The notes under the pieces: generated by a model | Told to the model about the DNA's origin: nothing | The model's input: the letters and a program-made list of their open reading frames with translations, nothing else | Database searches by the model: none | UHGV virus genome: UHGV-0041739 | Origin: a virus | Reading direction: 5' to 3' (one strand) | Length of the DNA stretch: 35,963 nt | Shown here: positions 1 to 35,963 of the stretch, in pieces | How positions within the stretch are numbered: position 1 is the stretch's first letter | How the letters are laid out: each line of letters opens with the position of its first letter | Program-made: the position numbers and the translations under genes

Positions 1-49
1 GATGTGGTTTACTGCAAACATCCGCCAGTTAACTCCCGGTGTTACAGGG

Positions 50-595
50 TTAGTGGCTTTGCGCTATAAGATCGTCTGGCGATAGTCGGGTCACCATCAT
101 AACTAACTCTCTGTCTAAACCTCTATCCAGCATCTCCTGAGCAATACGCAGGGCTTCTTCGCGTTTGCCCAGAATTAATCCATCATTCCGCCCTTCTTCA
201 CGTAATCTGTCAGCAATGGTCATCAGTTTCTCCTTTTCTTGTGGTGCGCGTTCTGCTATCTCACCAATAAATGCACGGAAACGCTGGGCATCTCCCGTTT
301 GTAATACATAATTAAACAGGGCTTTTAGCTGTCTGTCATTAGTGTTCCCTGTAACTAGCAGCGAAACAATTTGGTCGACTAATCCCAACAGATCGCGCTG
401 ACGAATATGTTTCTGAATTAACTCCAACAGCGCCATTTTGCGGTGTTGCATAATCTCGTCATCCGGCACCACGGTAATATCCACCAACGGAAAAGCCGAT
501 GAATATATTTTACGGGCAATCGCAGGCTCAGCAAATTCATCAAGCCAGCAGAGTGAATAAGGATAAGGACTTCTGCAACCATGATAAAACAGCAT
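50..595 (-). CDS. Host flank: C-terminal portion of an Rpn/YhgA-like (PD-(D/E)XK, Transposase_31 family) protein, apparently truncated at its 5' end by the Mu-like insertion
   Basis: ORF begins 3 nt from the prophage end and the frame stays open into phage DNA. C-terminal pattern [16 protein letters not shown]...[18 protein letters not shown] resembles Rpn-family C-termini (from memory, no search). At 181 aa it is shorter than typical ~290 aa Rpn proteins. Confidence 0.4.
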
Positions 596-598
596 CGG

Positions 599-713
599 TG
601 AAGCGGCGCACGAAAAACGCGAAAGCGTTTCACGATAAATGCGAAAACTTTAGCTTTCGCGCTTCAAATGAAACAGCAGTATTAATTACTGCTTTTTATT
701 CATTACATGGGGA
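599..713. other. Mu right end (attR) with clustered MuA end-binding sites (R1-R3 type CGAAA/TTTCG repeats)
   Basis: Repeated ACGAAAAACGCGAAAG / GCGAAAACTTTAGCTTTCGCG motifs within ~100 bp of the terminus; mom stop codon at 714. Confidence 0.8.
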
Positions 714-1439
714 TCACTTAGGGTATGGCTGAACCCTGAATAGCTTGGTATTTAGCCGCTTCCTTGCTCGCTTGTTCAGGAATCTGATGTAGCGATACTG
801 ATTAAATTTGTGCACCACGGCACGCTCTTTATTAGCCCGTAAATACACGCCTCGTTGTCCACCTCGCTTAATCGCGTTCATCGTTATCTCGTGATACCAC
901 TCACCATCCAGCTCGTAGAACGTACTTTCATGACTGCCAATAAAATCAAAATTCGACGCCTGATACACAACGCCTGCGCGTCCGCAGCGTTCGTCAGCAA
1001 AGGACTGAACCCACTCCACTGACGGATACAGTAATCTGATAACTTTCAGCGCGTAGCTAATGGCCCGTGATTCAGAGTTGCGGGGCATGTCGTCGTGTAG
1101 CCACATGCGGTTCAACTCCATATAGCCCCGGTTATCCGTTTCAAGCACGACACGACGACCTGAGTTGGGGTTAAGGGCATATCCCCACTGGAGAACGCCA
1201 ACCAGATCGCGTCCGCTGAATACCCCCAGGTGAAGGTAAGAGTTATTCACAAAACGGCGGGAATAGTGCTTTGTCTGAATAATTGTGCGGGCTAGCCAGC
1301 AGGATATGGTTTCAACGCGCAGCTCCTTTGAACCATAGCCAACAATCTGGCCTTCATACTCAATAACGCACGGTTTCGTCAGAATGCGTGATTTCTTCTC
1401 TTTTCCCACAATGTTTCTCCGTGGGATGCTCGCAGGCAT
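714..1439 (-). CDS. mom: Mom DNA modification protein (adenine acetamido-modification, anti-restriction)
   Basis: Last gene before attR, directly downstream of and overlapping com, as in Mu. True start may lie downstream of the ORF-track start. Confidence 0.85.
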
Positions 1440-1548
1440 TCAGCATTATGATGTGACGTTTGCAACGCGGACACCTGATTTCAATGTGAACAAAGGAATC
1501 CGCCTTAAATAACAGTTTGTTGCAGTTTTTACAGCGAATTGATTTCAT
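1360..1548 (-). CDS. com: Com zinc-finger translational activator of mom
   Basis: 62 aa with CxxC...CxxC zinc ribbon ([13 protein letters not shown]...CPRCKRH); overlaps the mom 5' end. Confidence 0.88.
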
Positions 1549-1665
1549 CTCACCTCCTTTGCATCAATTCGCCACTATCTTAAAAAACATCGTGGGTTAA
1601 GTGTGGTTATTAGGGCATAATCGATCTGTATTACCGATCGATTTGATTGATTCGATCGTCGTTTT
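1549..1665 (-). promoter_or_regulatory. mom promoter region: three GATC Dam sites (1623-1626, 1636-1639, 1654-1657) and a candidate C-activator site (1605-1622)
   Basis: Three GATC within 35 bp upstream of com, overlapping the gin 3' end. The dyad-like GATTATGCCCTAATAACC (minus strand) matches the known Pmom architecture (Dam/OxyR switch plus C site). Confidence 0.7.
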
Positions 1666-2224
1666 CTATATGCGTTCGTTTCGCAGGGTGTTTTTTATAC
1701 AGAGTTGACAGGGCCACATCGTAGATCAATGCGACCTGCTTGCGGGGGATTCCTTGTGCTAATAAACGCCCGGCCTGCTCCCACTCTGCTTTGGTTAGTT
1801 TAGGTGGTCGCCCACCAATACGGCCTTTATTTCTGGCGGCAGCAAGTCCAGCCATCGTTCGCTCGATAATTAGTTCTCGTTCCATTTCAGCCAGAGCCCC
1901 CATAACGTGGAAGAAAAAACGCCCCATTGGAGAAGATGTGTCTATGTTGTCGGTCAGACTGCGAAAATTAATCCCTCGCTCCCGTAGTTCCCCGACGAGA
2001 GAAATCAGATGTTTCATACTTCGCCCGAGGCGATCCAGTTTCCAGACAACCAGCGTGTCACCTTTTTGAAGGCGCTTTAAAGCGCGTTTTAATCCCGGTC
2101 GGTCTGTCTTTGTCCCGCTTAATTTATCTTCAAATATTTGTTCACATCCTGCACAAACAAGAGCGTTTCGTTGCAGGTCTGTATTCTGGTCATTTGTTGA
2201 TACCCTTATATAGCCAATCAGCAC
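1631..2224 (-). CDS. gin: Gin serine DNA invertase (resolvase/invertase family)
   Basis: N-terminus MLIGYIRVSTNDQNTDLQ with catalytic Ser, C-terminal HTH; located beside the G segment. Confidence 0.93.
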   Translation of the reverse strand: MLIGYIRVSTNDQNTDLQRNALVCAGCEQIFEDKLSGTKTDRPGLKRALKRLQKGDTLVVWKLDRLGRSMKHLISLVGELRERGINFRSLTDNIDTSSPMGRFFFHVMGALAEMERELIIERTMAGLAAARNKGRIGGRPPKLTKAEWEQAGRLLAQGIPRKQVALIYDVALSTLYKKHPAKRTHIENDDRINQIDR

Positions 2225-2278
2225 TCTGGATCTCCCGTTTAAAAGCGCAAATCATGCCATGCAGGCCGGAAACAGCCA

Positions 2279-2312
2279 TTATCCAAAACCTCGGTTTACA
2301 GGAAACGGTAAA
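2279..2312. repeat. gix recombination site (gin-proximal) within the S'v 5' end
   Basis: TTATCCAAAACCTCGGTTTACAGGAAAC is present in inverted orientation at ~5323-5350; near-identity extends ~80 bp. Confidence 0.8.
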
Positions 2313-3249
2313 TCAGGCTTCTGGCGCATTACAGAAAAACCAGAACGGCGCAGATATTCCGGGAAAAGATACCTTCACCAAAAATATTGGGGCCTGTCGC
2401 GCATATAGCGCATGGCTGAATATTGGTGGCGATAGTCAGACCTGGACAACCGCACAATTCATTTCGTGGCTGGAGAGTCAGGGGGCATTTAACCATCCTT
2501 ACTGGATGTGCAAAGGCTCATGGGCTTATGCAAACAATAAGGTCATTACAGATACAGGTTGCGGAAATATTTGTCTTGCAGGTGCTGTGGTGGAAGTTAT
2601 TGGCACTCGCGGCGCAATGACCATACGCGTTACTACGCCGAGTACATCCAGCGGTGGCGGAATTACTAACGCTCAATTCACCTATATTAATCATGGTAAT
2701 GCTTATGCTCCTGGCTGGCGACGAGACTACAACACGAAAAACCAGCAGCCTGCATTTGCTTTAGGGCAAACAGGAAGCAGGGTTGCAAATGATAAAGCTG
2801 TTGGCTGGAACTGGAATAGCGGCATTTATGATGCAGATATCAGTGGCGCATCGACATTAATCCTCCACTTTAATATGAATGCGGGGAGTTGCCCTGCTGT
2901 ACAGTTCCGCGTGAATTACAGGAACGGCGGTATTTTTTATCGTTCAGCGCGTGATGGTTATGGATTTGAGGCTGACTGGTCAGAGTTTTACACCACGACC
3001 CGCAAACCCTCTGCGGGAGATGTTGGTGCATACACGCAGGCAGAATGTAACTCAAGGTTTATTACAGGTATTCGCCTTGGCGGTCTGTCATCTGTTCAGA
3101 CATGGAATGGTCCCGGCTGGTCTGACAGGTCAGGTTATGTCGTTACGGGTTCAGTTAACGGAAACCGTGATGAATTAATTGATACAACTCAGGCAAGGCC
3201 AATTCAGTATTGCATTAATGGAAGGTGGTATAACGCGGGGAGTATTTAA
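2280..3249 (+). CDS. S': S'v alternative tail-fibre variable cassette (silent; no own start, expressed only after G inversion fuses it to Sc)
   Basis: ORF-track entry 2110-3249 extends upstream into gin antisense; homology to S (IIQNLGLQETVNQASGALQKNQNGADIP) begins at the gix site. Gly/Asn/Thr-rich fibre-like composition. Confidence 0.7.
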
Positions 3250-3251
3250 TT

Positions 3252-3785
3252 ATGATGCACTTAAAAAACATTACTGCTGGCAACCCTAAAACAAAAGAGC
3301 AATACCAGCTAACGAAACAATTTAACATCAAATGGCTTTATACAGAGGATGGGAAAAACTGGTATGAGGAACAAAAGAACTTTCAGCCTGATACGTTGAA
3401 AATGGTCTATGACCACAACGACGTTATTATTTGTATTGAAAAGGATGTTTCAGCAATTAATCCAGAAGGCGCAAGCGTCGTTGAGGTTCCTGATATTACA
3501 GCAAATCGCCGGGCTGATATTTCGGGTAAATGGATGTTCAAAGATGGCGTAGTGATAAAGCGAACTTATACCGAGGAGGAACAGAGGCAGCAGGCAGAGA
3601 ATGAAAAGCAAAGCCTATTGCAACTTGTCAGGGATAAAACCCAGCTATGGGACTCACAGCTACGGCTGGGTATCATTTCCAACGAGAATAAACAAAAATT
3701 AACCGAGTGGATGCTCTATGCGCAGAAGGTCGAATCCACAGACACCTCCAGCCTGCCAGTAACGTTTCCAGAACAACCAGAATGA
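3252..3785 (+). CDS. U': U' tail fibre assembly chaperone (alternative)
   Basis: Paralog of U ([24 protein letters not shown] vs [24 protein letters not shown]); follows S'v directly. Confidence 0.85.
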   Translation: MMHLKNITAGNPKTKEQYQLTKQFNIKWLYTEDGKNWYEEQKNFQPDTLKMVYDHNDVIICIEKDVSAINPEGASVVEVPDITANRRADISGKWMFKDGVVIKRTYTEEEQRQQAENEKQSLLQLVRDKTQLWDSQLRLGIISNENKQKLTEWMLYAQKVESTDTSSLPVTFPEQPE

Positions 3786-3787
3786 AA

Positions 3788-3812
3788 CAAGGCCCGCTAT
3801 CGGGCCTTAATT
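3788..3812. terminator. Bidirectional intrinsic terminator between convergent U and U'
   Basis: GGCCCG-CTAT-CGGGCC hairpin (3791-3806) flanked by T-rich tracts on both strands. Confidence 0.6.
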
Positions 3813-3813
3813 T

Positions 3814-4341
3814 TTATTCAGGCTTTTGTGGCCATTCAGGATTTGCCGTATCCACACGGCTGACCAGAACGCTGTAGCGTTCCCATGCTTCCAGTCGTGT
3901 GCGTTCCTCGTCTGTTGCCATATTCAGCCTGACAGCGCGTTCCAGCGGCTGGATGACTGATTCAGCTTCGGAAATCAACGCGGCCTTTTGTGATTCGGCC
4001 TGTTGTTGCTGTTCGTCAGCCGTATAAATCCGCTTAATCACAGCACCATCCTTAAACATCCATTTACCTGAGTCATCAGCACGTCGGTTGGCGGTAATAT
4101 CAGGAACCTCGACAACGCTAAAACCTTCAGGGTTAAGCGTGGAGGCATCTTTGGTGATGGCGACAATAATATTATTTTCGTCGTATACAATCTTTATGGT
4201 GTCGTCCTGAAAGTTATTTACTTCCTCATACCAGTTTTTACCGTCTTCTGTATATAACCAGATAACATCAAAATTCTTTGTTAGCTGACATTGCTCTTTT
4301 GTTTTTGGATTTCCTGACTTAATATTTTTTAAATGCTGCAT
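3814..4341 (-). CDS. U: U tail fibre assembly chaperone
   Basis: 175 aa, immediately downstream of S; paralogous to U'. Confidence 0.85.
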
Positions 4342-4344
4342 AAT

Positions 4345-5847
4345 TTACACCTGTGCGACGTTATACCATGTGCCATTGATGTATTTTTGTATTGGTCTGA
4401 AGATGGCTTCATCATCGCCATCTACTTCACCAATGATTCTTAATCCGGTAATTGCGTGTCCGGCTTTTTCATAACGACCACCACGCGCCATCAATTGAAC
4501 AACACGCGTACCCAGGCGAACATCTTTCACATAACGGGAATCAAAGTTACCGTAATCCGAGGGGTTAACACGCCCTGTAATATTTATGGTTTTATTACTT
4601 TGAATGCTGCCGGAGACAAAGCGCATAACATGGACGTTATTAGCATAAACGTCCAGATTACCGTCGCCATTTTGTTTAAAGCCCGTGTCATTATCACCCA
4701 AAACAATCGAGTTACCGCCAAGAGCACTGGATGTTCCGATACCCAGTGCACCATTCAATTGACCACCAGATAATGACAACGCCCCAACATCAGCAGCAGT
4801 CGGTTTTATGTGCGAACTGTAAATTACATATACAGTCCCATCTGTCAGGCCTGTCGGTTTATTCGCTGTATAAGTTGGTGATGTATGAATTTGTACAGTG
4901 GCATCCTTTGTATAATCCCACTGGATATTAACACCCGTGGCGTAATTACCTATTTCTACATAAATGTCATAGGTATCACCGGATGTATTCACCCATGCAA
5001 AATTAGTAAATCCAACCGAGGTCCGTCGCCATAATGCACCAGTAATACCCTTTGGATTTCCATTTCCGGCACGCAGAACCAGCTCAGAGATGCCTGCTTG
5101 CTGCGGGGAGCCAACGTTATACCCTGCACCACCAATCAGGCTTATGTAAACCACGGAACTGGCTTGTGGCATTGTTACAGTTGCCAGTTTGAACCATCCT
5201 GCACCACCATTAAAAGACATGGTTGTTGAATTTGTTGCTCCAATATTGCGCAGGAATAATCTTTTATCAGGAATATCTGCGCCATTCTGGTTTTTCTGCA
5301 ACGCACCAGAAGCCTGATTTACCGTTTCCTGTAAACCGAGGTTTTGGATAAACAGCGGCTTATTGGGAATATCTGCTCCGTTCCGGTCTTTTGCCAGACG
5401 GGCATTGGCATTATCCATCGCAATTTTCACCGCTTTTGCGGTGGCTGCCAGCGTTTCACTGGGGCTGTCAGTGGCACTGGTTAGCTGAACGAGTCCTTTT
5501 TTGTTCAGGCTGGCATCATAGATATCCAGATTTTCACGTGCTGTACGCTGTGCTGATGCCCCGGCAATTTTAATTTCGCTGAGGTTATTTTTTATCAGCA
5601 GCGCGTTATTGCTCATAATGGATTTAATGGACAGTGCAAGCTGGTTTAATTTTGTTTTATCCGGTTGAATACCGGCTTCTTCCAGCGTGTTTAATAACTC
5701 CGCCTGCACAATATTAAACCAGTCCATGCCGGGCCATGTGATAACATTATTCCCGTCACCTTCTGAAAACCAGCGAACGATAGCACTACGCTGGGCGGAT
5801 ACGGGCGGCATGACGGTTACGCCGCTGTCGTTATCAATATAAAACAT
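4345..5847 (-). CDS. S: S tail fibre protein (Sc constant N-terminal ~165 aa plus Sv variable part inside the G segment)
   Basis: 500 aa; gix site lies within the coding sequence at residues ~165-178 (LFIQNLGLQETVNQ); Gly/Asn/Thr-rich C-terminal fibre region. Confidence 0.88.
   Translation of the reverse strand: MFYIDNDSGVTVMPPVSAQRSAIVRWFSEGDGNNVITWPGMDWFNIVQAELLNTLEEAGIQPDKTKLNQLALSIKSIMSNNALLIKNNLSEIKIAGASAQRTARENLDIYDASLNKKGLVQLTSATDSPSETLAATAKAVKIAMDNANARLAKDRNGADIPNKPLFIQNLGLQETVNQASGALQKNQNGADIPDKRLFLRNIGATNSTTMSFNGGAGWFKLATVTMPQASSVVYISLIGGAGYNVGSPQQAGISELVLRAGNGNPKGITGALWRRTSVGFTNFAWVNTSGDTYDIYVEIGNYATGVNIQWDYTKDATVQIHTSPTYTANKPTGLTDGTVYVIYSSHIKPTAADVGALSLSGGQLNGALGIGTSSALGGNSIVLGDNDTGFKQNGDGNLDVYANNVHVMRFVSGSIQSNKTINITGRVNPSDYGNFDSRYVKDVRLGTRVVQLMARGGRYEKAGHAITGLRIIGEVDGDDEAIFRPIQKYINGTWYNVAQV
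5317..5350. repeat. gix recombination site (S-proximal), inverted copy
   Basis: GTTTCCTGTAAACCGAGGTTTTGGATAA, reverse complement of the 2279-2306 site. Confidence 0.8.
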
Positions 5848-6389
5848 TAGTTATCTCCGTCATGGTAAACAAATTTATAAATCTGATGCGCGGGTTTATA
5901 TTTCTCCAGTAAACATTCCAGCGCACCCGATTCATAAACACGTAACGGCGTCAGAACATTATCCAGCACCGTTGCGTTGCGATAATTTTTAATACCGTAA
6001 ATATTGACCTGCGTAACCCACTGGCCTTCTGTGGAATCCGTCAGCCTGACGGTAAAACCGTACTGCGCAGCCAGCCATTCATAAAAGCGCCTACTCAGAT
6101 TGCCGGTCATACGCATTTTATTTGCGGCAGCCCGCTGGCGTTCTGACAGGGTGCCGTTTTCGCTGGTACAGTCCGGCAACCCCAGAAATGATTCCCACTC
6201 ACCCAGATACCAGCGGGATGTGGACGGGAAACGCTCCCGCAGCATTTGCCGCGCATCATCCGCCGCAGTGGCAATCACGTCGCTGATGGCCTGCGCCAGC
6301 GCAGATAATTTGCTGTCGGGGCTTTTATTCCAGGCAAGCCCTGACGGCAGTAATTGCAGAAAGGCCGTCTGATAGGGTGTTACAGCCAT
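5847..6389 (-). CDS. Baseplate/tail protein (Mu gp48-like, DUF2313-type)
   Basis: Position between the J-like baseplate gene and S; start/stop overlap with neighbours. Confidence 0.6.
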   Translation of the reverse strand: MAVTPYQTAFLQLLPSGLAWNKSPDSKLSALAQAISDVIATAADDARQMLRERFPSTSRWYLGEWESFLGLPDCTSENGTLSERQRAAANKMRMTGNLSRRFYEWLAAQYGFTVRLTDSTEGQWVTQVNIYGIKNYRNATVLDNVLTPLRVYESGALECLLEKYKPAHQIYKFVYHDGDN

Positions 6390-7462
6390 TCAATTGTCCC
6401 CGGTGTTAACAGTTCCGTATTCTCCGAACGCTGGATCTCTGTCGGGAAACGCACTTCAAAATCATCCAGACCGGTAACACCTGCCACCGCACGGATAATA
6501 CGGGAGGGGGCAAGTGCGCCGCCCGGCATCACCTCATTAAAAAACATGGTATTAATGGCGTTGGTAATAGCCTGTTTCAGTTCGGCTGTCTTCGGTGATA
6601 TATAAATCCGTGGATTTACCGGCTTTGCCTTTGGCGCAAATACCGTGACATTTACACCGTCAGGCTGTCCGACAATCAGACCAGTGATCGGGTCAGTATG
6701 ACCGGCGATATAATCCGCCACGCGTTCCACGTCTGCCGGTTGCGGAAAAATATTGCTCCGGTTATCCATAACAAACGTCACCCCGACTGTGCCACCGCCT
6801 TTCCATGTCGGAAAACACCAGGCGCGGGTAACGCCGCTGACTTCACGTGCCCAGCGAACGTAATCAAACTGATTACCGCCGAACGGAGGGTACTGGACAC
6901 GATATTCCAGCCGTGACAGCAGCTCCGCTGCACTCTCAATATCAGCCCCACCGGAAAACCCTTTTACAGTGATGGCATCGGAAACAACACAGGCAACCGG
7001 GGTGATCAACGTTAAAAGGGTATTCTCACCGGTATTTCCTGCCTCACCGGCAGCCAGTGCGGTAACGGTAATTTCCGTCGTTCCTGCATGGTCAATCACA
7101 ATGGCATCAGCCAGGCTGTAAACCACACCATCAGCACGCTGCCAGCGTGTACCGGCAGGAATGGTTGTCGCTGCCGATGTGGTGACAGTCAGCGGGCCGC
7201 TGGCGGCTGTCGCCTGTTTGCGGCGCACACCCCAGAACCGGCAGTGCTCCAGCAACTCATCTTCATCTGCTGTCGACGGGATAATCTGCCGCCCAACCCA
7301 CGAAATATGCTCGTGACAACCGGCAGCAAGCCCTGCCTGGGCGTAAGCAATGGCACTCAGCGTTTTTTCACGGGCCTGAGGCCAGCTACCCGGCAGGCGC
7401 TGTTCAATATTCTGTTCTGTACGGGCAATCAGCGATGATAATGTCGGTGGTGAATAAGCCAT
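6380..7462 (-). CDS. Baseplate J-like wedge protein (Mu gp47-like)
   Basis: 360 aa, position and size in the baseplate module. Confidence 0.65.
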   Translation of the reverse strand: MAYSPPTLSSLIARTEQNIEQRLPGSWPQAREKTLSAIAYAQAGLAAGCHEHISWVGRQIIPSTADEDELLEHCRFWGVRRKQATAASGPLTVTTSAATTIPAGTRWQRADGVVYSLADAIVIDHAGTTEITVTALAAGEAGNTGENTLLTLITPVACVVSDAITVKGFSGGADIESAAELLSRLEYRVQYPPFGGNQFDYVRWAREVSGVTRAWCFPTWKGGGTVGVTFVMDNRSNIFPQPADVERVADYIAGHTDPITGLIVGQPDGVNVTVFAPKAKPVNPRIYISPKTAELKQAITNAINTMFFNEVMPGGALAPSRIIRAVAGVTGLDDFEVRFPTEIQRSENTELLTPGTIEWL

Positions 7463-7900
7463 TTAAACCCCGTTAAATGCTGCTTTAAACTCATAAGGAA
7501 TAACGGAACCATCCGGTAATGTCAGTGCAATGTAGAGGTATAACCAGCCCTGATGTAACTGTTCCGCTCTGACGTTAATCGCACTTACCCGGCCCGCTGT
7601 TTTCAGCCATTCCAGCGCCTCTTCGGCATACCCTCTGGCGCGTTCCAGCGTATCCGGCGTGGCTTTTTCACGTGACAACAGCCACAACCGCGAACCGATG
7701 GGGCGGTCGCGGTAACTGTCCCCCCACCATCCACGGCGATTATCTGAACCATCCGGCAGCGTGTCAGAATCCAGCGCGCGCCGGTCTGTAAACAGGGAGA
7801 TTGTCACATCGGTTGTCAGGCTGTCGTCGGTCAGCATATCAATGCCATCCTGTGCAATATCGCCGCGTCCGTTCGTCCAGATAATGGCTAAATCGGTCAT
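7463..7900 (-). CDS. Baseplate protein, GPW/gp25-like (Mu gp46-like)
   Basis: 145 aa between the spike and J-like genes. Confidence 0.6.
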   Translation of the reverse strand: MTDLAIIWTNGRGDIAQDGIDMLTDDSLTTDVTISLFTDRRALDSDTLPDGSDNRRGWWGDSYRDRPIGSRLWLLSREKATPDTLERARGYAEEALEWLKTAGRVSAINVRAEQLHQGWLYLYIALTLPDGSVIPYEFKAAFNGV

Positions 7901-8490
7901 TGCATCGGCCCCGTGGTTCCGCCGCTGTCGCCGCGGTGGATATGCTTATCCGTCGATTTGCCATTGATGATGGCATCCGGGGCAGTAATATTGCTGTCGA
8001 ACTGGCTTTTACCTTTAACGCCCAGACCTTTCTGGATCTCAACGTCGCCGGTAAATGTGGTTCTGGGTGTATCAACGGTCATACCTTCATCAGCGTAAAC
8101 CTCAACCGTTTTACAGGTAATGATGCAGCGCCCGTCCTTTGTCAGCCTGATTCGATGCCCCTCGTGGTGGTAAATGCCTGCATCACCCGGTTCAAGATTT
8201 GTCGGGCGGTAGCGGCGGTCTTCCACCACAACGGCAATCCCCTGATCACGTTGTGCACCCACACAGGCAATCAGCGCCTCTGCGCCCGGCAGGGGAACGC
8301 TGAAATGCCCGTAATTTTGCAGGCGCTCCACTTCATCAGATTCCTCATCATCCAGCAGACCGACCTGCAGGTTCTGAACCTTTCGCCCGTCGTTAATCAC
8401 GTTAACAACGGCACGCGCAAGCATCAGACGCACACGACGCATCAGCGGTGTCAACAGGCGGTTCATGGCGGAATCATTTACTCTTTCCAC
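7897..8490 (-). CDS. Baseplate assembly protein V / central spike (Mu gp45-like)
   Basis: 197 aa with gpV-like features (...GDVEIQKGLGVKGKSQFDSNITAP...HIHRGDSGGTTGP). Confidence 0.7.
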   Translation of the reverse strand: MERVNDSAMNRLLTPLMRRVRLMLARAVVNVINDGRKVQNLQVGLLDDEESDEVERLQNYGHFSVPLPGAEALIACVGAQRDQGIAVVVEDRRYRPTNLEPGDAGIYHHEGHRIRLTKDGRCIITCKTVEVYADEGMTVDTPRTTFTGDVEIQKGLGVKGKSQFDSNITAPDAIINGKSTDKHIHRGDSGGTTGPMQ

Positions 8491-9617
8491 GGCGGCGTTT
8501 TCTCCGGGTGTCTGCGATAATAATCTTCAACCAGCGCATCAATACCGCCGTTACTGTCGCCGCCTTTCCTGTTTTTACGGTCGCTTTCAACCGGCACCAG
8601 AAAGCCTTCGCGTGGTGCAAGGCTGAGGCGGGTTTTCAGCCCGTCCTGGTCATTCAGTATCAGGGTGACTTTGCTGACCAGTAATTCTGTGGTTTTGATG
8701 GCATATTTCGAGGCATCAATAGTGACCAGCAGGTTCGGCATCCAGAGTTGCCCGTCCTTGCGTGTCCATCCGTCAATTTCTGCCTCAAAGGTGATGGATT
8801 TTGCCAGTCTGCGGCGTTGCTCACGCAGGGCGCGGGCCTGTGCATCCTTCGCCGTAATTTTGCTGTCGGCAATGATGATCATCGGTCTGTAACGGGTCAC
8901 ATCACTGTCAGTGGCGGTCCCTTTCCGGGAGACGATACTTTTCGCATCAATATCATCACCCTCAGCACCGTTTGCGCGGGCATACCCCTTGACGGTGTAT
9001 TCGCTGAACCGGTCGCGGAAGTCTTCCTCAAAATCCAGTGTCAGCAGATTTTCTCCGAGAACCAGCTCATCAGTGGCTGTGCTGGCAGCCCGGCTGAATA
9101 CCAGCTCTCCTGCGGCATTGCTGGTCATCAGTACACCGCGTGCGCGGGAGGCACGCACCAGCGCCTCATAAACGGTTTCTGAATGGTCCAGCGTGAAGCC
9201 GGGAAAAGCTGCCGAACTTTCCTTATCGGAAAGCTCCCAGCGAACGGTAACGCCATAAGGAGCGCACAGGTCACGCGCAATCTGTTCCAGTGTGCGGTTT
9301 TTCCACTGCCCGCCACTGTAAACGGCTGCACAGTCAATCAGGTCAGCCGTTTTGTCGCGCCCGGCAATAATGATTTTCATGCTGTCAGCGGCCATCTGGC
9401 GTCGCCGCGAATCGATGTAACCGGTGCAGACAATCTGCCCGTCGATTTCCAGCGTGAACGCTTTCCCCGGTGCCAGCCCGGATAAATCTGTACCCGGTGG
9501 CACATTCACCCCCAGCTCAAAATATCCGGCTACGGATTCAATGGAGCGGGTGACAGAGACTGACGTCCAGCCGGTAAACAGCCTGCCATCCGCTCGCAGT
9601 GTGACGGTATTACTCAT
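8478..9617 (-). CDS. Tail/baseplate hub protein (Mu P-like, gp44)
   Basis: 379 aa directly downstream of the DNA circularization gene; collinear with Mu. Confidence 0.65.
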
Positions 9618-11097
9618 TAATCACCTCAATACTGACACCACCGGGAACAAATAACGGGTTGCTGATACCGTTCCTGCGGGCCAGCCGTTGCCAGTTCCGG
9701 CTGTTTCCGGTGAACCGGTACAGTGCAACCATTGCCGGGAGCGTTTCTGGCAGGTGGTGTGATTCACTACCCGCCAGTTGCAGCCCGCGTTTTTCCAGGT
9801 CGGCAACAACCAGCAGACGCAGTTGCGTAAGCTGAACACTGTCTGTCGAAAAACCCTGCTCAGATGCCGTCAGAATGACGCTATCCAGCGCCGCCCCTAG
9901 CATGGCAGTTGTTTTTTCGATATCGGACACGCTTTCAAATACCGGGGGCGTGGCTGTGCTACTGTCTGAAAAGGATACTGGTGAAAAGCCGCCGTCCGGG
10001 GTTATCCCGGTTAACTGCAACTGGCTTTGTGTGACCGTGGACGATGTGCTGCTGGCACCACTGGCGATGCCGGTTGTTGTGACTGATACATCCAGCGCCG
10101 GTGCGCGGGCGGCATTATCCATCTGACGGCTGGAATCCAGTGCCGCAGTCAGTGCCTGGCTTGCTGCCTCCGCCCGGTATGTCTGTGCTGCTGCCAGCAT
10201 GACGTAGTTCAGTGTGGCAATATTTTTTTCTGCAACCGGGCTGCTGTATGAAGTGGTAATGGCACCTTGTCTGTCAGTGGTGGAGGCATGTCGGCTTTCG
10301 AACCGCTGCGCCAGACGGTTCCAGGTGGAAAATGCTGTTCGGGTATCGCATAACGATGAAACGCCGGATAACGCCCCCATCAGTGAAGATGTCAGCATGG
10401 CTGGTTTATTTATCAGGCCGGTCACAGAACCTTTCATTGCAGAAAGTAACCCCATCAGGCCGCTGACAGTCTGGGTGATCCCCAGATTATCCACCGCATC
10501 ACAGATATCATCGATGACACCGGTGACGGCATCCATTACGGCTGTTGCCGCCGCTGTGCCATCTTTTACGGTCTGCCAGACAGAGGACAACGTATCCCCC
10601 AGCGAACCGGTTACAGCAACGGCCTGCGCAGATACGGCTGTACTGGTGTCTGTTTCTGCGTCCGGGGCTGTATCCTGCAACGACGGATAAACGGTAACGG
10701 TGAACGCGTAATAATTCAGTTCATCCGCTTTAGTACGGCATTCCCATGAATCCACCATGACGTCCACAGTGCCGAACTCTGGATGCACCAGTTCGCCGCT
10801 GCCCGGTGCATCAAGAGCATCCATCAGCGCACCCGCTTCATCTCTGGCAGTCTCTGCGTTGCTGTTCAGAATGCAGATGCTGAATGTGCGGGAGCGAAGT
10901 TTTTTCCCCAGGTCATTGACACCGCCGGTATCACGTAACGGGTACTCGCGTTTAACCAGACGACGTCCGCCAGCCTGTTTTTGCTCCTCAATGACGAGAA
11001 ACGGCACGTTACGGAACGTGCCTTTGCCGGTTGTTTTCTTACCACCGCCGATTTTATCCCGGACAGAATTAACGGCATTTAAAGCATCTTCAAACAT
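9610..11097 (-). CDS. N: DNA circularization protein N-like (Mu gp43)
   Basis: 495 aa between tape measure and baseplate genes. Confidence 0.7.
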
Positions 11098-11101
11098 GGT
11101 T

Positions 11102-13213
11102 TTACCAGCCTGTAATGTAGTTATCGCCCGCGTAAATATTCAGCCCCATACCATCCTCGGTGACGCGGGAACTGGTCAGACGTAATCCTTCGCCAAGCTC
11201 GACGCGCAGCGATGCTTCCGCATTCACTTTTTGCTCCTGCGGTTCCCTTTCCGGGGCCGTCCATTTCTGATACAGGTCAGTCACAAAACCGCCCAGATAT
11301 TCCCCCGCGACACTGCCCAGCGTGGCACCGGCAACCGTGCCCAGCGGTCCGGCAAGGCTGCCAACGGCACCGCCGAGCCAGGCGCCGGCAGTGCTGCCAA
11401 TTGCTCCGGCTTTCTCATGAGTTGATGCCTGTTCATCCATCAGAACGGGAGCAAGCTGGAGCGCCCCCATCACCGGACCGCCAAGACGTGACAGTGCACG
11501 ACCCGCGCCTTTCCCCATCCAGCCCAGCGCCCCGGCCCCTTTTGTCACAACCCGACCCATGGCACTGTCTGCGAGTTTGTTTCCGATACCGGAAAACAAC
11601 CCTCCAACGGTACGACCGGCACCAGCCAGCTTTCCGATTGTTCCCGTAACCAGTTGTCCGGCAGCACTGCCTGCAAGCCTGCTCAACAGACCGGATTTGC
11701 CGGGCAAAGGTAACGATGCGTGCCGTGTGGCCCCCAGCGCACCGGGAGATGGCAATGCCAGTACCGGAGACGGTGCAGGTAATGCCAGTGGTTTCGGTGC
11801 TGGTAATGCGGGAACAGTGCGTGGGGCCGGAAGTGCCAGCGGTTGTGGCCCGGACAGCAATAACGGCTGGCGGGGCAATGCTGCCGGTGTTTTACCTCCG
11901 TATCGGGAAAATCCGCCATATCCACCGAACCCGTTGGGCCAGTTAGTCACAAAAACGCGCTGAACTGTCAGTTCCCGCAGTAGTTCTGTAGCAGGTAGCG
12001 CATCCGGTGCCGGAATGCCTGTCTGCCCATGTTTGCGTTTTCGCATCCAGCGCCACATACGACGCCCGGTTTTGAACGGATAGCTGGCAACCTGCCATGA
12101 TGGCTTCGCCACGGCCCAGCCCGCCCTCAGTGCTTTATTGGCAAGCCAGACAGACACCAGAACAGCAGCCAGTTTTTTCAGGCTGACAATATTCTGGTCA
12201 ACCCATGCCAGCGCATCTTTACCCGGTTTCAGCCAGCGCCATAACTCCTGTGCCGCAGCTTTCAGGGTTCTGAATGTGGTCAGGAATTTCTGACCAATTT
12301 CATCAGCCCGTTTATCAAGCTCCCCGGATTTATCCGCCGCATCGTGCCAGTTAAGCACCCGGCGCATCTCATTCTTGATTTCTTCAAAAGGGCCGCTGTT
12401 CATCACCCTGACGGCAAACTCGTTCCAGTTAGCCTCCATCTGTGCCGTCATCCCTGACCACGAGTTCATGGCTGCGGCCTGTGCGCCTTTTGATTGTTCT
12501 GACAGCGCCCTGAATACCATCAGGATCGACTTCAGCCCCAGTTTGCCTTTTTCCCCTTGCTTTCGGATTTCCTTAACGTCTTTACCCAGCGCATCAGCCA
12601 GTGTCTGGTAAACGTTGATACCGTAGCCGGTCAGCAGGTTGGCATCTGCCGCTGTGATTTGCTGGCGGGCGAACATCTGTTTCAGTTGCAGCGAGGCCCC
12701 CTGCGCAGCAGATAAATCCCAACCGTGTAATGCCCCCTGATCCTGCAACATGGTGATGAACTGCTTCGTCTGTTCATCCGTCATGCCAAAGCCTTTCGAC
12801 GAGCGAATTTCATCCAGAACGCCGCCCAGCCCCCACGTGGTATCCTTCGCGTTCTGCTTCGCCCAGGCCATCATTGCCTGCGCTCTGGCCTTATCGCCGT
12901 GATACAGCGAGTTCATGGCGATAATCTGCTGCTCACGTTGAGCTGCTGCGCTGATAAACAGTTTATTGGCGGTGTAACCCACCCCGGCAACACCCAGCGC
13001 CCCGGCTGACAGCATTCGGAATGTACGGGTTGAGAGGGAACCCATTCTGTCAATGGCACCAGACACGCGCACCACTTCCATACGCAGGGCACGCAGGGAA
13101 CTTTGCCCACTACGGGACAGGGCGTTTATCTGGTTCGAATACTGGCGGGAACGCCGGGAAAGATTGCCATTAAGGTCAATAATGACTGACGCTTTTAAGC
13201 GTTTCCCGGTCAT
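11102..13213 (-). CDS. Tail tape measure protein
   Basis: 703 aa, Ala/Gly-rich with Pro-rich repeat block ([24 protein letters not shown]); downstream of the tail tube/chaperone genes. Confidence 0.85.
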
Positions 13214-13357
13214 AGATATTTCCTGATTTAACGGTGATATTGAGAGAGGGTTTTAGCCTGCTGGCAGTGCCGGAAAAAGCGGGACAGCGGGAGAGACAAG
13301 GCCCATTCCGGGCCACTTTTCAGAATAACGCCAATCGCTGTCGCCGCTTTCTCAATA

Positions 13358-13792
13358 TCATTCCGGCACCGCAGCCACTCGCCCCCGTTCTTGCGTCAGC
13401 GATGCCGCCACAGCCATGTCGTGCATCTCTGTAGCCAGCGACAGACGCTGGAAGTCATCAACAGACAGCTTGCGCATCAGCGCCAGCGATAACGGGCCTT
13501 TGATGCAACCCACGCTGGCAATCTGTCGGCGCAGCATTTCCAGTCCCATCCGGGACGGGGAACTGACCAGCACCGGACCTTCCTTGCTCATTACCAGCTT
13601 TTCAGCAGCCGCCTGGGCATCAATCAGATCGCCAGCGGTCAGTTCACGCAGTGTCACGTCATACTGCATTTCAGTCTCGTCACCGGTGCCGAACGGCAGG
13701 CCGTCTTTCAGTTTCAGCCCACCGGACTGAAGCTCCGCCACAATACTGTCACGCAGTTCCTGTGCTTCAGGACTTAAATTCATTTCGTCCAT
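13358..13792 (-). CDS. Tail assembly chaperone-like protein (Mu gp41-like)
   Basis: 144 aa, acidic, between tube and tape measure genes. Confidence 0.55.
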   Translation of the reverse strand: MDEMNLSPEAQELRDSIVAELQSGGLKLKDGLPFGTGDETEMQYDVTLRELTAGDLIDAQAAAEKLVMSKEGPVLVSSPSRMGLEMLRRQIASVGCIKGPLSLALMRKLSVDDFQRLSLATEMHDMAVAASLTQERGRVAAVPE

Positions 13793-13801
13793 TGTTTCCC
13801 C

Positions 13802-14158
13802 TTATGCAATGCGTTTGCTTTGTTTTGCCATCAGTACCAGCGAAATTTCGCCGCCGTCGTTTTTCGGTTCATCTGCCTGCCAGGCATTCGCCATCATCCA
13901 GGTTTCCCCGGTATCTGCCTGAAACTCTGCCGTGATATTTTCCCAGCCGATGATTTCATCCAGACCGATATCACCACCGCCCGGAATTTTGCATTCCAGC
14001 TTTGCGGCGCGGGGTTTACCTTTCCAGCCATAAACCCGCGAGCCGGTCACTTCTTCACGGGTGATGCCGGAAGGTGTGAAGGAGGCACCTTCCATCGTTT
14101 CAAGCTCCATGCCATTGACACGGATGAACGCCACCCCCTGACGCTGATTTCCAGCCAT
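13802..14158 (-). CDS. M: Tail tube protein (Mu M-like)
   Basis: 118 aa immediately downstream of the sheath gene. Confidence 0.75.
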   Translation of the reverse strand: MAGNQRQGVAFIRVNGMELETMEGASFTPSGITREEVTGSRVYGWKGKPRAAKLECKIPGGGDIGLDEIIGWENITAEFQADTGETWMMANAWQADEPKNDGGEISLVLMAKQSKRIA

Positions 14159-14167
14159 AAATGCTCC

Positions 14168-15655
14168 TTACAGAATGAACTGAACTTGTGCCGCGAAAAT
14201 GCGGAACTGGTTAATCAGATTCGGGCCGCACAACACATCAAGACGGTCTTTGTCGTCCTTGTTACGTGCCACATACAGCTCCTCTTTGAACGTGTCGAAA
14301 TCCTCGACCAGCCCGGCGTTTTCCCATTCTTCAAACAGTGCCAGCAGCTCTGTTTTGATCACGGATGGCGTCACCACTGCCTGACCAGTGGCAAAGCGGG
14401 TGCCATCACTTGCCAGTTTGTAGTTCGGGAATTTCTGCGTGATGCGGGTTCGCAGCGAATAACGCAGATAACTCAGCGTGGCGATGGTATTCACGTTCAG
14501 ATAAGACGGATCGCTGTCACCGTACTTGTTTGTGCGGTACATCGTGATCATGCGTTCAATCTGCATTTCACCACCATCATTCACGTTAAACGTGGAGATG
14601 CCGTCAAACAGCAGGGCATTACGTTCTGACCAGGTGAAACGATCACCCACCGCAGGCGGCATTCTTCCGGGCAGCGTCAGCGTCTGGAGTGGACGCGCCG
14701 GGTCGATGGAAAGCGCCTGACTGGCAACGGCACACAGGGTGGCGGCGTACAGATATGACGGTTCCGGTGCACCGGCAATCCCCATACAGGAGATCAGATG
14801 GTCGTTACGACTGACACCAAACGTGGAAATGTCCCCATACGTGCCGGACAACACCGTTACTGCAAAGCCATCAGCCTGATTGACCGGCCCCCAGCGTTCC
14901 TGCAATTCAGTGCGTAACAGATTCAGGTTTGGTTCATCGGTGTAAGGCATCACAATATATTTGTATTGCAGATCACCCATCCCCGCGATGCTGGCGCTGA
15001 TATCCGGGTTGCTGTTTTTCCCGGATGCGGCTTTGAATGCTGTGATAATCCCGTAAGGGGTGGTTTCACCCGCGTAATAGTTCCAGCGCACGTCCACGGC
15101 AGATAATGCCCCCGTAAATTTTGCACTCAGAACCACATCTGCATGGGTGTCATCACTACCGCTGTCTGCACGTACTTCTGCCGTCACCGGTAAATCCGGC
15201 TGGCCTTTGATTCGGGCAACCAGCAGGTCAGCCAGCGCCGCCCCTGTAGCACCTGCTGCGACAGATATCGCCAGTCGCTGACCGGCAATGTAAGTCACAA
15301 GCGAGCCGTTTTCGCCTGCCGTTCCAGACAGTGAGATTTCACCGACAGCAGCATTACCGGTGCCGTTCCCCTGCGGGATACACCACAGCTCCGCCACGCG
15401 GTTAGCGTTCAGGAATGCATCTGCCATCAGTGCCAGCATGGAACCCTGACCAAACGCCGCACTGGCCTGTGAGCCGGAACGGATACGGACAGGCACGTTT
15501 GGTGCCGCACTGGCTTTACTTCCGCTTTGCCCGAACATCAGCACGCGCTGACGGGGTGCCGGTGTTCCGCTGACGGCATTACTGTTATCAAATTCGATAT
15601 ACGTCAGGGGAACGCGAACATCTGACGGGATCGCGTTAAATGAAATATCGCTCAT
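14168..15655 (-). CDS. L: Contractile tail sheath protein (Mu L-like)
   Basis: 495 aa, position and size typical of a myovirus sheath. Confidence 0.85.
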
Positions 15656-15858
15656 TTCGATTTACTCCGTTTTTTCGGCGCAGCGTCGGTATCATCCGCC
15701 GTGTTTTCGGTGCTCCCGACTTCAACCACATCACCGGCTGTAAGGCGACGTATCCAGAAACTGTTACGGGGCTTTTCTTCTCCCTCCGGAGCCAGTAATT
15801 TCATCGTGAGCGGGTCACGGATGGCTTTTCCCGCTGCGGGTTTAATTTTCAGCATCAT
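15652..15858 (-). CDS. Small virion-associated protein (Mu gp38-like)
   Basis: 68 aa, overlapping start/stop with flanking structural genes. Confidence 0.5.
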
Positions 15859-16390
15859 GATCCTTTTCCTGATTCACATTGATATGTGCGGCAAATTCCG
15901 GGGTTTCGTCCGGGAATTTCCAGGTCTGCCAGTGGCGCTCGTAATCATCCAGCGAGTCCATATCCACACCGGACGGTAACGGCGTGATGCCACTAAAATA
16001 GATACCGTACAATGCGACTCCTGAATTACTCTGGGCATCGGTATACAGGTTGCGGACGCTGGTCAGACGCAGGCCGGTTGTGGGGCCAAATGTATGTCCG
16101 TTCATTCCGGCAATCAGGCGCTCAACAATCTGGTAAATCCCCGGACGGTCGGTTTCCCGACCGTTCAGCATTTTTGCCACCACGTAAAACACCCAGCGGC
16201 TTTCCACTTCACGGCGGGTGCGGCCTTCACCGCAGCCCAGCCACGCCAGATAAACAGACGGCGGTGCAATCAGGATTTTTTTAATTGCGGCATCAGACCA
16301 GGTGCCGGGATGCGTTTTTACATCCCGCAGTGTTCGTCCGAACAACCCACGAACAGCATCGAGCAAAGCAGCTTCTGTGGTGGCAATCAT
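15842..16390 (-). CDS. Tail terminator/completion protein (Mu gp37-like)
   Basis: 182 aa in the head-tail joining block. Confidence 0.6.
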   Translation of the reverse strand: MIATTEAALLDAVRGLFGRTLRDVKTHPGTWSDAAIKKILIAPPSVYLAWLGCGEGRTRREVESRWVFYVVAKMLNGRETDRPGIYQIVERLIAGMNGHTFGPTTGLRLTSVRNLYTDAQSNSGVALYGIYFSGITPLPSGVDMDSLDDYERHWQTWKFPDETPEFAAHINVNQEKDHDAEN

Positions 16391-16812
16391 CAGATAAACC
16401 CCTTCTGGTTGCGGGAGAAAATGGCTGCGTCAGACTGCACCTCAACCAGATTTTCGCTGACCGGTTCAACACCATGCACATCTGCGCCAAGCGGTAATTT
16501 TCCGTCGAGAACCACCCCCAGCCACCTGATGGCGTCTTTGTAACGTTGTGTGCATTGCTCTGTTGCCTGTTCATCACACAGGTAATAAAAAGCAATATCG
16601 CAACAAACACGAACCAGCGTTACAGGAACCACTGACAATGGCAGCTGGTAACGGGGACTGATATAACCGTCGATAAGCGCGCTGGCATCCTGTAACGCCT
16701 GCGTAATCAGTGCATCATCTGGTTCAAAGTTGTCCGATTTATCAGCGGTCAGTTTGTCCAGATTGCTGCGCTGGTAACGCTTTACCATGTCGTCAAGAGA
16801 GGCATAGCTCAT
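16390..16812 (-). CDS. Head-tail connector protein (Mu gp36-like, DUF1320 type)
   Basis: 140 aa, position. Confidence 0.6.
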   Translation of the reverse strand: MSYASLDDMVKRYQRSNLDKLTADKSDNFEPDDALITQALQDASALIDGYISPRYQLPLSVVPVTLVRVCCDIAFYYLCDEQATEQCTQRYKDAIRWLGVVLDGKLPLGADVHGVEPVSENLVEVQSDAAIFSRNQKGFI

Positions 16813-17219
16813 GCTTGCGCCTCAGCCAGTGCTGCTTTGATTTGTGCCGCAGTGACGTTTTCCCCCAGCACCGCACTGACCGCTTTCACTTTGGGTTCCC
16901 CCCCTGCGGTAAAGTGTTCCGGGTTTGCCTGATCCAGACCGGCAACGGTCGCACGGATACGGGCGTTCAGATCGCCCACACCCAGAACGTCCAGCCCCCC
17001 AGCCTCAGCGAGCGTTTCTGCTGCCGTTGTCGATACAACAGACAACACGCTGTCGGCACGGATGATCGCCAGTTGTTCTTCGGTGACTTCCACTGTGTTT
17101 TCGCCACGCGTAAAGGCGATACCGGCGCGGCGGTAGACCGGGCGAAGACATTTAATAATCGCCGTGCAAGTGATGCGAGAAGTGTCCAGCCGTTGTGAAT
17201 TAAGCGAAGTGCCTGACAT
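16809..17219 (-). CDS. Head-associated protein (Mu gp35-like)
   Basis: 136 aa immediately downstream of the major capsid gene. Confidence 0.5.
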   Translation of the reverse strand: MSGTSLNSQRLDTSRITCTAIIKCLRPVYRRAGIAFTRGENTVEVTEEQLAIIRADSVLSVVSTTAAETLAEAGGLDVLGVGDLNARIRATVAGLDQANPEHFTAGGEPKVKAVSAVLGENVTAAQIKAALAEAQA

Positions 17220-17285
17220 AACACATGCTCCTCCTTTTCCTTTAAATCAGGTTAAAAGGCGGCCTGAACCGCCTTTTAACGACGG

Positions 17286-18203
17286 TTACAGGTAGTCAGC
17301 AACAACCAGTTGCAGCTTACCCTTCATCTCGTTAGAGACGGTGGTATTGCCATCCGCGAACAGCTCACGGTTAAGCAGTTGCTCTGCGGATTTTTCCAGT
17401 CCGACCGGTACAACGATATGCGTCGGCTTCAGGCCCAGCTTCTTACCGCCATCACCTTCAAAAGAACGCATCAGTTGCCAGCCCTTCCAGAGGTTATCCA
17501 GCGTCAGATCGCCTTTTACCGCGACAGCCATCTGCCAGAAGCCGTAACCGGCAGCACGGCGGGCGCTGGCACCAAACAGGAACTCGTTATCCATAAAAAC
17601 GTGGTCGTCATCGATACGGGTACGTGCGACCAGTTCCGGTTTGCGGCGCTCCTGGAAAATCAGCGGTTTGACTGCGCGGGAGCAGTCCAGCAGATAGAAT
17701 GGCAGACCGCTGAAGCTGTCCTGCTCAACGATGTTGGAGGTATTAACTGCGCTGCCCGTGCCGTCCACATTCGGATATACCGGATGCTCCTTGTCGAAGA
17801 AGTTCTGACCGTCATAGCAGGGCTGGGTAAAGCCATCTTTCAGAAGTTTAAAAATCAGCTCATCCGGCTGAACTGCCGCAGAACGGCCCATCTCCTGAAA
17901 AATCGGCGCATAAATACCCAGATTGTCATCCTCGAAGTCATCACGGGAAATACCCACGGTGCCTTCAAACGTTTTATTAGCGATGGAGTAGCCATGCGCT
18001 TCCATTTGCTGAATGGTTCGCTTACCCACCCATTCTTTCAGGGTCGGGAATTTACCCAGCCAGCCATAGGTATTGCTGCGGGTGGAGGAGTTCACCACCA
18101 TTGCAATTTTGCTGTACTGCGACGGGGCGTCTTCAAGACCGCCCTGAAAATCCTTACGCCAGGAGGTCATCAGAGCTTTAATGGATGCCGGGGTGACAAT
18201 CAT
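17286..18203 (-). CDS. T: Major capsid protein (Mu T-like)
   Basis: 305 aa downstream of the protease/scaffold gene. Confidence 0.85.
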   Translation of the reverse strand: MIVTPASIKALMTSWRKDFQGGLEDAPSQYSKIAMVVNSSTRSNTYGWLGKFPTLKEWVGKRTIQQMEAHGYSIANKTFEGTVGISRDDFEDDNLGIYAPIFQEMGRSAAVQPDELIFKLLKDGFTQPCYDGQNFFDKEHPVYPNVDGTGSAVNTSNIVEQDSFSGLPFYLLDCSRAVKPLIFQERRKPELVARTRIDDDHVFMDNEFLFGASARRAAGYGFWQMAVAVKGDLTLDNLWKGWQLMRSFEGDGGKKLGLKPTHIVVPVGLEKSAEQLLNRELFADGNTTVSNEMKGKLQLVVADYL

Positions 18204-19300
18204 TTTTCTTGTTCCTGTTTCATTTTCAGATACTCAGCCTCAGTAATGCCGAGCGCCTTCACTGCTGCTTTTTCATCAGCAGACAGCACCGCCACCGCCG
18301 GTTTTTCCTGCGACGGGTTTTGTACCGTTGTGGTCTGCATGGCAGATAACGCAGCGATGGGCTGTTTTTTCTCAAGCTGTGCCGACAGTGCCGCCACGCC
18401 AATCTGACCGCCAAGCTGTTCCAGATAGGCACGTTCGCTTTTGAAAATGCGGCCTTCCTGTTCCGCCTTGTCCAGAACGGCGCTCAGGCTGGCGGTGGCA
18501 CTTTGCGCGGTGGCCTGAGCCAGTTCATCAAGCACGGCGTTGTAGCTTTCCACCGGGACGTATTTCGTCAGGTCAACGGCGGCTTTCTGTGCCTTTTCCA
18601 GTTCGGCGGATAACGACGCCACTTTTCCGGCATCTGTTTCGAGTGCATCAAGCGCACTCAGGGCCGCGCTGGCCTGTTCATCAGTGATGTCTGCATTTTC
18701 GGGGACAGTTACCCCAAGACGCGCAAGCAGCTTGCGCAGCGTTTCATTCATGGGTTTGTTCTCCTGTTGAAGGATGTCGGGAAGGCCTGCCGCCAGTGCG
18801 GTCAGCTTTTTCATGCCGGTGGCACCGGGATCATTGGTCAGCGCAGCAAGGCGGATTTGCAGTACCGCACCAGTGGCGGTGTCATACGGAAAAACCGCAG
18901 AGAGATAACCAAATTCACCGTCATCGATGCGCTGCTGGGCTGCCGCTGTCCAGCGTGGGTGGATAAATAACCCTTCACCTTCACGCCACTGCATTTCATC
19001 GGCGTTAAACCAGCCAGCCGCGACCAGTTGTTCCGGGGGTAATCCTTTGTCCTTACGCAGCTGGTTATGCTCGTAATCAATCAGCACGTCCTGGTTAAGT
19101 GCGCGGATACCTTCAATCAGGCGTCCGGCAATTTCTCCGTCGATGAACCAGCCCTGACCGGTTGTTACATCAAACGGGCGACCGTCACGGGCACTGAAAT
19201 AACCGGCAGGCAATAGCTGGCACCAGCCGTCATCGTCAATGGACAGCGCACCCAGCGCAGCAATACCAATCGCGTGTTTTTTCATGTCCGGCCTGCTCAT
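18200..19300 (-). CDS. I: Head maturation protease / scaffold (Mu I-like; scaffold Z is nested in-frame in Mu)
   Basis: 366 aa with Ala/Glu-rich coiled-coil C-terminal half; likely true start at MKKH (~19285). Confidence 0.8.
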   Translation of the reverse strand: MSRPDMKKHAIGIAALGALSIDDDGWCQLLPAGYFSARDGRPFDVTTGQGWFIDGEIAGRLIEGIRALNQDVLIDYEHNQLRKDKGLPPEQLVAAGWFNADEMQWREGEGLFIHPRWTAAAQQRIDDGEFGYLSAVFPYDTATGAVLQIRLAALTNDPGATGMKKLTALAAGLPDILQQENKPMNETLRKLLARLGVTVPENADITDEQASAALSALDALETDAGKVASLSAELEKAQKAAVDLTKYVPVESYNAVLDELAQATAQSATASLSAVLDKAEQEGRIFKSERAYLEQLGGQIGVAALSAQLEKKQPIAALSAMQTTTVQNPSQEKPAVAVLSADEKAAVKALGITEAEYLKMKQEQEK

Positions 19301-19486
19301 CGTGATTTGTGAGTAGCCAGTGTGCGGGGAACGGGAGAAAAGGCGGGGTTATCCAGTTTTAGTAATTCTGCAGGAGAAAGATAAAGGGGAAGGGAAATGC
19401 ATGACGCTACCCCCTTCAAAACCCCTTCAAAAACGCCACAGAACCTTCAAAAATTCTTTATCGCGTGATTTTATCTCTGTATCTGG
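19301..19486 (-). promoter_or_regulatory. G-I intergenic region: expected site of late promoter PI and of the central strong gyrase site (SGS)
   Basis: 186 bp non-coding gap near the prophage centre; three direct CCTTCAAAA(A) repeats at ~19412-19460. In Mu the SGS and PI map between G and I. Confidence 0.55.
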
Positions 19487-19957
19487 TTACTGCGTCAGAG
19501 CGGCGCTTACGCGTTTTCTGATGGCATCATAAATTTCCTGCTCACCGCTCTTATCCAGCCCCATATAAGGACGTGCAGGAACACCTGCCGGACCGGGGGG
19601 CATATCAGGCTTACCGCCCCACTGATGAATAGCAGCGTAAACTTTTGGTGAGCCAATCAGGGCATAATCCGGGCCGTAAGCGGAAGTGATGCTGCGGGCC
19701 AGATCGCCATGCAGGGTAAGAATGCTACCCGGAATAAAACCATGCTCCTGACGCCATGCCAGCCACGGGTCACTCCATGACTCCCAGCTCTGGCCCGTGT
19801 CCGGGTCTGCCTGCCGTTCAAAAGCCTGTTCAGAAGACGACAGCAATGCCGCAGCCATCACACGTGGCACATATCCGTCATGCGTTACCGTTGCCAGATC
19901 ATCAAGAGCAAGCCGGATACGTCGCACATCCACGGCAACGTTCATATCAAGACTCAC
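19487..19957 (-). CDS. G: Virion morphogenesis protein (Mu G-like)
   Basis: 156 aa between F and the I intergenic region. Confidence 0.75.
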   Translation of the reverse strand: MSLDMNVAVDVRRIRLALDDLATVTHDGYVPRVMAAALLSSSEQAFERQADPDTGQSWESWSDPWLAWRQEHGFIPGSILTLHGDLARSITSAYGPDYALIGSPKVYAAIHQWGGKPDMPPGPAGVPARPYMGLDKSGEQEIYDAIRKRVSAALTQ

Positions 19958-21309
19958 TTATTCACCTCCACATGCCCTTCCAGTACGTCAATCATCCCGT
20001 CAGCAATCGCGGCTTCAAGCGACTGTGCAGATACGCGGCTGATACTGACCAGCACATCAGCCCGGTCATTCTGCCTGCCGACTGTCTGTGATGTTCTGAC
20101 CACAATTTGGGCCGTGCCGTCACGGGTTGCCACAACGTACAGCAGCTGGTGATTTTTTCTGTCCCACAATACCGCCTGTGGTTCTGCCATCAGAGACGGC
20201 AGACGCTGTAAATCCTCTGCTTTCAGGGCAGCATCAGCAGCGGTAGCCAGACTTTCTCCATTCATCACCAGTAAACGGGCTGGCATATTCCCGGTGCGCT
20301 GATGTACGGCTTCAGCTACCGATTCCGTCATAAAACCCAGTGCCCGGATCTCACGCCCGGCGTGACGTGATTTCGCCAGACGATTAAGCCACAGGGAAAA
20401 AGCAAGCTGGCGCTCCCGGCTGTTATTCAGCGTCTGTACAACCTGCTCACGCAGCTGCGCGTCACGAACTTCCACCAGTTTTCGAATCAGCGCCTGATCA
20501 GTACCGAATGCCGCCGAACCGGGGTTATATGACCAGCCAACGTCCGGCGTCATTTTTACCCGACCGTTGTCAAACGTGGTTGACGATGTGCGGAAAATCT
20601 CTCCTGTGCTTTCATCCGTGCCGGCCTCCACTTCGCGGGTATCCATGAATGAAGCACCATAGCTGACCTGTAATCCCAGTTCTTTCATTCGGGCCGCAGA
20701 TATCGCACGAACGCGGCAGCGACAGCTCCAGCCATTGGGCGGGTAATGTGTCTGCCAGAAAATATCGTCATACCGGAAAATCATATTATGCAGCCGGGCA
20801 TGTTCCGGGCGCGTTCTGCTGTCCATAACGGCGACATACTGCCAGTACGGATACAGGTCTGCGGTATTCATCATCTGTGCATAACGTCCCGCCCCGTACG
20901 CTGTACGGGTATTGACGTTATAAATGGTTGCCAGACGACGCGGACTGCCCAGTTCGATTTCCTTCGCGTTTCCCTCTGCATCCACGATGATTTGTTTTCC
21001 CCACCATCCGAGCTTTTGCAACCGGGGAGCCAGTGTGCGGGTAAATTCCTCACGGGTGATACCCTCACTGACAGCCCGCTCCACTTCCTCACGGATTGTG
21101 GTCAGGACATCCATCCGGGCAGCTTTGGCAACGGTAAAGGCACGGGCGTGCGCGTCTGCCAGTTGTTCGTACCAGTTCCAGGTGATGTTGTAGCCTTTGG
21201 CGCGGAAATACGCGACAGCCTCCTTTGGCGGGAGGCGTGCGGCATACGCCAGATCAATGGTCTGCTGCGGCATCCAGACGCCCCCATATATCGGCAACAA
21301 AAATGGCAC
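19954..21309 (-). CDS. F: Head morphogenesis protein (Mu F-like minor head protein)
   Basis: 451 aa downstream of portal; likely true start ~21273 (MPQQ). Confidence 0.8.
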   Translation of the reverse strand: MPFLLPIYGGVWMPQQTIDLAYAARLPPKEAVAYFRAKGYNITWNWYEQLADAHARAFTVAKAARMDVLTTIREEVERAVSEGITREEFTRTLAPRLQKLGWWGKQIIVDAEGNAKEIELGSPRRLATIYNVNTRTAYGAGRYAQMMNTADLYPYWQYVAVMDSRTRPEHARLHNMIFRYDDIFWQTHYPPNGWSCRCRVRAISAARMKELGLQVSYGASFMDTREVEAGTDESTGEIFRTSSTTFDNGRVKMTPDVGWSYNPGSAAFGTDQALIRKLVEVRDAQLREQVVQTLNNSRERQLAFSLWLNRLAKSRHAGREIRALGFMTESVAEAVHQRTGNMPARLLVMNGESLATAADAALKAEDLQRLPSLMAEPQAVLWDRKNHQLLYVVATRDGTAQIVVRTSQTVGRQNDRADVLVSISRVSAQSLEAAIADGMIDVLEGHVEVNK

Positions 21310-22792
21310 GGGTCAGCATGTCGATAAGTTCTGCATCATCCATCTGCGGATATAATGAAGCGGCTTTGTTCATGGCGGCTTCCGGGCCATCTTTCAGCAC
21401 AGAAAGAATGACGGGTTTCAGCAGGGGATCAACCGAACGCTGCCAGTCTTCCGGTGAAACGCCCATCCGGTCGATATCATCCTTCTGCGGGATATCATCA
21501 GCGGATAATGCGGCCTCTTTCTGCGAACCGTTATCCGGGACAACCGGTTGTACAGTAAACACGGCTTCATCACCGACCGGCTGTGGAATATGAAGTTTTT
21601 CCTGTATCCAGGAGACCGGAATACGCATTCCTGCCGCCAGTTTCGGAATGGCGTCAGACAGTGCCGTAATATCACCCGCTTCACTGGTATCAAATACAAT
21701 GCCCGGCAGGCGGTTAATATCAATGGTGCTGTTACTGTTCAGTGCCAGCAGGGGATAGATCAAGTCACGGTTAATACTGCGGGCAAGCTGGCCCACATCC
21801 GCGTTACGGATTTCCCGGCGAACCTCGTCATGCACTTCACCCAGCGACCGCGCACCTTTATCTCCGGCCTCTGTGGTCAGGGTGCCGCCCAGAATGGCTT
21901 TTGAAATCGCTTTTTCTGCCCAGCCAATCATCGCCATAAAGGGGTCTGACTGACCATCTGCGGCGCTCTGAAAATCCAGCGTCATCCCCATCGGAATAAT
22001 GCCACCGGCACGTCGCCCGATATCCATCACGGCCTGCATCAGCGTGGCTTTCTCGCGGTTCGTGGAGCCGGTCGGATATTTACCGACGCGCATAGGGAGT
22101 CCGTAAATTTCCAGGAACTCCGCAAAATCACGCACGGAATAGTTTTTAAAAATAAAAGGCCAGATAAGCGTGCGCACAAGGCCATTGGTACCAACGTACC
22201 CGGTGCGGGATTTGGCCCGATGCATAAACCAGCCGAACGGTTGCAGCTCCAGCCCGTGATAAGACGTATCACGCAGACGTAATTCGTTCAGATTGTCGGG
22301 GTTCGCGCAGAACAGCGCCGGATCGCGATGATGCAGCGCCACCGGCACGCGCATTTTCCCAAGCCACCCCCATTCAATCTCCTGCATGGAATAACCCTTG
22401 AGAATGGCATCACCGGCATCAAACAGGGCATCTTCAAACCACGCCGCATCATGCAGATATTCATTCAGCATGTCGGCGTCTTTTTTCTCCTGTGCACTGG
22501 CATCACGTGCCGGAGCGATGCGCCATTCCAGCGCCTGAATGGCAAGGCGGCGTTTGCTCAGTTCGGAAAAAAGGTGGGTGTCCTTTTCTTCCATATCAAA
22601 GGCCAGGTCAGCCTGTGCTGTCAGATCACCGCGTTCGGCATCACGCAGCATCTGCGCGGCCCGGTTCGGCGTCACGCCACTGGAGGGATGCTCCTGTGTG
22701 CGCTTCATGACCATTGCCAGCTCATCGCTGCGGGTCTGCATTTCATCGTCAAAATCAAACGGCTGCCCGGAAATATCCAGAATACGGCCCAT
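21254..22792 (-). CDS. H: Portal protein (Mu H-like, DUF935 type)
   Basis: 512 aa; 1-nt overlap with terminase stop. Confidence 0.85.
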   Translation of the reverse strand: MGRILDISGQPFDFDDEMQTRSDELAMVMKRTQEHPSSGVTPNRAAQMLRDAERGDLTAQADLAFDMEEKDTHLFSELSKRRLAIQALEWRIAPARDASAQEKKDADMLNEYLHDAAWFEDALFDAGDAILKGYSMQEIEWGWLGKMRVPVALHHRDPALFCANPDNLNELRLRDTSYHGLELQPFGWFMHRAKSRTGYVGTNGLVRTLIWPFIFKNYSVRDFAEFLEIYGLPMRVGKYPTGSTNREKATLMQAVMDIGRRAGGIIPMGMTLDFQSAADGQSDPFMAMIGWAEKAISKAILGGTLTTEAGDKGARSLGEVHDEVRREIRNADVGQLARSINRDLIYPLLALNSNSTIDINRLPGIVFDTSEAGDITALSDAIPKLAAGMRIPVSWIQEKLHIPQPVGDEAVFTVQPVVPDNGSQKEAALSADDIPQKDDIDRMGVSPEDWQRSVDPLLKPVILSVLKDGPEAAMNKAASLYPQMDDAELIDMLTRAIFVADIWGRLDAAADH

Positions 22793-24447
22793 TACCAGCC
22801 CCCTCGTTCAAACTGGTGATAATCATCAAAATCATCGTTATCAACATCATCACCACGGTGGCGTGGTGGCAGCGCCTGTATGCTGTCCTCGTCGATAACA
22901 AAACCATTCATATAAGACGCCCTGACAGCCATACAGAGCGCCACGGCAAAGTCGCCATGTCGTCGGCCTTTACCGCCTTCATCTTTTGTGCGCCCCTTAT
23001 CAATCTGCGGAATACCTTTGTCCACCTTGATGTGGAGCAGGTCATCAAGTGTGGTCTGGTGCCGGGCAATCGTGATGTTCTGCGCTTCAAACTCGCCTTT
23101 CAGTTTTGGCATCCACTCCTGATACCAGGATGCGGTCAGATTCACACAGTCGATCATCTCCGGGCCATAAATCAGACGGGCGGCTTCTGCCAGATAACCG
23201 CCGTTACCGGTGGCATCAAATGCAGCGCCGGTAAAACGGGGCAAACGGGACAGAATGAATAAAAGGATTTGTCGCTGCTGGTCATAGGTCACATTACGCA
23301 GCTCCACGCGGAAACATTCGCGTTTGCGTAAGTCTGGAGTGATGGCAAGCGGCACAAACACCGTCAGGTCGCCACGGCGTGCAAAGTCTTCGCCCAGTAC
23401 GTGTTTATTGAGCGGTGACAGCGCATCGAGCAACGGGAGCAGCTCCTGTTCACACCAGTCCTGAACGATACCGTGGCGCATCTGCGGTGTCAGCGATTCA
23501 AAATCGTCCGGGGCTTCAAAACGCAGAACCGGGATATCCCGCGCGGGTGTCATGGCAGCTTCAATCAGGACACGGGACAGGTAAGCGCCACCGGATTTTT
23601 TGGGAATACAGCCGTATTCCTCGTCGGCGCTCTCTTTGTTCGGCGCGTTCCGGTACAGGCCATCACGCCAGGCTTTCTCCGCTTCCGGTGACCACGGCTG
23701 ATTCGTAACATAACAGATACGCCGGTACAGCCCGTCAGCGATGGCATCGTCCAGCGTGATACGGTGAACGCTGTAATCCTTGCGCCCCTCGCGTGCATCC
23801 TGAATGTACTGGTTAAACAGGTTATCGACGCCGTTATGTGTCGATATGATCCGCACGCGGGCACCCCACATGGTGAGCGCAAAGGCCGCTTTCAGGAGTT
23901 CGTCCAGGGCTTCATGAAATGCCGCTTCATCAATCACCACATCCCCCTGTAAACCACGCAGGTTAGACGGGCGGCTTGAAAGCGCCTGCACCTTAAATCC
24001 ACTATTCGGAAAGCGGATCATGTAGGTGAGGATTTCTTCTTTTTTGTCGCTGTCCCAGAAGGTCTGCTCCCAGACGTCAGCCTTTGCCAGCTGGTTAAAG
24101 GCGCGGGCAAACAGGGCACAGGCGGCGATGTATTCCAGCGCCATTTCCTGACGGGAACCCACATAAAAGACGTTGCGACCACCACGGCGACGCGGCTTTG
24201 CGGCCGTCATGACATTGCGGCCCGCTTCGGCCCATGTCAGACCGGTACGACGGGATTTTTCAGCAATGCAAATCTGGCTTTCATCCTCAAACCAGCGGCG
24301 CTGATAGCCCAGAAAAACCGGTTCATTGCGGGGCTGTGCTTCCCCGATATCGGTCACGATATTCACGCCAAGCAGTTCGGCTTCCTTACGCAGGTCGATT
24401 TTGCGGGGCGCATGAAGGGCTTTAAGTTTGCTTTCTTTGGTGCTCAC
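22792..24447 (-). CDS. Terminase large subunit (Mu gp28-like)
   Basis: 551 aa; GTG start; position upstream of portal. Confidence 0.85.
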   Translation of the reverse strand: MSTKESKLKALHAPRKIDLRKEAELLGVNIVTDIGEAQPRNEPVFLGYQRRWFEDESQICIAEKSRRTGLTWAEAGRNVMTAAKPRRRGGRNVFYVGSRQEMALEYIAACALFARAFNQLAKADVWEQTFWDSDKKEEILTYMIRFPNSGFKVQALSSRPSNLRGLQGDVVIDEAAFHEALDELLKAAFALTMWGARVRIISTHNGVDNLFNQYIQDAREGRKDYSVHRITLDDAIADGLYRRICYVTNQPWSPEAEKAWRDGLYRNAPNKESADEEYGCIPKKSGGAYLSRVLIEAAMTPARDIPVLRFEAPDDFESLTPQMRHGIVQDWCEQELLPLLDALSPLNKHVLGEDFARRGDLTVFVPLAITPDLRKRECFRVELRNVTYDQQRQILLFILSRLPRFTGAAFDATGNGGYLAEAARLIYGPEMIDCVNLTASWYQEWMPKLKGEFEAQNITIARHQTTLDDLLHIKVDKGIPQIDKGRTKDEGGKGRRHGDFAVALCMAVRASYMNGFVIDEDSIQALPPRHRGDDVDNDDFDDYHQFERGGW

Positions 24448-24501
24448 AGGTGAAAAATCCGGTATAAATTTTCAGGCTTTAATCAGTAAAAAGAGGTTGC
24501 T

Positions 24502-24687
24502 ATGAAAGAAAAGCTGACCATTGACCAAAAAATTGAGATTGCAAAAATAGCAAGTGACTTTGTTATCGCTGGCATGAATACGAATAAACAGCCAGCGTGT
24601 CTTGCCGGTTCTGATCAAAATGTGAAGTCAGAACGGGAGTTGTTAAAACATATTTATCAGTTGCTGGAGGCAATGATTACTGATTAA
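24502..24687 (+). CDS. Small plus-strand ORF (61 aa), AT-rich, antisense to the late operon; candidate moron
   Basis: AAGAGG Shine-Dalgarno 6 nt before ATG; TATAAAT -10-like element ~35 nt upstream; visibly lower GC than flanks; no recognisable family. Confidence 0.4.
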   Translation: MKEKLTIDQKIEIAKIASDFVIAGMNTNKQPACLAGSDQNVKSERELLKHIYQLLEAMITD

Positions 24688-24871
24688 TTTGTGACTCTCT
24701 GATGATCTGGCCCGCGATACGCGGGCCAACCACAATCTGCATTAACAGATACAGTGATTCGGCTTTTGTGACGATATGAATATTGCCCTCCTCAGCCAGC
24801 GCCGCTTCGACGATGGGTTTGAGTTTCAGGGCAATTTCCGCAGACGTTTTTTCTTTGGTTTCAACAGCCAT
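24677..24871 (-). CDS. Small hypothetical protein (64 aa) between the gp27-like gene and terminase
   Basis: AAAGGAG SD ~9 nt upstream of ATG (MAVETKEK...); 3' end overlaps the plus-strand ORF by 11 bp; contains GGCCCGCG-ATA-CGCGGGCC hairpin (24709-24727). Confidence 0.45.
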   Translation of the reverse strand: MAVETKEKTSAEIALKLKPIVEAALAEEGNIHIVTKAESLYLLMQIVVGPRIAGQIIRESQINQ

Positions 24872-24884
24872 TACATTTTCTCCT

Positions 24885-25463
24885 TTACGCTTTCCCCAGC
24901 AGCACATCACGGATACGCTGCTCCAGTTCTTCGCTGATGCCATCCTGCCCGCGCAGTTCTTCGCTGACAGCGTTTGCCGCTTCTTCTGCGAATGCCTGGC
25001 GGATCTCTTTCTCGCGCCGGTGGCTGGACATTGCTGTGGATTCCAGACGCTGTGCCGCCAGCATGGCGTTTTTCAGCAGTTCAATATCCACGTCATCTTC
25101 CGGTTTTTCGATTTGCCGCATCATGGCTTTAAAAAGCTGGCTGCGGGCCATTTCCAGAATCAGCTTTGTGGTTTCCCCCATTGGCTTGTCGCCAAGTTCT
25201 GCGGTCAGTGCTGACGTCATTTCACGCATCTGTCGCAGGTTATGGCCTACCTGTTCGACGTTTGTCGCGTAACGGTTCAGGCCGGAACGGGAGAGTTTCA
25301 TGTCATCAGGCAGTCCGGCATCTTCAATCAGGGCGTTAATTTCTTCCAGAATGCGGGCCTGTGGGATTGCCTTGTCACGCAGCATTTCATGCAGTGTTTT
25401 GCGCACGTTTTCCGGCAGCAAATCCACTTTTGAAGCCCGTCCCCGTGTTTTCCTGTCCATCAT
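24885..25463 (-). CDS. Mu gp27-like protein (DUF3486; putative DNA-binding packaging protein / small-terminase candidate)
   Basis: 192 aa, N-terminus ...RGRASKVDLLPENVRKTL typical of DUF3486; position upstream of large terminase. Confidence 0.7.
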   Translation of the reverse strand: MMDRKTRGRASKVDLLPENVRKTLHEMLRDKAIPQARILEEINALIEDAGLPDDMKLSRSGLNRYATNVEQVGHNLRQMREMTSALTAELGDKPMGETTKLILEMARSQLFKAMMRQIEKPEDDVDIELLKNAMLAAQRLESTAMSSHRREKEIRQAFAEEAANAVSEELRGQDGISEELEQRIRDVLLGKA

Positions 25464-25471
25464 GCCTCCGT

Positions 25472-25762
25472 TCAGAAGCGGGGACGTGGACGTTTGACAC
25501 CGGAAACACGAGCCCGGCCTTCAGCCACATCCTGACCACGGGAGGTCAGCGTCACGACATAAAAGCCGCGCAGGTTTTCCACGGTGACAAGCTGCTGTTC
25601 TGCCAGCCAGTCAATCTGACCACGAACCACATCACGTGAAACGTTATGCCCGTAAGCATCCAGGCAATCCTGCAAAATGGATTCGTTAGCCTCGTTATTG
25701 CAGTCCATCAGTGAACGCAGGATGACCAGGCGGCGATCCTGCGTCAGAATGTCGTCAATCAT
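25472..25762 (-). CDS. Hypothetical protein (Mu gp26-like position), possible winged-helix
   Basis: 96 aa, soluble, in operon with lysis/packaging genes. Confidence 0.5.
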   Translation of the reverse strand: MIDDILTQDRRLVILRSLMDCNNEANESILQDCLDAYGHNVSRDVVRGQIDWLAEQQLVTVENLRGFYVVTLTSRGQDVAEGRARVSGVKRPRPRF

Positions 25763-26058
25763 TTGTTGTTCTCTCCGAGCGCCTTTTCGAGCAAAAGCTC
25801 CAGTTGATGGGTCAGCACCTGTATGTGCCGGTTCATCGCTTTCACTTCACCATTGGTTTCTGCGGTTTGTAACCGGACAGCATGTAAATCCTGTGCACTG
25901 GGCATGTTTTCGCACTTCGTTTCAAGCGCGGTTAAACGGCTTTCGATTTGCTCCACACGTTCCGTACTGGCAAATGTACGCCTCACCGCCCACCACAAAA
26001 TGCCACCAATGGTGCTGCCACTGCCTATCGAGTAGGTCAGCACTGAATAAATATCCAC
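25759..26058 (-). CDS. Lysis-associated membrane protein (N-terminal TM plus coiled coil; spanin- or releasin-like)
   Basis: 99 aa with hydrophobic segment SVLTYSIGSGSTIGGILWWAV followed by heptad-like region; immediately downstream of lys. Confidence 0.5.
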   Translation of the reverse strand: MDIYSVLTYSIGSGSTIGGILWWAVRRTFASTERVEQIESRLTALETKCENMPSAQDLHAVRLQTAETNGEVKAMNRHIQVLTHQLELLLEKALGENNK

Positions 26059-26070
26059 ACGCTCTCCTGT

Positions 26071-26499
26071 TTACAGCCCTGACGACATACCCGGCATTAA
26101 TCCCGGCACCGGTAACACATCATCATTCAGCAGCTGATTATTACGGGGAGCGGGCACAGCACCAGAACCGGCGCTGAACATAAACACCGCCAGTGCATTT
26201 TTTTGCTCCTCTGTCAGTGGCCTGTTCAGATGGGTATTTAACGTGTCATAAACAGGCTTCAAATCTGCTTTCAACAGCATGATGCATTCACCATAGCTGT
26301 AAGGGCGTTGCTGAATATCAGGACCGTGATGGTTAAGGCAAACAGTCAGTTCGCCGTGCTGATCTGTGTATGGAAGGTACTGAACAGAAGCCAGCGATGA
26401 ATCACCATCGCCGGACAACTGCCAGCCACCACATGCCGCCAGTACCACGATGGCAAGCGTTCTGATGATGCGGGGGAGACGTTTTTTAAAATCGTTCAT
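26071..26499 (-). CDS. lys: SAR-endolysin homolog (GH24/T4-lysozyme-like fold) with N-terminal signal-anchor
   Basis: N-terminal KKRLPRIIRTLAIVVLAACGG SAR-like segment; catalytic-region motif YLPYTDQHGELTVCLNHHG parallels R21/T4L (Y.D..G..T.G.GH); position after C as in Mu. Confidence 0.7.
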   Translation of the reverse strand: MNDFKKRLPRIIRTLAIVVLAACGGWQLSGDGDSSLASVQYLPYTDQHGELTVCLNHHGPDIQQRPYSYGECIMLLKADLKPVYDTLNTHLNRPLTEEQKNALAVFMFSAGSGAVPAPRNNQLLNDDVLPVPGLMPGMSSGL

Positions 26500-26503
26500 G
26501 AAA

Positions 26504-26528
26504 CCCTCCTTCGGTAATAAAAGGAGGG
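26504..26528 (-). promoter_or_regulatory. Hairpin sequestering the lys Shine-Dalgarno (CCCTCCTT / AAGGAGGG), within the Plys leader
   Basis: Perfect 8-bp stem with 9-nt loop; downstream arm contains AGGAGG located 5 nt before the lys ATG. Confidence 0.45.
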
Positions 26529-26570
26529 TAACTCAGGGGAATTTGCAGACGGGGTTATTATTAATTAACA

Positions 26571-26590
26571 CAACCGGCCTGCACCGGTTG
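26571..26590 (-). terminator. Candidate terminator-like hairpin after C (end of middle transcript)
   Basis: CAACCGG-TGCAGG-CCGGTTG stem-loop followed by a moderately U-rich tract on the minus strand. Confidence 0.3.
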
Positions 26591-26601
26591 ATTGCTGTTA
26601 C

Positions 26602-27012
26602 TCAGAATAAATCGGGCTGATGTCGCCGTGAATGAAGTTTTCTCTGCCGGGCAATAATCTTGTAAATCTGCGGTTGTGACAGACGATGTTCACGCCGCAG
26701 CTCCTCTATGTTCCGACCGTTAAACTGGCAGTAAATCAGATCATCCCGCAACGCTGCCAGAAGTGCATCACCCCGGGGGATGTAATACTGCCGCCCCCCC
26801 AGGAACCATGATAAGGACATCACCTGTTTACGGGCTATGCTCCGTGCATCATCCACGCCCTGACGTTTCAGTTCTGTTTCCAGAACGTCAACCAGCTCAA
26901 CCAGCGCGCGGGGCCAGCGGGCCTCCTGCTCAGGAGCCGGTATATTGTCGATATGATCCATTAACTGGCTTACAGCCGGATCATGTTCAAATAAATCCTG
27001 CTGATTTGTCAT
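26602..27012 (-). CDS. C: Late-gene transcriptional activator C (Mor/C family)
   Basis: 136 aa, paralog of Mor with C-terminal HTH (QPQIYKIIARQRK); last gene of the middle operon, directly upstream of lys. Confidence 0.85.
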   Translation of the reverse strand: MTNQQDLFEHDPAVSQLMDHIDNIPAPEQEARWPRALVELVDVLETELKRQGVDDARSIARKQVMSLSWFLGGRQYYIPRGDALLAALRDDLIYCQFNGRNIEELRREHRLSQPQIYKIIARQRKLHSRRHQPDLF

Positions 27013-27022
27013 TTTGCCCCCA

Positions 27023-27148
27023 TCAGCGAAAAACTAACAGACAGATCCCCGTGACTACGGCAAGCAGTGCAATAACTGTGATACCCTTCATCACCATCAG
27101 CAACGTAGCCATGCCGGAACATTCATTACTGAATCTTCTGTACATCAT
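27023..27148 (-). CDS. Small single-TM membrane protein (Mu gp20-like, lysis-associated)
   Basis: From internal start MMYRRF...; hydrophobic ITVIALLAVVTGICLLVF; overlaps the end of the holin-like gene. Confidence 0.3.
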   Translation of the reverse strand: MMYRRFSNECSGMATLLMVMKGITVIALLAVVTGICLLVFR

Positions 27149-27525
27149 GCCTCCGCGCCAGACGGTACTGAACGTCGCAGACAGATATGGAGGCGAAAGC
27201 AAAACCATATGCTACAGAAGCCAGATAAAGCATAAATCGTGAACTGATGCGCTTCTTCTAAAAGCCCGGTTGCAATAGCCGAAAGACTTAACCCGACGAG
27301 GCCACCAAGAAAATCAATGGCATTAATAGAAGCATAACGTCGGATTTTTCCTGTCCGGGACAGATCATCAAAAATAGTGCCGGTAAAGCACAGCGCCACA
27401 CTGAAAACGGCAGCATTCCAGAACAGCAGCGCCCGCAAACCATAAAACAAGCTGATAATCAGAATCAGCGCCAGCAACATGACCGGCAGACAATTTGGTA
27501 ACAAATAACAGAAACGCTTAAACAT
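27145..27525 (-). CDS. Multi-pass membrane protein, holin-like (Mu gp19-like)
   Basis: 126 aa with three hydrophobic helices; in the middle operon between the GH108 gene and C. Confidence 0.55.
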   Translation of the reverse strand: MFKRFCYLLPNCLPVMLLALILIISLFYGLRALLFWNAAVFSVALCFTGTIFDDLSRTGKIRRYASINAIDFLGGLVGLSLSAIATGLLEEAHQFTIYALSGFCSIWFCFRLHICLRRSVPSGAEA

Positions 27526-27736
27526 GATGCTTTTCCCTGTAACGCTGGCAGTGGTGAATAATTTCTGGCATATCGACTGACTGCCAGCCTTTCATGTAAT
27601 AGCTCCCGTGGGTGCCATCGTGCCCTGTGTAATCCATTGGCTTTGGTGGTGGACCTCCGGCCTCCCGATGCAACACCTCCTGTCGTAAACGTTCGCGTCT
27701 GCCAAACCGAAAGGACGCATCCCACCCTTTACCCAT
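27518..27736 (-). CDS. Small hypothetical protein (72 aa or shorter)
   Basis: ORF bridging the GH108 and holin-like genes; His/Arg-rich; start uncertain. Confidence 0.3.
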   Translation of the reverse strand: MGKGWDASFRFGRRERLRQEVLHREAGGPPPKPMDYTGHDGTHGSYYMKGWQSVDMPEIIHHCQRYREKHHV

Positions 27737-28289
27737 GCAGAACCTCCCGGCAGGCGCTGGCGAGCAGATCCAGACGGTTAAACCAGCCGTTCAGATATTT
27801 CCCCTGCGAGGCACTGGATTTGATAATCCCTGCGTAATAGCGGGAACGACGCAGGAAACACTGCAACAGCAGCCAGTCAGTATCGGCACGCAGTACGGCT
27901 GCGCGAGTGTTTTTGCCGACGATGCCATCATCATCAACACCTGCTGCCGCCTGGAGGATTTGAATTGCGCGTTTAACACCGTGCTGAACGGCAGCATCAA
28001 AGACGAATAAGGAAACACCATCAGGCCATTCGTTACACTTTGCCGCCAGCCAGTAATCACGCCAGTAGATTTGCGCCGCCTGCTCGTGGGTTAAATCTTT
28101 AATACGGGTATCAGGCTTCCCGTCACCGTTAACATCGGTTTTGCCATCAATAACGCCGTCGCGACGGTCAGAAATGCCGTATTTGGTTTCGCCGCCACGG
28201 TCAGTGGGATCATTAACGTAACCACCTTCAACATCAGGCCGTATAACAAAATTCAGCGAATGAAGGAATGCAGGGGAAAACTCAGGCAT
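27729..28289 (-). CDS. Peptidoglycan hydrolase-like protein, GH108 N-terminal domain plus PG_binding_3 C-terminal domain
   Basis: Motif VEGGYVNDPTDRGGETKYGIS matches the GH108 signature (EGGY.NDP.D.GG.T.YGI); C-terminal ...FVFDAAVQHGVKRAIQILQAAAGVDDDGIVGKNTRAAV resembles PG_binding_3. Likely start ATG at 28289 with AGGAGGG SD. Confidence 0.7.
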   Translation of the reverse strand: MPEFSPAFLHSLNFVIRPDVEGGYVNDPTDRGGETKYGISDRRDGVIDGKTDVNGDGKPDTRIKDLTHEQAAQIYWRDYWLAAKCNEWPDGVSLFVFDAAVQHGVKRAIQILQAAAGVDDDGIVGKNTRAAVLRADTDWLLLQCFLRRSRYYAGIIKSSASQGKYLNGWFNRLDLLASACREVLHG

Positions 28290-28336
28290 GTTGCCCTCCT
28301 GTAATGAACGTTTTATCGTCACAACAGAATATTGAG

Positions 28337-28365
28337 GGCGTAAAAAAAGCCGGATTAACCGGCTT
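28337..28365 (-). terminator. Intrinsic terminator after mor (end of early transcript); middle promoter Pm expected in this gap
   Basis: Minus strand AAAGCCGG-TTAAT-CCGGCTTT followed by TTTTTTT; located between the mor stop and the GH108 gene start. Confidence 0.6.
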
Positions 28366-28371
28366 TACTGT

Positions 28372-28761
28372 TTAAAACAGAGGGGGTTGATACTGACGAT
28401 ACTTTATACGCCGCATTCGTCGGATGGCTTTATAGACAGTGTTAAACGTCACACCATAACGAATTGCCAGTTCGTGAACATTGCGCCCGTTAAAATCATT
28501 CCAGATTCGTAAATCCCGAACCAGTGAATCCAGCACCTGCCCACGAGGAATATAGACCTGACCACCGCCAAGATGTTTACAGATAGCCACAACAATCTCC
28601 AGAGAGTGCGCAGGTTCAACGCCCAGCCGGGACAGTTCCTGACGCAGCACATCGTTCAGTTCCGCCAGCAGTGCCGGAAATCGTGACGTATCCCCGGATT
28701 CATTGTCAAGATGAGCCAGGATACTGTCATCCTGAAAGTCGCCAAACAAATCCTGCGTCAT
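28372..28761 (-). CDS. mor: Middle operon regulator Mor (transcriptional activator of Pm)
   Basis: 129 aa, MTQDLFGDFQDDSILAHLDN...RLGVEPAHSLEIVVAICKHLGGGQVYIPRG; Mor/C family; follows gemA as in Mu. Confidence 0.9.
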   Translation of the reverse strand: MTQDLFGDFQDDSILAHLDNESGDTSRFPALLAELNDVLRQELSRLGVEPAHSLEIVVAICKHLGGGQVYIPRGQVLDSLVRDLRIWNDFNGRNVHELAIRYGVTFNTVYKAIRRMRRIKYRQYQPPLF

Positions 28762-29324
28762 TGTGCCAGTCTCCGTGTTTTTCTTGCACGGGCATAAGCT
28801 GCTGTCATGGCATCATAGCCACGCAGTTCACGCCCGGACGGGCTGACCGGCAACGGGAGCCCATAATGGGAAAAGGCTTCACGGATACAGCGGATGTGCC
28901 ACTGTTTCAGGGTTTCAAGCACAATTTGTAACGATTCTCCGTGACACCACGCCAGCGTGGAAACACCCTGTCCGCCATTACGTCTGGCTGTCAGTCGTTC
29001 GACGTATTTATCCAGTGCTGTATCACTGCCATCGGCAATAAAACCGTCTTCTGCCATTTGCTGCCAGATTTTTAATACCTTTTCGTGGGGCGTTACATGC
29101 CCATTAAAGCGACGGCGTGGGTGTTTATTCTGCTTCTTAAAACCGCGTTCTTTCATGGCATCGAGCACCAGCTCCAGTTGCGCGACGGTCAGCTCACGGC
29201 AACTGATTTTGCCCGTGTTCTGCATCAGAAAGGCACGGTAGGTGTCGTCGTCGAGTTGTAGCTCCCGACGGGCGACATGGATTAATTTAATAAGCGATGT
29301 GCGATTCACTTGCTCACCTCTCAT
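28758..29324 (-). CDS. gemA: GemA-like host gene expression modulator (Mu gp16)
   Basis: Likely start at MRGEQVNRTSLIK (29324); the ORF-track extension to 29477 is probably not translated; overlaps the mor start. Confidence 0.75.
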   Translation of the reverse strand: MRGEQVNRTSLIKLIHVARRELQLDDDTYRAFLMQNTGKISCRELTVAQLELVLDAMKERGFKKQNKHPRRRFNGHVTPHEKVLKIWQQMAEDGFIADGSDTALDKYVERLTARRNGGQGVSTLAWCHGESLQIVLETLKQWHIRCIREAFSHYGLPLPVSPSGRELRGYDAMTAAYARARKTRRLAQ

Positions 29325-29339
29325 ATTAAGGAATGAGAT

Positions 29340-29756
29340 ATGAAAATTGATTATGACGAGATAGCCAGAATATTTGATGTATTCCTGGAGGCCGACACTG
29401 CATTCATTCGACTGGAAGATGTCGGCTGGGATCGTTCTCAGCGGCACAGCGACAGCCATCAGAAGCTGGTTTTCCATCTTCTGTTGCTGGTTGAAAATGG
29501 TTTTATCAGCAACAGATATCTGGAAACAGGCACCGCAAAAAGCATTGGTCTCACCCCGACAAGCCTCGGATATTCATATTCAGGCACCAGTGTCAGACTC
29601 ACACAAGATGGTCATGATTTTGCGAAAGCACTACATCAAAAACCCATTCTTGAGCGTATAAAACAGGAGCTTGCCGACGCCCCGATGACGCTCGTAACAG
29701 ACGTCGGCAAACAGTGGTTAACCTCGTTTCTTAAAAAGAAACTCGGGATTGAATAG
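29340..29756 (+). CDS. Plus-strand accessory ORF (138 aa), DUF2513-like winged-helix protein; candidate moron embedded antisense in the early operon
   Basis: AAGGAA SD 8 nt before ATG; start 15 bp from the gemA start (divergent); 3' end overlaps the neighbouring minus gene; ...TQDGHDFAKALHQKPILERIKQEL resembles the DUF2513 pattern (from memory). Confidence 0.55.
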   Translation: MKIDYDEIARIFDVFLEADTAFIRLEDVGWDRSQRHSDSHQKLVFHLLLLVENGFISNRYLETGTAKSIGLTPTSLGYSYSGTSVRLTQDGHDFAKALHQKPILERIKQELADAPMTLVTDVGKQWLTSFLKKKLGIE

Positions 29757-30029
29757 TTCCCGGTTCATACGTTGCAGCACATCAAGGGCGGCGACAGCCG
29801 CCACTTTATCGTTGCCATCAGCAATAGTGCGGAGATTTTCAATAATCCAGTGAGGACTCAGTGACTCAGCAACAATGCCCAGTCGGTACGCCATGACCTC
29901 ATCAATAGCCTGTTCGTAAGACGGGGCATATACAAAGGCCACAAAGTCGTTGACCTCGTTTTCCGGTAAACCACCGGCAATCAGCAGGGCTGTAAGTTCT
30001 TCTGATTTTGTAAATACGCCATTATTCAT
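29718..30029 (-). CDS. Early semi-essential region protein (hypothetical)
   Basis: Likely start MNNGVFTKSEEL; protein-like composition; in the early operon. Confidence 0.5.
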   Translation of the reverse strand: MNNGVFTKSEELTALLIAGGLPENEVNDFVAFVYAPSYEQAIDEVMAYRLGIVAESLSPHWIIENLRTIADGNDKVAAVAALDVLQRMNRELFNPEFLFKKRG

Positions 30030-30180
30030 TCTGTTCACCTTCACAATTCATGCACGCCGTGTCATCGCCCATATCGCAGTGGTTGCATTTCTGTCCGCCA
30101 CAATGGGGACACTCTTTCAGATATTCAGGTGCTTCATTACCGCAGGTCGGGCATTCCTGCTTTTCGTTTACGTTATTCAT
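30022..30180 (-). CDS. Small zinc-ribbon protein (4x CxxC)
   Basis: MNNVNEKQECPTCGNEAPEYLKECPHCGGQKCNHCDMGDDTACMNCEGEQNE; GAGGAAG SD ~10 nt upstream of ATG. Confidence 0.5.
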   Translation of the reverse strand: MNNVNEKQECPTCGNEAPEYLKECPHCGGQKCNHCDMGDDTACMNCEGEQNE

Positions 30181-30409
30181 TTCGTAATACTTCCTCGCAA
30201 TAAAAAATCTCATTGGGATAACGTTTTTGTACATGTTCCATCACCTGCCTGCATATCTGCTCCGTGGGCCAGATTCTTTCCGTTACAGGTATGGCATCGC
30301 AGGCATCATTCCCGCAGGTGCTAACCAGCAGGACAAAGCCAATTGACTTAATCACTATTTGCCTCCATATGTTCCAGACGCTGTGCTTCGCGCATACACA
30401 TCTGCGCAA
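30173..30409 (-). CDS. Early hypothetical protein (Cys-rich), boundaries uncertain
   Basis: 78-aa ORF overlapping the upstream ORF by ~60 bp; may start at a later codon. Confidence 0.3.
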   Translation of the reverse strand: MRRCVCAKHSVWNIWRQIVIKSIGFVLLVSTCGNDACDAIPVTERIWPTEQICRQVMEHVQKRYPNEIFYCEEVLRNE

Positions 30410-30584
30410 TCATCATCTGGCGGGCAATGCCTGCACGAATAAACGAAGCTGCACGACGGAGATTTTTTGCATTCGCCTGTTGAATCAATGCAGGTACTGA
30501 TGCCAGGCATTCGGCGCTGTCTTTAATCAACACCTCCGCTGTTATTTCCGGTGCTTGTTGCTTATTCCTCGTCATCTTCGTCAT
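30348..30584 (-). CDS. Early hypothetical protein (78 aa)
   Basis: Basic/helical small protein in the early operon. Confidence 0.4.
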   Translation of the reverse strand: MTKMTRNKQQAPEITAEVLIKDSAECLASVPALIQQANAKNLRRAASFIRAGIARQMMIAQMCMREAQRLEHMEANSD

Positions 30585-30870
30585 CCTTTACATTCAGCGT
30601 TACAGGAAATTTTTCGAATATGAAAAGGGCAAGCCTTGCCCCAAGTCTCAGAAGGTTTGCTTCCTTTGAATGTGCAGGGATAACACATTTCTCACCGTCA
30701 TTGTCGAAGGTAATATCCGCATCTTTTTTATCGATAAAAAAACGACATTCATCCACGCGTGCTTTATGCCATGCACATAAAGAGACAATGCATTCTTTCA
30801 TTTCCTGATTCGTCATAAATATCACCATTTCAGATTCAGGCGCGAGCAATTCCCTGACGCATCGCGCCAT
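30562..30870 (-). CDS. Early hypothetical protein with acidic C-terminal tail (KDDEDDEE)
   Basis: ORF downstream of gam; strongly acidic terminus. Confidence 0.45.
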   Translation of the reverse strand: MARCVRELLAPESEMVIFMTNQEMKECIVSLCAWHKARVDECRFFIDKKDADITFDNDGEKCVIPAHSKEANLLRLGARLALFIFEKFPVTLNVKDDEDDEE

Positions 30871-30910
30871 AATTAAAAGAAAGTTAATTAATTAAATATT
30901 AATGCTGGTA

Positions 30911-31435
30911 TTAAATACCGGCTTCCTGTTCAAACGGGATAATGGAAAAATCTTCAATTCCAGACTTAACCGTAATTCCGGCAACACCGGCAACTGCGCC
31001 TGGTTCATTCAGAATTGCTTCTTTGTTGATTTCCTGCTTCGTGCGAATAAAGCGTTGCAGGCCAAGACGCTCCAGCGTTTCCATCACTGCGTCCATACCA
31101 CGAATGCTTACTGATGGTGGACGGACCCGCCACGATACATCACCGGTGACAAGATTCGCCGTCTTCACTTTGCCGCCGTTCGTCAGTTCGTCGCGGTTCG
31201 CTTCACACCATCCCTGAACGCCTTTTGAAAGGGTTTCAATATCGGTTTTAAGCGGTGCAATCCGGGCCGCAAATTTCTCCGTAATTTCCGCGATGGCATC
31301 ATTCATTTCTGTTTCCAGACGTGATGCTTCGCGCTGTAAATCCCCGATGCGTTTAATGTCGGTAATCACCGCATCGCGGTTTTGTGGCACATAAGCTGCC
31401 GCGGCACTTTTGATGCGTTTTGCTGGTTTAGCCAT
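30911..31435 (-). CDS. gam: Gam host-nuclease inhibitor (Ku-like DNA end-binding protein)
   Basis: 174 aa, MAKPAKRIKSAAAAYVPQNRDAVITDIKRIGDLQRE...; size and sequence as Mu Gam. Confidence 0.9.
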   Translation of the reverse strand: MAKPAKRIKSAAAAYVPQNRDAVITDIKRIGDLQREASRLETEMNDAIAEITEKFAARIAPLKTDIETLSKGVQGWCEANRDELTNGGKVKTANLVTGDVSWRVRPPSVSIRGMDAVMETLERLGLQRFIRTKQEINKEAILNEPGAVAGVAGITVKSGIEDFSIIPFEQEAGI

Positions 31436-31454
31436 AAATTAAAGCTCCTGTTAA

Positions 31455-31754
31455 TTAATATCCGCTGTATACAATGCTGGATACAGCACGATTGCTTAAT
31501 TCCATCTTTCGGGCAATGACATGAATATCCAGCCCTTCTTTATAAAGTTCACGACATAAATACTTGTCATGTTCACTGATTCGGTATACACACAATGATA
31601 TTCCGTGTCTTCTGGCATGTGCCCGGAGGGCGGTTGTGGCGACTTTCAGTTTTTTCGCCATTTCTTCGACGGTCATTTTCCCGACGTTGGCTTCGATAAA
31701 CTCCCGGTCTTTGCGTGACCAGCGCTTACGTATACACTTCATTCCGGCCTCCAC
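31455..31754 (-). CDS. Early small protein with GcrA-like HTH
   Basis: W-SRKDREFIEANVGKMTVEEMAKKLKVATTALRAHARRHGIS resembles the GcrA N-terminal HTH pattern (low-confidence recollection); start likely MKCIRKRW. Confidence 0.4.
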   Translation of the reverse strand: MEAGMKCIRKRWSRKDREFIEANVGKMTVEEMAKKLKVATTALRAHARRHGISLCVYRISEHDKYLCRELYKEGLDIHVIARKMELSNRAVSSIVYSGY

Positions 31755-32174
31755 TCAGAACAACATGGGGTTGCGCAGTGATGCTGGAATATGCCGCAGC
31801 GATAACTGAACCGCTTTCAGGGCAAGCGAGGAATAACAGCAGTGCGCCCAGCCTTTTGCCATTAACCGGTAATCGCGCCAGATACGCTGCCACATTTCAC
31901 GGGCTTCAGGGTCTGATGCGCAGATGTATTCCCGGTCCATAACGTACTCCCATAAATCCACGTTGAACGCACCGCCAAATGCAATGGCGCGGGATATACT
32001 TTCGCCGCAATAACGCGCACAGATGCTGTAATGGTCGAAAGCAATCAGGTAAGTTTTTTCATCACAACCATCAACTTTCCGGGCGCAAATAAACTCGCGT
32101 AATTCACCACCGTTGTTATTGCGTTCCTGAATTCGGATTAATGCCTGAATTTCATTTCGGATTTTGACGTTCAT
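31755..32174 (-). CDS. Early semi-essential region protein (139 aa, hypothetical)
   Basis: ORF contiguous with neighbours in the operon; Cys/Trp-containing globular-like composition. Confidence 0.5.
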   Translation of the reverse strand: MNVKIRNEIQALIRIQERNNNGGELREFICARKVDGCDEKTYLIAFDHYSICARYCGESISRAIAFGGAFNVDLWEYVMDREYICASDPEAREMWQRIWRDYRLMAKGWAHCCYSSLALKAVQLSLRHIPASLRNPMLF

Positions 32175-32194
32175 TGTCAGCGTTCCTTTGTGAA

Positions 32195-32464
32195 TTAATG
32201 TCTGGCTGCATTTGGGTTATAGCTGAATAGTTCCCCCTCAGCTTCCAGCCCAAGCTCCCTGGCTGATTTCAACAACTCCTCGGTCGCTTTTTTAATGATT
32301 TCAGGAGCCATACTCTTGATGATGCCTGCCATTACGTCATGTGGCCCGGTCTGGTCCTCAGGTGAGGATTCTTCCAGTCGCACATTCATATTTACGGCAA
32401 AACCTCCATTTTCCTGAAACTCAATATTTTCTGTATTGTTAAACTCAAAGATTACTTTTGCCAT
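32195..32464 (-). CDS. Early small protein (89 aa from MAKVIFEF...)
   Basis: Internal start chosen to avoid overlap with the upstream gene; shares a VIFEF motif with the adjacent 70-aa ORF. Confidence 0.45.
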   Translation of the reverse strand: MAKVIFEFNNTENIEFQENGGFAVNMNVRLEESSPEDQTGPHDVMAGIIKSMAPEIIKKATEELLKSARELGLEAEGELFSYNPNAARH

Positions 32465-32477
32465 TTTTATTGCCTGC

Positions 32478-32690
32478 TTATTGATTAACGGGCGTTGCAT
32501 TTGTGATTTCGTTAAGTTCACAAAACACATTTTCTGCGTGATGATGGTTGCCGACATGAACAGCCAGTTTTCGACCATCAACAAATTCAAAAATAACATC
32601 ACCGTTAACAGTTGATTCCATTACACTGACATTATCAAGGTTAATTAACCGACCAATTCCCAGACTATCGTGAATATTTATCACCATCAT
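32478..32690 (-). CDS. Early small protein (70 aa)
   Basis: ...GDVIFEFVDGRKLAVHVGNHHH; possible paralog of the downstream gene. Confidence 0.4.
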   Translation of the reverse strand: MMVINIHDSLGIGRLINLDNVSVMESTVNGDVIFEFVDGRKLAVHVGNHHHAENVFCELNEITNATPVNQ

Positions 32691-32697
32691 TTAAATG

Positions 32698-32925
32698 CTA
32701 TCTCCAAATTATCTGACAACCATTAAATCGGGCCGTCCATACTGAACGGGCAATCCCTGATTTATGCTCCATAATTCTGATGGCGCTCCTGACCAGCTCC
32801 GGTGGTGGGCAGGTAATCTCAAGAATCGGGCGTGCAACACCGAGATATGACTCATTAACGTGGCTACCGCGTGCCTGTAACCATGTCTTTACTTCCGTTG
32901 CCATTTTGATATTCCGTGACATCAT
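32698..32925 (-). CDS. First gene after B (kil-like by position)
   Basis: Likely start at MMSRNIKM (ORF-track start overlaps B); ~75 aa, the size of Mu Kil; name by position only. Confidence 0.4.
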
Positions 32926-32938
32926 GATTTCTCTCTCC

Positions 32939-33877
32939 TTACGTACGCAGCAGGGTTGAAATATCAACATCCAGGTCTAATTCACGGAAAGCCTGACGCA
33001 GATAATCTTCATTAACACGTTCACCTTTGCCGTGGGCAGTCATGGCAGCAAGGCGCAGCGAGTGGTTCAGGATACGAAGTGCACCTGGCTTTTGCGCAAT
33101 CTGCTGTAATAATTCCCGTTCGTTTTCGCCGGTAATTTGCCAGGCATCCGCAATGGCCTTTACATCATCAATTTTGGTTTTATTGATTGCCGTCCGTTTT
33201 GCAATACGGGAAAACAGGCGGGCAAATTCAACCGTTCTGTTTCCGCCGGTCATATTTGAATAAACGCGGTGATTCCCCATCAGAACAAGACCAATACGGG
33301 CGGATTCCTGTAACAGGCGGAGTTCTTCCAGAACTTCTGCGCCAAGATGATCAGCTTCGTCGATAATGACCAGCCCCTGTGTACCTTCGAGACGGCGTCT
33401 CAAAGCGCGGGAGAGTGGCCCTTTACGACGCGGTGCGTCATTCATTCCCAGTTCATAAGCCAGTTCAGTCAGGCATTCCAGAACACTGGCGCAGGATGGG
33501 GTAATGGTGATCATCCAGACATTGTTATTGGTGCGACGAAATTCGCGGGCTGCTTCAGTTTTTCCCACACCTGGATTACCGCAGATAACAGAAATACTTT
33601 CAGTCAGGCTGGCAAAGCGCATACTCGTCCAGATTTGACGTGCTGTTCTGGTTTCCACAAAACGAGGGGGTTCTGGCAGTTCTGCGGCGCGGTGATAGTT
33701 CTCCAGCCAGCGTTCCAGCGTCTGCGCAACACGTTCATTATCGCCGTTGTACTTGTTATTCACGAACGCGCTTAACGTTCCTGCGGCAACTCCAGATTCG
33801 CGGGCGATTTGCGCATAAGTTGTTTTTTCGCTTTCAACAAGCGTGCGCAGTCCTGCGCGAATATCAGAAATATTCAT
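32939..33877 (-). CDS. B: MuB ATP-dependent target DNA activator (AAA+)
   Basis: 312 aa, Walker A GNPGVGKT, Walker [10 protein letters not shown]; immediately downstream of A. Confidence 0.92.
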
Positions 33878-33915
33878 CTGAATAACCTCGTAATTAAATT
33901 TTGTTTAAACGTTAA

Positions 33916-35913
33916 TTAAATGGCTTTTTTACGTCTGTTCTGTTCCAGAATATCCAGCGAATGATTCAGATATTCATCACGCTCAGTTTCGTATTCATCA
34001 TCACGCTCCTGATTCTTCACTCGTTCCGTATTACCGGAAGGCCGGAAAATGCCGACAATTTGTGATTCTGGTGCTTCAGGTTCGGCTATCTGCGGCAGCA
34101 GCTCTGCCACTTCCAGTGCATCCATTTGTTTCTGTGCCTTAATCGCTGCTTTCGTAGCAGATTTCAGTTGTTTCTGGCGGCGGCGATATTCACGGCCTGC
34201 CGCAGCATCATTAAACGCAACAGGTGCCAGACATTCCGCTTCACAGATAAACCGACCGTCAAGGGTGTAGCAATAAACCGTGCTGTGTAACTGCTGTGGA
34301 TCAAATCTGACCACAACTTTTTTTACTCCGGCATTCATTAACGCCATGTTGTAATAAACGTTTTTCGCACCTTTAAGGGAGCCACCAACTTTAAGCGCGA
34401 ACTCGCCTTTACGTGAAACGTTCACTGCCTCGGCAGGCAGTAACAGCATCCGTTTTTGCTCTTCGGTAGGCTTACGCACAATCGTTCTGGCGTATTCACG
34501 CTCAAAAACGTCATCAAACGAAAGTTTGCCTCCGCACATTTCTGTTTCACGGCCTGTTCTGGCATTGAACATCGCCACACCTTCGGCAAGGGTTTTCAGA
34601 AACAGCTCTGCATCAACAGCGCGGTCGCCATAGTTATCAGGTTTTGCCTGCGGATTAGGCCCCGTATATGCGCCAGCCAGTGCCGGATGCTTATCAACGT
34701 ATTCCTCAAGCCCACCAACACCGAAAGCACGTTCAACAGGTTTTGCCTGGCCCCAGCCTTTACCGGCAACAACGCTTGTCCAGTGCATTTTCGCCCCCAT
34801 CAGTAAAAACAGTCCTTTTGGATCGTCCTCTTTTACCTTAAAGCGGTAGCGATTGGGCGCGCCTCCCGTCAGCCATTTATTCGCAGCACCACGGGTGTTA
34901 TCAATGGTGATGTGAAAATCCTCCGGGATACCGTAGCGAGTCACAACATCCATGAACGAGAGGCGAATTGAATCAATGTTCTCGCTCACATCGCAGCGCC
35001 AGCCCAGAATTTTTCGGGTTTTCACATCCTGCCAGAACCATGTTTTCGGACGGATCACATCACCGTTAAACCAGCGTACAAAGACGTTATGCAGATAACC
35101 GTCGCCGTTGATCCACTGCATGGCGTCCAGGTGTTCCACAGTTCGCTGCTGTGCCGGTATCAGATGCATCAGTGCATGTTCACCTTCACGGCAGGCAACA
35201 ACCATTGCCTCGTCCAGTTGCTGAATCCGGCGAAAGGCCGTGGCACGGGAGGGAATACTCCAGCCATGCTCGCGGGCTGCCAGTTCCAGACGCTCATAAC
35301 ATTTGCGGAAGGCGGGTTTTTCCGGTCGCAGATAATCTGCAATCAGAAACTGCCAGGCATCCTCGTCAAATTCACTTTTGTGAACGTTGCGACGGGATGC
35401 ACCACGTCCATCAACAAGCGCAGCCGCCCAGTCAGGCTTCGCAAACTTCTGTACCTGGTAATACTTGTCCCGCAAAGTGGATGCGCTGACCTGGTAATGC
35501 CCTGCAACGGTCGCAAAAGCCGTTTTTGTTGAAATCCCCTGGTTCAGCATTTCGTCTGCAGCCTGAACCGCAGGCAACCATTTTTCAGCAAGTCTGCGCT
35601 GGGAATCGCTGGCGTTATCCCATTTGCTCCACAGTGCCTCACGATCATAATCATGGGCTTCCAGCGTGGGGCGGGCGATTTCAAAATACCCCTGGCTTGT
35701 TTCTATTTGCTCAGATTTTAATAACAACTCAGCACGTGCTGCCGCTGGTAGAACTGATATATGAAATTCCAAAGCCTTTGAACCCGTACGCTTGCGACGT
35801 AGTTCTGGATGATTGGCTGCAAGCTTTTCAAGATTGCGGCGAATACTCACCTCATGTTTAGGAAAGCATGACATTCCTACGCATTCTTGCGCTGTTACCC
35901 AATGGGTTAACAT
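33916..35913 (-). CDS. A: MuA DDE transposase
   Basis: Residues from ~[44 protein letters not shown] to C-terminal ...[11 protein letters not shown] match Mu A as recalled; N-terminal ~75 aa diverge. Likely start ATG at 35913 (GGAG SD) rather than the TTG at 35943. Confidence 0.92.
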
Positions 35914-35963
35914 GATGTTTTCTCCATATACCGAGAAGGCCAAATCTGGGCTGGTTCCATATC
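35907..35963 (-). CDS. ner: Ner-like early regulator, 3' terminal fragment (5' end beyond window)
   Basis: Window-edge frame encodes ...[17 protein letters not shown], sharing IWPSRY with the Mu Ner C-terminus; overlaps the A start. Confidence 0.6.

Follow-up and report, generated by a model that had tools for sequence, protein, structure and literature searches.

A Mu-like prophage interrupts rpnB (yfcI) in Escherichia coli SE11 and leaves the intragenic rpnBS reading frame intact

Rpn proteins have been described as consisting of three parts, a PD-(D/E)XK core, a conserved non-core segment of 81 residues containing an invariant PDDEI motif, and a C-terminal tail that is variable, and the signature residues of the core in RpnA are D11, D63, E82, Q84 and R94 (Kingston et al. 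2017, PMC5350276). Each of the five rpn genes of E. coli K-12 further has a promoter and a translation start inside the gene, from which a small C-terminal protein termed RpnS is produced (Zhong et al. 2023, PMC10400941). The same study found that the long form RpnBL is toxic and induces the SOS response, and that K-12 RpnBS specifically blocks RpnBL, which is abolished by a stop codon at D29 of RpnBS. RpnS proteins were specific for their own RpnL, and variation in their four-residue repeats starts 8-20 residues downstream of the Met that initiates translation (Zhong et al. 2023, PMC10400941).

In the genome of E. coli SE11 a Mu-like prophage, PP_SE11-7, was listed with integration site yfcI, a 5-nt duplication and coordinates 2,660,266-2,696,947 (Oshima et al. 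2008, DNA Res 15:375, Table 2, PMC2608844). The stretch of DNA analysed here (35,963 nucleotides, in the following called the window) was 100% identical to positions 2659673-2695635 of E. coli SE11 (NC_011415.1), and the prophage in it is the same object as PP_SE11-7. The 2008 description is older than the name RpnB for YfcI (2017) and than the model of a toxin with an intragenic antitoxin (2023), and it is silent on what is lost and what is retained. The observation as such is already known, with the insertion published in 2008 and both halves of the gene annotated in RefSeq; the sole increment of the present analysis is interpretive, namely that SE11, under the 2023 model, is an rpnBL-null strain of natural origin whose rpnBS cistron is intact.

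Compared with RpnBL/RpnBS of K-12 (PMC5350276, PMC10400941), SE11 has the orthologous locus between yfcH and hisP, with 98% protein identity, the same internal Met and Shine-Dalgarno sequence and the same catalytic residues, but 36.6 kb of phage DNA interrupt its long toxin form, and the antitoxin ORF alone is whole. Stand-alone rpnSs genes (e.g. ypaA/RpnESs, DUF4351/PF14261; PMC10400941) resemble SE11 rpnBS in that a small C-terminal-tail protein is encoded outside a functional full-length rpn gene. They arose by duplication beside an intact cognate rpn gene, whereas SE11 rpnBS was orphaned by the disruption of its own toxin, with no intact cognate evident. With classical Mu mutagenesis the SE11 case shares TG...CA ends identical to Mu attL/attR, a 5-bp duplication and an insertion in coding sequence without site specificity; it differs in that SE11 is a natural isolate (a commensal) and its phage is a relative of Mu and not laboratory Mu.

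The host gene and the prophage junctions

The original prediction, made from the sequence alone, had read the 181-aa ORF beside the prophage (Table 1) as the C-terminal part of a longer Rpn-family (YhgA-like) gene that was split by a Mu insertion, and it recognised the Mu end, the Rpn C-terminus and the split gene correctly. An HMM search of the 181-aa product gave a match to Pfam PF04754 (Transposase_31, YhgA-like) with E=2.2e-29 and 102.9 bits (gathering score 21 bits) over profile positions 114-202 of 203, and NCBIfam Rpn models matched from model position 120 through the end. As both sets of matches start mid-model, the 181-aa protein begins in mid-domain. Its score against the RpnA equivalog PRK09857 of NCBIfam (252.5 bits) was below the cut-off of 583 bits, a shortfall to be expected when the query is 60% of a paralogue, and the NCBIfam models listed for this ORF included no equivalog specific to RpnB. 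The family assignment could be refined to rpnB (yfcI) by alignment to the full-length RpnB of strain 120899, in which the ORF corresponds to residues 120-300 of the 300-aa protein.

A nucleotide search placed the flank in its genomic context. Positions 1-598 of the window were present at >=90% identity in 4,756 of 5,426 complete E. coli genomes and were 100% identical in many of them, where they overlap the annotated genes rpnB and yfcH. An uninterrupted yfcH-rpnB-hisP locus was found in 4,748 of the 5,426 genomes, and the gene order yfcG-folX-yfcH-rpnB-hisP-hisM-hisQ is common to K-12 MG1655, strain 120899 and, with the prophage in between, SE11. Together with the 98% identity of the RpnB protein of this locus to K-12 RpnB/YfcI, synteny identifies rpnB (yfcI) specifically as the host gene. 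RefSeq flags the window-side piece as a pseudogene 'missing N-terminus', and both rpnB halves are annotated as incomplete Rpn-family pseudogenes. That the ORF could instead be a complete gene of another family, with a superficial resemblance to Rpn, has practically no probability: it is 100% identical to residues 120-300 of an annotated full-length RpnB, the family matches begin in the middle of the models, and a matching 5' half and a target duplication are present at the other prophage end. The identity to RpnB residues 120-300 rules out this candidate, and we found no point in its favour.

The ATG of the ORF (593-595) lies 3 nt from the right end of Mu, as had been predicted, the first base of which is window position 599. 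This ATG is the native internal Met120 codon of RpnB, and its position at the junction is the reason why the 181-aa remnant looks like a gene. The Mu right end reads from position 599 as TGAAGCGGCGCACGAAAAACGCG... (longer read TGAAGCGGCGCACGAAAAACGCGAAAGCGTTTCACGATAAATGCGAAAAC), and the terminal base 36717 of phage Mu aligns to position 599. At the other side, the prophage left end runs ...CTTCAAGTGAATCAATACA and is followed directly by ATCGG and then by the rest of rpnB, so that the 5' gene fragment predicted to lie beyond the left end was present. Terminal sequences of Mu attL/attR (5'-TG...CA-3') were found at both prophage ends. The pentamer ATCGG likewise occurs at both ends; the second copy directly follows the Mu left end, beyond the window, at what would be window coordinate 37251-37255, whereas the intact rpnB locus has a single ATCGG. 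It fits the target consensus of Mu, 5'-NY(G/C)RN-3'.

In-silico removal of the prophage together with one ATCGG restored an rpnB gene of 903 nt with 0/903 mismatches to the intact allele of strain 120899. This perfect restoration of the empty site, along with the target duplication, indicates that the event was a clean transposition and a recent one. The insertion is recent, with neither rpnB half decayed. An assembly artefact is ruled out by the same two results, the exact target duplication and the perfect reconstruction of the empty site. A junction query (window 450-750) was fully covered in only 1 of the 5,426 complete E. coli genomes, SE11 itself (NC_011415.1), and the exact 37-nt rpnB/Mu junction had 0 matches in JGI metagenome contigs. 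The original prediction had also pointed to the frame of the ORF remaining open across the junction. This is true, but the open frame extends just 18 codons beyond the Mu terminus before it meets a stop, with no alternative start codon, and it is uninformative by itself.

Table 1. Features at the rpnB/prophage junction and in the prophage, in window coordinates
Feature	Position	Strand	Basis
3' fragment of rpnB (yfcI), codons 120-300 and stop	50..595	-	ORF list, Pfam, NCBIfam, nucleotide identity, alignment, RefSeq
rpnBS, gene within gene, 57 aa, intact	50..223	-	Start assigned from K-12; alignment
AAGGAG, Shine-Dalgarno sequence of rpnBS, 6 nt before its ATG (221-223)	230..235	-	Sequence ACCACAAGAAAAGGAGAAACTGATG
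Right-hand copy of the 5-bp target-site duplication ATCGG	594..598	.	Junction sequences, intact locus, scripted check
Mu-like prophage PP_SE11-7, right end (attR) inward	599..35963	-	Mu end alignment, Mu/D108 identity, RefSeq genes
mom (DNA modification), last gene before the Mu right end	714..1439	-	ORF; PHROG 1384 Mom-like, E=1e-83

The break at codon 119/120 falls inside PF04754 (profile length 203), at about position 113/114 and close to where the PD-(D/E)XK core ends. In the full-length protein this domain covers residues 8-209 (304.2 bits over profile positions 1-202 for the intact allele), while the N-terminal fragment alone matches profile positions 1-118 with 190.6 bits. In this upstream remnant, which lies beyond the window, 119 native residues are followed by another 20 (IVLIHLKYEKNREDIGLFGI) that come from reading on into attL, up to a stop. 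All five signature residues of the nuclease core are conserved in RpnB and all are within residues 1-119, that is on the far-end fragment; the 181-aa ORF has none of them and only the reconstructed gene has the full set. The 181-aa product is for this reason to be regarded as a fragment of a family member and not as a nuclease. What it does carry is the 81-residue non-core segment with the PDDEI motif and the variable tail. The claim that the insertion had removed an N-terminal nuclease domain and spared a C-terminal domain needs to be refined: with the cut inside the conserved domain, and the 81-residue segment also retained, the phage did not separate the nuclease domain from the C-terminal domain.

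The Mu-like prophage PP_SE11-7

PP_SE11-7 has a total length of 36,652 bp, the last 1,287 bp of which (part of ner, the c repressor and attL) are beyond the window. Its main direction of transcription is the same as that of rpnB. RefSeq genes follow the order of Mu (transposase-domain protein, AAA ATPase, Gam, Mor, C, lysis, head, tail, gin, com, mom), and this annotation provides PP_SE11-7 with transposition proteins of the MuA/MuB type in a Mu-like gene order. Next to mom, com and gin are encoded just inside the right end. The position of mom, com and gin directly inside, in combination with the terminal alignment to Mu, identifies the sequence from window position 599 onward as the right end of a Mu-type prophage, and the location of mom next to the right end confirms the orientation of the prophage.

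Over 92-93% of the late region the identity to Mu/D108 was ~94%. For the early region (window 25000-35963) 57-60% was covered by deposited Mu-like phages at 90-92% identity (megablast). The early accessory-gene region is therefore a mosaic, part of which is new compared with Mu, D108 and SfMu. Within it we observed a 138-aa DUF2513 gene (window 29340-29756, plus strand; PHROG 585, function unknown) that lies on the strand opposite to all surrounding early genes and is flanked by a gp16-family gene and small hypothetical genes, a moron-like placement. The gene may thus be an accessory one, or one for superinfection exclusion or defence. A second small ORF on the opposite strand, of 61 aa (window 24502-24687, plus strand; PHROG 25148, function unknown), was found just upstream of the terminase large-subunit gene.

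The invertible G segment region (window 1631-5847) contains gin followed by two opposed sets of tail-fibre/assembly genes, one on the plus strand (2254..3249 and 3252..3785) and one on the minus strand (3814..4341 and 4345..5847). Of the two, it is the set on the strand of the late genes that joins the constant part, so that in this assembly the segment has the G(+)-equivalent orientation. Three terminator-like hairpins were detected on the minus strand in the interval from the stop codon of mom to the right end of Mu (window 618-693), with 0.7 expected from shuffles. These overlap the end region to which MuA binds, and they may keep transcription of mom from continuing into the rpnB remnant to some extent.

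The intragenic antitoxin reading frame

The original prediction had pointed to the C-terminal domain of Rpn proteins, which can act as an internal antitoxin. The RpnBS ORF was indeed present, but it accounts for only the last 57 aa of the 181-aa ORF. Counting from the Met of KLMTIADRL, an Asp is found at RpnBS position 29 in K-12, matching the published D29 stop mutant, and this fixes the RpnBS start at Met244. In SE11 this in-frame internal start is preceded by a ribosome-binding site (AAGGAG-N6-ATG at window 235..221, minus strand). Compared with K-12 RpnBS, that of SE11 has 4 additional amino acids at residues 12-18 (K-12: REEGA----MQGK), which places the difference where repeat variation among RpnS proteins is located. 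Relative to K-12, this extra 4-aa unit in the hypervariable helix is common to many other strains. The insertion left the RpnBS ORF untouched along with its Shine-Dalgarno sequence, and the 372 nt of native DNA upstream of the ORF as well. A sigma-70 consensus scan of the minus strand from 224 to 598 detected no convincing promoter, with only weak matches at 7-8 of 12 positions in a relaxed scan.

The 57-aa product had no Pfam match. The only PDB relative by sequence that was kept for it is the RpnAS crystal chain 7th0_A (PDB 7TH0, a three-helix dimer), a weak match (E=0.039) in which ORF residues 125-180 align to residues 1-48 of the chain, beginning exactly at the RpnBS Met. In a separate observation, a helical hairpin of RpnBS (window 89-187, minus strand; RpnB residues 257-289, ORF residues 138-170) was found to resemble the consensus pentatricopeptide-repeat motif DGLCKAGKLDEALKLFEEMVEKGIKPDVV. 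Homology to designer pentatricopeptide-repeat proteins in the PDB (whole-sequence E down to 1e-15) was rejected, with the i-Evalue of each single repeat match being >40; the E-values are inflated because one weak helical-hairpin resemblance is summed over ~10 identical repeats. The resemblance is probably a helix-turn-helix-like coincidence.

Target choice and consequences for the rpnB locus

Taken together, the locus is in all likelihood a simple insertional pseudogene, in which a Mu-family phage split the chromosomal rpnB of E. coli SE11. PP_SE11-7 integrated by MuA-type transposition at rpnB codon 119/120, thereby duplicating the 5-bp ATCGG, and the choice of rpnB as target was most likely chance. 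Mu inserts nearly at random. A full Mu-type right end was found in 33 of the 5,426 complete E. coli genomes, several of which represent the same insertion in the E. coli W lineage, and the genes adjoining these ends are unrelated to each other (the binding protein of an ssu-type ABC transporter, yidA, yeaE, ecpE, tonB, an MFS transporter and a DUF5682 gene), which fits near-random insertion. Isolated Mu right-end remnants of 50-70 bp were additionally observed in the chromosomes of DH5alpha and BW2952 and at the ends or in the interior of three clinical/food plasmids. Those in DH5alpha and BW2952 are presumably scars of Mu-based strain construction.

These insertion sites bear on the suggestion that the insertion was a notable event between a phage and a defence gene, selected because RpnB would abort Mu replication or induction, with the antitoxin being spared. 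RpnBL is toxic, induces the SOS response and is neutralised by RpnBS, and plasmid-borne RpnP2 protects against T-even phages. In addition, one of ~25-33 Mu-type insertions lies in an rpn gene while the five rpn genes make up ~0.1% of the chromosome, which gives a rough chance expectation of 2-3%, but this estimate is post hoc (the window was flagged for this very feature) and rests on n=1. If any defence gene is counted, one such case among about 30 insertions is expected. None of the other Mu-type junctions listed is in an rpn gene. Antiphage protection has been published only for the plasmid-borne RpnP2 (RpnP2LS), with none reported for chromosomal RpnB or against Mu, and neither full-length RpnB nor the fragment matched a model in PADLOC-DB v2. 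A selected anti-defence event is therefore very unlikely, and evidence for it was not obtained. With a single case, and with the other Mu-type junctions in unrelated genes, we rejected a targeted or selected insertion into a defence gene; in view of these points and of the integration site having been published in 2008, this part of the original prediction was not supported.

For the insertional pseudogene favoured here, the consequences differ between the two products of rpnB. SE11 can no longer produce the toxic nuclease RpnBL at full length. The rpnBS cistron, for its part, is intact together with its ribosome-binding site. The N-terminal stub of 139 aa is presumably inactive, because it is devoid of the conserved 81-residue segment and of the C-terminal oligomerisation tail; deletion of a 45-residue tail weakened RpnD (Kingston et al. 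2017, PMC5350276). The rpnB part next to the right end of the prophage has a single copy in the SE11 chromosome, and the cognate toxin RpnBL thus appears to be absent.

Translation of the whole 181-aa product from Met120 seems unlikely, as the Mu end (...GCCGCTTCACCGATG) supplies no ribosome-binding site. The same lack of a Shine-Dalgarno sequence before Met120 bears on a reading in which the ORF is a functional, expressed truncated Rpn, a neo-gene acting for example as a dominant-negative inhibitor or as an extended antitoxin. The ORF is intact, starts with ATG, holds the whole oligomerisation tail and has zero mutations. However, zero mutations are equally predicted by a very recent insertion, the occurrence of the junction in one genome only gives no sign of retention under selection, and the interval from mom to the end of Mu contains terminator-like hairpins on the minus strand. 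We regard a neo-gene as improbable and retain the insertional pseudogene as the best explanation.

Whether RpnBS is still made from this pseudogene, which would turn it into an orphan antitoxin-only locus, depends on the K-12 internal promoter being located downstream of codon 120, for which we estimate about even chances. There is only a slight probability for the more far-reaching scenario that orphan RpnBS is expressed and, for example, neutralises incoming RpnB-type toxins with the same repeat number, or that lysogens were selected as the loss of RpnBL lifts an abortive-infection block on Mu-type replication. If true, a transposable phage would have disarmed a gene-within-gene toxin-antitoxin defence while sparing the antidote. 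As an ordinary phage-insertion pseudogene, the locus matters little beyond its correct annotation. SE11 could serve as a ready-made rpnBL-null, rpnBS-positive background for studies of Rpn toxin-antitoxin systems.

Follow-up and report, generated by a model that had tools for sequence, protein, structure and literature searches.

The DNA analysed here (the window) is a 35,963-nt stretch of the virus genome UHGV-0041739, and it corresponds to a Mu-like prophage of Escherichia coli SE11: 400 nt around the gap between its genes G and I match the SE11 chromosome at 100% identity, compared with ~79% for phages Mu, D108 and SfMu. The reverse complement of the window equals positions 3638-39600 of the SE11 locus L007, which places the Mu map orientation on the minus strand. 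In a local blastn comparison with Mu, the prophage runs from L007 2351 to 39002 (36,652 bp); its left ~1.3 kb, which contains attL, the repressor gene and the beginning of ner, falls outside the window. The window begins ~600 nt beyond attR (located at ~599) and ends inside the early region. In SE11 the prophage interrupts a gene for an Rpn-family recombination-promoting nuclease, the halves of which flank it (L007 1992-2363 and 39003-39551).

The minus-strand genes around the locus follow the order of Mu (H, F, G, gap, I, T), and the late region through G and I is 93.7% identical between the two phages. Gene I has two candidate starts. The ATG at 19285 is the RefSeq start in SE11 (L007 20316) and the Mu-equivalent one, and it is preceded by GAGCAGG; the ATG at 19300, chosen by the ORF lister, is out of frame at its Mu counterpart. 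Judged by this comparison, the true start of I is likely ATG 19285 rather than the upstream codon. Elsewhere in the window lies a homologue of the late activator C, annotated in SE11 as a member of the Mor family, in which the C-terminal helix-turn-helix, the DNA-binding end, is nearly identical to that of Mu C. Between the mor and C homologues (window ~27370-28290; L007 11312-12578) a glycoside hydrolase gene of the GH108 family is found together with small ORFs, in a region that partly differs from Mu gp18-20; this gene is additional to the glycoside hydrolase in the lys position after C, and it is also present in the KFu019-type prophage described below.

With I starting at 19285, the G-I gap comprises 201 nt (19286-19486). 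The first-pass annotation had described it as the only sizeable non-coding gap in the late region, spanning 19301-19486; it is indeed the largest unannotated gap of the late region in the SE11 record, with a slightly greater extent than was drawn, and the next largest measures 144 nt and has a Mu counterpart covered by a frameshift product. A repeat search recovered the three direct repeats that had been noted in it. Their 11-nt unit is present at 19411-19421 (100% identity), 19422-19432 (100%) and 19442-19452 (82%), the copies being spaced 11 and 20 nt apart. Copies 2 and 3 form a perfect adjacent 11-bp tandem. For the 9-mer CCTTCAAAA, the window has five occurrences where 0.41 would be expected, a count reached in 0 of 100 shuffles and thus far above chance, and three of the five copies are packed within 43 nt of the gap (19410-19453). 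Together the repeats make up a 46-nt module (Table 1).

Table 1. Coordinates of genes and predicted elements at the G-I locus of the SE11 prophage, in window positions unless given relative to the cut.
Feature	Position	Strand	Basis or remark
Gene I (head protease/scaffold)	18200..19285	-	94% amino acid identity to Mu I
PI late promoter homologue, -53..+14	19299..19365	-	70% identical to annotated Mu PI
-10 CACACT	19319-19324	-	aligns to Mu -10 CAAACT; weak hexamer
C-box core ATAACCCCG	19344-19352	-	shared with other late promoter homologues
C-binding element ACTAAAACTGGATAAC	19348-19363	-	alignment to Mu PI
Possible weak RNA hairpin	19373..19418	-	inverted repeat; at the position of Mu's predicted lys-G terminator
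Predicted right arm, +26..+85	19380..19439	-	limits of PMC6463007 transferred by alignment
46-nt repeat module TTTTTGAAGGTTCTGTGGCGTTTTTGAAGGGGTTTTGAAGGGGGTA	19408..19453	-	repeat search; alignment to Mu right-arm T-tracts; match in a second lineage
Repeat 3	19410-19421	-	+44..+55 from cleavage centre
Repeat 2	19422-19433	-	+32..+43 from cleavage centre
Repeat 1	19442-19453	-	+12..+23 from cleavage centre
Predicted gate (G) segment, -25..+25	19440..19489	-	alignment to Mu gyrase cut site
Gene G (virion morphogenesis), 156 aa	19487..19957	-	85% amino acid identity to Mu G; 3' end 90% DNA identity
Gene C (late activator, Mor family), trans-acting factor for PI	26602..27012	-	75% amino acid identity to Mu C
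A/T tract 1	Mu +10..+20; SE11 +11..+20		counted from the base after the top-strand cut
A/T tract 2	Mu +32..+40; SE11 +33..+40		counted from the base after the top-strand cut
A/T tract 3	Mu +45..+51; SE11 +45..+51		counted from the base after the top-strand cut

In the curated Mu record, the corresponding gap has gyrase cutting marked at 17879/17880, which is 20 nt past the stop codon of G; a terminator is predicted at 17908-17953, the late promoter PI spans 17977-18043, and I starts at 18056. Mu's strong gyrase site (SGS) consists of a dispensable left arm (-65..-26), a gate segment (-25..+25) and a right arm (+26..+85) (PMC10052514, PMC13284261, PMC6463007). The first 40 nt of the right arm are essential, with phased bending signals that wrap the GyrA pinwheel (PMC10052514, PMC6463007), and function requires a central location in the prophage (PMC6463007, PMC3820752). 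For the gene G region we used the left-arm limits of PMC6463007. A site of the Mu type binds gyrase strongly and specifically, is cleaved at a single place in the presence of quinolones, supports processive supercoiling and is needed for replicative transposition to be efficient once the prophage is induced.

Alignment to the mapped Mu SGS core, which the first-pass annotation had put forward as a check with lack of similarity among the grounds for rejection, showed that the core is similar. The Mu-SE11 alignment is gap-free through this part; both phages have the core ATAAAATC^A of the cut site at the same distance of 20 nt from the end of G, and 9 nt around the cut are identical. Transferred from Mu, the 4-bp staggered cut ATAAAATC^ACGC^GAT is predicted at 19467|19466 on the top strand and 19463|19462 on the bottom strand. 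To the left of this position the prophage extends for 17.8 kb and to the right for 18.9 kb, which puts the cut at 48.5% of its length in the full SE11 record (48.7% in Mu), in agreement with the earlier remark that the gap is near the prophage centre. Identity to Mu is ~90% in the adjoining G coding sequence, 60% in the G segment, 56% in the proximal right arm and 50% in the distal right arm. Core, register and centrality thus all match the annotated Mu site, which supports the proposal of a Mu-type gyrase site in this gap.

The repeats fit into the same frame. All three occupy the positions of the three T-tracts of the Mu right arm, in the same register, and the T4-5/G4-5 units run in 11-bp tandem within +32..+55; the proximal 40 nt of the predicted right arm (19400-19439) hold repeats 2 and 3. 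Since the repeats coincide with the Mu T-tracts and copies 2 and 3 fill the proximal arm, the triplicated motif is, as far as alignment defines it, the SE11 prophage's version of the Mu SGS right arm and an ordinary, expected feature of a Mu-like phage. The versions differ in detail. SE11 units read TTTTGAAGG(G) and those of Mu TTTTAAACG/TTTAACGG, the arm as a whole is 56% identical, the perfect 11-bp tandem of copies 2 and 3 is unlike the Mu arm, and the terminator hairpin inside the Mu arm is not conserved in SE11. Among the Mu-to-SE11 substitutions, 12 of 26 keep the W/S class, near the one third expected; being close to chance, this comparison is uninformative.

Homology is no guarantee of full function at the SE11 site, as only the Sakai site supported Mu replication among the other gyrase sites, including those of Mu-like prophages, whose exchange for the Mu SGS is recounted in PMC10052514. 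The SGS-like sites of Sakai (E. coli O157:H7) and other Mu-like prophages are likewise described as central gyrase sites (Oram & Pato 2004, as relayed in PMC10052514 and PMC3820752), and the reviews on the SGS, through which the primary papers are known to us, report no test of an SE11-type arm.

A sequence discrepancy within the cut itself deserves mention. The 'Mu SGS' fragment given in the Topo-Seq supplement comes from pMP1000, which is said to carry a nuB SGS allele, and a single base within its 4-bp stagger departs from the Mu genome record (AGCC -> ACCC; Mu 17881). The same C is found in a natural prophage of E. coli RM8082 (L104), and SE11 also has C there (ACGC, window 19465).

We additionally examined the predicted shape of the arm. 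In a wedge model, for which control sequences gave 39 degrees (phased A-tracts) and 10 degrees (unphased), predicted intrinsic curvature peaks at 26 degrees at 19426. This is in the top 0.2% of window positions, and the curvature prediction suggested in the first-pass annotation came out in favour of a bent arm; the Mu arm reaches only the top 5% of its genome in the same model. W/S periodicity, scored at 10-11.5 bp in 45-nt windows with the Mu arm as control, ranks the Mu arm second in its genome, showing that the control works, and the arm of the KFu019-type prophage second in its own, whereas the SE11 arm falls only within the top 1.1% of the window. The genome-wide E. coli gyrase motif obtained by Topo-Seq spans 130 bp, with arms at +20..+66 that have a 10.75-bp GC/AT periodicity and a consensus arm that reads ...GGGGCCTTTAAGGGGGCCTTTT... 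(Sutormin et al. 2019, PMC6379681), resembling the GGGGTTTTGAAGGGGG of the SE11 arm. On the matrix of that study, the Mu SGS has a reported score of 14. A W/S template built from the 133-nt Topo-Seq consensus and scanned across Mu, the window and KFu019 gave a rank-3 window peak at 19469; it was dropped as evidence because it failed the Mu control, leaving the Mu SGS outside the top peaks in Mu.

The second element in the gap is a putative late promoter. In Mu, the C site covers 16 bp centred at -43.5, and no -35 hexamer is present (PMC2582627). The four annotated Mu late promoters align on the box cATAAcCCc, with -10 elements TAGACT, CAAACT, TATCCT and TAAGAT, and the window holds counterparts of all four (Plys, PI, PP and Pmom). 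At PI, ACTAAAACTGGATAACCCCG (19344-19363) aligns to the Mu box, and by analogy with Mu transcription is predicted to start near 19312. The exact core ATAACCCCG occurs four times in the window, always on the late strand, three of these at the lys, I and P homologues; the Pmom homologue carries ATAACCACA. A promoter scan of the gap found no sigma-70 -35/-10 pair at PI, as expected for an activator-dependent promoter. The features that the Mu C-dependent late promoters have in common, namely an ATAACC(C/A)C box near -43.5, a -10-like hexamer and no -35 element in a phage that encodes C, are all shared by the SE11 prophage. Its PI differs from Mu PI in the -10 element (CACACT rather than CAAACT), in a 3-nt insertion upstream of the C site and in an overall identity of 70%. 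With the C box and -10 conserved relative to Mu PI and a C homologue encoded, the earlier placement of a PI late promoter in this gap is well founded as a prediction.

The fourth exact copy of ATAACCCCG (20520-20528, minus strand) lies inside gene F, and the same box is present in Mu F (Mu 16818). It is followed by GTTCGGCGGC, which resembles the GACGGCGGC of the PP promoter, and could mark an internal C-dependent promoter ahead of G or be merely conserved coding sequence.

The first-pass annotation had linked the triplicated motif to both elements, the gyrase site and PI. The former attribution stands, with the repeats spanning +12..+55 from the gate into the right arm; the latter does not, as the motif has no overlap with PI (19299-19365). 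We rejected the repeats as part of the promoter because both Mu PI (-53..+14) and its SE11 counterpart begin ~45 nt past the last repeat, and the SE11 homologue lies 45-150 nt beyond the repeats in the downstream direction.

Overall, we put the probability that the G-I gap carries an SGS homologue with an adjoining C-dependent PI at roughly 80%. Homology, position, repeat register, centrality, recurrence of the C box and the presence of C were computed directly; that gyrase would bind and cut here, that replication would be affected and that initiation would depend on C is carried over from experiments on Mu. Following the Mu model, host DNA gyrase would bind the gap with its cleavage centre ~22 nt after the G stop. 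The TTTT(T)GAAGG(G/T) repeats would then serve as alternating T-tract/G-tract bending signals, about one or two helical turns apart, a spacing that would let the right arm wrap the GyrA C-terminal pinwheel and present the T segment. Processive supercoiling driven from this central site could bring both prophage ends together, permitting transpososome assembly and fast replicative transposition after induction. Downstream of the repeats, PI, when activated by C, would drive I, T and the following head genes.

The arm sequence has an unusual distribution. The SE11-type gap and arm occur in only 3 of 5,426 genomes. A further 41 complete E. coli genomes carry other Mu-type prophages, and the two that were sampled have an arm identical to that of Mu; on the basis of these two, the Mu-type arm appears to be the form in all 41. 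A search with the gap alone matched the 46-nt module itself, at 94-98% identity, to DNA that is unannotated in one plasmid and in ~46 other complete E. coli genomes. These matches fall in the central gap of a different Mu-like lineage (KFu019/PSS-15 type), in which the gene order is portal, a short F, gap and I, with G further downstream. Its I protease is only 30-31% identical to that of SE11, and the module is the only stretch of at least 90% identity in ~25 kb of late genes, whereas the transposition genes of the two types are 94.6% identical. Within the 33.6-kb KFu019-type prophage, the module has the same orientation, lies upstream of I and is situated at ~47.8% of the length. We found no isolated phage with a KFu019-type gap in the phage collection searched.

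The sequence at the would-be cleavage core of the KFu019-type gap is unrelated to that of SE11 and varies within the lineage. A palindromic-looking candidate cut at the Mu-equivalent distance, TGAAT^GTGC^ATTCT, was discarded, being not conserved within the lineage. The KFu019-type prophages (L012) are mosaics: identity to Mu or SE11 is ~89-95% for their ends and for A, B and mom, and the whole head/tail region is replaced by distant homologues; they are 3 kb shorter and have one annotated Mor-family gene. From the arm sequences, the SE11 gap looks like a Mu-type backbone with a KFu019-type right arm.

The module is conserved in 20 viral contigs as well as in about 50 genomes of E. coli. Two IMG/VR contigs, L091 and L100, provide a third context, in which 22 nt separate its end from the start of I and a Mor-family gene precedes it. 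The order there (L100 1926-3300, and likewise L091) runs from a DUF3486 gene through a protein of 285 aa that has a C-terminal Mor domain and an ORF of 143 aa to the module and then a short Mu-like I protease of 279 aa; a portal or F gene is absent directly upstream. A metagenome contig, L086 (IMG/VR), contains an exact 23-nt tandem of repeats 2 and 3 (3105-3127), with the first repeat and the spacer absent. This tandem lies ~450 nt upstream of a 403-aa gene without a significant Pfam match, with an ORF on the opposite strand between them, a context that looks unrelated. Among 68 loci found through the protease, phased T3-5(A/G)AA(C/G)G repeats precede I in several prophages with related repeats, including those of Erwinia tracheiphila, Xenorhabdus, Vibrio, Rodentibacter and an enterobacterium, and the unit TTTAAACG / TTTGAAGG is conserved across distant hosts.

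One way to read this pattern is that the 46-nt module is a right-arm cassette of transposable phages, portable and under sequence constraint, which passes almost unchanged between lineages whose head genes are unrelated because it does more than bend. We hold this extension of the SGS reading tentatively and think it rather unlikely. If it were true, the module might be, for example, an optimized sequence for wrapping the GyrA pinwheel, possibly stronger than the Mu arm; alternatively, it might be read by gyrase together with a sequence-specific factor tied to the I operon.

In a rival reading, the repeats could be a binding-site array for a sequence-specific phage or host nucleoid/regulatory protein, instead of or beside gyrase wrapping, with that protein acting perhaps on I-operon expression or on prophage domain structure. 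The module's 94-98% identity between lineages with unalignable flanks, its 'spacer' bases included, exceeds what indirect readout of bendability seems to need, although recent recombination accounts equally well for such identity. Its constant place just upstream of I, in the same orientation, and its situation 22 nt before the I start behind a Mor-family gene in L091 and L100 could link it to I expression; PI as defined in Mu, however, excludes the repeats. Retention of the unit TTTAAACG / TTTGAAGG across distant hosts would also suit a protein target, but no candidate binding protein was identified, and in Mu both footprinting and genetic dissection treat the homologous stretch as the right arm of the gyrase site (PMC10052514, PMC6463007). 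Both lineages with the module moreover share their transposition genes (~95%), which fits a role in transposition. On balance we regard a binding array as unlikely.

The repeats might otherwise act mainly as RNA, the G-rich repeats and a C-rich stretch forming an intrinsic terminator of the lys-to-G transcript. At the homologous place, Mu RNA would form a strong hairpin (z = -4.1) with a U-run behind it, annotated as a terminator by TransTermHP, and in SE11 the G-rich repeat 3 can pair with the C-rich CCCTTCCCCTTTA (19373-19394), ahead of a U/C-rich tail. The SE11 hairpin, however, with a fold of -20.9 kcal/mol, does not stand out significantly from shuffled sequence (z = -1.2), and its U-tract is poor and interrupted. 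The terminator scanner made no call for an intrinsic terminator in the SE11 gap, the gap has no match to an Rfam family, and as a whole RNA it folds no better than shuffled sequence (z = +0.68). In the KFu019 lineage, the identical module is followed by a separate canonical terminator in which it takes no part. As the module there has its own downstream terminator, its conserved role is not termination, and we judge a mainly RNA-level function in SE11 to be improbable, somewhat more so than a protein-binding array. The perfect and adjacent copies 2 and 3 might suggest that slippage during replication duplicated 11 bp in tandem and that the repeats have no function. This is contradicted by the comparative data, in which each copy has a same-register counterpart in Mu and other Mu-like prophages and the module recurs across the genomes and contigs counted above, and is very improbable.

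With the repeats read as the right arm of a Mu-type gyrase site, the SE11 locus alone would confirm a textbook Mu feature in a prophage relative, and the added value is comparative. Beyond the expected, the alignments show an arm sequence common to the SE11 prophage and a distantly related lineage. The natural right-arm variants comprise Mu-type TTTAAACG units, SE11/KFu019-type TTTGAAGG units and the versions in Erwinia, Vibrio and Rodentibacter; they keep their register to the cut, or their phased spacing where the cut is unplaceable, while the bases differ. Such variants form a ready set with which to explore why some gyrase sites are 'strong' and processive. A 46-nt arm that is nearly identical across lineages with 30%-identical head genes also makes a good candidate for a small element that could be transferred to recruit gyrase, a point that bears on the practice of adding SGS sequences to plasmids to raise supercoiling.

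Finally, small ORFs are annotated in the G-I gap of some phage records, namely '31.5' in D108 (L003 417-545) and a hypothetical protein in Mu_3F6 (L005 389-529). RefSeq annotates none in SE11; the window itself has ORFs in the gap at 19297-19419 (-) and 19320-19532 (+). The D108 and Mu_3F6 ORFs lie on opposite strands and overlap the gyrase site, and small ORFs inside the gap are probably annotation noise.

Follow-up and report, generated by a model that had tools for sequence, protein, structure and literature searches.

The window analyzed here, a stretch of 35,963 nucleotides, is a Mu-like prophage with its late operon on the minus strand, and it matches E. coli SE11 at 100% identity over the searched region (1201 bp). 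Between the two terminase genes of this operon, two small open reading frames (ORFs) run toward each other, which raises the question of whether they are genes at all, and, if they are, what a convergent pair does at this place. An earlier note, made from the sequence alone, had described the gap, both ORFs with their 3' overlap, the translation and -10-like signals of the plus-strand ORF, and a GC-rich hairpin, and had suggested a moron or a toxin-antitoxin-like or regulatory module. The descriptive part was confirmed by ORF and Pfam analysis, with the addition that the hairpin lies inside the coding region of the minus-strand ORF. The features of the locus are as follows.

22792-24447, minus strand: large terminase (TerL), homolog of Mu gp28 (PF03237), the downstream flank
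24448-24884: gap of 437 bp between gp27 and TerL, holding both small ORFs
24448-24501, plus strand: divergent spacer of 54 bp from the TerL start to the plus-ORF start, with a -10-like element TATAAA(T) at 24463-24469 and a Shine-Dalgarno (SD) motif at 24491-24496
24502-24687, plus strand: 61-aa gene (plus ORF), phrog_25148 family (E 3.2e-47), candidate prophage-expressed inhibitor (Tab-like)
24677-24871, minus strand: 64-aa late-operon gene, phrog_21398 family (E 1.6e-41), candidate antidote (anti-Tab-like), with an 11-bp 3' overlap with the plus ORF
24709-24727, either strand: 8-bp G/C hairpin GGCCCGCG-ATA-CGCGGGCC, 22 nt past the plus-ORF stop and within codons G49-Q55 of the 64-aa gene
24872-24884, minus strand: spacer of 13 nt from the gp27 stop to the 64-aa start, with the SD motif AGGAG at 24880-24884, 8 nt before the ATG
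24885-25463, minus strand: gp27 (DUF3486), the Mu small terminase subunit (Pfam PF11985, Phage_Mu_Gp27, E 1.3e-52), the upstream flank in the late operon

Several diverged loci were recovered for comparison and are named by L numbers (e.g. L004, L009, L014, L017 and L019). Substitution patterns identify both ORFs as real genes that evolve under purifying selection, with dN/dS values spanning about 0.12-0.53 across the two. For the plus ORF, dN/dS was 0.16 between the window and L004 and 0.12 between L009 and L014, and for the 64-aa gene it ranged from 0.13 to 0.53. Among the E. coli variants, the first 17 codons of the plus ORF contained 0 non-synonymous versus 2-7 synonymous changes. The non-synonymous count did not exceed 3.5 even in comparison with the most diverged variants, L017 and L019, for which synonymous sites were near saturation. 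Because non-synonymous changes are few while synonymous sites are saturated, the constraint acts on the peptide MKEKLTIDQKI(E/Q)IA.IA, and not on the DNA. The remainder of the plus ORF is highly variable (total length 61-80 aa), with a helix-loop-helix pattern retained. The family of the 64-aa protein shares the conserved motif E-A-L-Y-L-L-M-Q...G-P..A-G. Between variants, the two proteins vary jointly in their C-terminal parts and are 89-100% identical in their N-terminal parts; as the two C-terminal segments are adjacent in the DNA, such a joint change is possible by a single recombination event. The signals for translation are also maintained. The SD motif of the 64-aa gene follows directly after the gp27 stop codon, and this spacer is kept in L004, L009 and L014. 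The plus ORF is preceded, 5 nt ahead of its ATG, by the SD motif AAGAGG, and the 54-bp spacer that contains it is near-identical in L004, L009, L014 and L017 despite the diverged ORF bodies.

Next, the junction was compared with that of related phages, as the earlier note had proposed for Mu and D108. The approximately 430 bp are missing from Mu, D108, SfMu and several Mu-like phages of Yersinia, in which the gp27 stop overlaps the ribosome binding site of gp28; the gp27 DNA of the window is about 96% identical to gene 27 of Mu and D108. On the basis of this comparison, the interval is an accessory, dispensable two-gene cassette located exactly between gp27 and gp28. It is rare in E. coli, being present in 3 of 5426 complete genomes. 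A Mu-type junction was present in 44 E. coli genomes; of these junctions, 31 were empty, 9 contained a 267-bp remnant, 3 contained this cassette, and 1 contained a three-gene version. The remnant retains an intact third gene, termed ORF-A, and a 64-aa gene with an internal deletion. In an assembly collection, the exact 61-aa protein was found in 968 blocks, and in 24 of the 24 contigs that were read it was encoded within an intact Mu-like prophage. Searches of 50,697 phage records with the insert DNA, and of phage records by tblastn with a distant plus-ORF variant, gave no match. Of the 50,697 sequenced phages, only the Yersinia phage Tongde contained a representative of the plus-ORF or the 64-aa family.

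A 10-nt direct repeat, TTTCTTTGGT, flanks the insert (24432-24441 and 24850-24859; chance expectation about 0.15). In TerL as well as in the 64-aa protein, it codes for T-K-E close to the N-terminus, and it may be a footprint of cassette gain or loss.

A scan of species representatives also yielded a single match, in Apirhabdus apintestini (L020, CP138906.1), which was considered as a decayed prophage that has kept the plus ORF. This reading was dropped, because 1-bp indels occur in every gene, at about 1 per 400 bp in gp27, the 64-aa gene and TerL relative to the 93%-identical L019, a pattern more suggestive of assembly error than of true decay.

The earlier note had also remarked on a lower GC content than in the surroundings, and a windowed calculation bore this out. 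The GC content was 0.376 for the plus ORF and 0.416 for the whole gap, compared with 0.515 for the window and 0.54-0.55 for the flanking genes, and the plus ORF ranked in the lowest 2% of the 186-bp windows. The low GC content is true of the E. coli variants (0.38-0.40), not of distant members of the family (0.45-0.51). The interval is not universal among Mu-like phages, the plus-ORF protein is conserved, and the GC content lies below that of the flanks, each of which goes against a ground for refutation named in the earlier note.

The gene order was the same at every locus: the small terminase gene (TerS), an optional ORF-A of about 58 aa, the 64-aa gene, the convergent opposite-strand ORF, and TerL. 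The opposite-strand gene was antiparallel to the late operon in all loci and situated between TerS and TerL in 13 of 13 lineages, and the 3' overlap of the convergent pair was 11-29 bp throughout. This arrangement extends to a second, D3112-like background (L031, L035 and L038), in which TerS is a DUF1804 protein and TerL has no similarity to Mu gp28. In L038, a separate 65-aa gene is absent, and the opposite-strand ORF converges on the gene of a 161-aa protein, whose end is a domain clearly related to the 65-aa protein (Smith-Waterman z = 9.4). As this protein carries the partner domain, a partner domain faces the opposite-strand gene in all 13 lineages, and the opposite-strand gene was never seen alone. 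The reverse does occur: Tongde contains the 64-aa gene and ORF-A, and the opposite-strand ORF is absent.

The D3112-like loci contain, after the DUF1804 TerS, a protein of 133-161 aa of unknown function (L031 1966-2388, L035 1983-2384, L038 1703-2188). In L035 and L038, a copy of the 64-aa domain forms its C-terminus, so that L035 contains two copies of the domain. ORF-A, absent from the window, follows gp27 and precedes the 64-aa gene on the late strand. It was found in Tongde (L001, 2078-2254), in L017, L019, L021, L023 and L025, and alone in L024 (742-912), and in the 267-bp remnant of the 9 E. coli genomes no other gene is intact. No family match was obtained for ORF-A.

A remote-homology search together with a prediction of membrane segments, both suggested in the earlier note, placed the proteins in families and gave no known domain, fold or hydrophobic segment. 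Searches of Pfam, NCBIfam, PADLOC, PHROGs and PDB sequence profiles with both peptides, ORF-A and the variants returned only the two PHROG families given above, both of unknown function, and PGAP annotates both ORFs as hypothetical proteins. Both proteins are predicted to be small, soluble and all-helical, with a pI of about 5.7 each. AlphaFold2 (AF2) predicted a helical hairpin for the 61-aa protein (pLDDT 88) and three helices for the 64-aa protein (pLDDT 84), and fold and structure searches with both proteins gave no match. By the Kyte-Doolittle scale, neither peptide contains a hydrophobic segment (maximal 19-residue scores of 0.81 and 1.34, GRAVY of -0.24 and 0.18), and no helix-turn-helix (HTH) was detected in the cassette. 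The plus-ORF family comprises about 10 clusters among 5.8 billion proteins, all of them at the TerS/TerL junction. A profile search with the 64-aa family recovered only 6 clusters among 1.84 billion representative proteins, and this family is therefore very narrow; homologs were found in Tongde (45% identity) and in the D3112-like loci (hhalign probability 96%). All named members of both families are from Enterobacterales.

The -10-like box of the plus ORF is situated 33 nt ahead of its ATG and only 16 nt from the TerL start codon. The putative promoter has a good -10 box and a -35 region that matches in only 3 of 6 positions, a scan for consensus promoters made no call at this site, and the -10 boxes are even weaker in distant plus-ORF variants. 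A C-dependent Mu late promoter was also considered and rejected, as no CCCC-type element like that in the window's own Plys region is present upstream of the plus ORF.

Downstream of the plus ORF, the hairpin is the only perfect all-G/C 8-bp hairpin in the window. Its folding z-score was -4.2 for the plus strand and -4.4 for the minus strand, and none of 200 shuffles was as stable. A hairpin occurs at the matching relative place in 8 of 9 lineages, with different sequences building it in L031 and L038, and it is absent in Tongde, which is without the plus ORF. Its stability is no better than chance in several lineages, and its arms are the preferred codons GGC CCG and GCG GGC of the conserved G-P..A-G motif. 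A canonical intrinsic terminator was not found at the hairpin, because it lies inside the 64-aa coding region and a T-run is missing on either strand; it is a probable 3'-end structure of the plus-strand transcript. An Rfam search yielded only a sub-threshold chance match to a snoRNA.

These properties can be compared with the moron concept (Juhala et al. 2000 and Cumby et al. 2012, both cited in the preprint 10.1101/2024.10.15.618418). Like phage morons, the interval is extra DNA between genes that are adjacent in relatives, it has a low GC content, a putative promoter of its own and a downstream hairpin, and it is positioned within a late operon that the lysogen does not express. Unlike morons, it is a convergent two-gene cassette, one gene of which belongs to the late operon. 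Compared with the autonomous transcription unit of a moron, it has a -10 box and a hairpin, but a poor -35 region and no T-run. As far as genome comparison can show, the moron suggestion of the earlier note is supported by the absence from Mu, D108 and SfMu, the deviant GC content and the selected antisense gene; however, the unit is a two-gene cassette and not a lone mini-gene, and its promoter is only putative.

The closest parallel, which the earlier note had not drawn, is offered by the Tab/anti-Tab pair of the Pseudomonas phage JBD26, a Casadabanvirus (Patel et al. 2024, Nat Commun 15:1644, PMC10884400). Tab is made by the prophage and blocks the tail assembly of invading phages via their tape measure protein, and anti-Tab (gene 30), a late-operon product encoded right after TerS, binds to Tab and shields the lytic cycle of its own phage (PMC10884400). 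Deletion of tab and atab together was harmless, whereas a deletion of atab only was unobtainable (PMC10884400). The authors found Tab homologues to be limited to close relatives of JBD26 and predicted that further blockers of virion assembly are hidden among small prophage proteins (PMC10884400).

We compared the two loci gene by gene. In JBD26, the order is gp29 (TerS), gp30 (anti-Tab), gp31 (Tab) and gp32 (TerL), with an overlap of 1 bp between gp29 and gp30. In both systems, one partner thus directly follows TerS on the late strand; in the window, the ATG of the 64-aa gene is located 13 nt past the gp27 stop. The other gene is on the opposite strand and convergent, with an overlap of 47 bp between gp31 and gp30 versus 11-29 bp here, and its start is divergent from TerL across a short spacer, of 30 bp in JBD26 and 54 bp here. 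A hairpin follows about 20 nt past the stop of the opposite-strand gene in both; that of JBD26 has 9 bp, lies 19 nt past the tab stop and is more stable in the tab-sense RNA. In both cases, the two proteins are small (60-85 aa) and without a known domain, the pair is dispensable, and the opposite-strand gene was never found without its partner, which for the present cassette is derived solely from genome comparison. The D3112-like carriers strengthen the parallel: their TerS is 39% identical to gp29 of JBD26 and their TerL 48% identical to gp32, and the cassette therefore occupies the very slot of Tab/anti-Tab.

There are also differences. The proteins are 61-80 and 63-65 aa long versus 83 and 83 aa for Tab and anti-Tab, the hosts are Enterobacterales, the terminase pair of the window is that of Mu (gp27/gp28), and ORF-A, for which Tab/anti-Tab has no counterpart, is often present in the cassette family. 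Homology to Tab (YP_010299225) and anti-Tab (JBD26 gp30) was sought and rejected, with hhalign probabilities of 0.2% and 0.16% and Smith-Waterman scores within the range of shuffles and cross-controls. An apparent likeness of the C-terminal helices between Tab and the plus-ORF family failed a shuffle test. Matches of Tab in tblastn searches were confined to Pseudomonas phages, at identities of at least 95%.

From this analogy, we propose that the cassette may be a functional counterpart of Tab/anti-Tab, consisting of a lysogen-expressed inhibitor and a late-expressed antidote, a proposal to which we give an even chance, and the pair is a candidate new phage-exclusion pair. The timing of expression, the physical interaction, the defence phenotype and the target are what we infer by analogy, as follows. 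In the lysogen, with the late operon silent, the 61-aa protein would be produced from its own -10-like box and strong SD motif, and it would block a late step, e.g. virion assembly or packaging, of related superinfecting phages. Upon the phage's own lytic switch, late transcription would pass antisense through the 61-aa gene and would yield the 64-aa protein from its own strong SD motif, and the latter would bind and neutralize the inhibitor. Support for the Tab-like reading comes from the fact that it would explain the position, the orientation, the asymmetric co-occurrence, the antidote-only state of Tongde and the joint change of the C-termini. The asymmetric co-occurrence also matches a prediction of the Tab model, because loss of atab alone is lethal in JBD26 (PMC10884400). 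Points that weigh against the reading are the missing homology to Tab and anti-Tab, the poor -35 region, the single recombination event that could equally account for the joint C-terminal change, the hairpin with its arms of preferred codons and its chance-level stability in several lineages, ORF-A as a third gene unmatched in Tab/anti-Tab, and the structure searches, which gave no support. A wider claim, namely that the cassette represents a second family of prophage defence at a late or assembly step with a late antidote, unrelated in sequence to Tab/anti-Tab and common to Mu-type and D3112-type Enterobacterales phages, has in our estimation somewhat less than an even chance of being right.

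The most serious alternative is that the junction is a permissive insertion hotspot occupied by two independent accessory genes, i.e. a moron expressed in the lysogen and a late accessory protein, for example an anti-defence protein or a packaging helper, without a functional link. The junction is indeed a polymorphic hotspot with at least four states, and its parts are gained or lost separately, as exemplified by Tongde with the 64-aa gene and ORF-A and by APEC-type genomes with ORF-A only. Such regions of Mu-like phages are, moreover, known to gather small accessory genes (PMC4378225). The acr/aca loci of Pseudomonas Mu-like phages (region RGP G) resemble the cassette in that they consist of small, fast-evolving, low-GC accessory genes in the head-gene region of transposable phages; unlike the cassette, they lie between G and the protease/scaffold genes on the late-gene strand and include an HTH regulator (PMC4378225). 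However, the opposite-strand gene never occurred without a partner domain in 13 lineages and two terminase systems, and the convergent 3' overlap of 11-29 bp was kept throughout, whereas unlinked genes would be expected to be separated more frequently. We therefore regard a mere neighborhood of two unrelated genes as unlikely.

A second alternative concerns TerL itself. In Mu, the strong SD motif GAGAGGG of gp28 overlaps the gp27 stop codon, whereas TerL of the window starts with a GTG that lacks a recognizable SD motif (upstream sequence ...ACCGGAUUUUUCACCU GUG; window 24432-24447 and 24448-24470), and the insertion thus removes the translational coupling of gp27 and gp28. The window shares the TerL-proximal 15 nt (GGTGAAAAATCCGGT) with Tongde and with the decayed remnant of E. 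coli.

An 11-nt perfect inverted repeat was also observed, which links the 5' untranslated region of the plus ORF (24479-24489) with the 11-bp overlap that holds both stop codons (24677-24687) and has a chance expectation of about 0.04. It is partly retained in L004 (9 nt) and L009 (8 nt, shifted) and absent from more distant variants. It could allow pairing of the ends of the plus-strand mRNA, or, alternatively, it could bring the 64-aa stop near the TerL start in the late mRNA.

The cassette might accordingly be seen as a cis-acting or antisense module for TerL expression, in which plus-strand transcription interferes with late transcription or processes the late mRNA, and the peptides are secondary. 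The lost coupling with a GTG start devoid of an SD motif, the -10 box close to the TerL start, the inverted repeat that joins the ends of the region from the 64-aa stop to TerL, and the TerL-adjacent position across two terminase families would all fit. This is countered by the selection on peptides and not on nucleotides, with saturated synonymous sites and a near-invariant N-terminal peptide, by the lack of conservation of the inverted repeat beyond close relatives, and by Tongde, which retains the TerL-proximal nucleotides without the plus ORF. A primary role in the control of TerL therefore seems improbable.

Type I toxin-antitoxin systems such as txpA/RatA have convergent transcripts that overlap at their 3' ends. 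The cassette shares with txpA/RatA the convergent genes, the overlapping 3' ends and the location in a prophage, and the logic of an inhibitor plus an antidote is plausible, so that a classical toxin-antitoxin or abortive infection system, either of type I with convergent RNAs or of type II with a host-poisoning protein pair, has to be considered. However, both partners are conserved, soluble proteins, a hydrophobic toxin is missing and Rfam gave no match, unlike type I systems; and, unlike type II systems, the genes are convergent and not co-transcribed, and matches in Pfam, NCBIfam, PADLOC and PDB were not obtained. We consider a classical system of either type highly improbable. The toxin-antitoxin-like module of the earlier note survives only in the loose sense of an inhibitor with an antidote; as a classical type I or type II system it is not supported, in view of the convergent orientation and the lack of a hydrophobic peptide and of matches to toxin-antitoxin or defence families. 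Finally, short ORFs are common and neither gene has a functional annotation, but chance reading frames in a non-coding spacer are effectively refuted by the comparative data, i.e. dN/dS values well below 1, a frame that stays open across saturated variants of 61-80 aa, conserved SD motifs and confident AF2 models.

If the Tab-like reading is correct, a new protein family would be added to prophage-encoded defence, and position and orientation between the terminase genes would predict such pairs where sequence similarity cannot. To date, Tab/anti-Tab has been described from just a narrow set of Pseudomonas phages. Antidote-only phages such as Tongde would be escapers, and counter-defence would account for the state of Tongde. 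In E. coli Mu-like prophages, the reading is easy to test with the genetics of Mu, and Mu and D108, which are without the cassette, are therefore natural sensitive controls. Should the hypothesis fail, two real, conserved small genes remain that are annotated merely as hypothetical proteins.

Elsewhere in the window, a second opposite-strand gene of 138 aa (29340-29756, plus strand) is located in the early or semi-essential region. Related contigs have a gene call for it as well. It matches phrog_585 (unknown function, E 2e-31), with no match in Pfam, and it may be another moron. The lysis region is unlike that of Mu, with a 142-aa endolysin of the Phage_lysozyme family and an extra protein with GH108 and PG_binding_3 domains further upstream (26071-26499 and 27729-28322). 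Upstream of the endolysin start, an inverted repeat, CCCTCCTT...AAGGAGGG (26500-26560, minus strand), includes the SD motif and might be a translational control element of this late lysis gene.

Follow-up and report, generated by a model that had tools for sequence, protein, structure and literature searches.

Lysis by bacteriophage Mu is unusual in that it requires a releasin and proceeds without a holin (PMC9239132). The Mu genes concerned are arranged in the order mor-gp18-gp19-gp20-C-lys-gp23/23.1-gp24-gp25-gp26-gp27, in which lys encodes the SAR endolysin gp22 (171 aa), gp23/23.1 the spanins and gp25 the releasin. The lysines K6 and K7 of Mu Lys confer releasin dependence, and its E37A variant, the catalytic knockout used by Chamblee et al. 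2022, was stated to be inactive (PMC9239132). Additionally, Mu gp19 and gp20 showed no holin activity in that study, in which the role of DUF2730 (releasin-family) proteins in Mu-like phages with cytoplasmic endolysins was also raised as a question (PMC9239132). Elsewhere, proteins combining GH108 and PG_binding_3 domains are proven endolysins, as in the case of the Acinetobacter prophage proteins ElyA1 and ElyA2 (PMC7188820), and the catalytic residues of the related Brucella protein SagA are E17, D26 and T31 (PMC8334348).

The window analysed here, that is, the whole stretch of 35,963 nucleotides of the viral genome UHGV-0041739, matches E. coli SE11 (NC_011415.1) with 100% identity over the 2.7 kb that were queried. 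In SE11 it corresponds to a Mu-like prophage located between the two halves of a split rpn gene, with its genes on the minus strand; no internal pseudogenes were found in this prophage, which looks intact from its sequence. The features of the lysis region, in the direction of transcription, are the following.

28372..28761, minus strand: Mor, the middle transcription activator
28329..28365, minus strand: conserved block AAGCCGGTTAATCCGGCTTTTTTTACGCCCTCAATAT, a dyad with a T-run and TCAATAT, directly upstream of the GH108 gene
27729..28289, minus strand: GH108 plus PG_binding_3 muramidase of 186 aa, without signal peptide or transmembrane domain (TMD)
27518-27736, minus strand: gp18 homolog
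27145-27525, minus strand: gp19 homolog with multiple TMDs
27023-27148, minus strand: gp20 homolog with one TMD
26602..27012, minus strand: C, the late transcription activator (Mor family)
26500..26601, minus strand: intergenic region between C and short lys, with a strong Shine-Dalgarno sequence and a block conserved with Mu
26071..26499, minus strand: short Lys, a GH24 (PF00959) homolog of 142 aa in which the catalytic Glu is missing and the fold lacks its C-terminal part
25759..26058, minus strand: DUF2730 protein, homolog of the Mu releasin gp25, starting 12 nt past the short lys stop

The resulting order, mor-GH108-gp18-gp19-gp20-C-short lys-gp25 homolog (DUF2730)-gp26-gp27, was the same in all five loci in which the short form of Lys was found, and in every one of them the spanin genes gp23/23.1 and gp24 were absent; gp20 was always present and gp19 variably so. 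The DUF2730 open reading frame matched Pfam PF10805 with 59.9 bits (cut-off 24.9) over its full length and has an N-terminal TMD. When all ORFs of at least 30 aa were scanned for lipoboxes and TMDs, the gene strand yielded gp19, gp20 and short Lys only, together with obviously spurious out-of-frame ORFs; no spanin-like or holin-like ORF and no other lipobox was found on that strand, and the two small ORFs adjoining gp27 have no TMD. Comparison of the SE11 proteins with those of Mu revealed high identity for GemA (88%), Mor (87%), gp18 (85%), C (75%), gp26 (96%) and gp27 (98%), whereas the four membrane-targeted proteins, gp19 (39%), gp20 (38%), Lys (40%) and gp25 (42%), have diverged to about 37-42%, against 75-98% for the flanking genes. 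Such a pattern is consistent with the membrane proteins co-evolving as a separate module. A recent deletion from a Mu-like lys-gp23-gp24 arrangement was considered and rejected, since no nucleotide similarity to Mu, WS1933D or elppa5 was detected across lys, and only a 64-nt patch was shared in gp25.

Short Lys corresponds to RefSeq WP_000997675.1, where it is labelled 'glycoside hydrolase family protein', and the parts of the gene that are discussed below are listed here.

26416..26499, minus strand: residues 1-28, predicted export signal
26389..26391, minus strand: codon 37, GCT (Ala), at the catalytic Glu position of GH24 lysozymes (Mu gp22 E37, R21 E35)
26158..26388, minus strand: residues 38-114, retained folded core, a beta-hairpin with D46 and T52 followed by two long helices
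26074..26157, minus strand: residues 115-142, Pro/Gly-rich, predicted-disordered tail, replacing about 56 canonical C-terminal residues

The protein belongs to GH24 by sequence and fold similarity, as supported by Pfam (PF00959 Phage_lysozyme, 43.2 bits, cut-off 22.3), by phmmer (R21, 1.7e-10) and by Foldseek. The Pfam match spans profile positions 6-93 of 125 only, and the complete two-lobe catalytic domain of the family is not present. The GH24 triad, E-x8-D/C-x5-T with Glu as general acid, is represented in short Lys by A37-x8-D46-x5-T52. This is what an initial annotation, made from the letters alone, had proposed, namely that the Asp and Thr were kept and the Glu had become Ala; that annotation also allowed that its alignment might be off, an objection that did not survive, since three independent alignments agree. 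In the HMMER alignment to R21 (3hde/3hdf) and RrrD (4zpu), L36-A37 of short Lys face the 'LE' of R21 that bears the catalytic Glu, and the MAFFT alignment with Mu Lys gave the same register, free of gaps up to the PY(T/R)D motif. The third was an alignment of 63 sequences, comprising the five members of the short clade and 58 full-length canonical lysozymes of the Mu/R21 type. Here, the catalytic Glu column (position 37) holds E in 58/58 canonical sequences and A, A, D, A and D in the five short forms, the catalytic Asp column (position 46) holds D in 58/58 and D, D, D, D and G, and the catalytic Thr column (position 52) holds T in 57/58 and T, T, T, A and T. The Asp residues at the Glu column belong to variants P0003 and P0005, the Gly at position 46 to P0005 and the Ala at position 52 to P0004. 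With Glu in every canonical relative and other residues in every short form, the missing Glu is real and clade-specific, and neither an alignment artefact nor a chance variant. The reference Mu Lys, whose identity with the present sequence would have put the reading in doubt, has Glu at position 37.

The catalytic residues are not the only part of the enzyme that has been lost. Past position 114 the short forms have 24-28 residues (28 in SE11), compared with a canonical median of 56, so that about 30 C-terminal residues of the fold are missing and a Pro/Gly-rich tail stands in their place; the final 28 residues of short Lys include 5 Pro and 3 Gly, in agreement with the 142-aa ORF and Pro-rich tail described initially. 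The first half of this tail (RNNQLLNDD) aligns in frame with the canonical 'STLLKKLNAGD'. A frameshift, for which the initial annotation had proposed a check, was not found: both remaining frames of the minus strand are full of stops and offer no shifted continuation of the gene. A frameshift or sequencing error was further rejected because five diverged variants, and three complete E. coli genomes, carry this short form with a homologous tail. A fusion joining the N-terminal part of lys to the C-terminal part of the o-spanin gp23.1 was also discarded as the origin of the tail: the tail and gp23.1 have a loose 'PVP..MP' flavour in common, but blastn returned nothing, and the segment is short and of low complexity.

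The predicted structure points in the same direction. An earlier AlphaFold2 model, built from a 5-sequence MSA, was poor (pLDDT 55) and its fold search uninformative; the model built with the 63-sequence MSA was confident for residues 40-111 (pLDDT 72-94), in which a beta-hairpin (40-45 and 51-54) and two helices (69-90 and 97-110) were predicted. Residues 20-36, which form the Glu-bearing helix in canonical enzymes, and residues 112-142 both had pLDDT <50, with values below 40 in the tail. The best Foldseek matches of this model were the SAR endolysins 4zpu, 3hde and 3hdf (E 1.7e-5 to 1.3e-4), and only 84 columns could be aligned with the active R21 fragment 3hdf, with an rmsd of 2.8 A.

The explanation that we favour, and consider probable, is that short Lys is a catalytically dead, exported remnant of a Mu endolysin, kept for a non-enzymatic role in the lysis module beside the releasin gene, and that the GH108 protein is the likely muralytic enzyme. 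In this explanation, short Lys would descend from the Mu-type SAR endolysin gp22 and would no longer perform GH24 peptidoglycan hydrolysis, since the general-acid Glu is gone, its helix has degenerated and about 30 residues of the C-lobe have been replaced by a disordered tail. It would nevertheless still be made and used, as suggested by a strong ribosome-binding site, a conserved upstream promoter block, an N-terminal export signal and a core of about 75 residues under purifying selection. One observation that weighs against this explanation is the Asp at the Glu column in two clade members, which could allow residual activity.

The short form is rare. Searches of 5.8 billion proteins returned five clusters from E. 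coli and Salmonella enterica subsp. diarizonae, with lengths of 138-142 aa and identities of 64-99%; an exhaustive HMMER search over 1.84 billion representatives returned a single 50% cluster for the clade, and IMG/VR two near-identical viral contigs (99%). Among GTDB species representatives nothing real was found, the one match, in Chromohalobacter, being spurious. The clade was present in 3/5426 complete E. coli genomes, and no isolated phage carrying the short form was found; both this absence and the rarity of the clade count against the favoured explanation. All five variants have the truncation and the homologous tail in common, which indicates that their divergence came after the truncation. 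Over that divergence, the pairwise Nei-Gojobori dN/dS of short lys was 0.13-0.24, with an omega of 0.13 for the unsaturated pair SE11-P0002 (dS 0.49), compared with 0.03-0.13 for the neighbouring genes, in relation to which short lys evolves faster. The constraint was unevenly distributed along the protein, with dN/dS values of 0.21 for residues 1-28 (signal), 0.22 for residues 29-52, 0.115 for residues 53-114 (core), the most constrained part, and 0.45 for the tail (115-end). Upstream of the gene, the strong Shine-Dalgarno sequence AAGGAGGG at 26504-26511 (minus strand) is conserved in all short-Lys loci, and the block AATAATAACCCCG at 26550-26562 (minus strand), also kept in all of them, is conserved with the region upstream of Mu lys; the intergenic region that holds both is presumed to be the C-dependent Plys. 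Since five variants share the same truncated architecture, dN/dS values of 0.13-0.24 and conserved upstream elements, short lys is, as far as these comparisons indicate, a selected protein-coding gene and not a decaying pseudogene.

The same data bear on a different explanation, in which the prophage is lysis-defective or domesticated and short Lys is a relic without function, its apparent constraint reflecting short divergence, recombination or constraint at a level other than protein. The rarity of the clade, the faster evolution of short lys than of its neighbours and the lack of spanins and gp24 in the same lineage would fit such a relic. However, divergence of dS 0.5-1.7 has accrued since the truncation, and yet the frame is intact in every variant with omega well below 1; omega is lowest in the core homologous to the Pfam domain, as expected under selection on a folded protein, the Shine-Dalgarno sequence and the promoter block are conserved, and the surrounding prophage genes are intact. 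A mere relic is therefore considered unlikely.

If short Lys does not cut the wall, the GH108 protein is the likely candidate to do so. The initial annotation had placed a GH108 plus PG_binding_3 hydrolase between mor and C, and both domains were recovered in this ORF, whose product is WP_001113882.1, with Pfam scores of 85.6 bits for Glyco_hydro_108 (cut-off 21.2) and 52.1 bits for PG_binding_3 (cut-off 24.6). It also matched PHROG 315 'endolysin' (phrog_315, 3.5e-51) and aligned to the solved GH108 proteins 2ikb, 7dnp (SagA) and 6v3z. Its triad, E21-x8-D30-x4-T35, the counterpart of E17/D26/T31 of SagA, is intact and is kept in 5/5 short-Lys loci, where the gene has dN/dS values of 0.05-0.12; the ORF thus has the two domains and the E-x8-D-x4-T motif of a GH108-PG_binding_3 muramidase. 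In Mu, the AAGCCGGTTAATCCGGCTTTTTTTACGCCCTCAATAT block precedes gp18, where the Pm fragment of Chamblee et al. starts, and overlaps their 'Mu Pm nt9163 F' primer (PMC9239132). As the GH108 gene directly follows this block shared with Mu, it is the first gene of the Mor-dependent middle operon. Access of the protein to the periplasm is less clear, given that it has no N-terminal hydrophobic segment and that no recognisable holin was found in the window. The missing signal sequence, the lack of a recognisable holin and the absence of holin activity in Mu gp19/gp20 leave GH108 with no evident route across the inner membrane, which is a point against the favoured explanation.

The distribution of GH108 among Mu-like phages is informative about its relation to Lys. 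A 98.9% identical GH108 occurs in the plaque-forming Yersinia Muvirus vB_YpM_5/6, and related copies occur in the E. coli prophages WS1933D and elppa5, with 91-95% nucleotide identity over the GH108-mor region; all of them keep a 171-aa Lys with Glu, the spanins and gp24 beside GH108. The coexistence of GH108 with a full Lys and spanins in these phages excludes a one-for-one replacement of Lys by GH108, which is, by this comparison, an accessory gene and not specifically a replacement; its occurrence beside a full Lys and spanins in plaque-forming phages is a further observation against the favoured explanation. The third possibility offered by the initial annotation, that muralytic function involves the GH108 protein, is the best supported of its options, as a role suggested by the triad intact in all five loci, although not in the sense of a simple substitution. 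A third Mu-like type is represented by E. coli RM11911 and Klebsiella phage Kp4866-3, in which GH108 is the sole muramidase and is followed by gp18, a gp19-like protein, a protein of ~201 aa, a TraR-type zinc finger protein and DUF2730. The ~201-aa protein is holin-like, with sub-threshold similarity to PF11351 GTA_holin_3TM. The series formed by these three arrangements suggests that GH108 and gp18-gp20 together form an older lysis cassette of Mu-like phages, whose leftovers would be gp18-gp20 of Mu.

The N-terminus of short Lys makes its export likely. Five basic residues (K5, K6, R7, R10 and R13) lie within the first 13, and five basic residues in this segment, including KK at 5-6, which resembles K6/K7 of Mu, are common to all five variants. 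They are followed by an uncharged stretch of 17 residues (T14-G30; 16-17 residues across the clade) that contains L20-A21-A22-C23, a lipobox-like LAAC motif encoded at nt 26431-26442 (minus strand), with Gly at +2. All five short forms (5/5) have Cys at position 23, where the canonical relatives have G/A, and in all of them it opens an invariant CGGWQL. A lipobox should read [LVI][ASTVI][GAS]C and lie behind a basic n-region, among the first 15-35 residues; the motif is LAAC in 4/5 short forms and LAVC in P0002, in which the Val at -1 is non-canonical. A SAR domain, in turn, is a signal-anchor of about 16-24 residues, weakly hydrophobic and rich in Gly/Ala/Ser/Thr, that comes after a short basic tail in the cytoplasm. 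The stretch in short Lys has a mean KD of 1.48 and a G+A+S+T fraction of 0.47, compared with 1.19 and 0.59 for the SAR domain of Mu, also of 17 residues; in the clade as a whole it is more hydrophobic (mean KD 1.48-1.61 vs 1.19) and poorer in Gly/Ala/Ser/Thr than that domain. The PROSITE PS00013 pattern asks for 6 uncharged residues ahead of a lipobox, and a manual check found 5 in short Lys, after R13, one below this requirement. The product may be anchored in the SAR manner, processed as a lipoprotein, or cleaved to give a periplasmic protein. The initial name 'SAR endolysin' is not secure, because of the invariant Cys in a lipobox-like LAAC at the N-terminus.

From these features a broader proposal can be drawn, which we regard as improbable: a Muvirus lineage without active SAR endolysin, spanins or recognisable holin would have exapted the dead remnant as a new lysis factor, either as an outer-membrane lipoprotein replacing the spanins or as a partner of the DUF2730 releasin within the membrane, opening the inner membrane to the cytoplasmic GH108. 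If this were true, an ancestral cassette based on GH108 would survive in Mu as the vestigial gp18-gp20, and proteins of the releasin family would do more than release SAR endolysins. The lipoprotein form of the idea, in which the remnant stands in for the absent spanins, or breaks the outer membrane in some other way, and GH108 does the wall cutting, can be weighed separately. The LAAC23 motif, with an invariant Cys where canonical relatives have G/A, the positively charged n-region, the Gly at +2, the Ser/Gly/Asp/Pro-rich tether after the Cys and the Pro-rich disordered tail would all suit such a protein, as would the fact that no other ORF on the gene strand of the window is a candidate for a lipobox, in a locus where gp23/23.1 are missing. 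On the other hand, R13 leaves the uncharged stretch one residue short for PS00013, P0002 departs from the lipobox consensus, the tail has no significant similarity to Mu gp23.1 and the N-terminal stretch is as long as the SAR domain of Mu. Furthermore, with no i-spanin-like partner ORF and no C-terminal hydrophobic segment or TMD, short Lys is by definition neither an o-spanin nor a u-spanin, and we judge this alternative to be quite unlikely. Finally, that short Lys is still a working muramidase and SAR endolysin through non-canonical catalysis (for example by Glu50 on the beta-hairpin, or by Asp at 37/38 in some members), as the initial annotation had also envisaged, is very doubtful, since, in spite of the retention of D46 and of T52 in 4/5 members each, an E50 that is invariant in the clade and V/I in 55/58 canonical enzymes, the Asp at the Glu column in P0003 and P0005, and the endolysin position, strong Shine-Dalgarno sequence and SAR-length N-terminal stretch, Mu gp22 E37A is inactive (PMC9239132), no acidic residue at or adjoining position 37 is conserved across the clade, single members have lost D46 (Gly in P0005) or T52 (Ala in P0004), the would-be Glu-helix region is of low complexity and predicted to be disordered, and about 30 residues are absent from the C-terminal lobe, to which T4-type lysozymes owe half of their substrate cleft.

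Returning to the favoured explanation of a dead, exported remnant with a non-enzymatic role, the following pathway can be proposed. Mor would activate Pm, and the soluble GH108-PG3 muramidase, as the first product of the middle operon, would build up in the cytoplasm. C would then activate the late lys operon, from which the dead Lys and the adjoining DUF2730 (releasin-family) protein would be made. The dead Lys would be exported by Sec and subsequently tethered in a SAR-like manner or lipid-modified at Cys23, from where it may act non-enzymatically, with the diverged membrane proteins gp19, gp20 and gp25, in envelope breaching or in its timing, whereas the actual cutting of the wall would be performed by GH108.

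The GH24, GH108-PG3 and DUF2730 families are all known; what is new is a naturally dead, truncated and selected endolysin homolog in a Muvirus lineage without spanins, and no description of such a dead, truncated but selected homolog was found in the searched literature. The lineage constitutes a natural experiment, in which the equivalent of gp22 E37A is combined with a C-terminal truncation, the loss of the spanins and a soluble GH108 under the middle promoter. If it is competent for lysis, three questions become directly testable, namely by what route a soluble muramidase passes the inner membrane when no known holin is present, what function DUF2730 has without an active SAR endolysin and what use is made of a conserved dead endolysin; if it is not, a pseudo-enzyme persisting under selection in a prophage has been documented. 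The interest of the locus is moderate and comes mainly from this direct testability in a sequenced commensal E. coli strain. There is also a warning for annotation, as RefSeq/nr call the short forms 'glycoside hydrolase family protein' or 'endolysin'.

Among described systems, Mu gp22 is the closest to short Lys. The two genes occupy the same place, as the first gene after C and upstream of the DUF2730 gene, and gp22 is the best sequence match outside the clade, with 40% identity over 128 aligned columns. In both proteins a basic N-terminus with KK is followed by a 17-aa uncharged stretch ending in GG(Y/W)Q, and the Cys54/Cys72 pair is retained, as is the PY-x-D...TVC core. They differ in that Mu gp22 has E37 and 171 aa, whereas short Lys has Ala37 and 142 aa, its natural Ala37 corresponding to the engineered, inactive E37A of Mu; in that the Mu SAR domain has a Gly-run where short Lys has a more hydrophobic stretch containing an invariant Cys; and in that lys is followed in Mu by the gp23/23.1 spanins and gp24, which the SE11 prophage lacks.

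The GH108 protein of the window, in turn, belongs with the GH108-PG_binding_3 muramidases ElyA1/ElyA2 (PMC7188820), Brucella SagA (7dnp, PMC8334348), Salmonella TtsA/Sen1395 (6v3z) and N4 gp61, and its E-x8-D-x4-T triad is the same as that of SagA. It is distinguished by its location as the first gene of a middle operon, outside any holin-endolysin cassette, and, unlike N4 gp61, it has no SAR domain.

With respect to the fold, R21 of phage 21 and RrrD of DLP12 are the best PDB matches of short Lys in both sequence (phmmer 1.7e-10) and structure, although only ~84 of the ~133 residues of their catalytic domain have a counterpart in it and E35 of R21 is missing. The muramidase domain of SpmX (Asticcacaulis/Caulobacter, 6h9d) is another structural neighbour of the model, with 74 aligned columns and an rmsd of 1.9-2.2 A. 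SpmX is a phage GH24 domain co-opted for a non-lytic role, and in this respect it resembles what is proposed here for short Lys. However, SpmX belongs to the cell, where it serves development, and its domain is complete and retains the catalytic Glu, whereas short Lys is phage-borne, truncated and devoid of that residue.

Relative to Mu, the four membrane-targeted proteins encoded in the 24885-29309 region of the window, gp19, gp20, Lys and gp25, retained 37-42% identity, and the interleaved and flanking products GemA, Mor, gp18, C, gp26 and gp27 retained 75-98% in the same comparison (L002, the Mu locus). This pattern looks like that of an allele set of lysis and membrane genes that would have been inherited separately from its neighbours. 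The sites considered in the truncated GH24 homolog (short Lys), at its boundary and in the GH108 muramidase are listed below.

Sites in and around the muralytic genes of the window
26059-26070: short lys/DUF2730 junction, 12 nt between the two genes
26350-26352: Glu50 codon in short Lys
28130-28190: Asp/Gly-rich insertion in GH108, residues ~44-62

In the alignment, position 50 was occupied by Glu in the whole short clade and by Val or Ile in 55 of the 58 canonical, full-length lysozymes. Glu50 may point to a new function, or to a surface that became exposed once the N-terminal helix packed against it had gone. Shortness by itself is no evidence of a natural truncated form, since several representatives among the database 'lysozyme' proteins near Mu Lys (P0006, P0007, P0010-P0012 and P0014), whose C-termini are unrelated, look like frameshifted or mis-assembled copies. 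Unlike these, the SE11 clade has a conserved tail. Additionally, the predicted short-Lys model had as a structural neighbour (target-normalised TM 0.61) a solved 97-residue Salmonella enterica 'putative phage endolysin' (PDB 4evx). Enterobacterial prophages may hold further short lysozyme-like remnants besides short Lys.

The DUF2730 gene, encoding the Mu gp25 releasin homolog, directly follows short lys; the Mu spanin genes gp23/gp23.1 and the TraR-like gp24 were absent from all five short-Lys loci (window and L006-L013). As for the GH108 protein, the insertion DGVIDGKTDVNGDGKPDTR, defined relative to the solved homolog 2IKB, has the look of a calcium-binding loop.

Other genes of the prophage and its insertion site were also recorded.

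Accessory genes and insertion site
24502-24687, plus strand: small ORF in the interval that separates gp27 from the large terminase gene; 61 aa, PHROG of unknown function, no TMD
24677-24871, minus strand: small ORF in the same interval; 64 aa, PHROG of unknown function, no TMD
29340-29756, plus strand: DUF2513 gene, on the opposite strand between gemA and the early genes
L014 2050-2598 and 39238-39609: halves of a split Rpn-family gene at the prophage flanks; partial pseudogenes in RefSeq

The two small ORFs are convergent, and Mu lacks counterparts of them. The DUF2513 gene looks like a moron. In E. coli SE11 (L014, NC_011415.1), the prophage splits a gene for an Rpn-family recombination-promoting nuclease.

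A third Mu-like layout was identified in E. coli RM11911 (L005 3198-5527) and Klebsiella phage Kp4866-3 (L016 3989-6291), with the order mor, GH108, gp18, gp19-like, a ~201 aa protein, TraR zinc finger and DUF2730, and with neither C nor GH24. The ~201 aa protein matched PF11351 (GTA_holin_3TM) at sub-threshold scores of 17.8-20.4 bits. This layout suggests that Mu gp18-gp20 are the leftovers of a GH108-based lysis cassette.

Follow-up and report, generated by a model that had tools for sequence, protein, structure and literature searches.

A DUF2513-family winged-helix gene running against the early operon in a Mu-like Escherichia coli prophage: an accessory cassette with a possible function in the lysogen

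The DNA stretch analysed here (the window) is the virus genome UHGV-0041739, 35,963 nt long, in which the early operon of a Mu-like phage is coded on the minus strand and one gene, at positions 29,340 to 29,756, runs against it. What this gene encodes, and why it lies backwards in a lytic operon, is the question raised by the locus. The preliminary description, made from the letters alone, had named it the sole convincing gene on the plus strand from about 24.9 kb to the window end, and the RefSeq CDS list of the corresponding locus in E. coli SE11 agrees. The window is 100% identical to the SE11 chromosome (AC No. NC_011415.1, at about 2.689 Mb). The Mu-like prophage of SE11 encodes transposase A, MuB, genes of the Kil region, Gam, gemA, and Mor, and further a GH108 protein, a C-like activator, lysis genes, and a terminase. 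The ORF is named there as WP_000687313.1, "DUF2513 domain-containing protein", and so the gene is already in public annotation and its family is known. Modestly new are the recurrent convergent unit that it forms with the neighbouring O108-family gene and the architectural parallel of this unit to gp14/gp15 of phage Mu. The only backwards gene of the prophage early region is now identified. Coordinates of the features are given in Table 1.

Table 1. Features at and around the plus-strand gene; positions are those of the window
Feature	Position	Strand	Remark
gemA (gp16 family)	28758..29309	-	start codon is the sharp left breakpoint of the variable cassette
Palindrome TCTCAT-N8-ATGAGA, short intergenic element	29314..29343		spans the ribosome-binding sites of gemA (-) and of the DUF2513 gene (+)
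Shine-Dalgarno-like AAGGAA	29328..29333	+	6 nt 5' of ATG
DUF2513-family (phrog_585) winged-helix CDS, 138 aa, divergent	29340..29756	+	ATG-to-TAG; WP_000687313.1
Tail-to-tail overlap DUF2513/O108, 39 nt	29718..29756		two CDSs
O108-family CDS (phrog_1988), 103 aa by PGAP	29718..30029	-	longest ORF to 30044
Hairpin GGCGGC-GACA-GCCGCC, then ACTTTATCG	core 29787-29802, extended 29784..29806	+	candidate intrinsic terminator

Spurious ORFs of 94–124 aa are listed on the plus strand nearby, so the length of an ORF alone is no proof of a gene here, and the analogous gp15 of Mu was removed from the revised Mu record. Both points would fit a chance antisense ORF or an annotation artefact, a reading which is effectively refuted by four kinds of evidence. 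The protein matches the profile phrog_585 with E 2.2e-31 (residues 1–137 on positions 1–127 of 128). Its full-length homologues (n = 29, 30–99% identity) extend over several bacterial orders down to 30% identity, and a library of 1.84 billion proteins holds 453 clusters of relatives at 50% identity, nearly all of them stand-alone, single-domain proteins of 125–150 aa. In the close relative L006, 7 of 417 nt of the gene differ, all seven at codon position 3, and the protein has a single E-to-D change. The AlphaFold2 model is confident, with mean pLDDT 92.3 and pTM 0.83. Positions 29,340–29,756 are a genuine protein-coding gene for a stand-alone protein of about 135 aa and, as was claimed at the outset, a real plus-strand gene embedded antisense in a Mu-like early operon.

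The protein had been assigned to the DUF2513 winged-helix family, and this stands at superfamily level. Among the 27 aligned homologues, 25 match Pfam PF10711 at E below 0.1 (the best at 8.4e-7), a PF10711 label is precomputed for six relatives, and the predicted fold is that of a winged helix; the window protein alone, however, reaches 16.5 bits (E 0.011) and stays below the gathering cut-off of 29.6 bits. It belongs to a divergent DUF2513 subfamily, whose winged-helix core is MarR/PadR-like and is followed by three helices at the C-terminus. The motif DGHDF, named in the preliminary description as typical of DUF2513, occupies residues 90–94 and is indeed the most conserved motif of the family, with G91 invariant and H92, D93, and F94 each conserved at 90% or more in the family alignment. 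PF10711/phrog_585 proteins resemble the window protein in the winged-helix core of about 100 residues, in the pattern "...RLT..GHDF", and in being small stand-alone proteins of phages and bacteria. Compared with the PF10711 model, its subfamily conserves about 35 extra C-terminal residues, which correspond to the helices at 101–135.

Predicted helices of the core are at residues 5–17, 25–28 (short), and 38–52, followed by a three-strand wing at 71–87, and the C-terminal helices are at 89–99, 101–110, and 116–135. In fold comparison the model was recognized as a winged helix of the HTH clan, MarR/PadR-like, with topology H1-S1-H2-H3-wing, which is shared with the winged helices of MarR/PadR-type proteins, STIV F93, Sso10a, and TubR. 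Common to the MarR/PadR-type and archaeal-virus proteins and the window protein is also a helix 3 of the pattern "hxxLxxxGhI", followed by a wing ending in "v.LT..G"; the stretch KLVFHLLLLVENGFI ... VRLTQDGHDF we take to be the recognition-helix-plus-wing signature of MarR/PadR proteins. The likeness to these proteins is one of fold only, with 0 of 27 members matching Pfam MarR or PadR. C-terminal helices occur in the DUF2513 protein and in its winged-helix structural neighbours, and in neighbours of the MarR/PadR, STIV F93, Sso10a, and TubR type they mediate dimerisation. The modelled fold suggests a dimeric factor that binds nucleic acid or protein. Unlike MarR/PadR proteins, the DUF2513 protein is acidic, has in its helix-turn-helix a short helix 2 and, after it, the loop that varies most in the alignment, and has an unusually long wing. 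All subfamily members are mildly acidic (pI 4.8–6.7), and this, together with the short helix 2 and its variable loop, means that DNA binding is not assured. Nothing significant was found for the protein in a sequence-profile search of the PDB, no match at E below 1e-3 in a fold search of BFVD, and no matching model in NCBIfam. A function was not found in the literature on DUF2513, PF10711, the PHROG ids, or Mu gp15.

The place of the gene was compared with that in related phages. In mor and gemA the window is highly similar to Mu, SfMu, D108, and the Yersinia Mu-like phages; this homology ends at the start codon of gemA and picks up again within the next early gene or behind it. When a gp15-type E. 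coli prophage is compared, the identity is 95% in gemA, 37–51% across 29,310–29,717, 56–64% across 29,718–29,800, and 87–91% beyond. The slot adjoining gemA is a recombination-prone site of Mu-like phages. The alignment to Mu, D108, and SfMu, which had been suggested to see if the ORF is present in them, revealed that the DUF2513 gene is absent and that an unrelated gp15(+)/gp14(-) cassette lies there. In Mu (AC No. NC_000929) this is gp15 of 88 aa, coded on the same reversed strand and convergent with gp14; both genes are also present, together with a homologue of O108, in SfMu and several E. coli prophages. Like the DUF2513/O108 pair, the gp15/gp14 cassette of Mu, D108, and SfMu is situated immediately upstream of gemA with the gene next to gemA reversed, and in both systems that gene overlaps the 3' end of the preceding early-strand gene, by 62 nt in Mu gp15 and by 39 nt in the DUF2513 gene, the latter exactly the value first estimated as about 39 bp. 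Since a reversed gp15 occupies the exact slot in Mu, the backwards gene is a standing feature of Mu-like phages rather than a peculiarity of the window: reversed cargo has a fixed place in these phages just upstream of gemA, where Mu has gp15/gp14 and the window has DUF2513 with O108.

The parallel is one of architecture. Mu gp15 (Mup15, phrog_8747) differs from the DUF2513 protein in its length and in its restriction to Mu-like phages, and it has no sequence or profile similarity to it. Homology of the two proteins was considered and rejected (BLASTP E 0.24 over 11 residues, hhalign probability 0.4%, different PHROGs); likewise, no relation was found between O108 and Mu gp14. The reality of Mu gp15 is itself disputed because the revised Mu record (AC No. 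AF083977) drops it and has a forward ORF, Mu_54, instead. A codon-position comparison of gp15 with Mu_54 offered only five variable sites among the sequences compared.

The gene was first described as starting head-to-head with gemA at a distance of 15 bp. This distance holds only with a gemA start at ATG 29,324, whereas PGAP places the start at GTG 29,309, the place at which Mu also has its start codon and close relatives have ATG; with this start, the gap is 30 bp. The Shine-Dalgarno sequence attributed to the gene is present and unchanged in loci L006 and L012, and its spacing, given as 8 nt, was approximately right at 6 nt. The palindrome between the two genes could form RNA hairpins of modest stability (-8.5 and -11.6 kcal/mol, z -1.5 and -2.25).

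A winged-helix protein coded 15–30 bp from a divergent gene could be a local regulator of gemA-mor acting at a short shared control region. It would agree with such a role that about 38 nt around the palindrome (29,314–29,351) are 100% identical in L012, whose DUF2513 protein is only 62% identical, and that AF083977 annotates a promoter for gemA-mor in the equivalent intergenic region of Mu. The adjacency to gemA is not conserved, however, which weakens this explanation. In the Kluyvera type the gene comes after gemA and is head-to-head with a different ORF, and gemA is missing altogether from the baseplate-operon, prophage-end, and non-phage contexts. The intergenic region of the Salmonella/Citrobacter type is an unrelated sequence with a GC hairpin and no palindrome, and most Mu-like phages control gemA-mor without a DUF2513 gene. 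The 70-bp intergenic region of Mu also has a GC hairpin, which the window does not have. Local regulation of gemA-mor is accordingly very unlikely, and the head-to-head arrangement, noted in the preliminary description, is incidental: in the survey of pairs, the constant partner of the DUF2513 gene was the convergent O108-family gene at its other end.

The two genes were found tail-to-tail in 44 loci representing 27 distinct pairs, in an HMM-based survey of the loci fetched. The overlap of 39 nt recurs in several diverged lineages, and other pairs overlap by 30, 18, 15, or 0 nt or are separated by gaps of 2–3 nt and, in one case, of 23 nt. O108 is co-oriented with the resident operon in the phage loci with the pair. 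In the E. coli and Salmonella types the order is O108, reversed DUF2513 gene, gemA, mor; in Kluyvera it is gemA, O108, reversed DUF2513 gene, an ORF X, mor; and in Providencia-type phages a V-like gene and O94 precede the reversed DUF2513 gene, which is followed by a sheath initiator and baseplate J. At L061 the pair comes after two Arc-like ribbon-helix-helix genes. Linkage is frequent and not obligatory, as each gene is also found alone. O108 occurs without DUF2513 in SfMu-type phages, in Yersinia Mu-like phages, and in the baseplate loci L080 and L084, whereas DUF2513 has no O108 beside it in L013, L014, L017, L019, L022, L038-40, L058, L062, L064, L073, and L075. The predicted structure of O108 is all-helical (pLDDT 78, pTM 0.39) and has no significant structural neighbour.

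These pairs raise the possibility that DUF2513 and O108 constitute one two-gene system, in which the lysogen would make an effector (for exclusion, abortive defence, or a repressor-like function), and O108, expressed from the lytic operon, would be its antagonist or partner, aided by antisense transcription over the 3' overlap. The pair keeps its relative orientation and tight 3' ends in at least four contexts (before gemA, after gemA, in a non-Mu baseplate operon, and in one further), and in a reverse survey starting from O108 homologues a convergent DUF2513 gene was directly downstream in 3 of 5 sampled lineages. The divergences of the two proteins are also correlated (Mantel r 0.885, p about 5e-4), but this does not discriminate, because it is expected for any two genes sharing the same genomes. 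The occurrence of each gene alone counts against a single system, and so do the absence of a toxin-like or enzyme domain in either protein and the result with PADLOC-DB, in which no defence model matched the DUF2513 protein, O108, Mu gp15, or Mu gp14 (E up to 1). A two-gene system of this kind is a doubtful but real possibility. Members of phrog_585 and phrog_1988 recur as convergent partners in unrelated phage modules, which is a concrete and cheaply testable lead.

Every copy seen in Mu-like phages and in baseplate operons is opposite to the resident operon. That the gene faces the operon head-on in each of three independent insertion contexts is an argument that it is expressed separately from the lytic operon, in the lysogen, and that convergent transcription silences it after induction. 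The best explanation, with a probability of roughly 0.5, is that of an accessory winged-helix gene which is expressed in the lysogen and silenced by convergent lytic transcription; the identity of the gene in this explanation is near certain, and the mechanism is weak. The gene would have its own transcript, made without the early promoter Pe that the repressor controls and hence in the lysogen, and this transcript would end at the hairpin inside O108. Upon induction, transcription of the early operon through O108 would pass antisense across the DUF2513 gene and shut it off. The winged-helix product would dimerise, bind either nucleic acid or another protein, and provide the prophage with a lysogeny-phase function, e.g., regulation or the exclusion of other phages. 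A lysogenic-conversion, exclusion, or defence role, as suggested in the preliminary description, may apply, but no match in PADLOC-DB or NCBIfam supports it.

The hairpin that may end the transcript starts 31 nt past the stop codon of the DUF2513 gene and has a partly T-rich tail. It is stable (-16.9 kcal/mol, z -3.7, 0 of 200 shuffles) and is embedded in the O108 codons for DKVAAVAAL, which belong to the invariant motif DK-AAVAAL. Across Mu-like lineages with the DUF2513 gene its stability is -12.5 to -17.7 kcal/mol, and it is -8.3 kcal/mol in SfMu-type phages without the gene. The coincidence with a conserved O108 motif and the weaker form in SfMu-type phages mean that it may be incidental; it may be either the terminator of the DUF2513 gene or a by-product of alanine codons. 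A minus-strand "terminator" at 29,683–29,666 was also considered and rejected, as its stability does not exceed that of shuffled sequence (z 0.39). No RNA family of Rfam was recognized in the whole window.

A consensus scan of the window found no sigma-70-like promoter on the plus strand upstream of the gene, and scans upstream of it in four lineages, among them the window, L020, and L055, gave no more matches than chance would. This counts against an independent transcript of the gene in the lysogen. Dependence on an activator would fit the result, and the gene could then be a lytic-cycle gene, for host takeover or anti-defence, that is switched on after induction from a phage-activated or unrecognised promoter and whose reversed orientation has no link to lysogeny. 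Distant lambdoid-type homologues are co-oriented with early lytic genes, and in two phages the DUF2513 gene follows Arc-like ribbon-helix-helix genes. In phage immunity regions, a gene behind such genes is typical of tightly repressed lytic functions, e.g., antirepressors. A lytic role is nevertheless unlikely, with all Mu-like and baseplate-operon copies reversed and so placed head-on to a strong lytic operon, which is costly, with no convincing LexA box near the start of the gene in any lineage (the best, 17 of 22 positions, is 238 nt upstream in one locus), and with no match of the protein to known anti-defence families in the libraries searched. An SOS-controlled prophage antirepressor of the Tum or Gifsy type is not supported, given the missing LexA box.

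If the pair proves to serve the lysogen and to have a built-in lytic off-switch, a role would be found for several hundred uncharacterised phage proteins, and this would help to settle the reality of Mu gp15; if not, the DUF2513 gene is one more hypothetical accessory gene. An extended form of this explanation, speculative and unlikely, would see O108/DUF2513 as a self-contained mobile "lysogeny-ON / lysis-OFF" system. The resting prophage would make a winged-helix effector for exclusion of or defence against other phages, or to control transcription of the host or of a phage; on induction this would be turned off by head-on transcription across the 3' overlap and neutralised by the co-transcribed O108, and gp14/gp15 of Mu, though unrelated, would be its analogue, alike in architecture and site.

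The gene had also been proposed as a candidate moron, and the comparison with phage morons in the sense of Hendrix and colleagues, e.g., gp15 of HK97 and bor and lom of lambda, supports this in part. Like morons, it is an extra gene present in only some of a set of close phages, inserted between conserved genes of an operon, with a hairpin past its stop codon, and its family is found at cargo sites such as prophage ends and tail operons. Unlike morons, it has no detected promoter of its own, and its base composition is not atypical: G+C is 0.45–0.49 across the gene and 0.44–0.56 in the flanks, with no step. Two classic moron traits are thus not in evidence. It also differs from single-gene morons in that it often moves as a convergent two-gene unit.

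The view of the gene as optional cargo was borne out. It is carried by 5 of 5426 complete E. coli genomes, none of the isolated Mu-like phages in the phage collection has it, and related prophages have a different cassette in its place. Reversed homologues with 36–64% identity are present in Mu-like early operons of E. coli, Salmonella, Citrobacter, Pantoea, and Kluyvera, and those of E. coli, Salmonella, and Citrobacter prophages, 46–64% identical, occupy the same slot as in the window. Other copies, with no O108 beside them, are at a prophage end next to smpB, in lambdoid early-left regions, and in non-phage islands. Some non-Mu phages have the gene on the strand of the adjoining genes, which counts against the favoured explanation. 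The DUF2513 gene is an optional, horizontally mobile accessory cassette. A search for a conserved partner in the non-phage contexts gave no common neighbours. The copies in Alcanivorax and Hydrogenovibrio have no neighbour genes in common and are 92% identical.

The start of gemA in the window is ambiguous, with two candidates on the minus strand at positions 29309 and 29324, and the head-to-head gap between gemA and the DUF2513 gene is 30 bp or 15 bp, respectively. PGAP chose the GTG at 29309, with GAGGTG just before it; in Mu, gemA also starts at this position, and in close relatives the codon here is ATG. The in-frame ATG at 29324 is without a Shine-Dalgarno sequence. The first ~60 nt of the gemA coding sequence (29240-29300) are near-invariant DNA, including synonymous sites, in Mu, SfMu, Yersinia phages, and the window, and no promoter-like motif for the reversed DUF2513 gene was readable within this segment.

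In the Salmonella/Citrobacter type, the stretch separating gemA from the reversed gene holds a GC hairpin. On the early strand, a T7 tract comes directly after this hairpin and immediately before the gemA ribosome-binding site, which gives the hairpin the look of a terminator or attenuator. It recurs in Mu, where its tail is weaker, and is wholly absent from the window. The two Mu records are in conflict over the gene at this slot, as NC_000929 has gp15 and AF083977 has Mu_54 on the opposite strand. A codon-position test of gp15 versus Mu_54 among Mu, SfMu, YpM5, and one E. coli prophage had only five variable sites, too few to favour either ORF.

Coordinates of features around gemA and in the comparison loci
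Feature	Location	Strand	Remark
gp15, 88 aa	NC_000929 7896-8162 (L003 2557-2823)	reverse	Mu record
Mu_54, 55 aa	AF083977 7960-8127 (L004)	forward	other Mu record
Promoter for gemA-mor	AF083977 8151-8217		annotated in the record with Mu_54
GC hairpin GGCGGTG...CACCGCC	L008 5952-5971; L003 2508-2527		Salmonella prophage; Mu
ORF, 139 aa, acidic C-terminus	L011 4967-5386	reverse	second reverse-strand ORF, between gemA and mor, Salmonella Mu-like prophage
Gene with PF03526 match (microcin/colicin immunity)	L077-L079 1841-2191	reverse	Providencia prophages
DUF2513-subfamily copies	L017, L019 4001-4432		Alcanivorax, Hydrogenovibrio
IS1 copy	L054 5504-6201		IMG/VR prophage

In the interval 29718-29800, the last ~12 codons of O108, the convergent minus-strand partner of the DUF2513 gene, are antisense to the DUF2513 C-terminus. 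SfMu-type phages (L001 and L007), which are without the DUF2513 gene, retain 56-64% DNA identity there as well as a '..PEF..' peptide, and this likeness may tentatively be a relic of a DUF2513 gene displaced by the gp15/gp14 cassette.

According to the second reverse-strand ORF in L011, the surroundings of gemA evidently tolerate multiple backwards inserts. The middle region of the window prophage is a mosaic relative to Mu: unlike Mu, it has on the minus strand a GH108/PG_binding-type gene right after mor (27729-28322) and, beyond it, a second Mor/C-family gene (26600-27012).

The PF03526 gene of the Providencia prophages lies just upstream of a V-like gene, in the same baseplate operon as the pair of DUF2513 and O94, the counterpart of O108 there. 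The Alcanivorax and Hydrogenovibrio DUF2513 proteins are 92% identical, and their genes have part of the 5' leader but no neighbouring genes in common, which suggests a recent single-gene transfer. In one IMG/VR prophage, an IS1 copy with InsA/InsB-like ORFs is present in place of O108, directly after the DUF2513 gene.

Follow-up and report, generated by a model that had tools for sequence, protein, structure and literature searches.

Bacteriophages Mu and D108 are the textbook case in which repressor and transposase have a DNA-binding domain in common and compete for a single operator/enhancer. In the transposable phages D3112 and B3 of Pseudomonas, the repressors are not known to be related to Mu c or to be paralogues of the transposase N-terminus; these phages belong to another genus and possess another genome backbone than the prophage considered here. 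The homology between the N-termini of repressor and transposase is on record for Mu and D108 (Harshey 1985; Mizuuchi 1986, both as cited in PMC3820752). The transposase subdomain in question, I-alpha, binds to the enhancer, a site overlapping O1-O3 (PMC3362531, PMC3145075). The SfMu paper treats D108-type c and Ner as a heteroimmune alternative (PMC4406740), and PhiR68_1 (PV340575) has a further Muvirus cassette, the third, bounded by the same junctions.

Here we describe a Mu-family prophage of Escherichia coli SE11 that separates the two features of the textbook case on a near-Mu background (99% identity in the backbone of transposase A): the I-alpha domain is kept, and the repressor head is of the XRE type. 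Judging from sequence comparisons, we consider it very probable that the end of the analysed DNA is the right edge of a foreign immunity/early-control cassette with an XRE-type repressor, for which heteroimmunity and a matched enhancer are predicted. In the literature, we found no description of this cassette type or of the immunity region of the SE11 Mu-like prophage.

The SE11 prophage and the borders of the divergent block

The analysed DNA, a stretch of 35,963 nucleotides (UHGV-0041739; hereafter the window), is 100% identical to the minus strand of NC_011415.1, where it represents a Mu-like prophage of E. coli SE11; all window features given below lie on the minus strand. Host DNA occupies positions 1-598, and the right end of the prophage is found at 594-599, with 599 being the last Mu-homologous base and 594-598 the 5-bp target-site duplication CCGAT. 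The same CCGAT is present at the left end, at positions 2709-2713 of L001, the locus in the matching RefSeq record. The prophage ends are identical to those of Mu across the compared 60 nt (right) and 30 nt (left), and attL is 100% Mu-like, of the Mu/PhiR68_1-like type, as opposed to 62-84% identity to D108 past the first 50 nt. An Rfam scan for an RNA element at the left end gave only sub-threshold chance matches (STnc40, SurA). A second copy resides in E. coli strain N1286, at a different site and interrupting a different gene than in SE11. With both ends, the 5-bp duplication and different chromosomal sites, the SE11 element is an intact, complete transposable Mu-family prophage.

The 274 nt at the end of the window (35690-35963) recur with 100% identity in two E. 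coli chromosomes, at distinct insertion sites, and the repressor encoded next to them belongs to a cluster that holds 342 sequences at 90% identity; hence, a chance or assembly artefact is excluded. When identity to Mu is profiled in 50-nt bins (phage coordinates), it amounts to 100% at 1-350, 80-84% at 351-450 and 28-56% at 451-1550, and then to 96-100%; at both cassette borders, identity passes from below 56% to at least 96% inside one 50-nt bin. The divergent block is about 1.06 kb long (L001 ~3200-4260; phage coordinates ~490-1547), and window positions 35707-35963 are its right-hand 257 nt. At 35706/35707, DNA identity to Mu and D108 goes from none to 98.7% (megablast). In the protein, the switch is at codons Ile70-Glu-Thr-Ser (IETS; window 35695-35706), equivalent to Mu residue 68, in the linker between I-alpha and I-beta, and from there onward all Muvirus immunity types are ~99% identical. 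A first-pass annotation, made from the letters of the window alone, had placed the onset of the match to Mu A at about residue 77; the switch does exist, albeit a few residues earlier. Its position is common to Mu, D108, SfMu and PhiR68_1, and the linker region of MuA (aa 65-89) is known to tolerate insertions (PMC3362531). In D108 and SfMu (NC_013594, NC_027382), the replacement relative to Mu likewise takes in c, ner and the initial ~66-69 codons of A, with the right junction in the IETS linker. The divergent block with near-identical flanks is, thus, a swapped module of c, operators, ner and I-alpha in the style of Mu and D108, in agreement with what the annotation had proposed for c, ner and the 5' end of A.

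Transposase, Ner and repressor

The MuA-type transposase A (665 aa) is encoded by an open reading frame at 33916-35913 (L001 4051-6048), with its ATG at 35913. Codons 1-69 (35707-35913), the right-hand part of the cassette, specify a divergent I-alpha subdomain, the enhancer/operator-binding winged helix, whereas the remainder (33916-35706) comprises I-beta, I-gamma, the DDE core and domain III of the Mu/D108 backbone, as identified by sequence identity and by the Pfam families HTH_Tnp_Mu_2, DDE_2 and Mu-transpos_C. Residues 1-69 share 28.4% identity with Mu, 34.4% with D108, 37.5% with SfMu and 29.9% with PhiR68_1, whereas the part beyond residue 69 is 99.0-99.8% identical to the same four phages (99.3% to Mu, 99.8% to D108). 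Pairwise alignment of A, Ner and c with Mu and D108 thereby bears out the suggestion that the N-terminal domain departs from Mu A (28%) while the rest of the protein follows it; the N-terminus quoted in support was as read in the open reading frame, and the Mu sequence given there for comparison (MELWVSPKECANLPGLPKTSAGVIYVAKKQGW...) agrees with NC_000929. Residues 1-78 alone match PF02316 (HTH_Tnp_Mu_1) with 29.2 bits (cut-off 23.3; E=1.3e-6), and the MuA I-alpha structure, PDB 1TNS, matches residues 4-78 with E=2.8e-7, so that, by Pfam and PDB matching, the N-terminus of A belongs to the MuA I-alpha family. The SE11 I-alpha is 80% identical to that of a related prophage locus, L007, the A backbone of which is just 74% identical; between the two I-alpha domains dN/dS is 0.06, indicative of strong purifying selection. 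The motifs IRRxLE and RKRxGxKAxE[FY] of I-alpha are kept in most of the examined lineages, with A backbones of 52-74% identity.

The window ends within ner: codons 58-75 and the TAA stop occupy 35907-35963, and the gene continues past the window edge (full gene, L001 3830-4057). At the ner/A junction (35907-35925), a Shine-Dalgarno GGAG (35925-35922) precedes the ATG of A (35913-35911), and the two genes overlap by 7 nt (ATGTTAA), as they also do in L007, whereas in Mu they are separated by a 1-nt gap; by virtue of this overlap, ner and A are probably translationally coupled. The full 75-aa Ner matches PF13693 (HTH_35, the Ner family; E=1.9e-25, 89 bits), and its gene sits between the control region and A, as in the Ner family, with codons 58-75 alone falling in the window. 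Over its whole length, Ner is 38-42% identical to the Ner proteins of Mu, D108, SfMu and PhiR68_1 (39% to D108, 42% to PhiR68_1); the tail in the window has essentially P..IWPSRY alone in common with Mu and D108 Ner, much as the first reading had remarked on IWPSRY.

The repressor gene c (L001 3052-3660) lies outside the window, as do the operators, and was, like them, read from the matching RefSeq record; it is transcribed leftward, opposite to ner-A-B, and encodes 202 aa. The protein is composed of an XRE-type HTH head (residues ~20-80), a centre with homology to Mu Rep and, ending with VKKAV, a C-terminal tail of the Mu/PhiR68_1 kind. Residues 35-78 match PF01381 (HTH_3) with 30.9 bits (cut-off 23), whereas the match to the PF02316 profile is weak and limited to its C-terminal half. 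L007 c matches residues 1-147 with 70% identity (E=3e-76), and over residues 105-202 the identity is 53% with Mu c (E=4e-26) and 56% with PhiR68_1 c (E=8e-34). The repressor tail and the 3' DNA of c are closest to PhiR68_1 (86-94% in DNA, phage coordinates 351-450), but PhiR68_1 has a Mu-type winged-helix repressor head, and its I-alpha and Ner are only 30% and 42% identical to those of SE11. The layout as a whole is that of Mu (NC_000929 1-1530): c points leftward and ner-A-B rightward, in the same order, around an intergenic control region of about 170-235 bp; in both phages, Ner falls in HTH_35 and the I-alpha of A in PF02316. It is the repressor head that differs in kind, being a winged helix in Mu and an XRE-type HTH_3 domain in SE11. 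Unlike in D3112 and B3, the replaced head is fused here to a Mu-type repressor body.

When residues 1-100 of A are compared by BLASTP with the repressor of the same phage, the match is obvious in Mu (E=7e-14), D108 (2e-19) and PhiR68_1 (4e-26), and the repressor head is 55% identical to the phage's own I-alpha in D108 and 65% in PhiR68_1. The same comparison in SE11 yields no meaningful match, the best one covering 12 aa of the repressor tail with E=0.34. The SE11 cassette, in which Pfam and PDB matches settle the folds of the A N-terminus and of the repressor, is devoid of the homology between repressor and transposase N-termini that is found in Mu, D108 and PhiR68_1, because the repressor head is an XRE-type HTH and not the Mu DNA-binding domain.

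Control region and predicted operators

The control region of the cassette spans 169 bp. A rightward early promoter-like site resembling Pe, TTGAAA-17-TATCGT, was found by a sigma-70 scan, which, together with manual inspection, gave no convincing leftward Pc promoter. The -35 hexamer of the early promoter is bracketed by a perfect 11-N12-11 inverted repeat of AAAAATGC(GCA) half-sites (L001 3722-3755), and ~109 bp away, inside codons 8-14 of c, there is an 8-N5-8 palindrome (L001 3619-3639). We considered a downstream start for c, which would leave the inner palindrome outside the open reading frame, and rejected it: in each of the eight lineages, the annotated ATG is preceded by a Shine-Dalgarno sequence, and no downstream start is conserved. 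At one mismatch or less, half-sites occur three times within 137 bp, nowhere else in 8.3 kb and once in the 36-kb window. In six of the eight lineages, the 11-N12-11 repeat is the top-scoring repeat and is positioned ~107 nt upstream of the ner ATG, around a -35-like hexamer; it is present, too, in L011/L012, L028, L029 and L030. The arms of the half-sites track the recognition helix of the repressor, with S-D/E-G going along with GCGCA, S-D-T with GCGAA, and S-E-A with GCGTA or CGTG, and the palindrome in c changes in step with the 11-N12-11 arms across lineages. These palindromes of AAAAATGC(GCA) half-sites, conserved in position, co-varying in their arms and overlapping the early promoter, are putative repressor operators and set SE11 apart from Mu. 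Their geometries differ (11-N12-11 versus 8-N5-8), and a simple dimer model does not account for both.

The half-sites could be sites of the repressor, of I-alpha or of both: the co-variation with the recognition helix is confounded with phylogeny, and the assignment is ambiguous because the lineages fall into the same groups by I-alpha sequence as by repressor helix. A k-mer search for an I-alpha-specific repeat motif brought up the repressor-type half-site, A/T runs and CGGTAACC repeats and nothing else, so that no separate enhancer motif can be defined. As for the IHF consensus WATCAANNNNTTR, it was matched between the palindromes with one mismatch only, at inconsistent positions and not at all in four of the eight lineages, whereas Mu contains a perfect site for the same consensus. 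It is possible, although we regard it as rather doubtful, that the XRE HTH of the repressor and the winged helix of I-alpha read the same AAAAATGC(GCA) half-sites within one operator/enhancer. Were this so, the competition of repressor and transposase for the enhancer would be retained as in Mu without the paralogy that is thought to underlie it, and one of the shared sites would be embedded in codons 8-14 of the repressor's own gene. The SE11 cassette would then be a natural experiment on whether transposition immunity needs a shared ancestry of both domains.

Relatives, origin and significance of the cassette

The SE11-type cassette is rare: of the approximately 93 Mu-type prophage copies in 5,426 complete E. 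coli genomes, 2 carry it, and a scan of species-representative genomes added few loci. By sequence classification, it is a fourth, rarer type beside those of Mu, D108/SfMu and PhiR68_1; together, the four types cover, roughly, the Mu-type prophages of the complete E. coli genomes, and all of them recombine at the same I-alpha/I-beta linker. The closest relatives are XRE-headed trios of repressor, Ner and I-alpha in distant enterobacterial Mu-like prophages (loci L007, L009, L022-L025 and L013; protein clusters P0004-P0015 and P0020). They resemble SE11 in the repressor head (70% over residues 1-147, L007), Ner (~90%), the I-alpha subtype (80%, L007), and in the architecture and position of the operators, but differ in the transposase backbone, which has only 52-74% identity to Mu, and in the repressor tail, which in most of them is short, ends with KKAG or similar lysine-rich residues and lacks the Mu-like 'LPxxxRKEILSKYG...VKKAV' segment. 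Precomputed PF01381 matches are found in all relatives P0001-P0015 and P0020, and every examined XRE-headed repressor has as its neighbours a Ner of HTH_35 and a MuA containing PF02316. The SE11 arrangement is such a trio grafted onto a Mu backbone. A blastn search (word size 11) of 50,697 phage records with window 35690-35963 (257-274 nt past the junction) gave no match, hence no known phage qualifies as the donor; nor was a direct donor found, the best relative outside the SE11 type being 70-80% identical.

Very probably, the cassette was imported by recombination from a more distant Mu-like phage lineage, with the left crossover inside c, past the oligomerisation region, and the right one in A, where a flexible linker joins I-alpha to I-beta. 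For its working, the following scenario can be envisaged. The repressor would bind the half-sites at L001 3722-3755 and the palindrome at 3619-3639, shutting off ner-A-B transcription, Ner would bind CGGTAnCCG-type repeats in the early leader, and the I-alpha of A would recognise enhancer sites within the same 170-230 bp. Such a location of the enhancer sites within the control region would explain why I-alpha is constantly exchanged along with the operators; the purifying selection on I-alpha and its invariable linkage with the control region lend indirect support to such binding. The outcome would be heteroimmunity to Mu, D108/SfMu and PhiR68_1, predicted from the unrelated repressor head and operators, together with a transposase still matched to its own enhancer. 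Both the assignment of proteins to sites and the immunity phenotype are what we infer by comparison with the described phages.

Alternatively, I-alpha might be decoupled or vestigial, with immunity being purely transcriptional, via the XRE repressor, and I-alpha co-travelling only since the crossover happens at the linker. MuA is indeed active without I-alpha in enhancer-free assays, where removal of the domain can even raise activity (PMC3362531), and the control region yielded no motif beyond the repressor-type half-sites and the CGGTAACC repeats. We nevertheless consider this alternative unlikely in view of the purifying selection on I-alpha, the retention of its two motifs in most lineages with diverged backbones, and the result that none of the ~93 E. 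coli copies classified by cassette is a recombinant splitting I-alpha from the operators.

A Mu or D108 immunity region could also have diverged on the spot, through rapid, diversifying point mutations and without any import. The immunity regions of many temperate phages are under diversifying selection, and Ner, I-alpha and the central region of the repressor are homologous in all types. This possibility appears highly unlikely given that identity changes abruptly at both borders, that the repressor head has a different fold, that synonymous sites are nearly unchanged in the backbone but saturated in the cassette, and that I-alpha, Ner and the repressor head reach 70-92% identity with their counterparts in phages whose A backbone is only 74% identical; furthermore, intermediates between the Mu-type and XRE heads are absent, and the phylogeny is discordant.

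That the region is of the D108 immunity type or a close variant, as the first-pass label 'D108-like heteroimmune type' might be taken to mean, is scarcely credible and is refuted by the data: the label holds as an analogy, the mosaic pattern, the right junction and the logic being those of D108 versus Mu, and the I-alpha identity is marginally the highest among the E. coli phage types (34%; 37.5% for its close relative SfMu), but the module is not that of D108, with I-alpha at 34%, Ner at 39% and the repressor at 33%, where SfMu, accepted as D108 type, is 90-99% identical, with no DNA match by blastn, with a Mu-like attL where the left end of D108 diverges, and with a repressor head that is HTH_3 and not PF02316.

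An imported cassette of this small, defined size (~1.06 kb), with predicted operators, lends itself to tests of heteroimmunity, of enhancer specificity and of repressor occlusion after a fold swap, and might be of use in the design of orthogonal mini-Mu tools. The scheme of four cassettes is useful for annotation, given that RefSeq currently labels these cassette genes only as 'helix-turn-helix domain-containing protein'.

Identity and borders of the replaced left end

Read as its reverse complement, the window agrees with the E. coli SE11 chromosome (NC_011415.1) at 100% identity. It carries a Mu-family prophage, complete but for the initial 1,286 bases. Window 599 marks the Mu right end, positions 1-598 being host DNA; according to the RefSeq record, the prophage left end lies at position 2714 of L001, the SE11 left-end locus (window position = 39964 − L001 position). 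A 5-bp duplication, CCGAT (right copy, window 594-598), borders the prophage on either side, and the insertion splits a gene for an Rpn-family recombination-promoting nuclease beside hisP. A second copy, almost identical at its left end, resides in E. coli N1286 within another gene (PTS IIC, aga cluster) and, hence, attests to independent transposition of this element. Over the length of the prophage, identity to Mu/D108 amounts to 92-95%, and several blocks are replaced.

The replaced block considered here includes the start of the gene for the MuA-type transposase A (665 aa; window 33916-35913, minus strand). The ribosome-binding motif GGAG (35925-35922) and the ATG at 35913 yield precisely the N-terminus given in the first-pass annotation, which had quoted the Mu A sequence correctly and had correctly recognized and placed a swapped immunity module. 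Its N-terminal divergence holds, with residue 70 (Mu 68), not ~77, as the boundary: residues 1-69 are only 28%, 34%, 37.5% and 30% identical to those of Mu, D108, SfMu and PhiR68_1, respectively, as compared to 99.0-99.8% for residues 70-665 against each of these phages. At the DNA level, identity to Mu/D108 begins abruptly at window 35706/35707, and the 257 nt beyond this junction have no match among phage records, sensitive blastn included. Compared with Mu in 50-nt bins, the left 2.2 kb of the phage is 96-100% identical at positions 1-350 (attL), 80-84% at 351-450 (the 3' end of the repressor gene c), 28-56% at 451-1550, and again 96-100% from 1551 onward; the replaced block, thus, measures ~1.06 kb. 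Its left junction falls inside c, and the right one in the linker between the I-alpha and I-beta subdomains of A, where MuA tolerates insertions (PMC3362531). These junctions are common to all four E. coli immunity cassette classes.

The Ner protein (75 aa, HTH_35) is 38-42% identical to all known types. Its window portion, codons 58-75 only, shares P..IWPSRY with Mu and D108 Ner, in line with the earlier remark that little of Mu Ner is kept; the ner stop and the A start overlap by 7 nt (ATGTTAA). The two genes abut or overlap in all lineages other than L022, a more distant enterobacterial Mu-like prophage, where 530 bp (2094-2622) separate them; a 153-aa ORF called there on the opposite strand has no Pfam match.

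The label "D108-like" applied to this module is apt as an analogy but not as a type, given the I-alpha identity of 34%, the Ner identity of 38-42% to all types, and a prophage left end that resembles Mu/PhiR68_1, unlike D108. Judging from these comparisons, the SE11 cassette is a type distinct from that of D108.

Origin and distribution of the cassette

Taken alone, A(1-78) scores 29.2 bits against the Pfam Mu DNA-binding domain, above the threshold of 23.3, and aligns with the MuA I-alpha structure 1TNS at E=2.8e-7; by these sequence criteria, it is a genuine, very divergent I-alpha winged helix. The domain is under purifying selection, with a dN/dS of 0.06 against the nearest relative.

A database search retrieved relatives of the XRE-headed SE11 repressor from Escherichia, Shigella, Citrobacter and Yersinia, with 45-97% identity over the aligned part (one, 34%). 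In all contexts retrieved, this repressor adjoins an HTH_35 Ner, ~90% identical to SE11 Ner in the related phages, and a PF02316-bearing MuA, with I-alpha forming a single subtype (conserved WVTxQEC...IRRxLE...RKRxGxKAxE[FY]). Between SE11 and the relative L007, I-alpha is 80% identical, whereas the A backbone is only 74% identical; between SE11 and Mu/D108, the respective values are 28-34% and 99.3-99.8%. Such discordant identities and the sharp borders show that the cassette was imported by recombination rather than diverged in place.

In 5,426 complete E. coli genomes, with the A segment and each cassette type counted independently by separate queries, the conserved A segment, at a cut-off of 95% identity, occurs in 93 places in 83 genomes, with no genome holding more than 3. 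Most common is the D108/SfMu type (45 places, 45 genomes), followed by the Mu type (32 places, 27 genomes), the PhiR68_1 type (16 places, 15 genomes) and the SE11 type (2 places, 2 genomes). By these counts, therefore, the four types cover about all Mu-type prophage copies in complete E. coli genomes, the SE11 type being the least frequent and alone in having an XRE head. The SE11 genome has been publicly available for a long time, and Mu relatives are known to have mosaic immunity modules; the annotation of the SE11-type cassette is generic only, and the literature search found no description of it. The cassette is useful and testable, and would be paradigm-changing only if the XRE head and the I-alpha winged helix, unrelated in fold, turned out to recognize common sites.

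Repressor and control region

The SE11 repressor (202 aa; L001 3052-3660, outside the window) is a composite. Its residues 35-78 match HTH_3 (XRE type) above threshold; of the Mu DNA-binding profile, the back half alone gives a match, and a weak one. A more distant Mu-like lineage has repressors with 70% identity to residues 1-147 (E=3e-76), and the Mu/PhiR68_1 repressors share 53-56% identity with residues 105-202 (E=4e-26, 8e-34), including the ...VKKAV end. Residues 1-100 of A match the cognate repressor in Mu, D108 and PhiR68_1 (E=7e-14 to 4e-26), whereas no comparable match was found for the first 100 residues of SE11 A. The SE11 repressor, as judged from such alignments, is an exception to the rule, valid for Mu and D108, that repressor and transposase are homologous.

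Within the 169-bp c-ner spacer lies a perfect 11-N12-11 inverted repeat, the candidate operator AAAAATGCGCA-N12-TGCGCATTTTT (L001 3722-3755, outside the window), which brackets the -35 of the sole sigma-70-like site found, TTGAAA-17-TATCGT, directed towards ner. In six of eight lineages, the best inverted repeat has the same architecture and precedes the ner ATG by ~107 nt, and this architecture is also seen in five further loci. The arms vary with the repressor recognition helix: S-D/E-G goes with GCGCA, S-D-T with GCGAA, and S-E-A with GCGTA or CGTG. The I-alpha sequences, however, divide the lineages in precisely the same way as this helix, so that the half-sites may be read by the repressor, by I-alpha or by both.

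An operator-like palindrome, AAAAATGC-N5-GCATTTTT (L001 3619-3639, outside the window), spans c codons 8-14 (K-N-A-E-R-I-F); because a Shine-Dalgarno sequence precedes the annotated c start in all lineages, this candidate operator sits within the coding sequence. Six of seven other lineages (L007, L009, L013, L022, L023, L024) carry an equivalent at the corresponding codons, with arms that follow those of their own early-promoter (Pe) palindrome, so that DNA binding may constrain the peptide motif no less than protein function does. Half-sites with at most one mismatch number three inside 137 bp and none elsewhere in 8.3 kb; the 36-kb window contains one. The early leader carries CGGTAnCCG-type repeats, which are assigned to Ner as putative sites because they are kept where Ner is conserved even if the palindrome arms change.

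From this layout, we infer that the XRE-headed repressor, oligomerized via its Mu-like body, would occupy both the Pe and the c-proximal palindromes, whose centres lie ~109 bp apart, an arrangement that recalls O1/O2 of Mu. The MuA I-alpha domain binds the transpositional enhancer, which overlaps operators O1-O3 (PMC3362531, PMC3145075). The SE11 I-alpha would likewise bind somewhere within the same 170-230 bp control region, and this would account for its invariable exchange together with this region.

Other replaced regions

In the semi-essential early region, a block at window 29309-30834 (minus strand) that does not match Mu/D108 DNA codes for five small proteins without known function (PHROG families 1988, 5584, 16556, 24376 and 12368), one of which (70 aa, 30022-30234) has four CxxC motifs. 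The adjoining gemA/mor segment (28324-29308) is ~85% identical to Mu/D108. The lysis/middle region is partly replaced (24447-24888, 25812-26603 and 27738-28323), with the segments 27395-27737 and 26604-27151 (C) just 72-75% identical to Mu/D108; the ORF at 27729-28322 (197 aa) matches endolysin phrog_315 and that at 26071-26499 weakly matches endolysin phrog_7. At 4400-5310 and 3200-4400, the variable part of the tail fibre at the G-segment border does not match Mu or D108, and the G-segment region displays weak inverted self-similarity (~70%), as expected for S/S' and U/U' genes.
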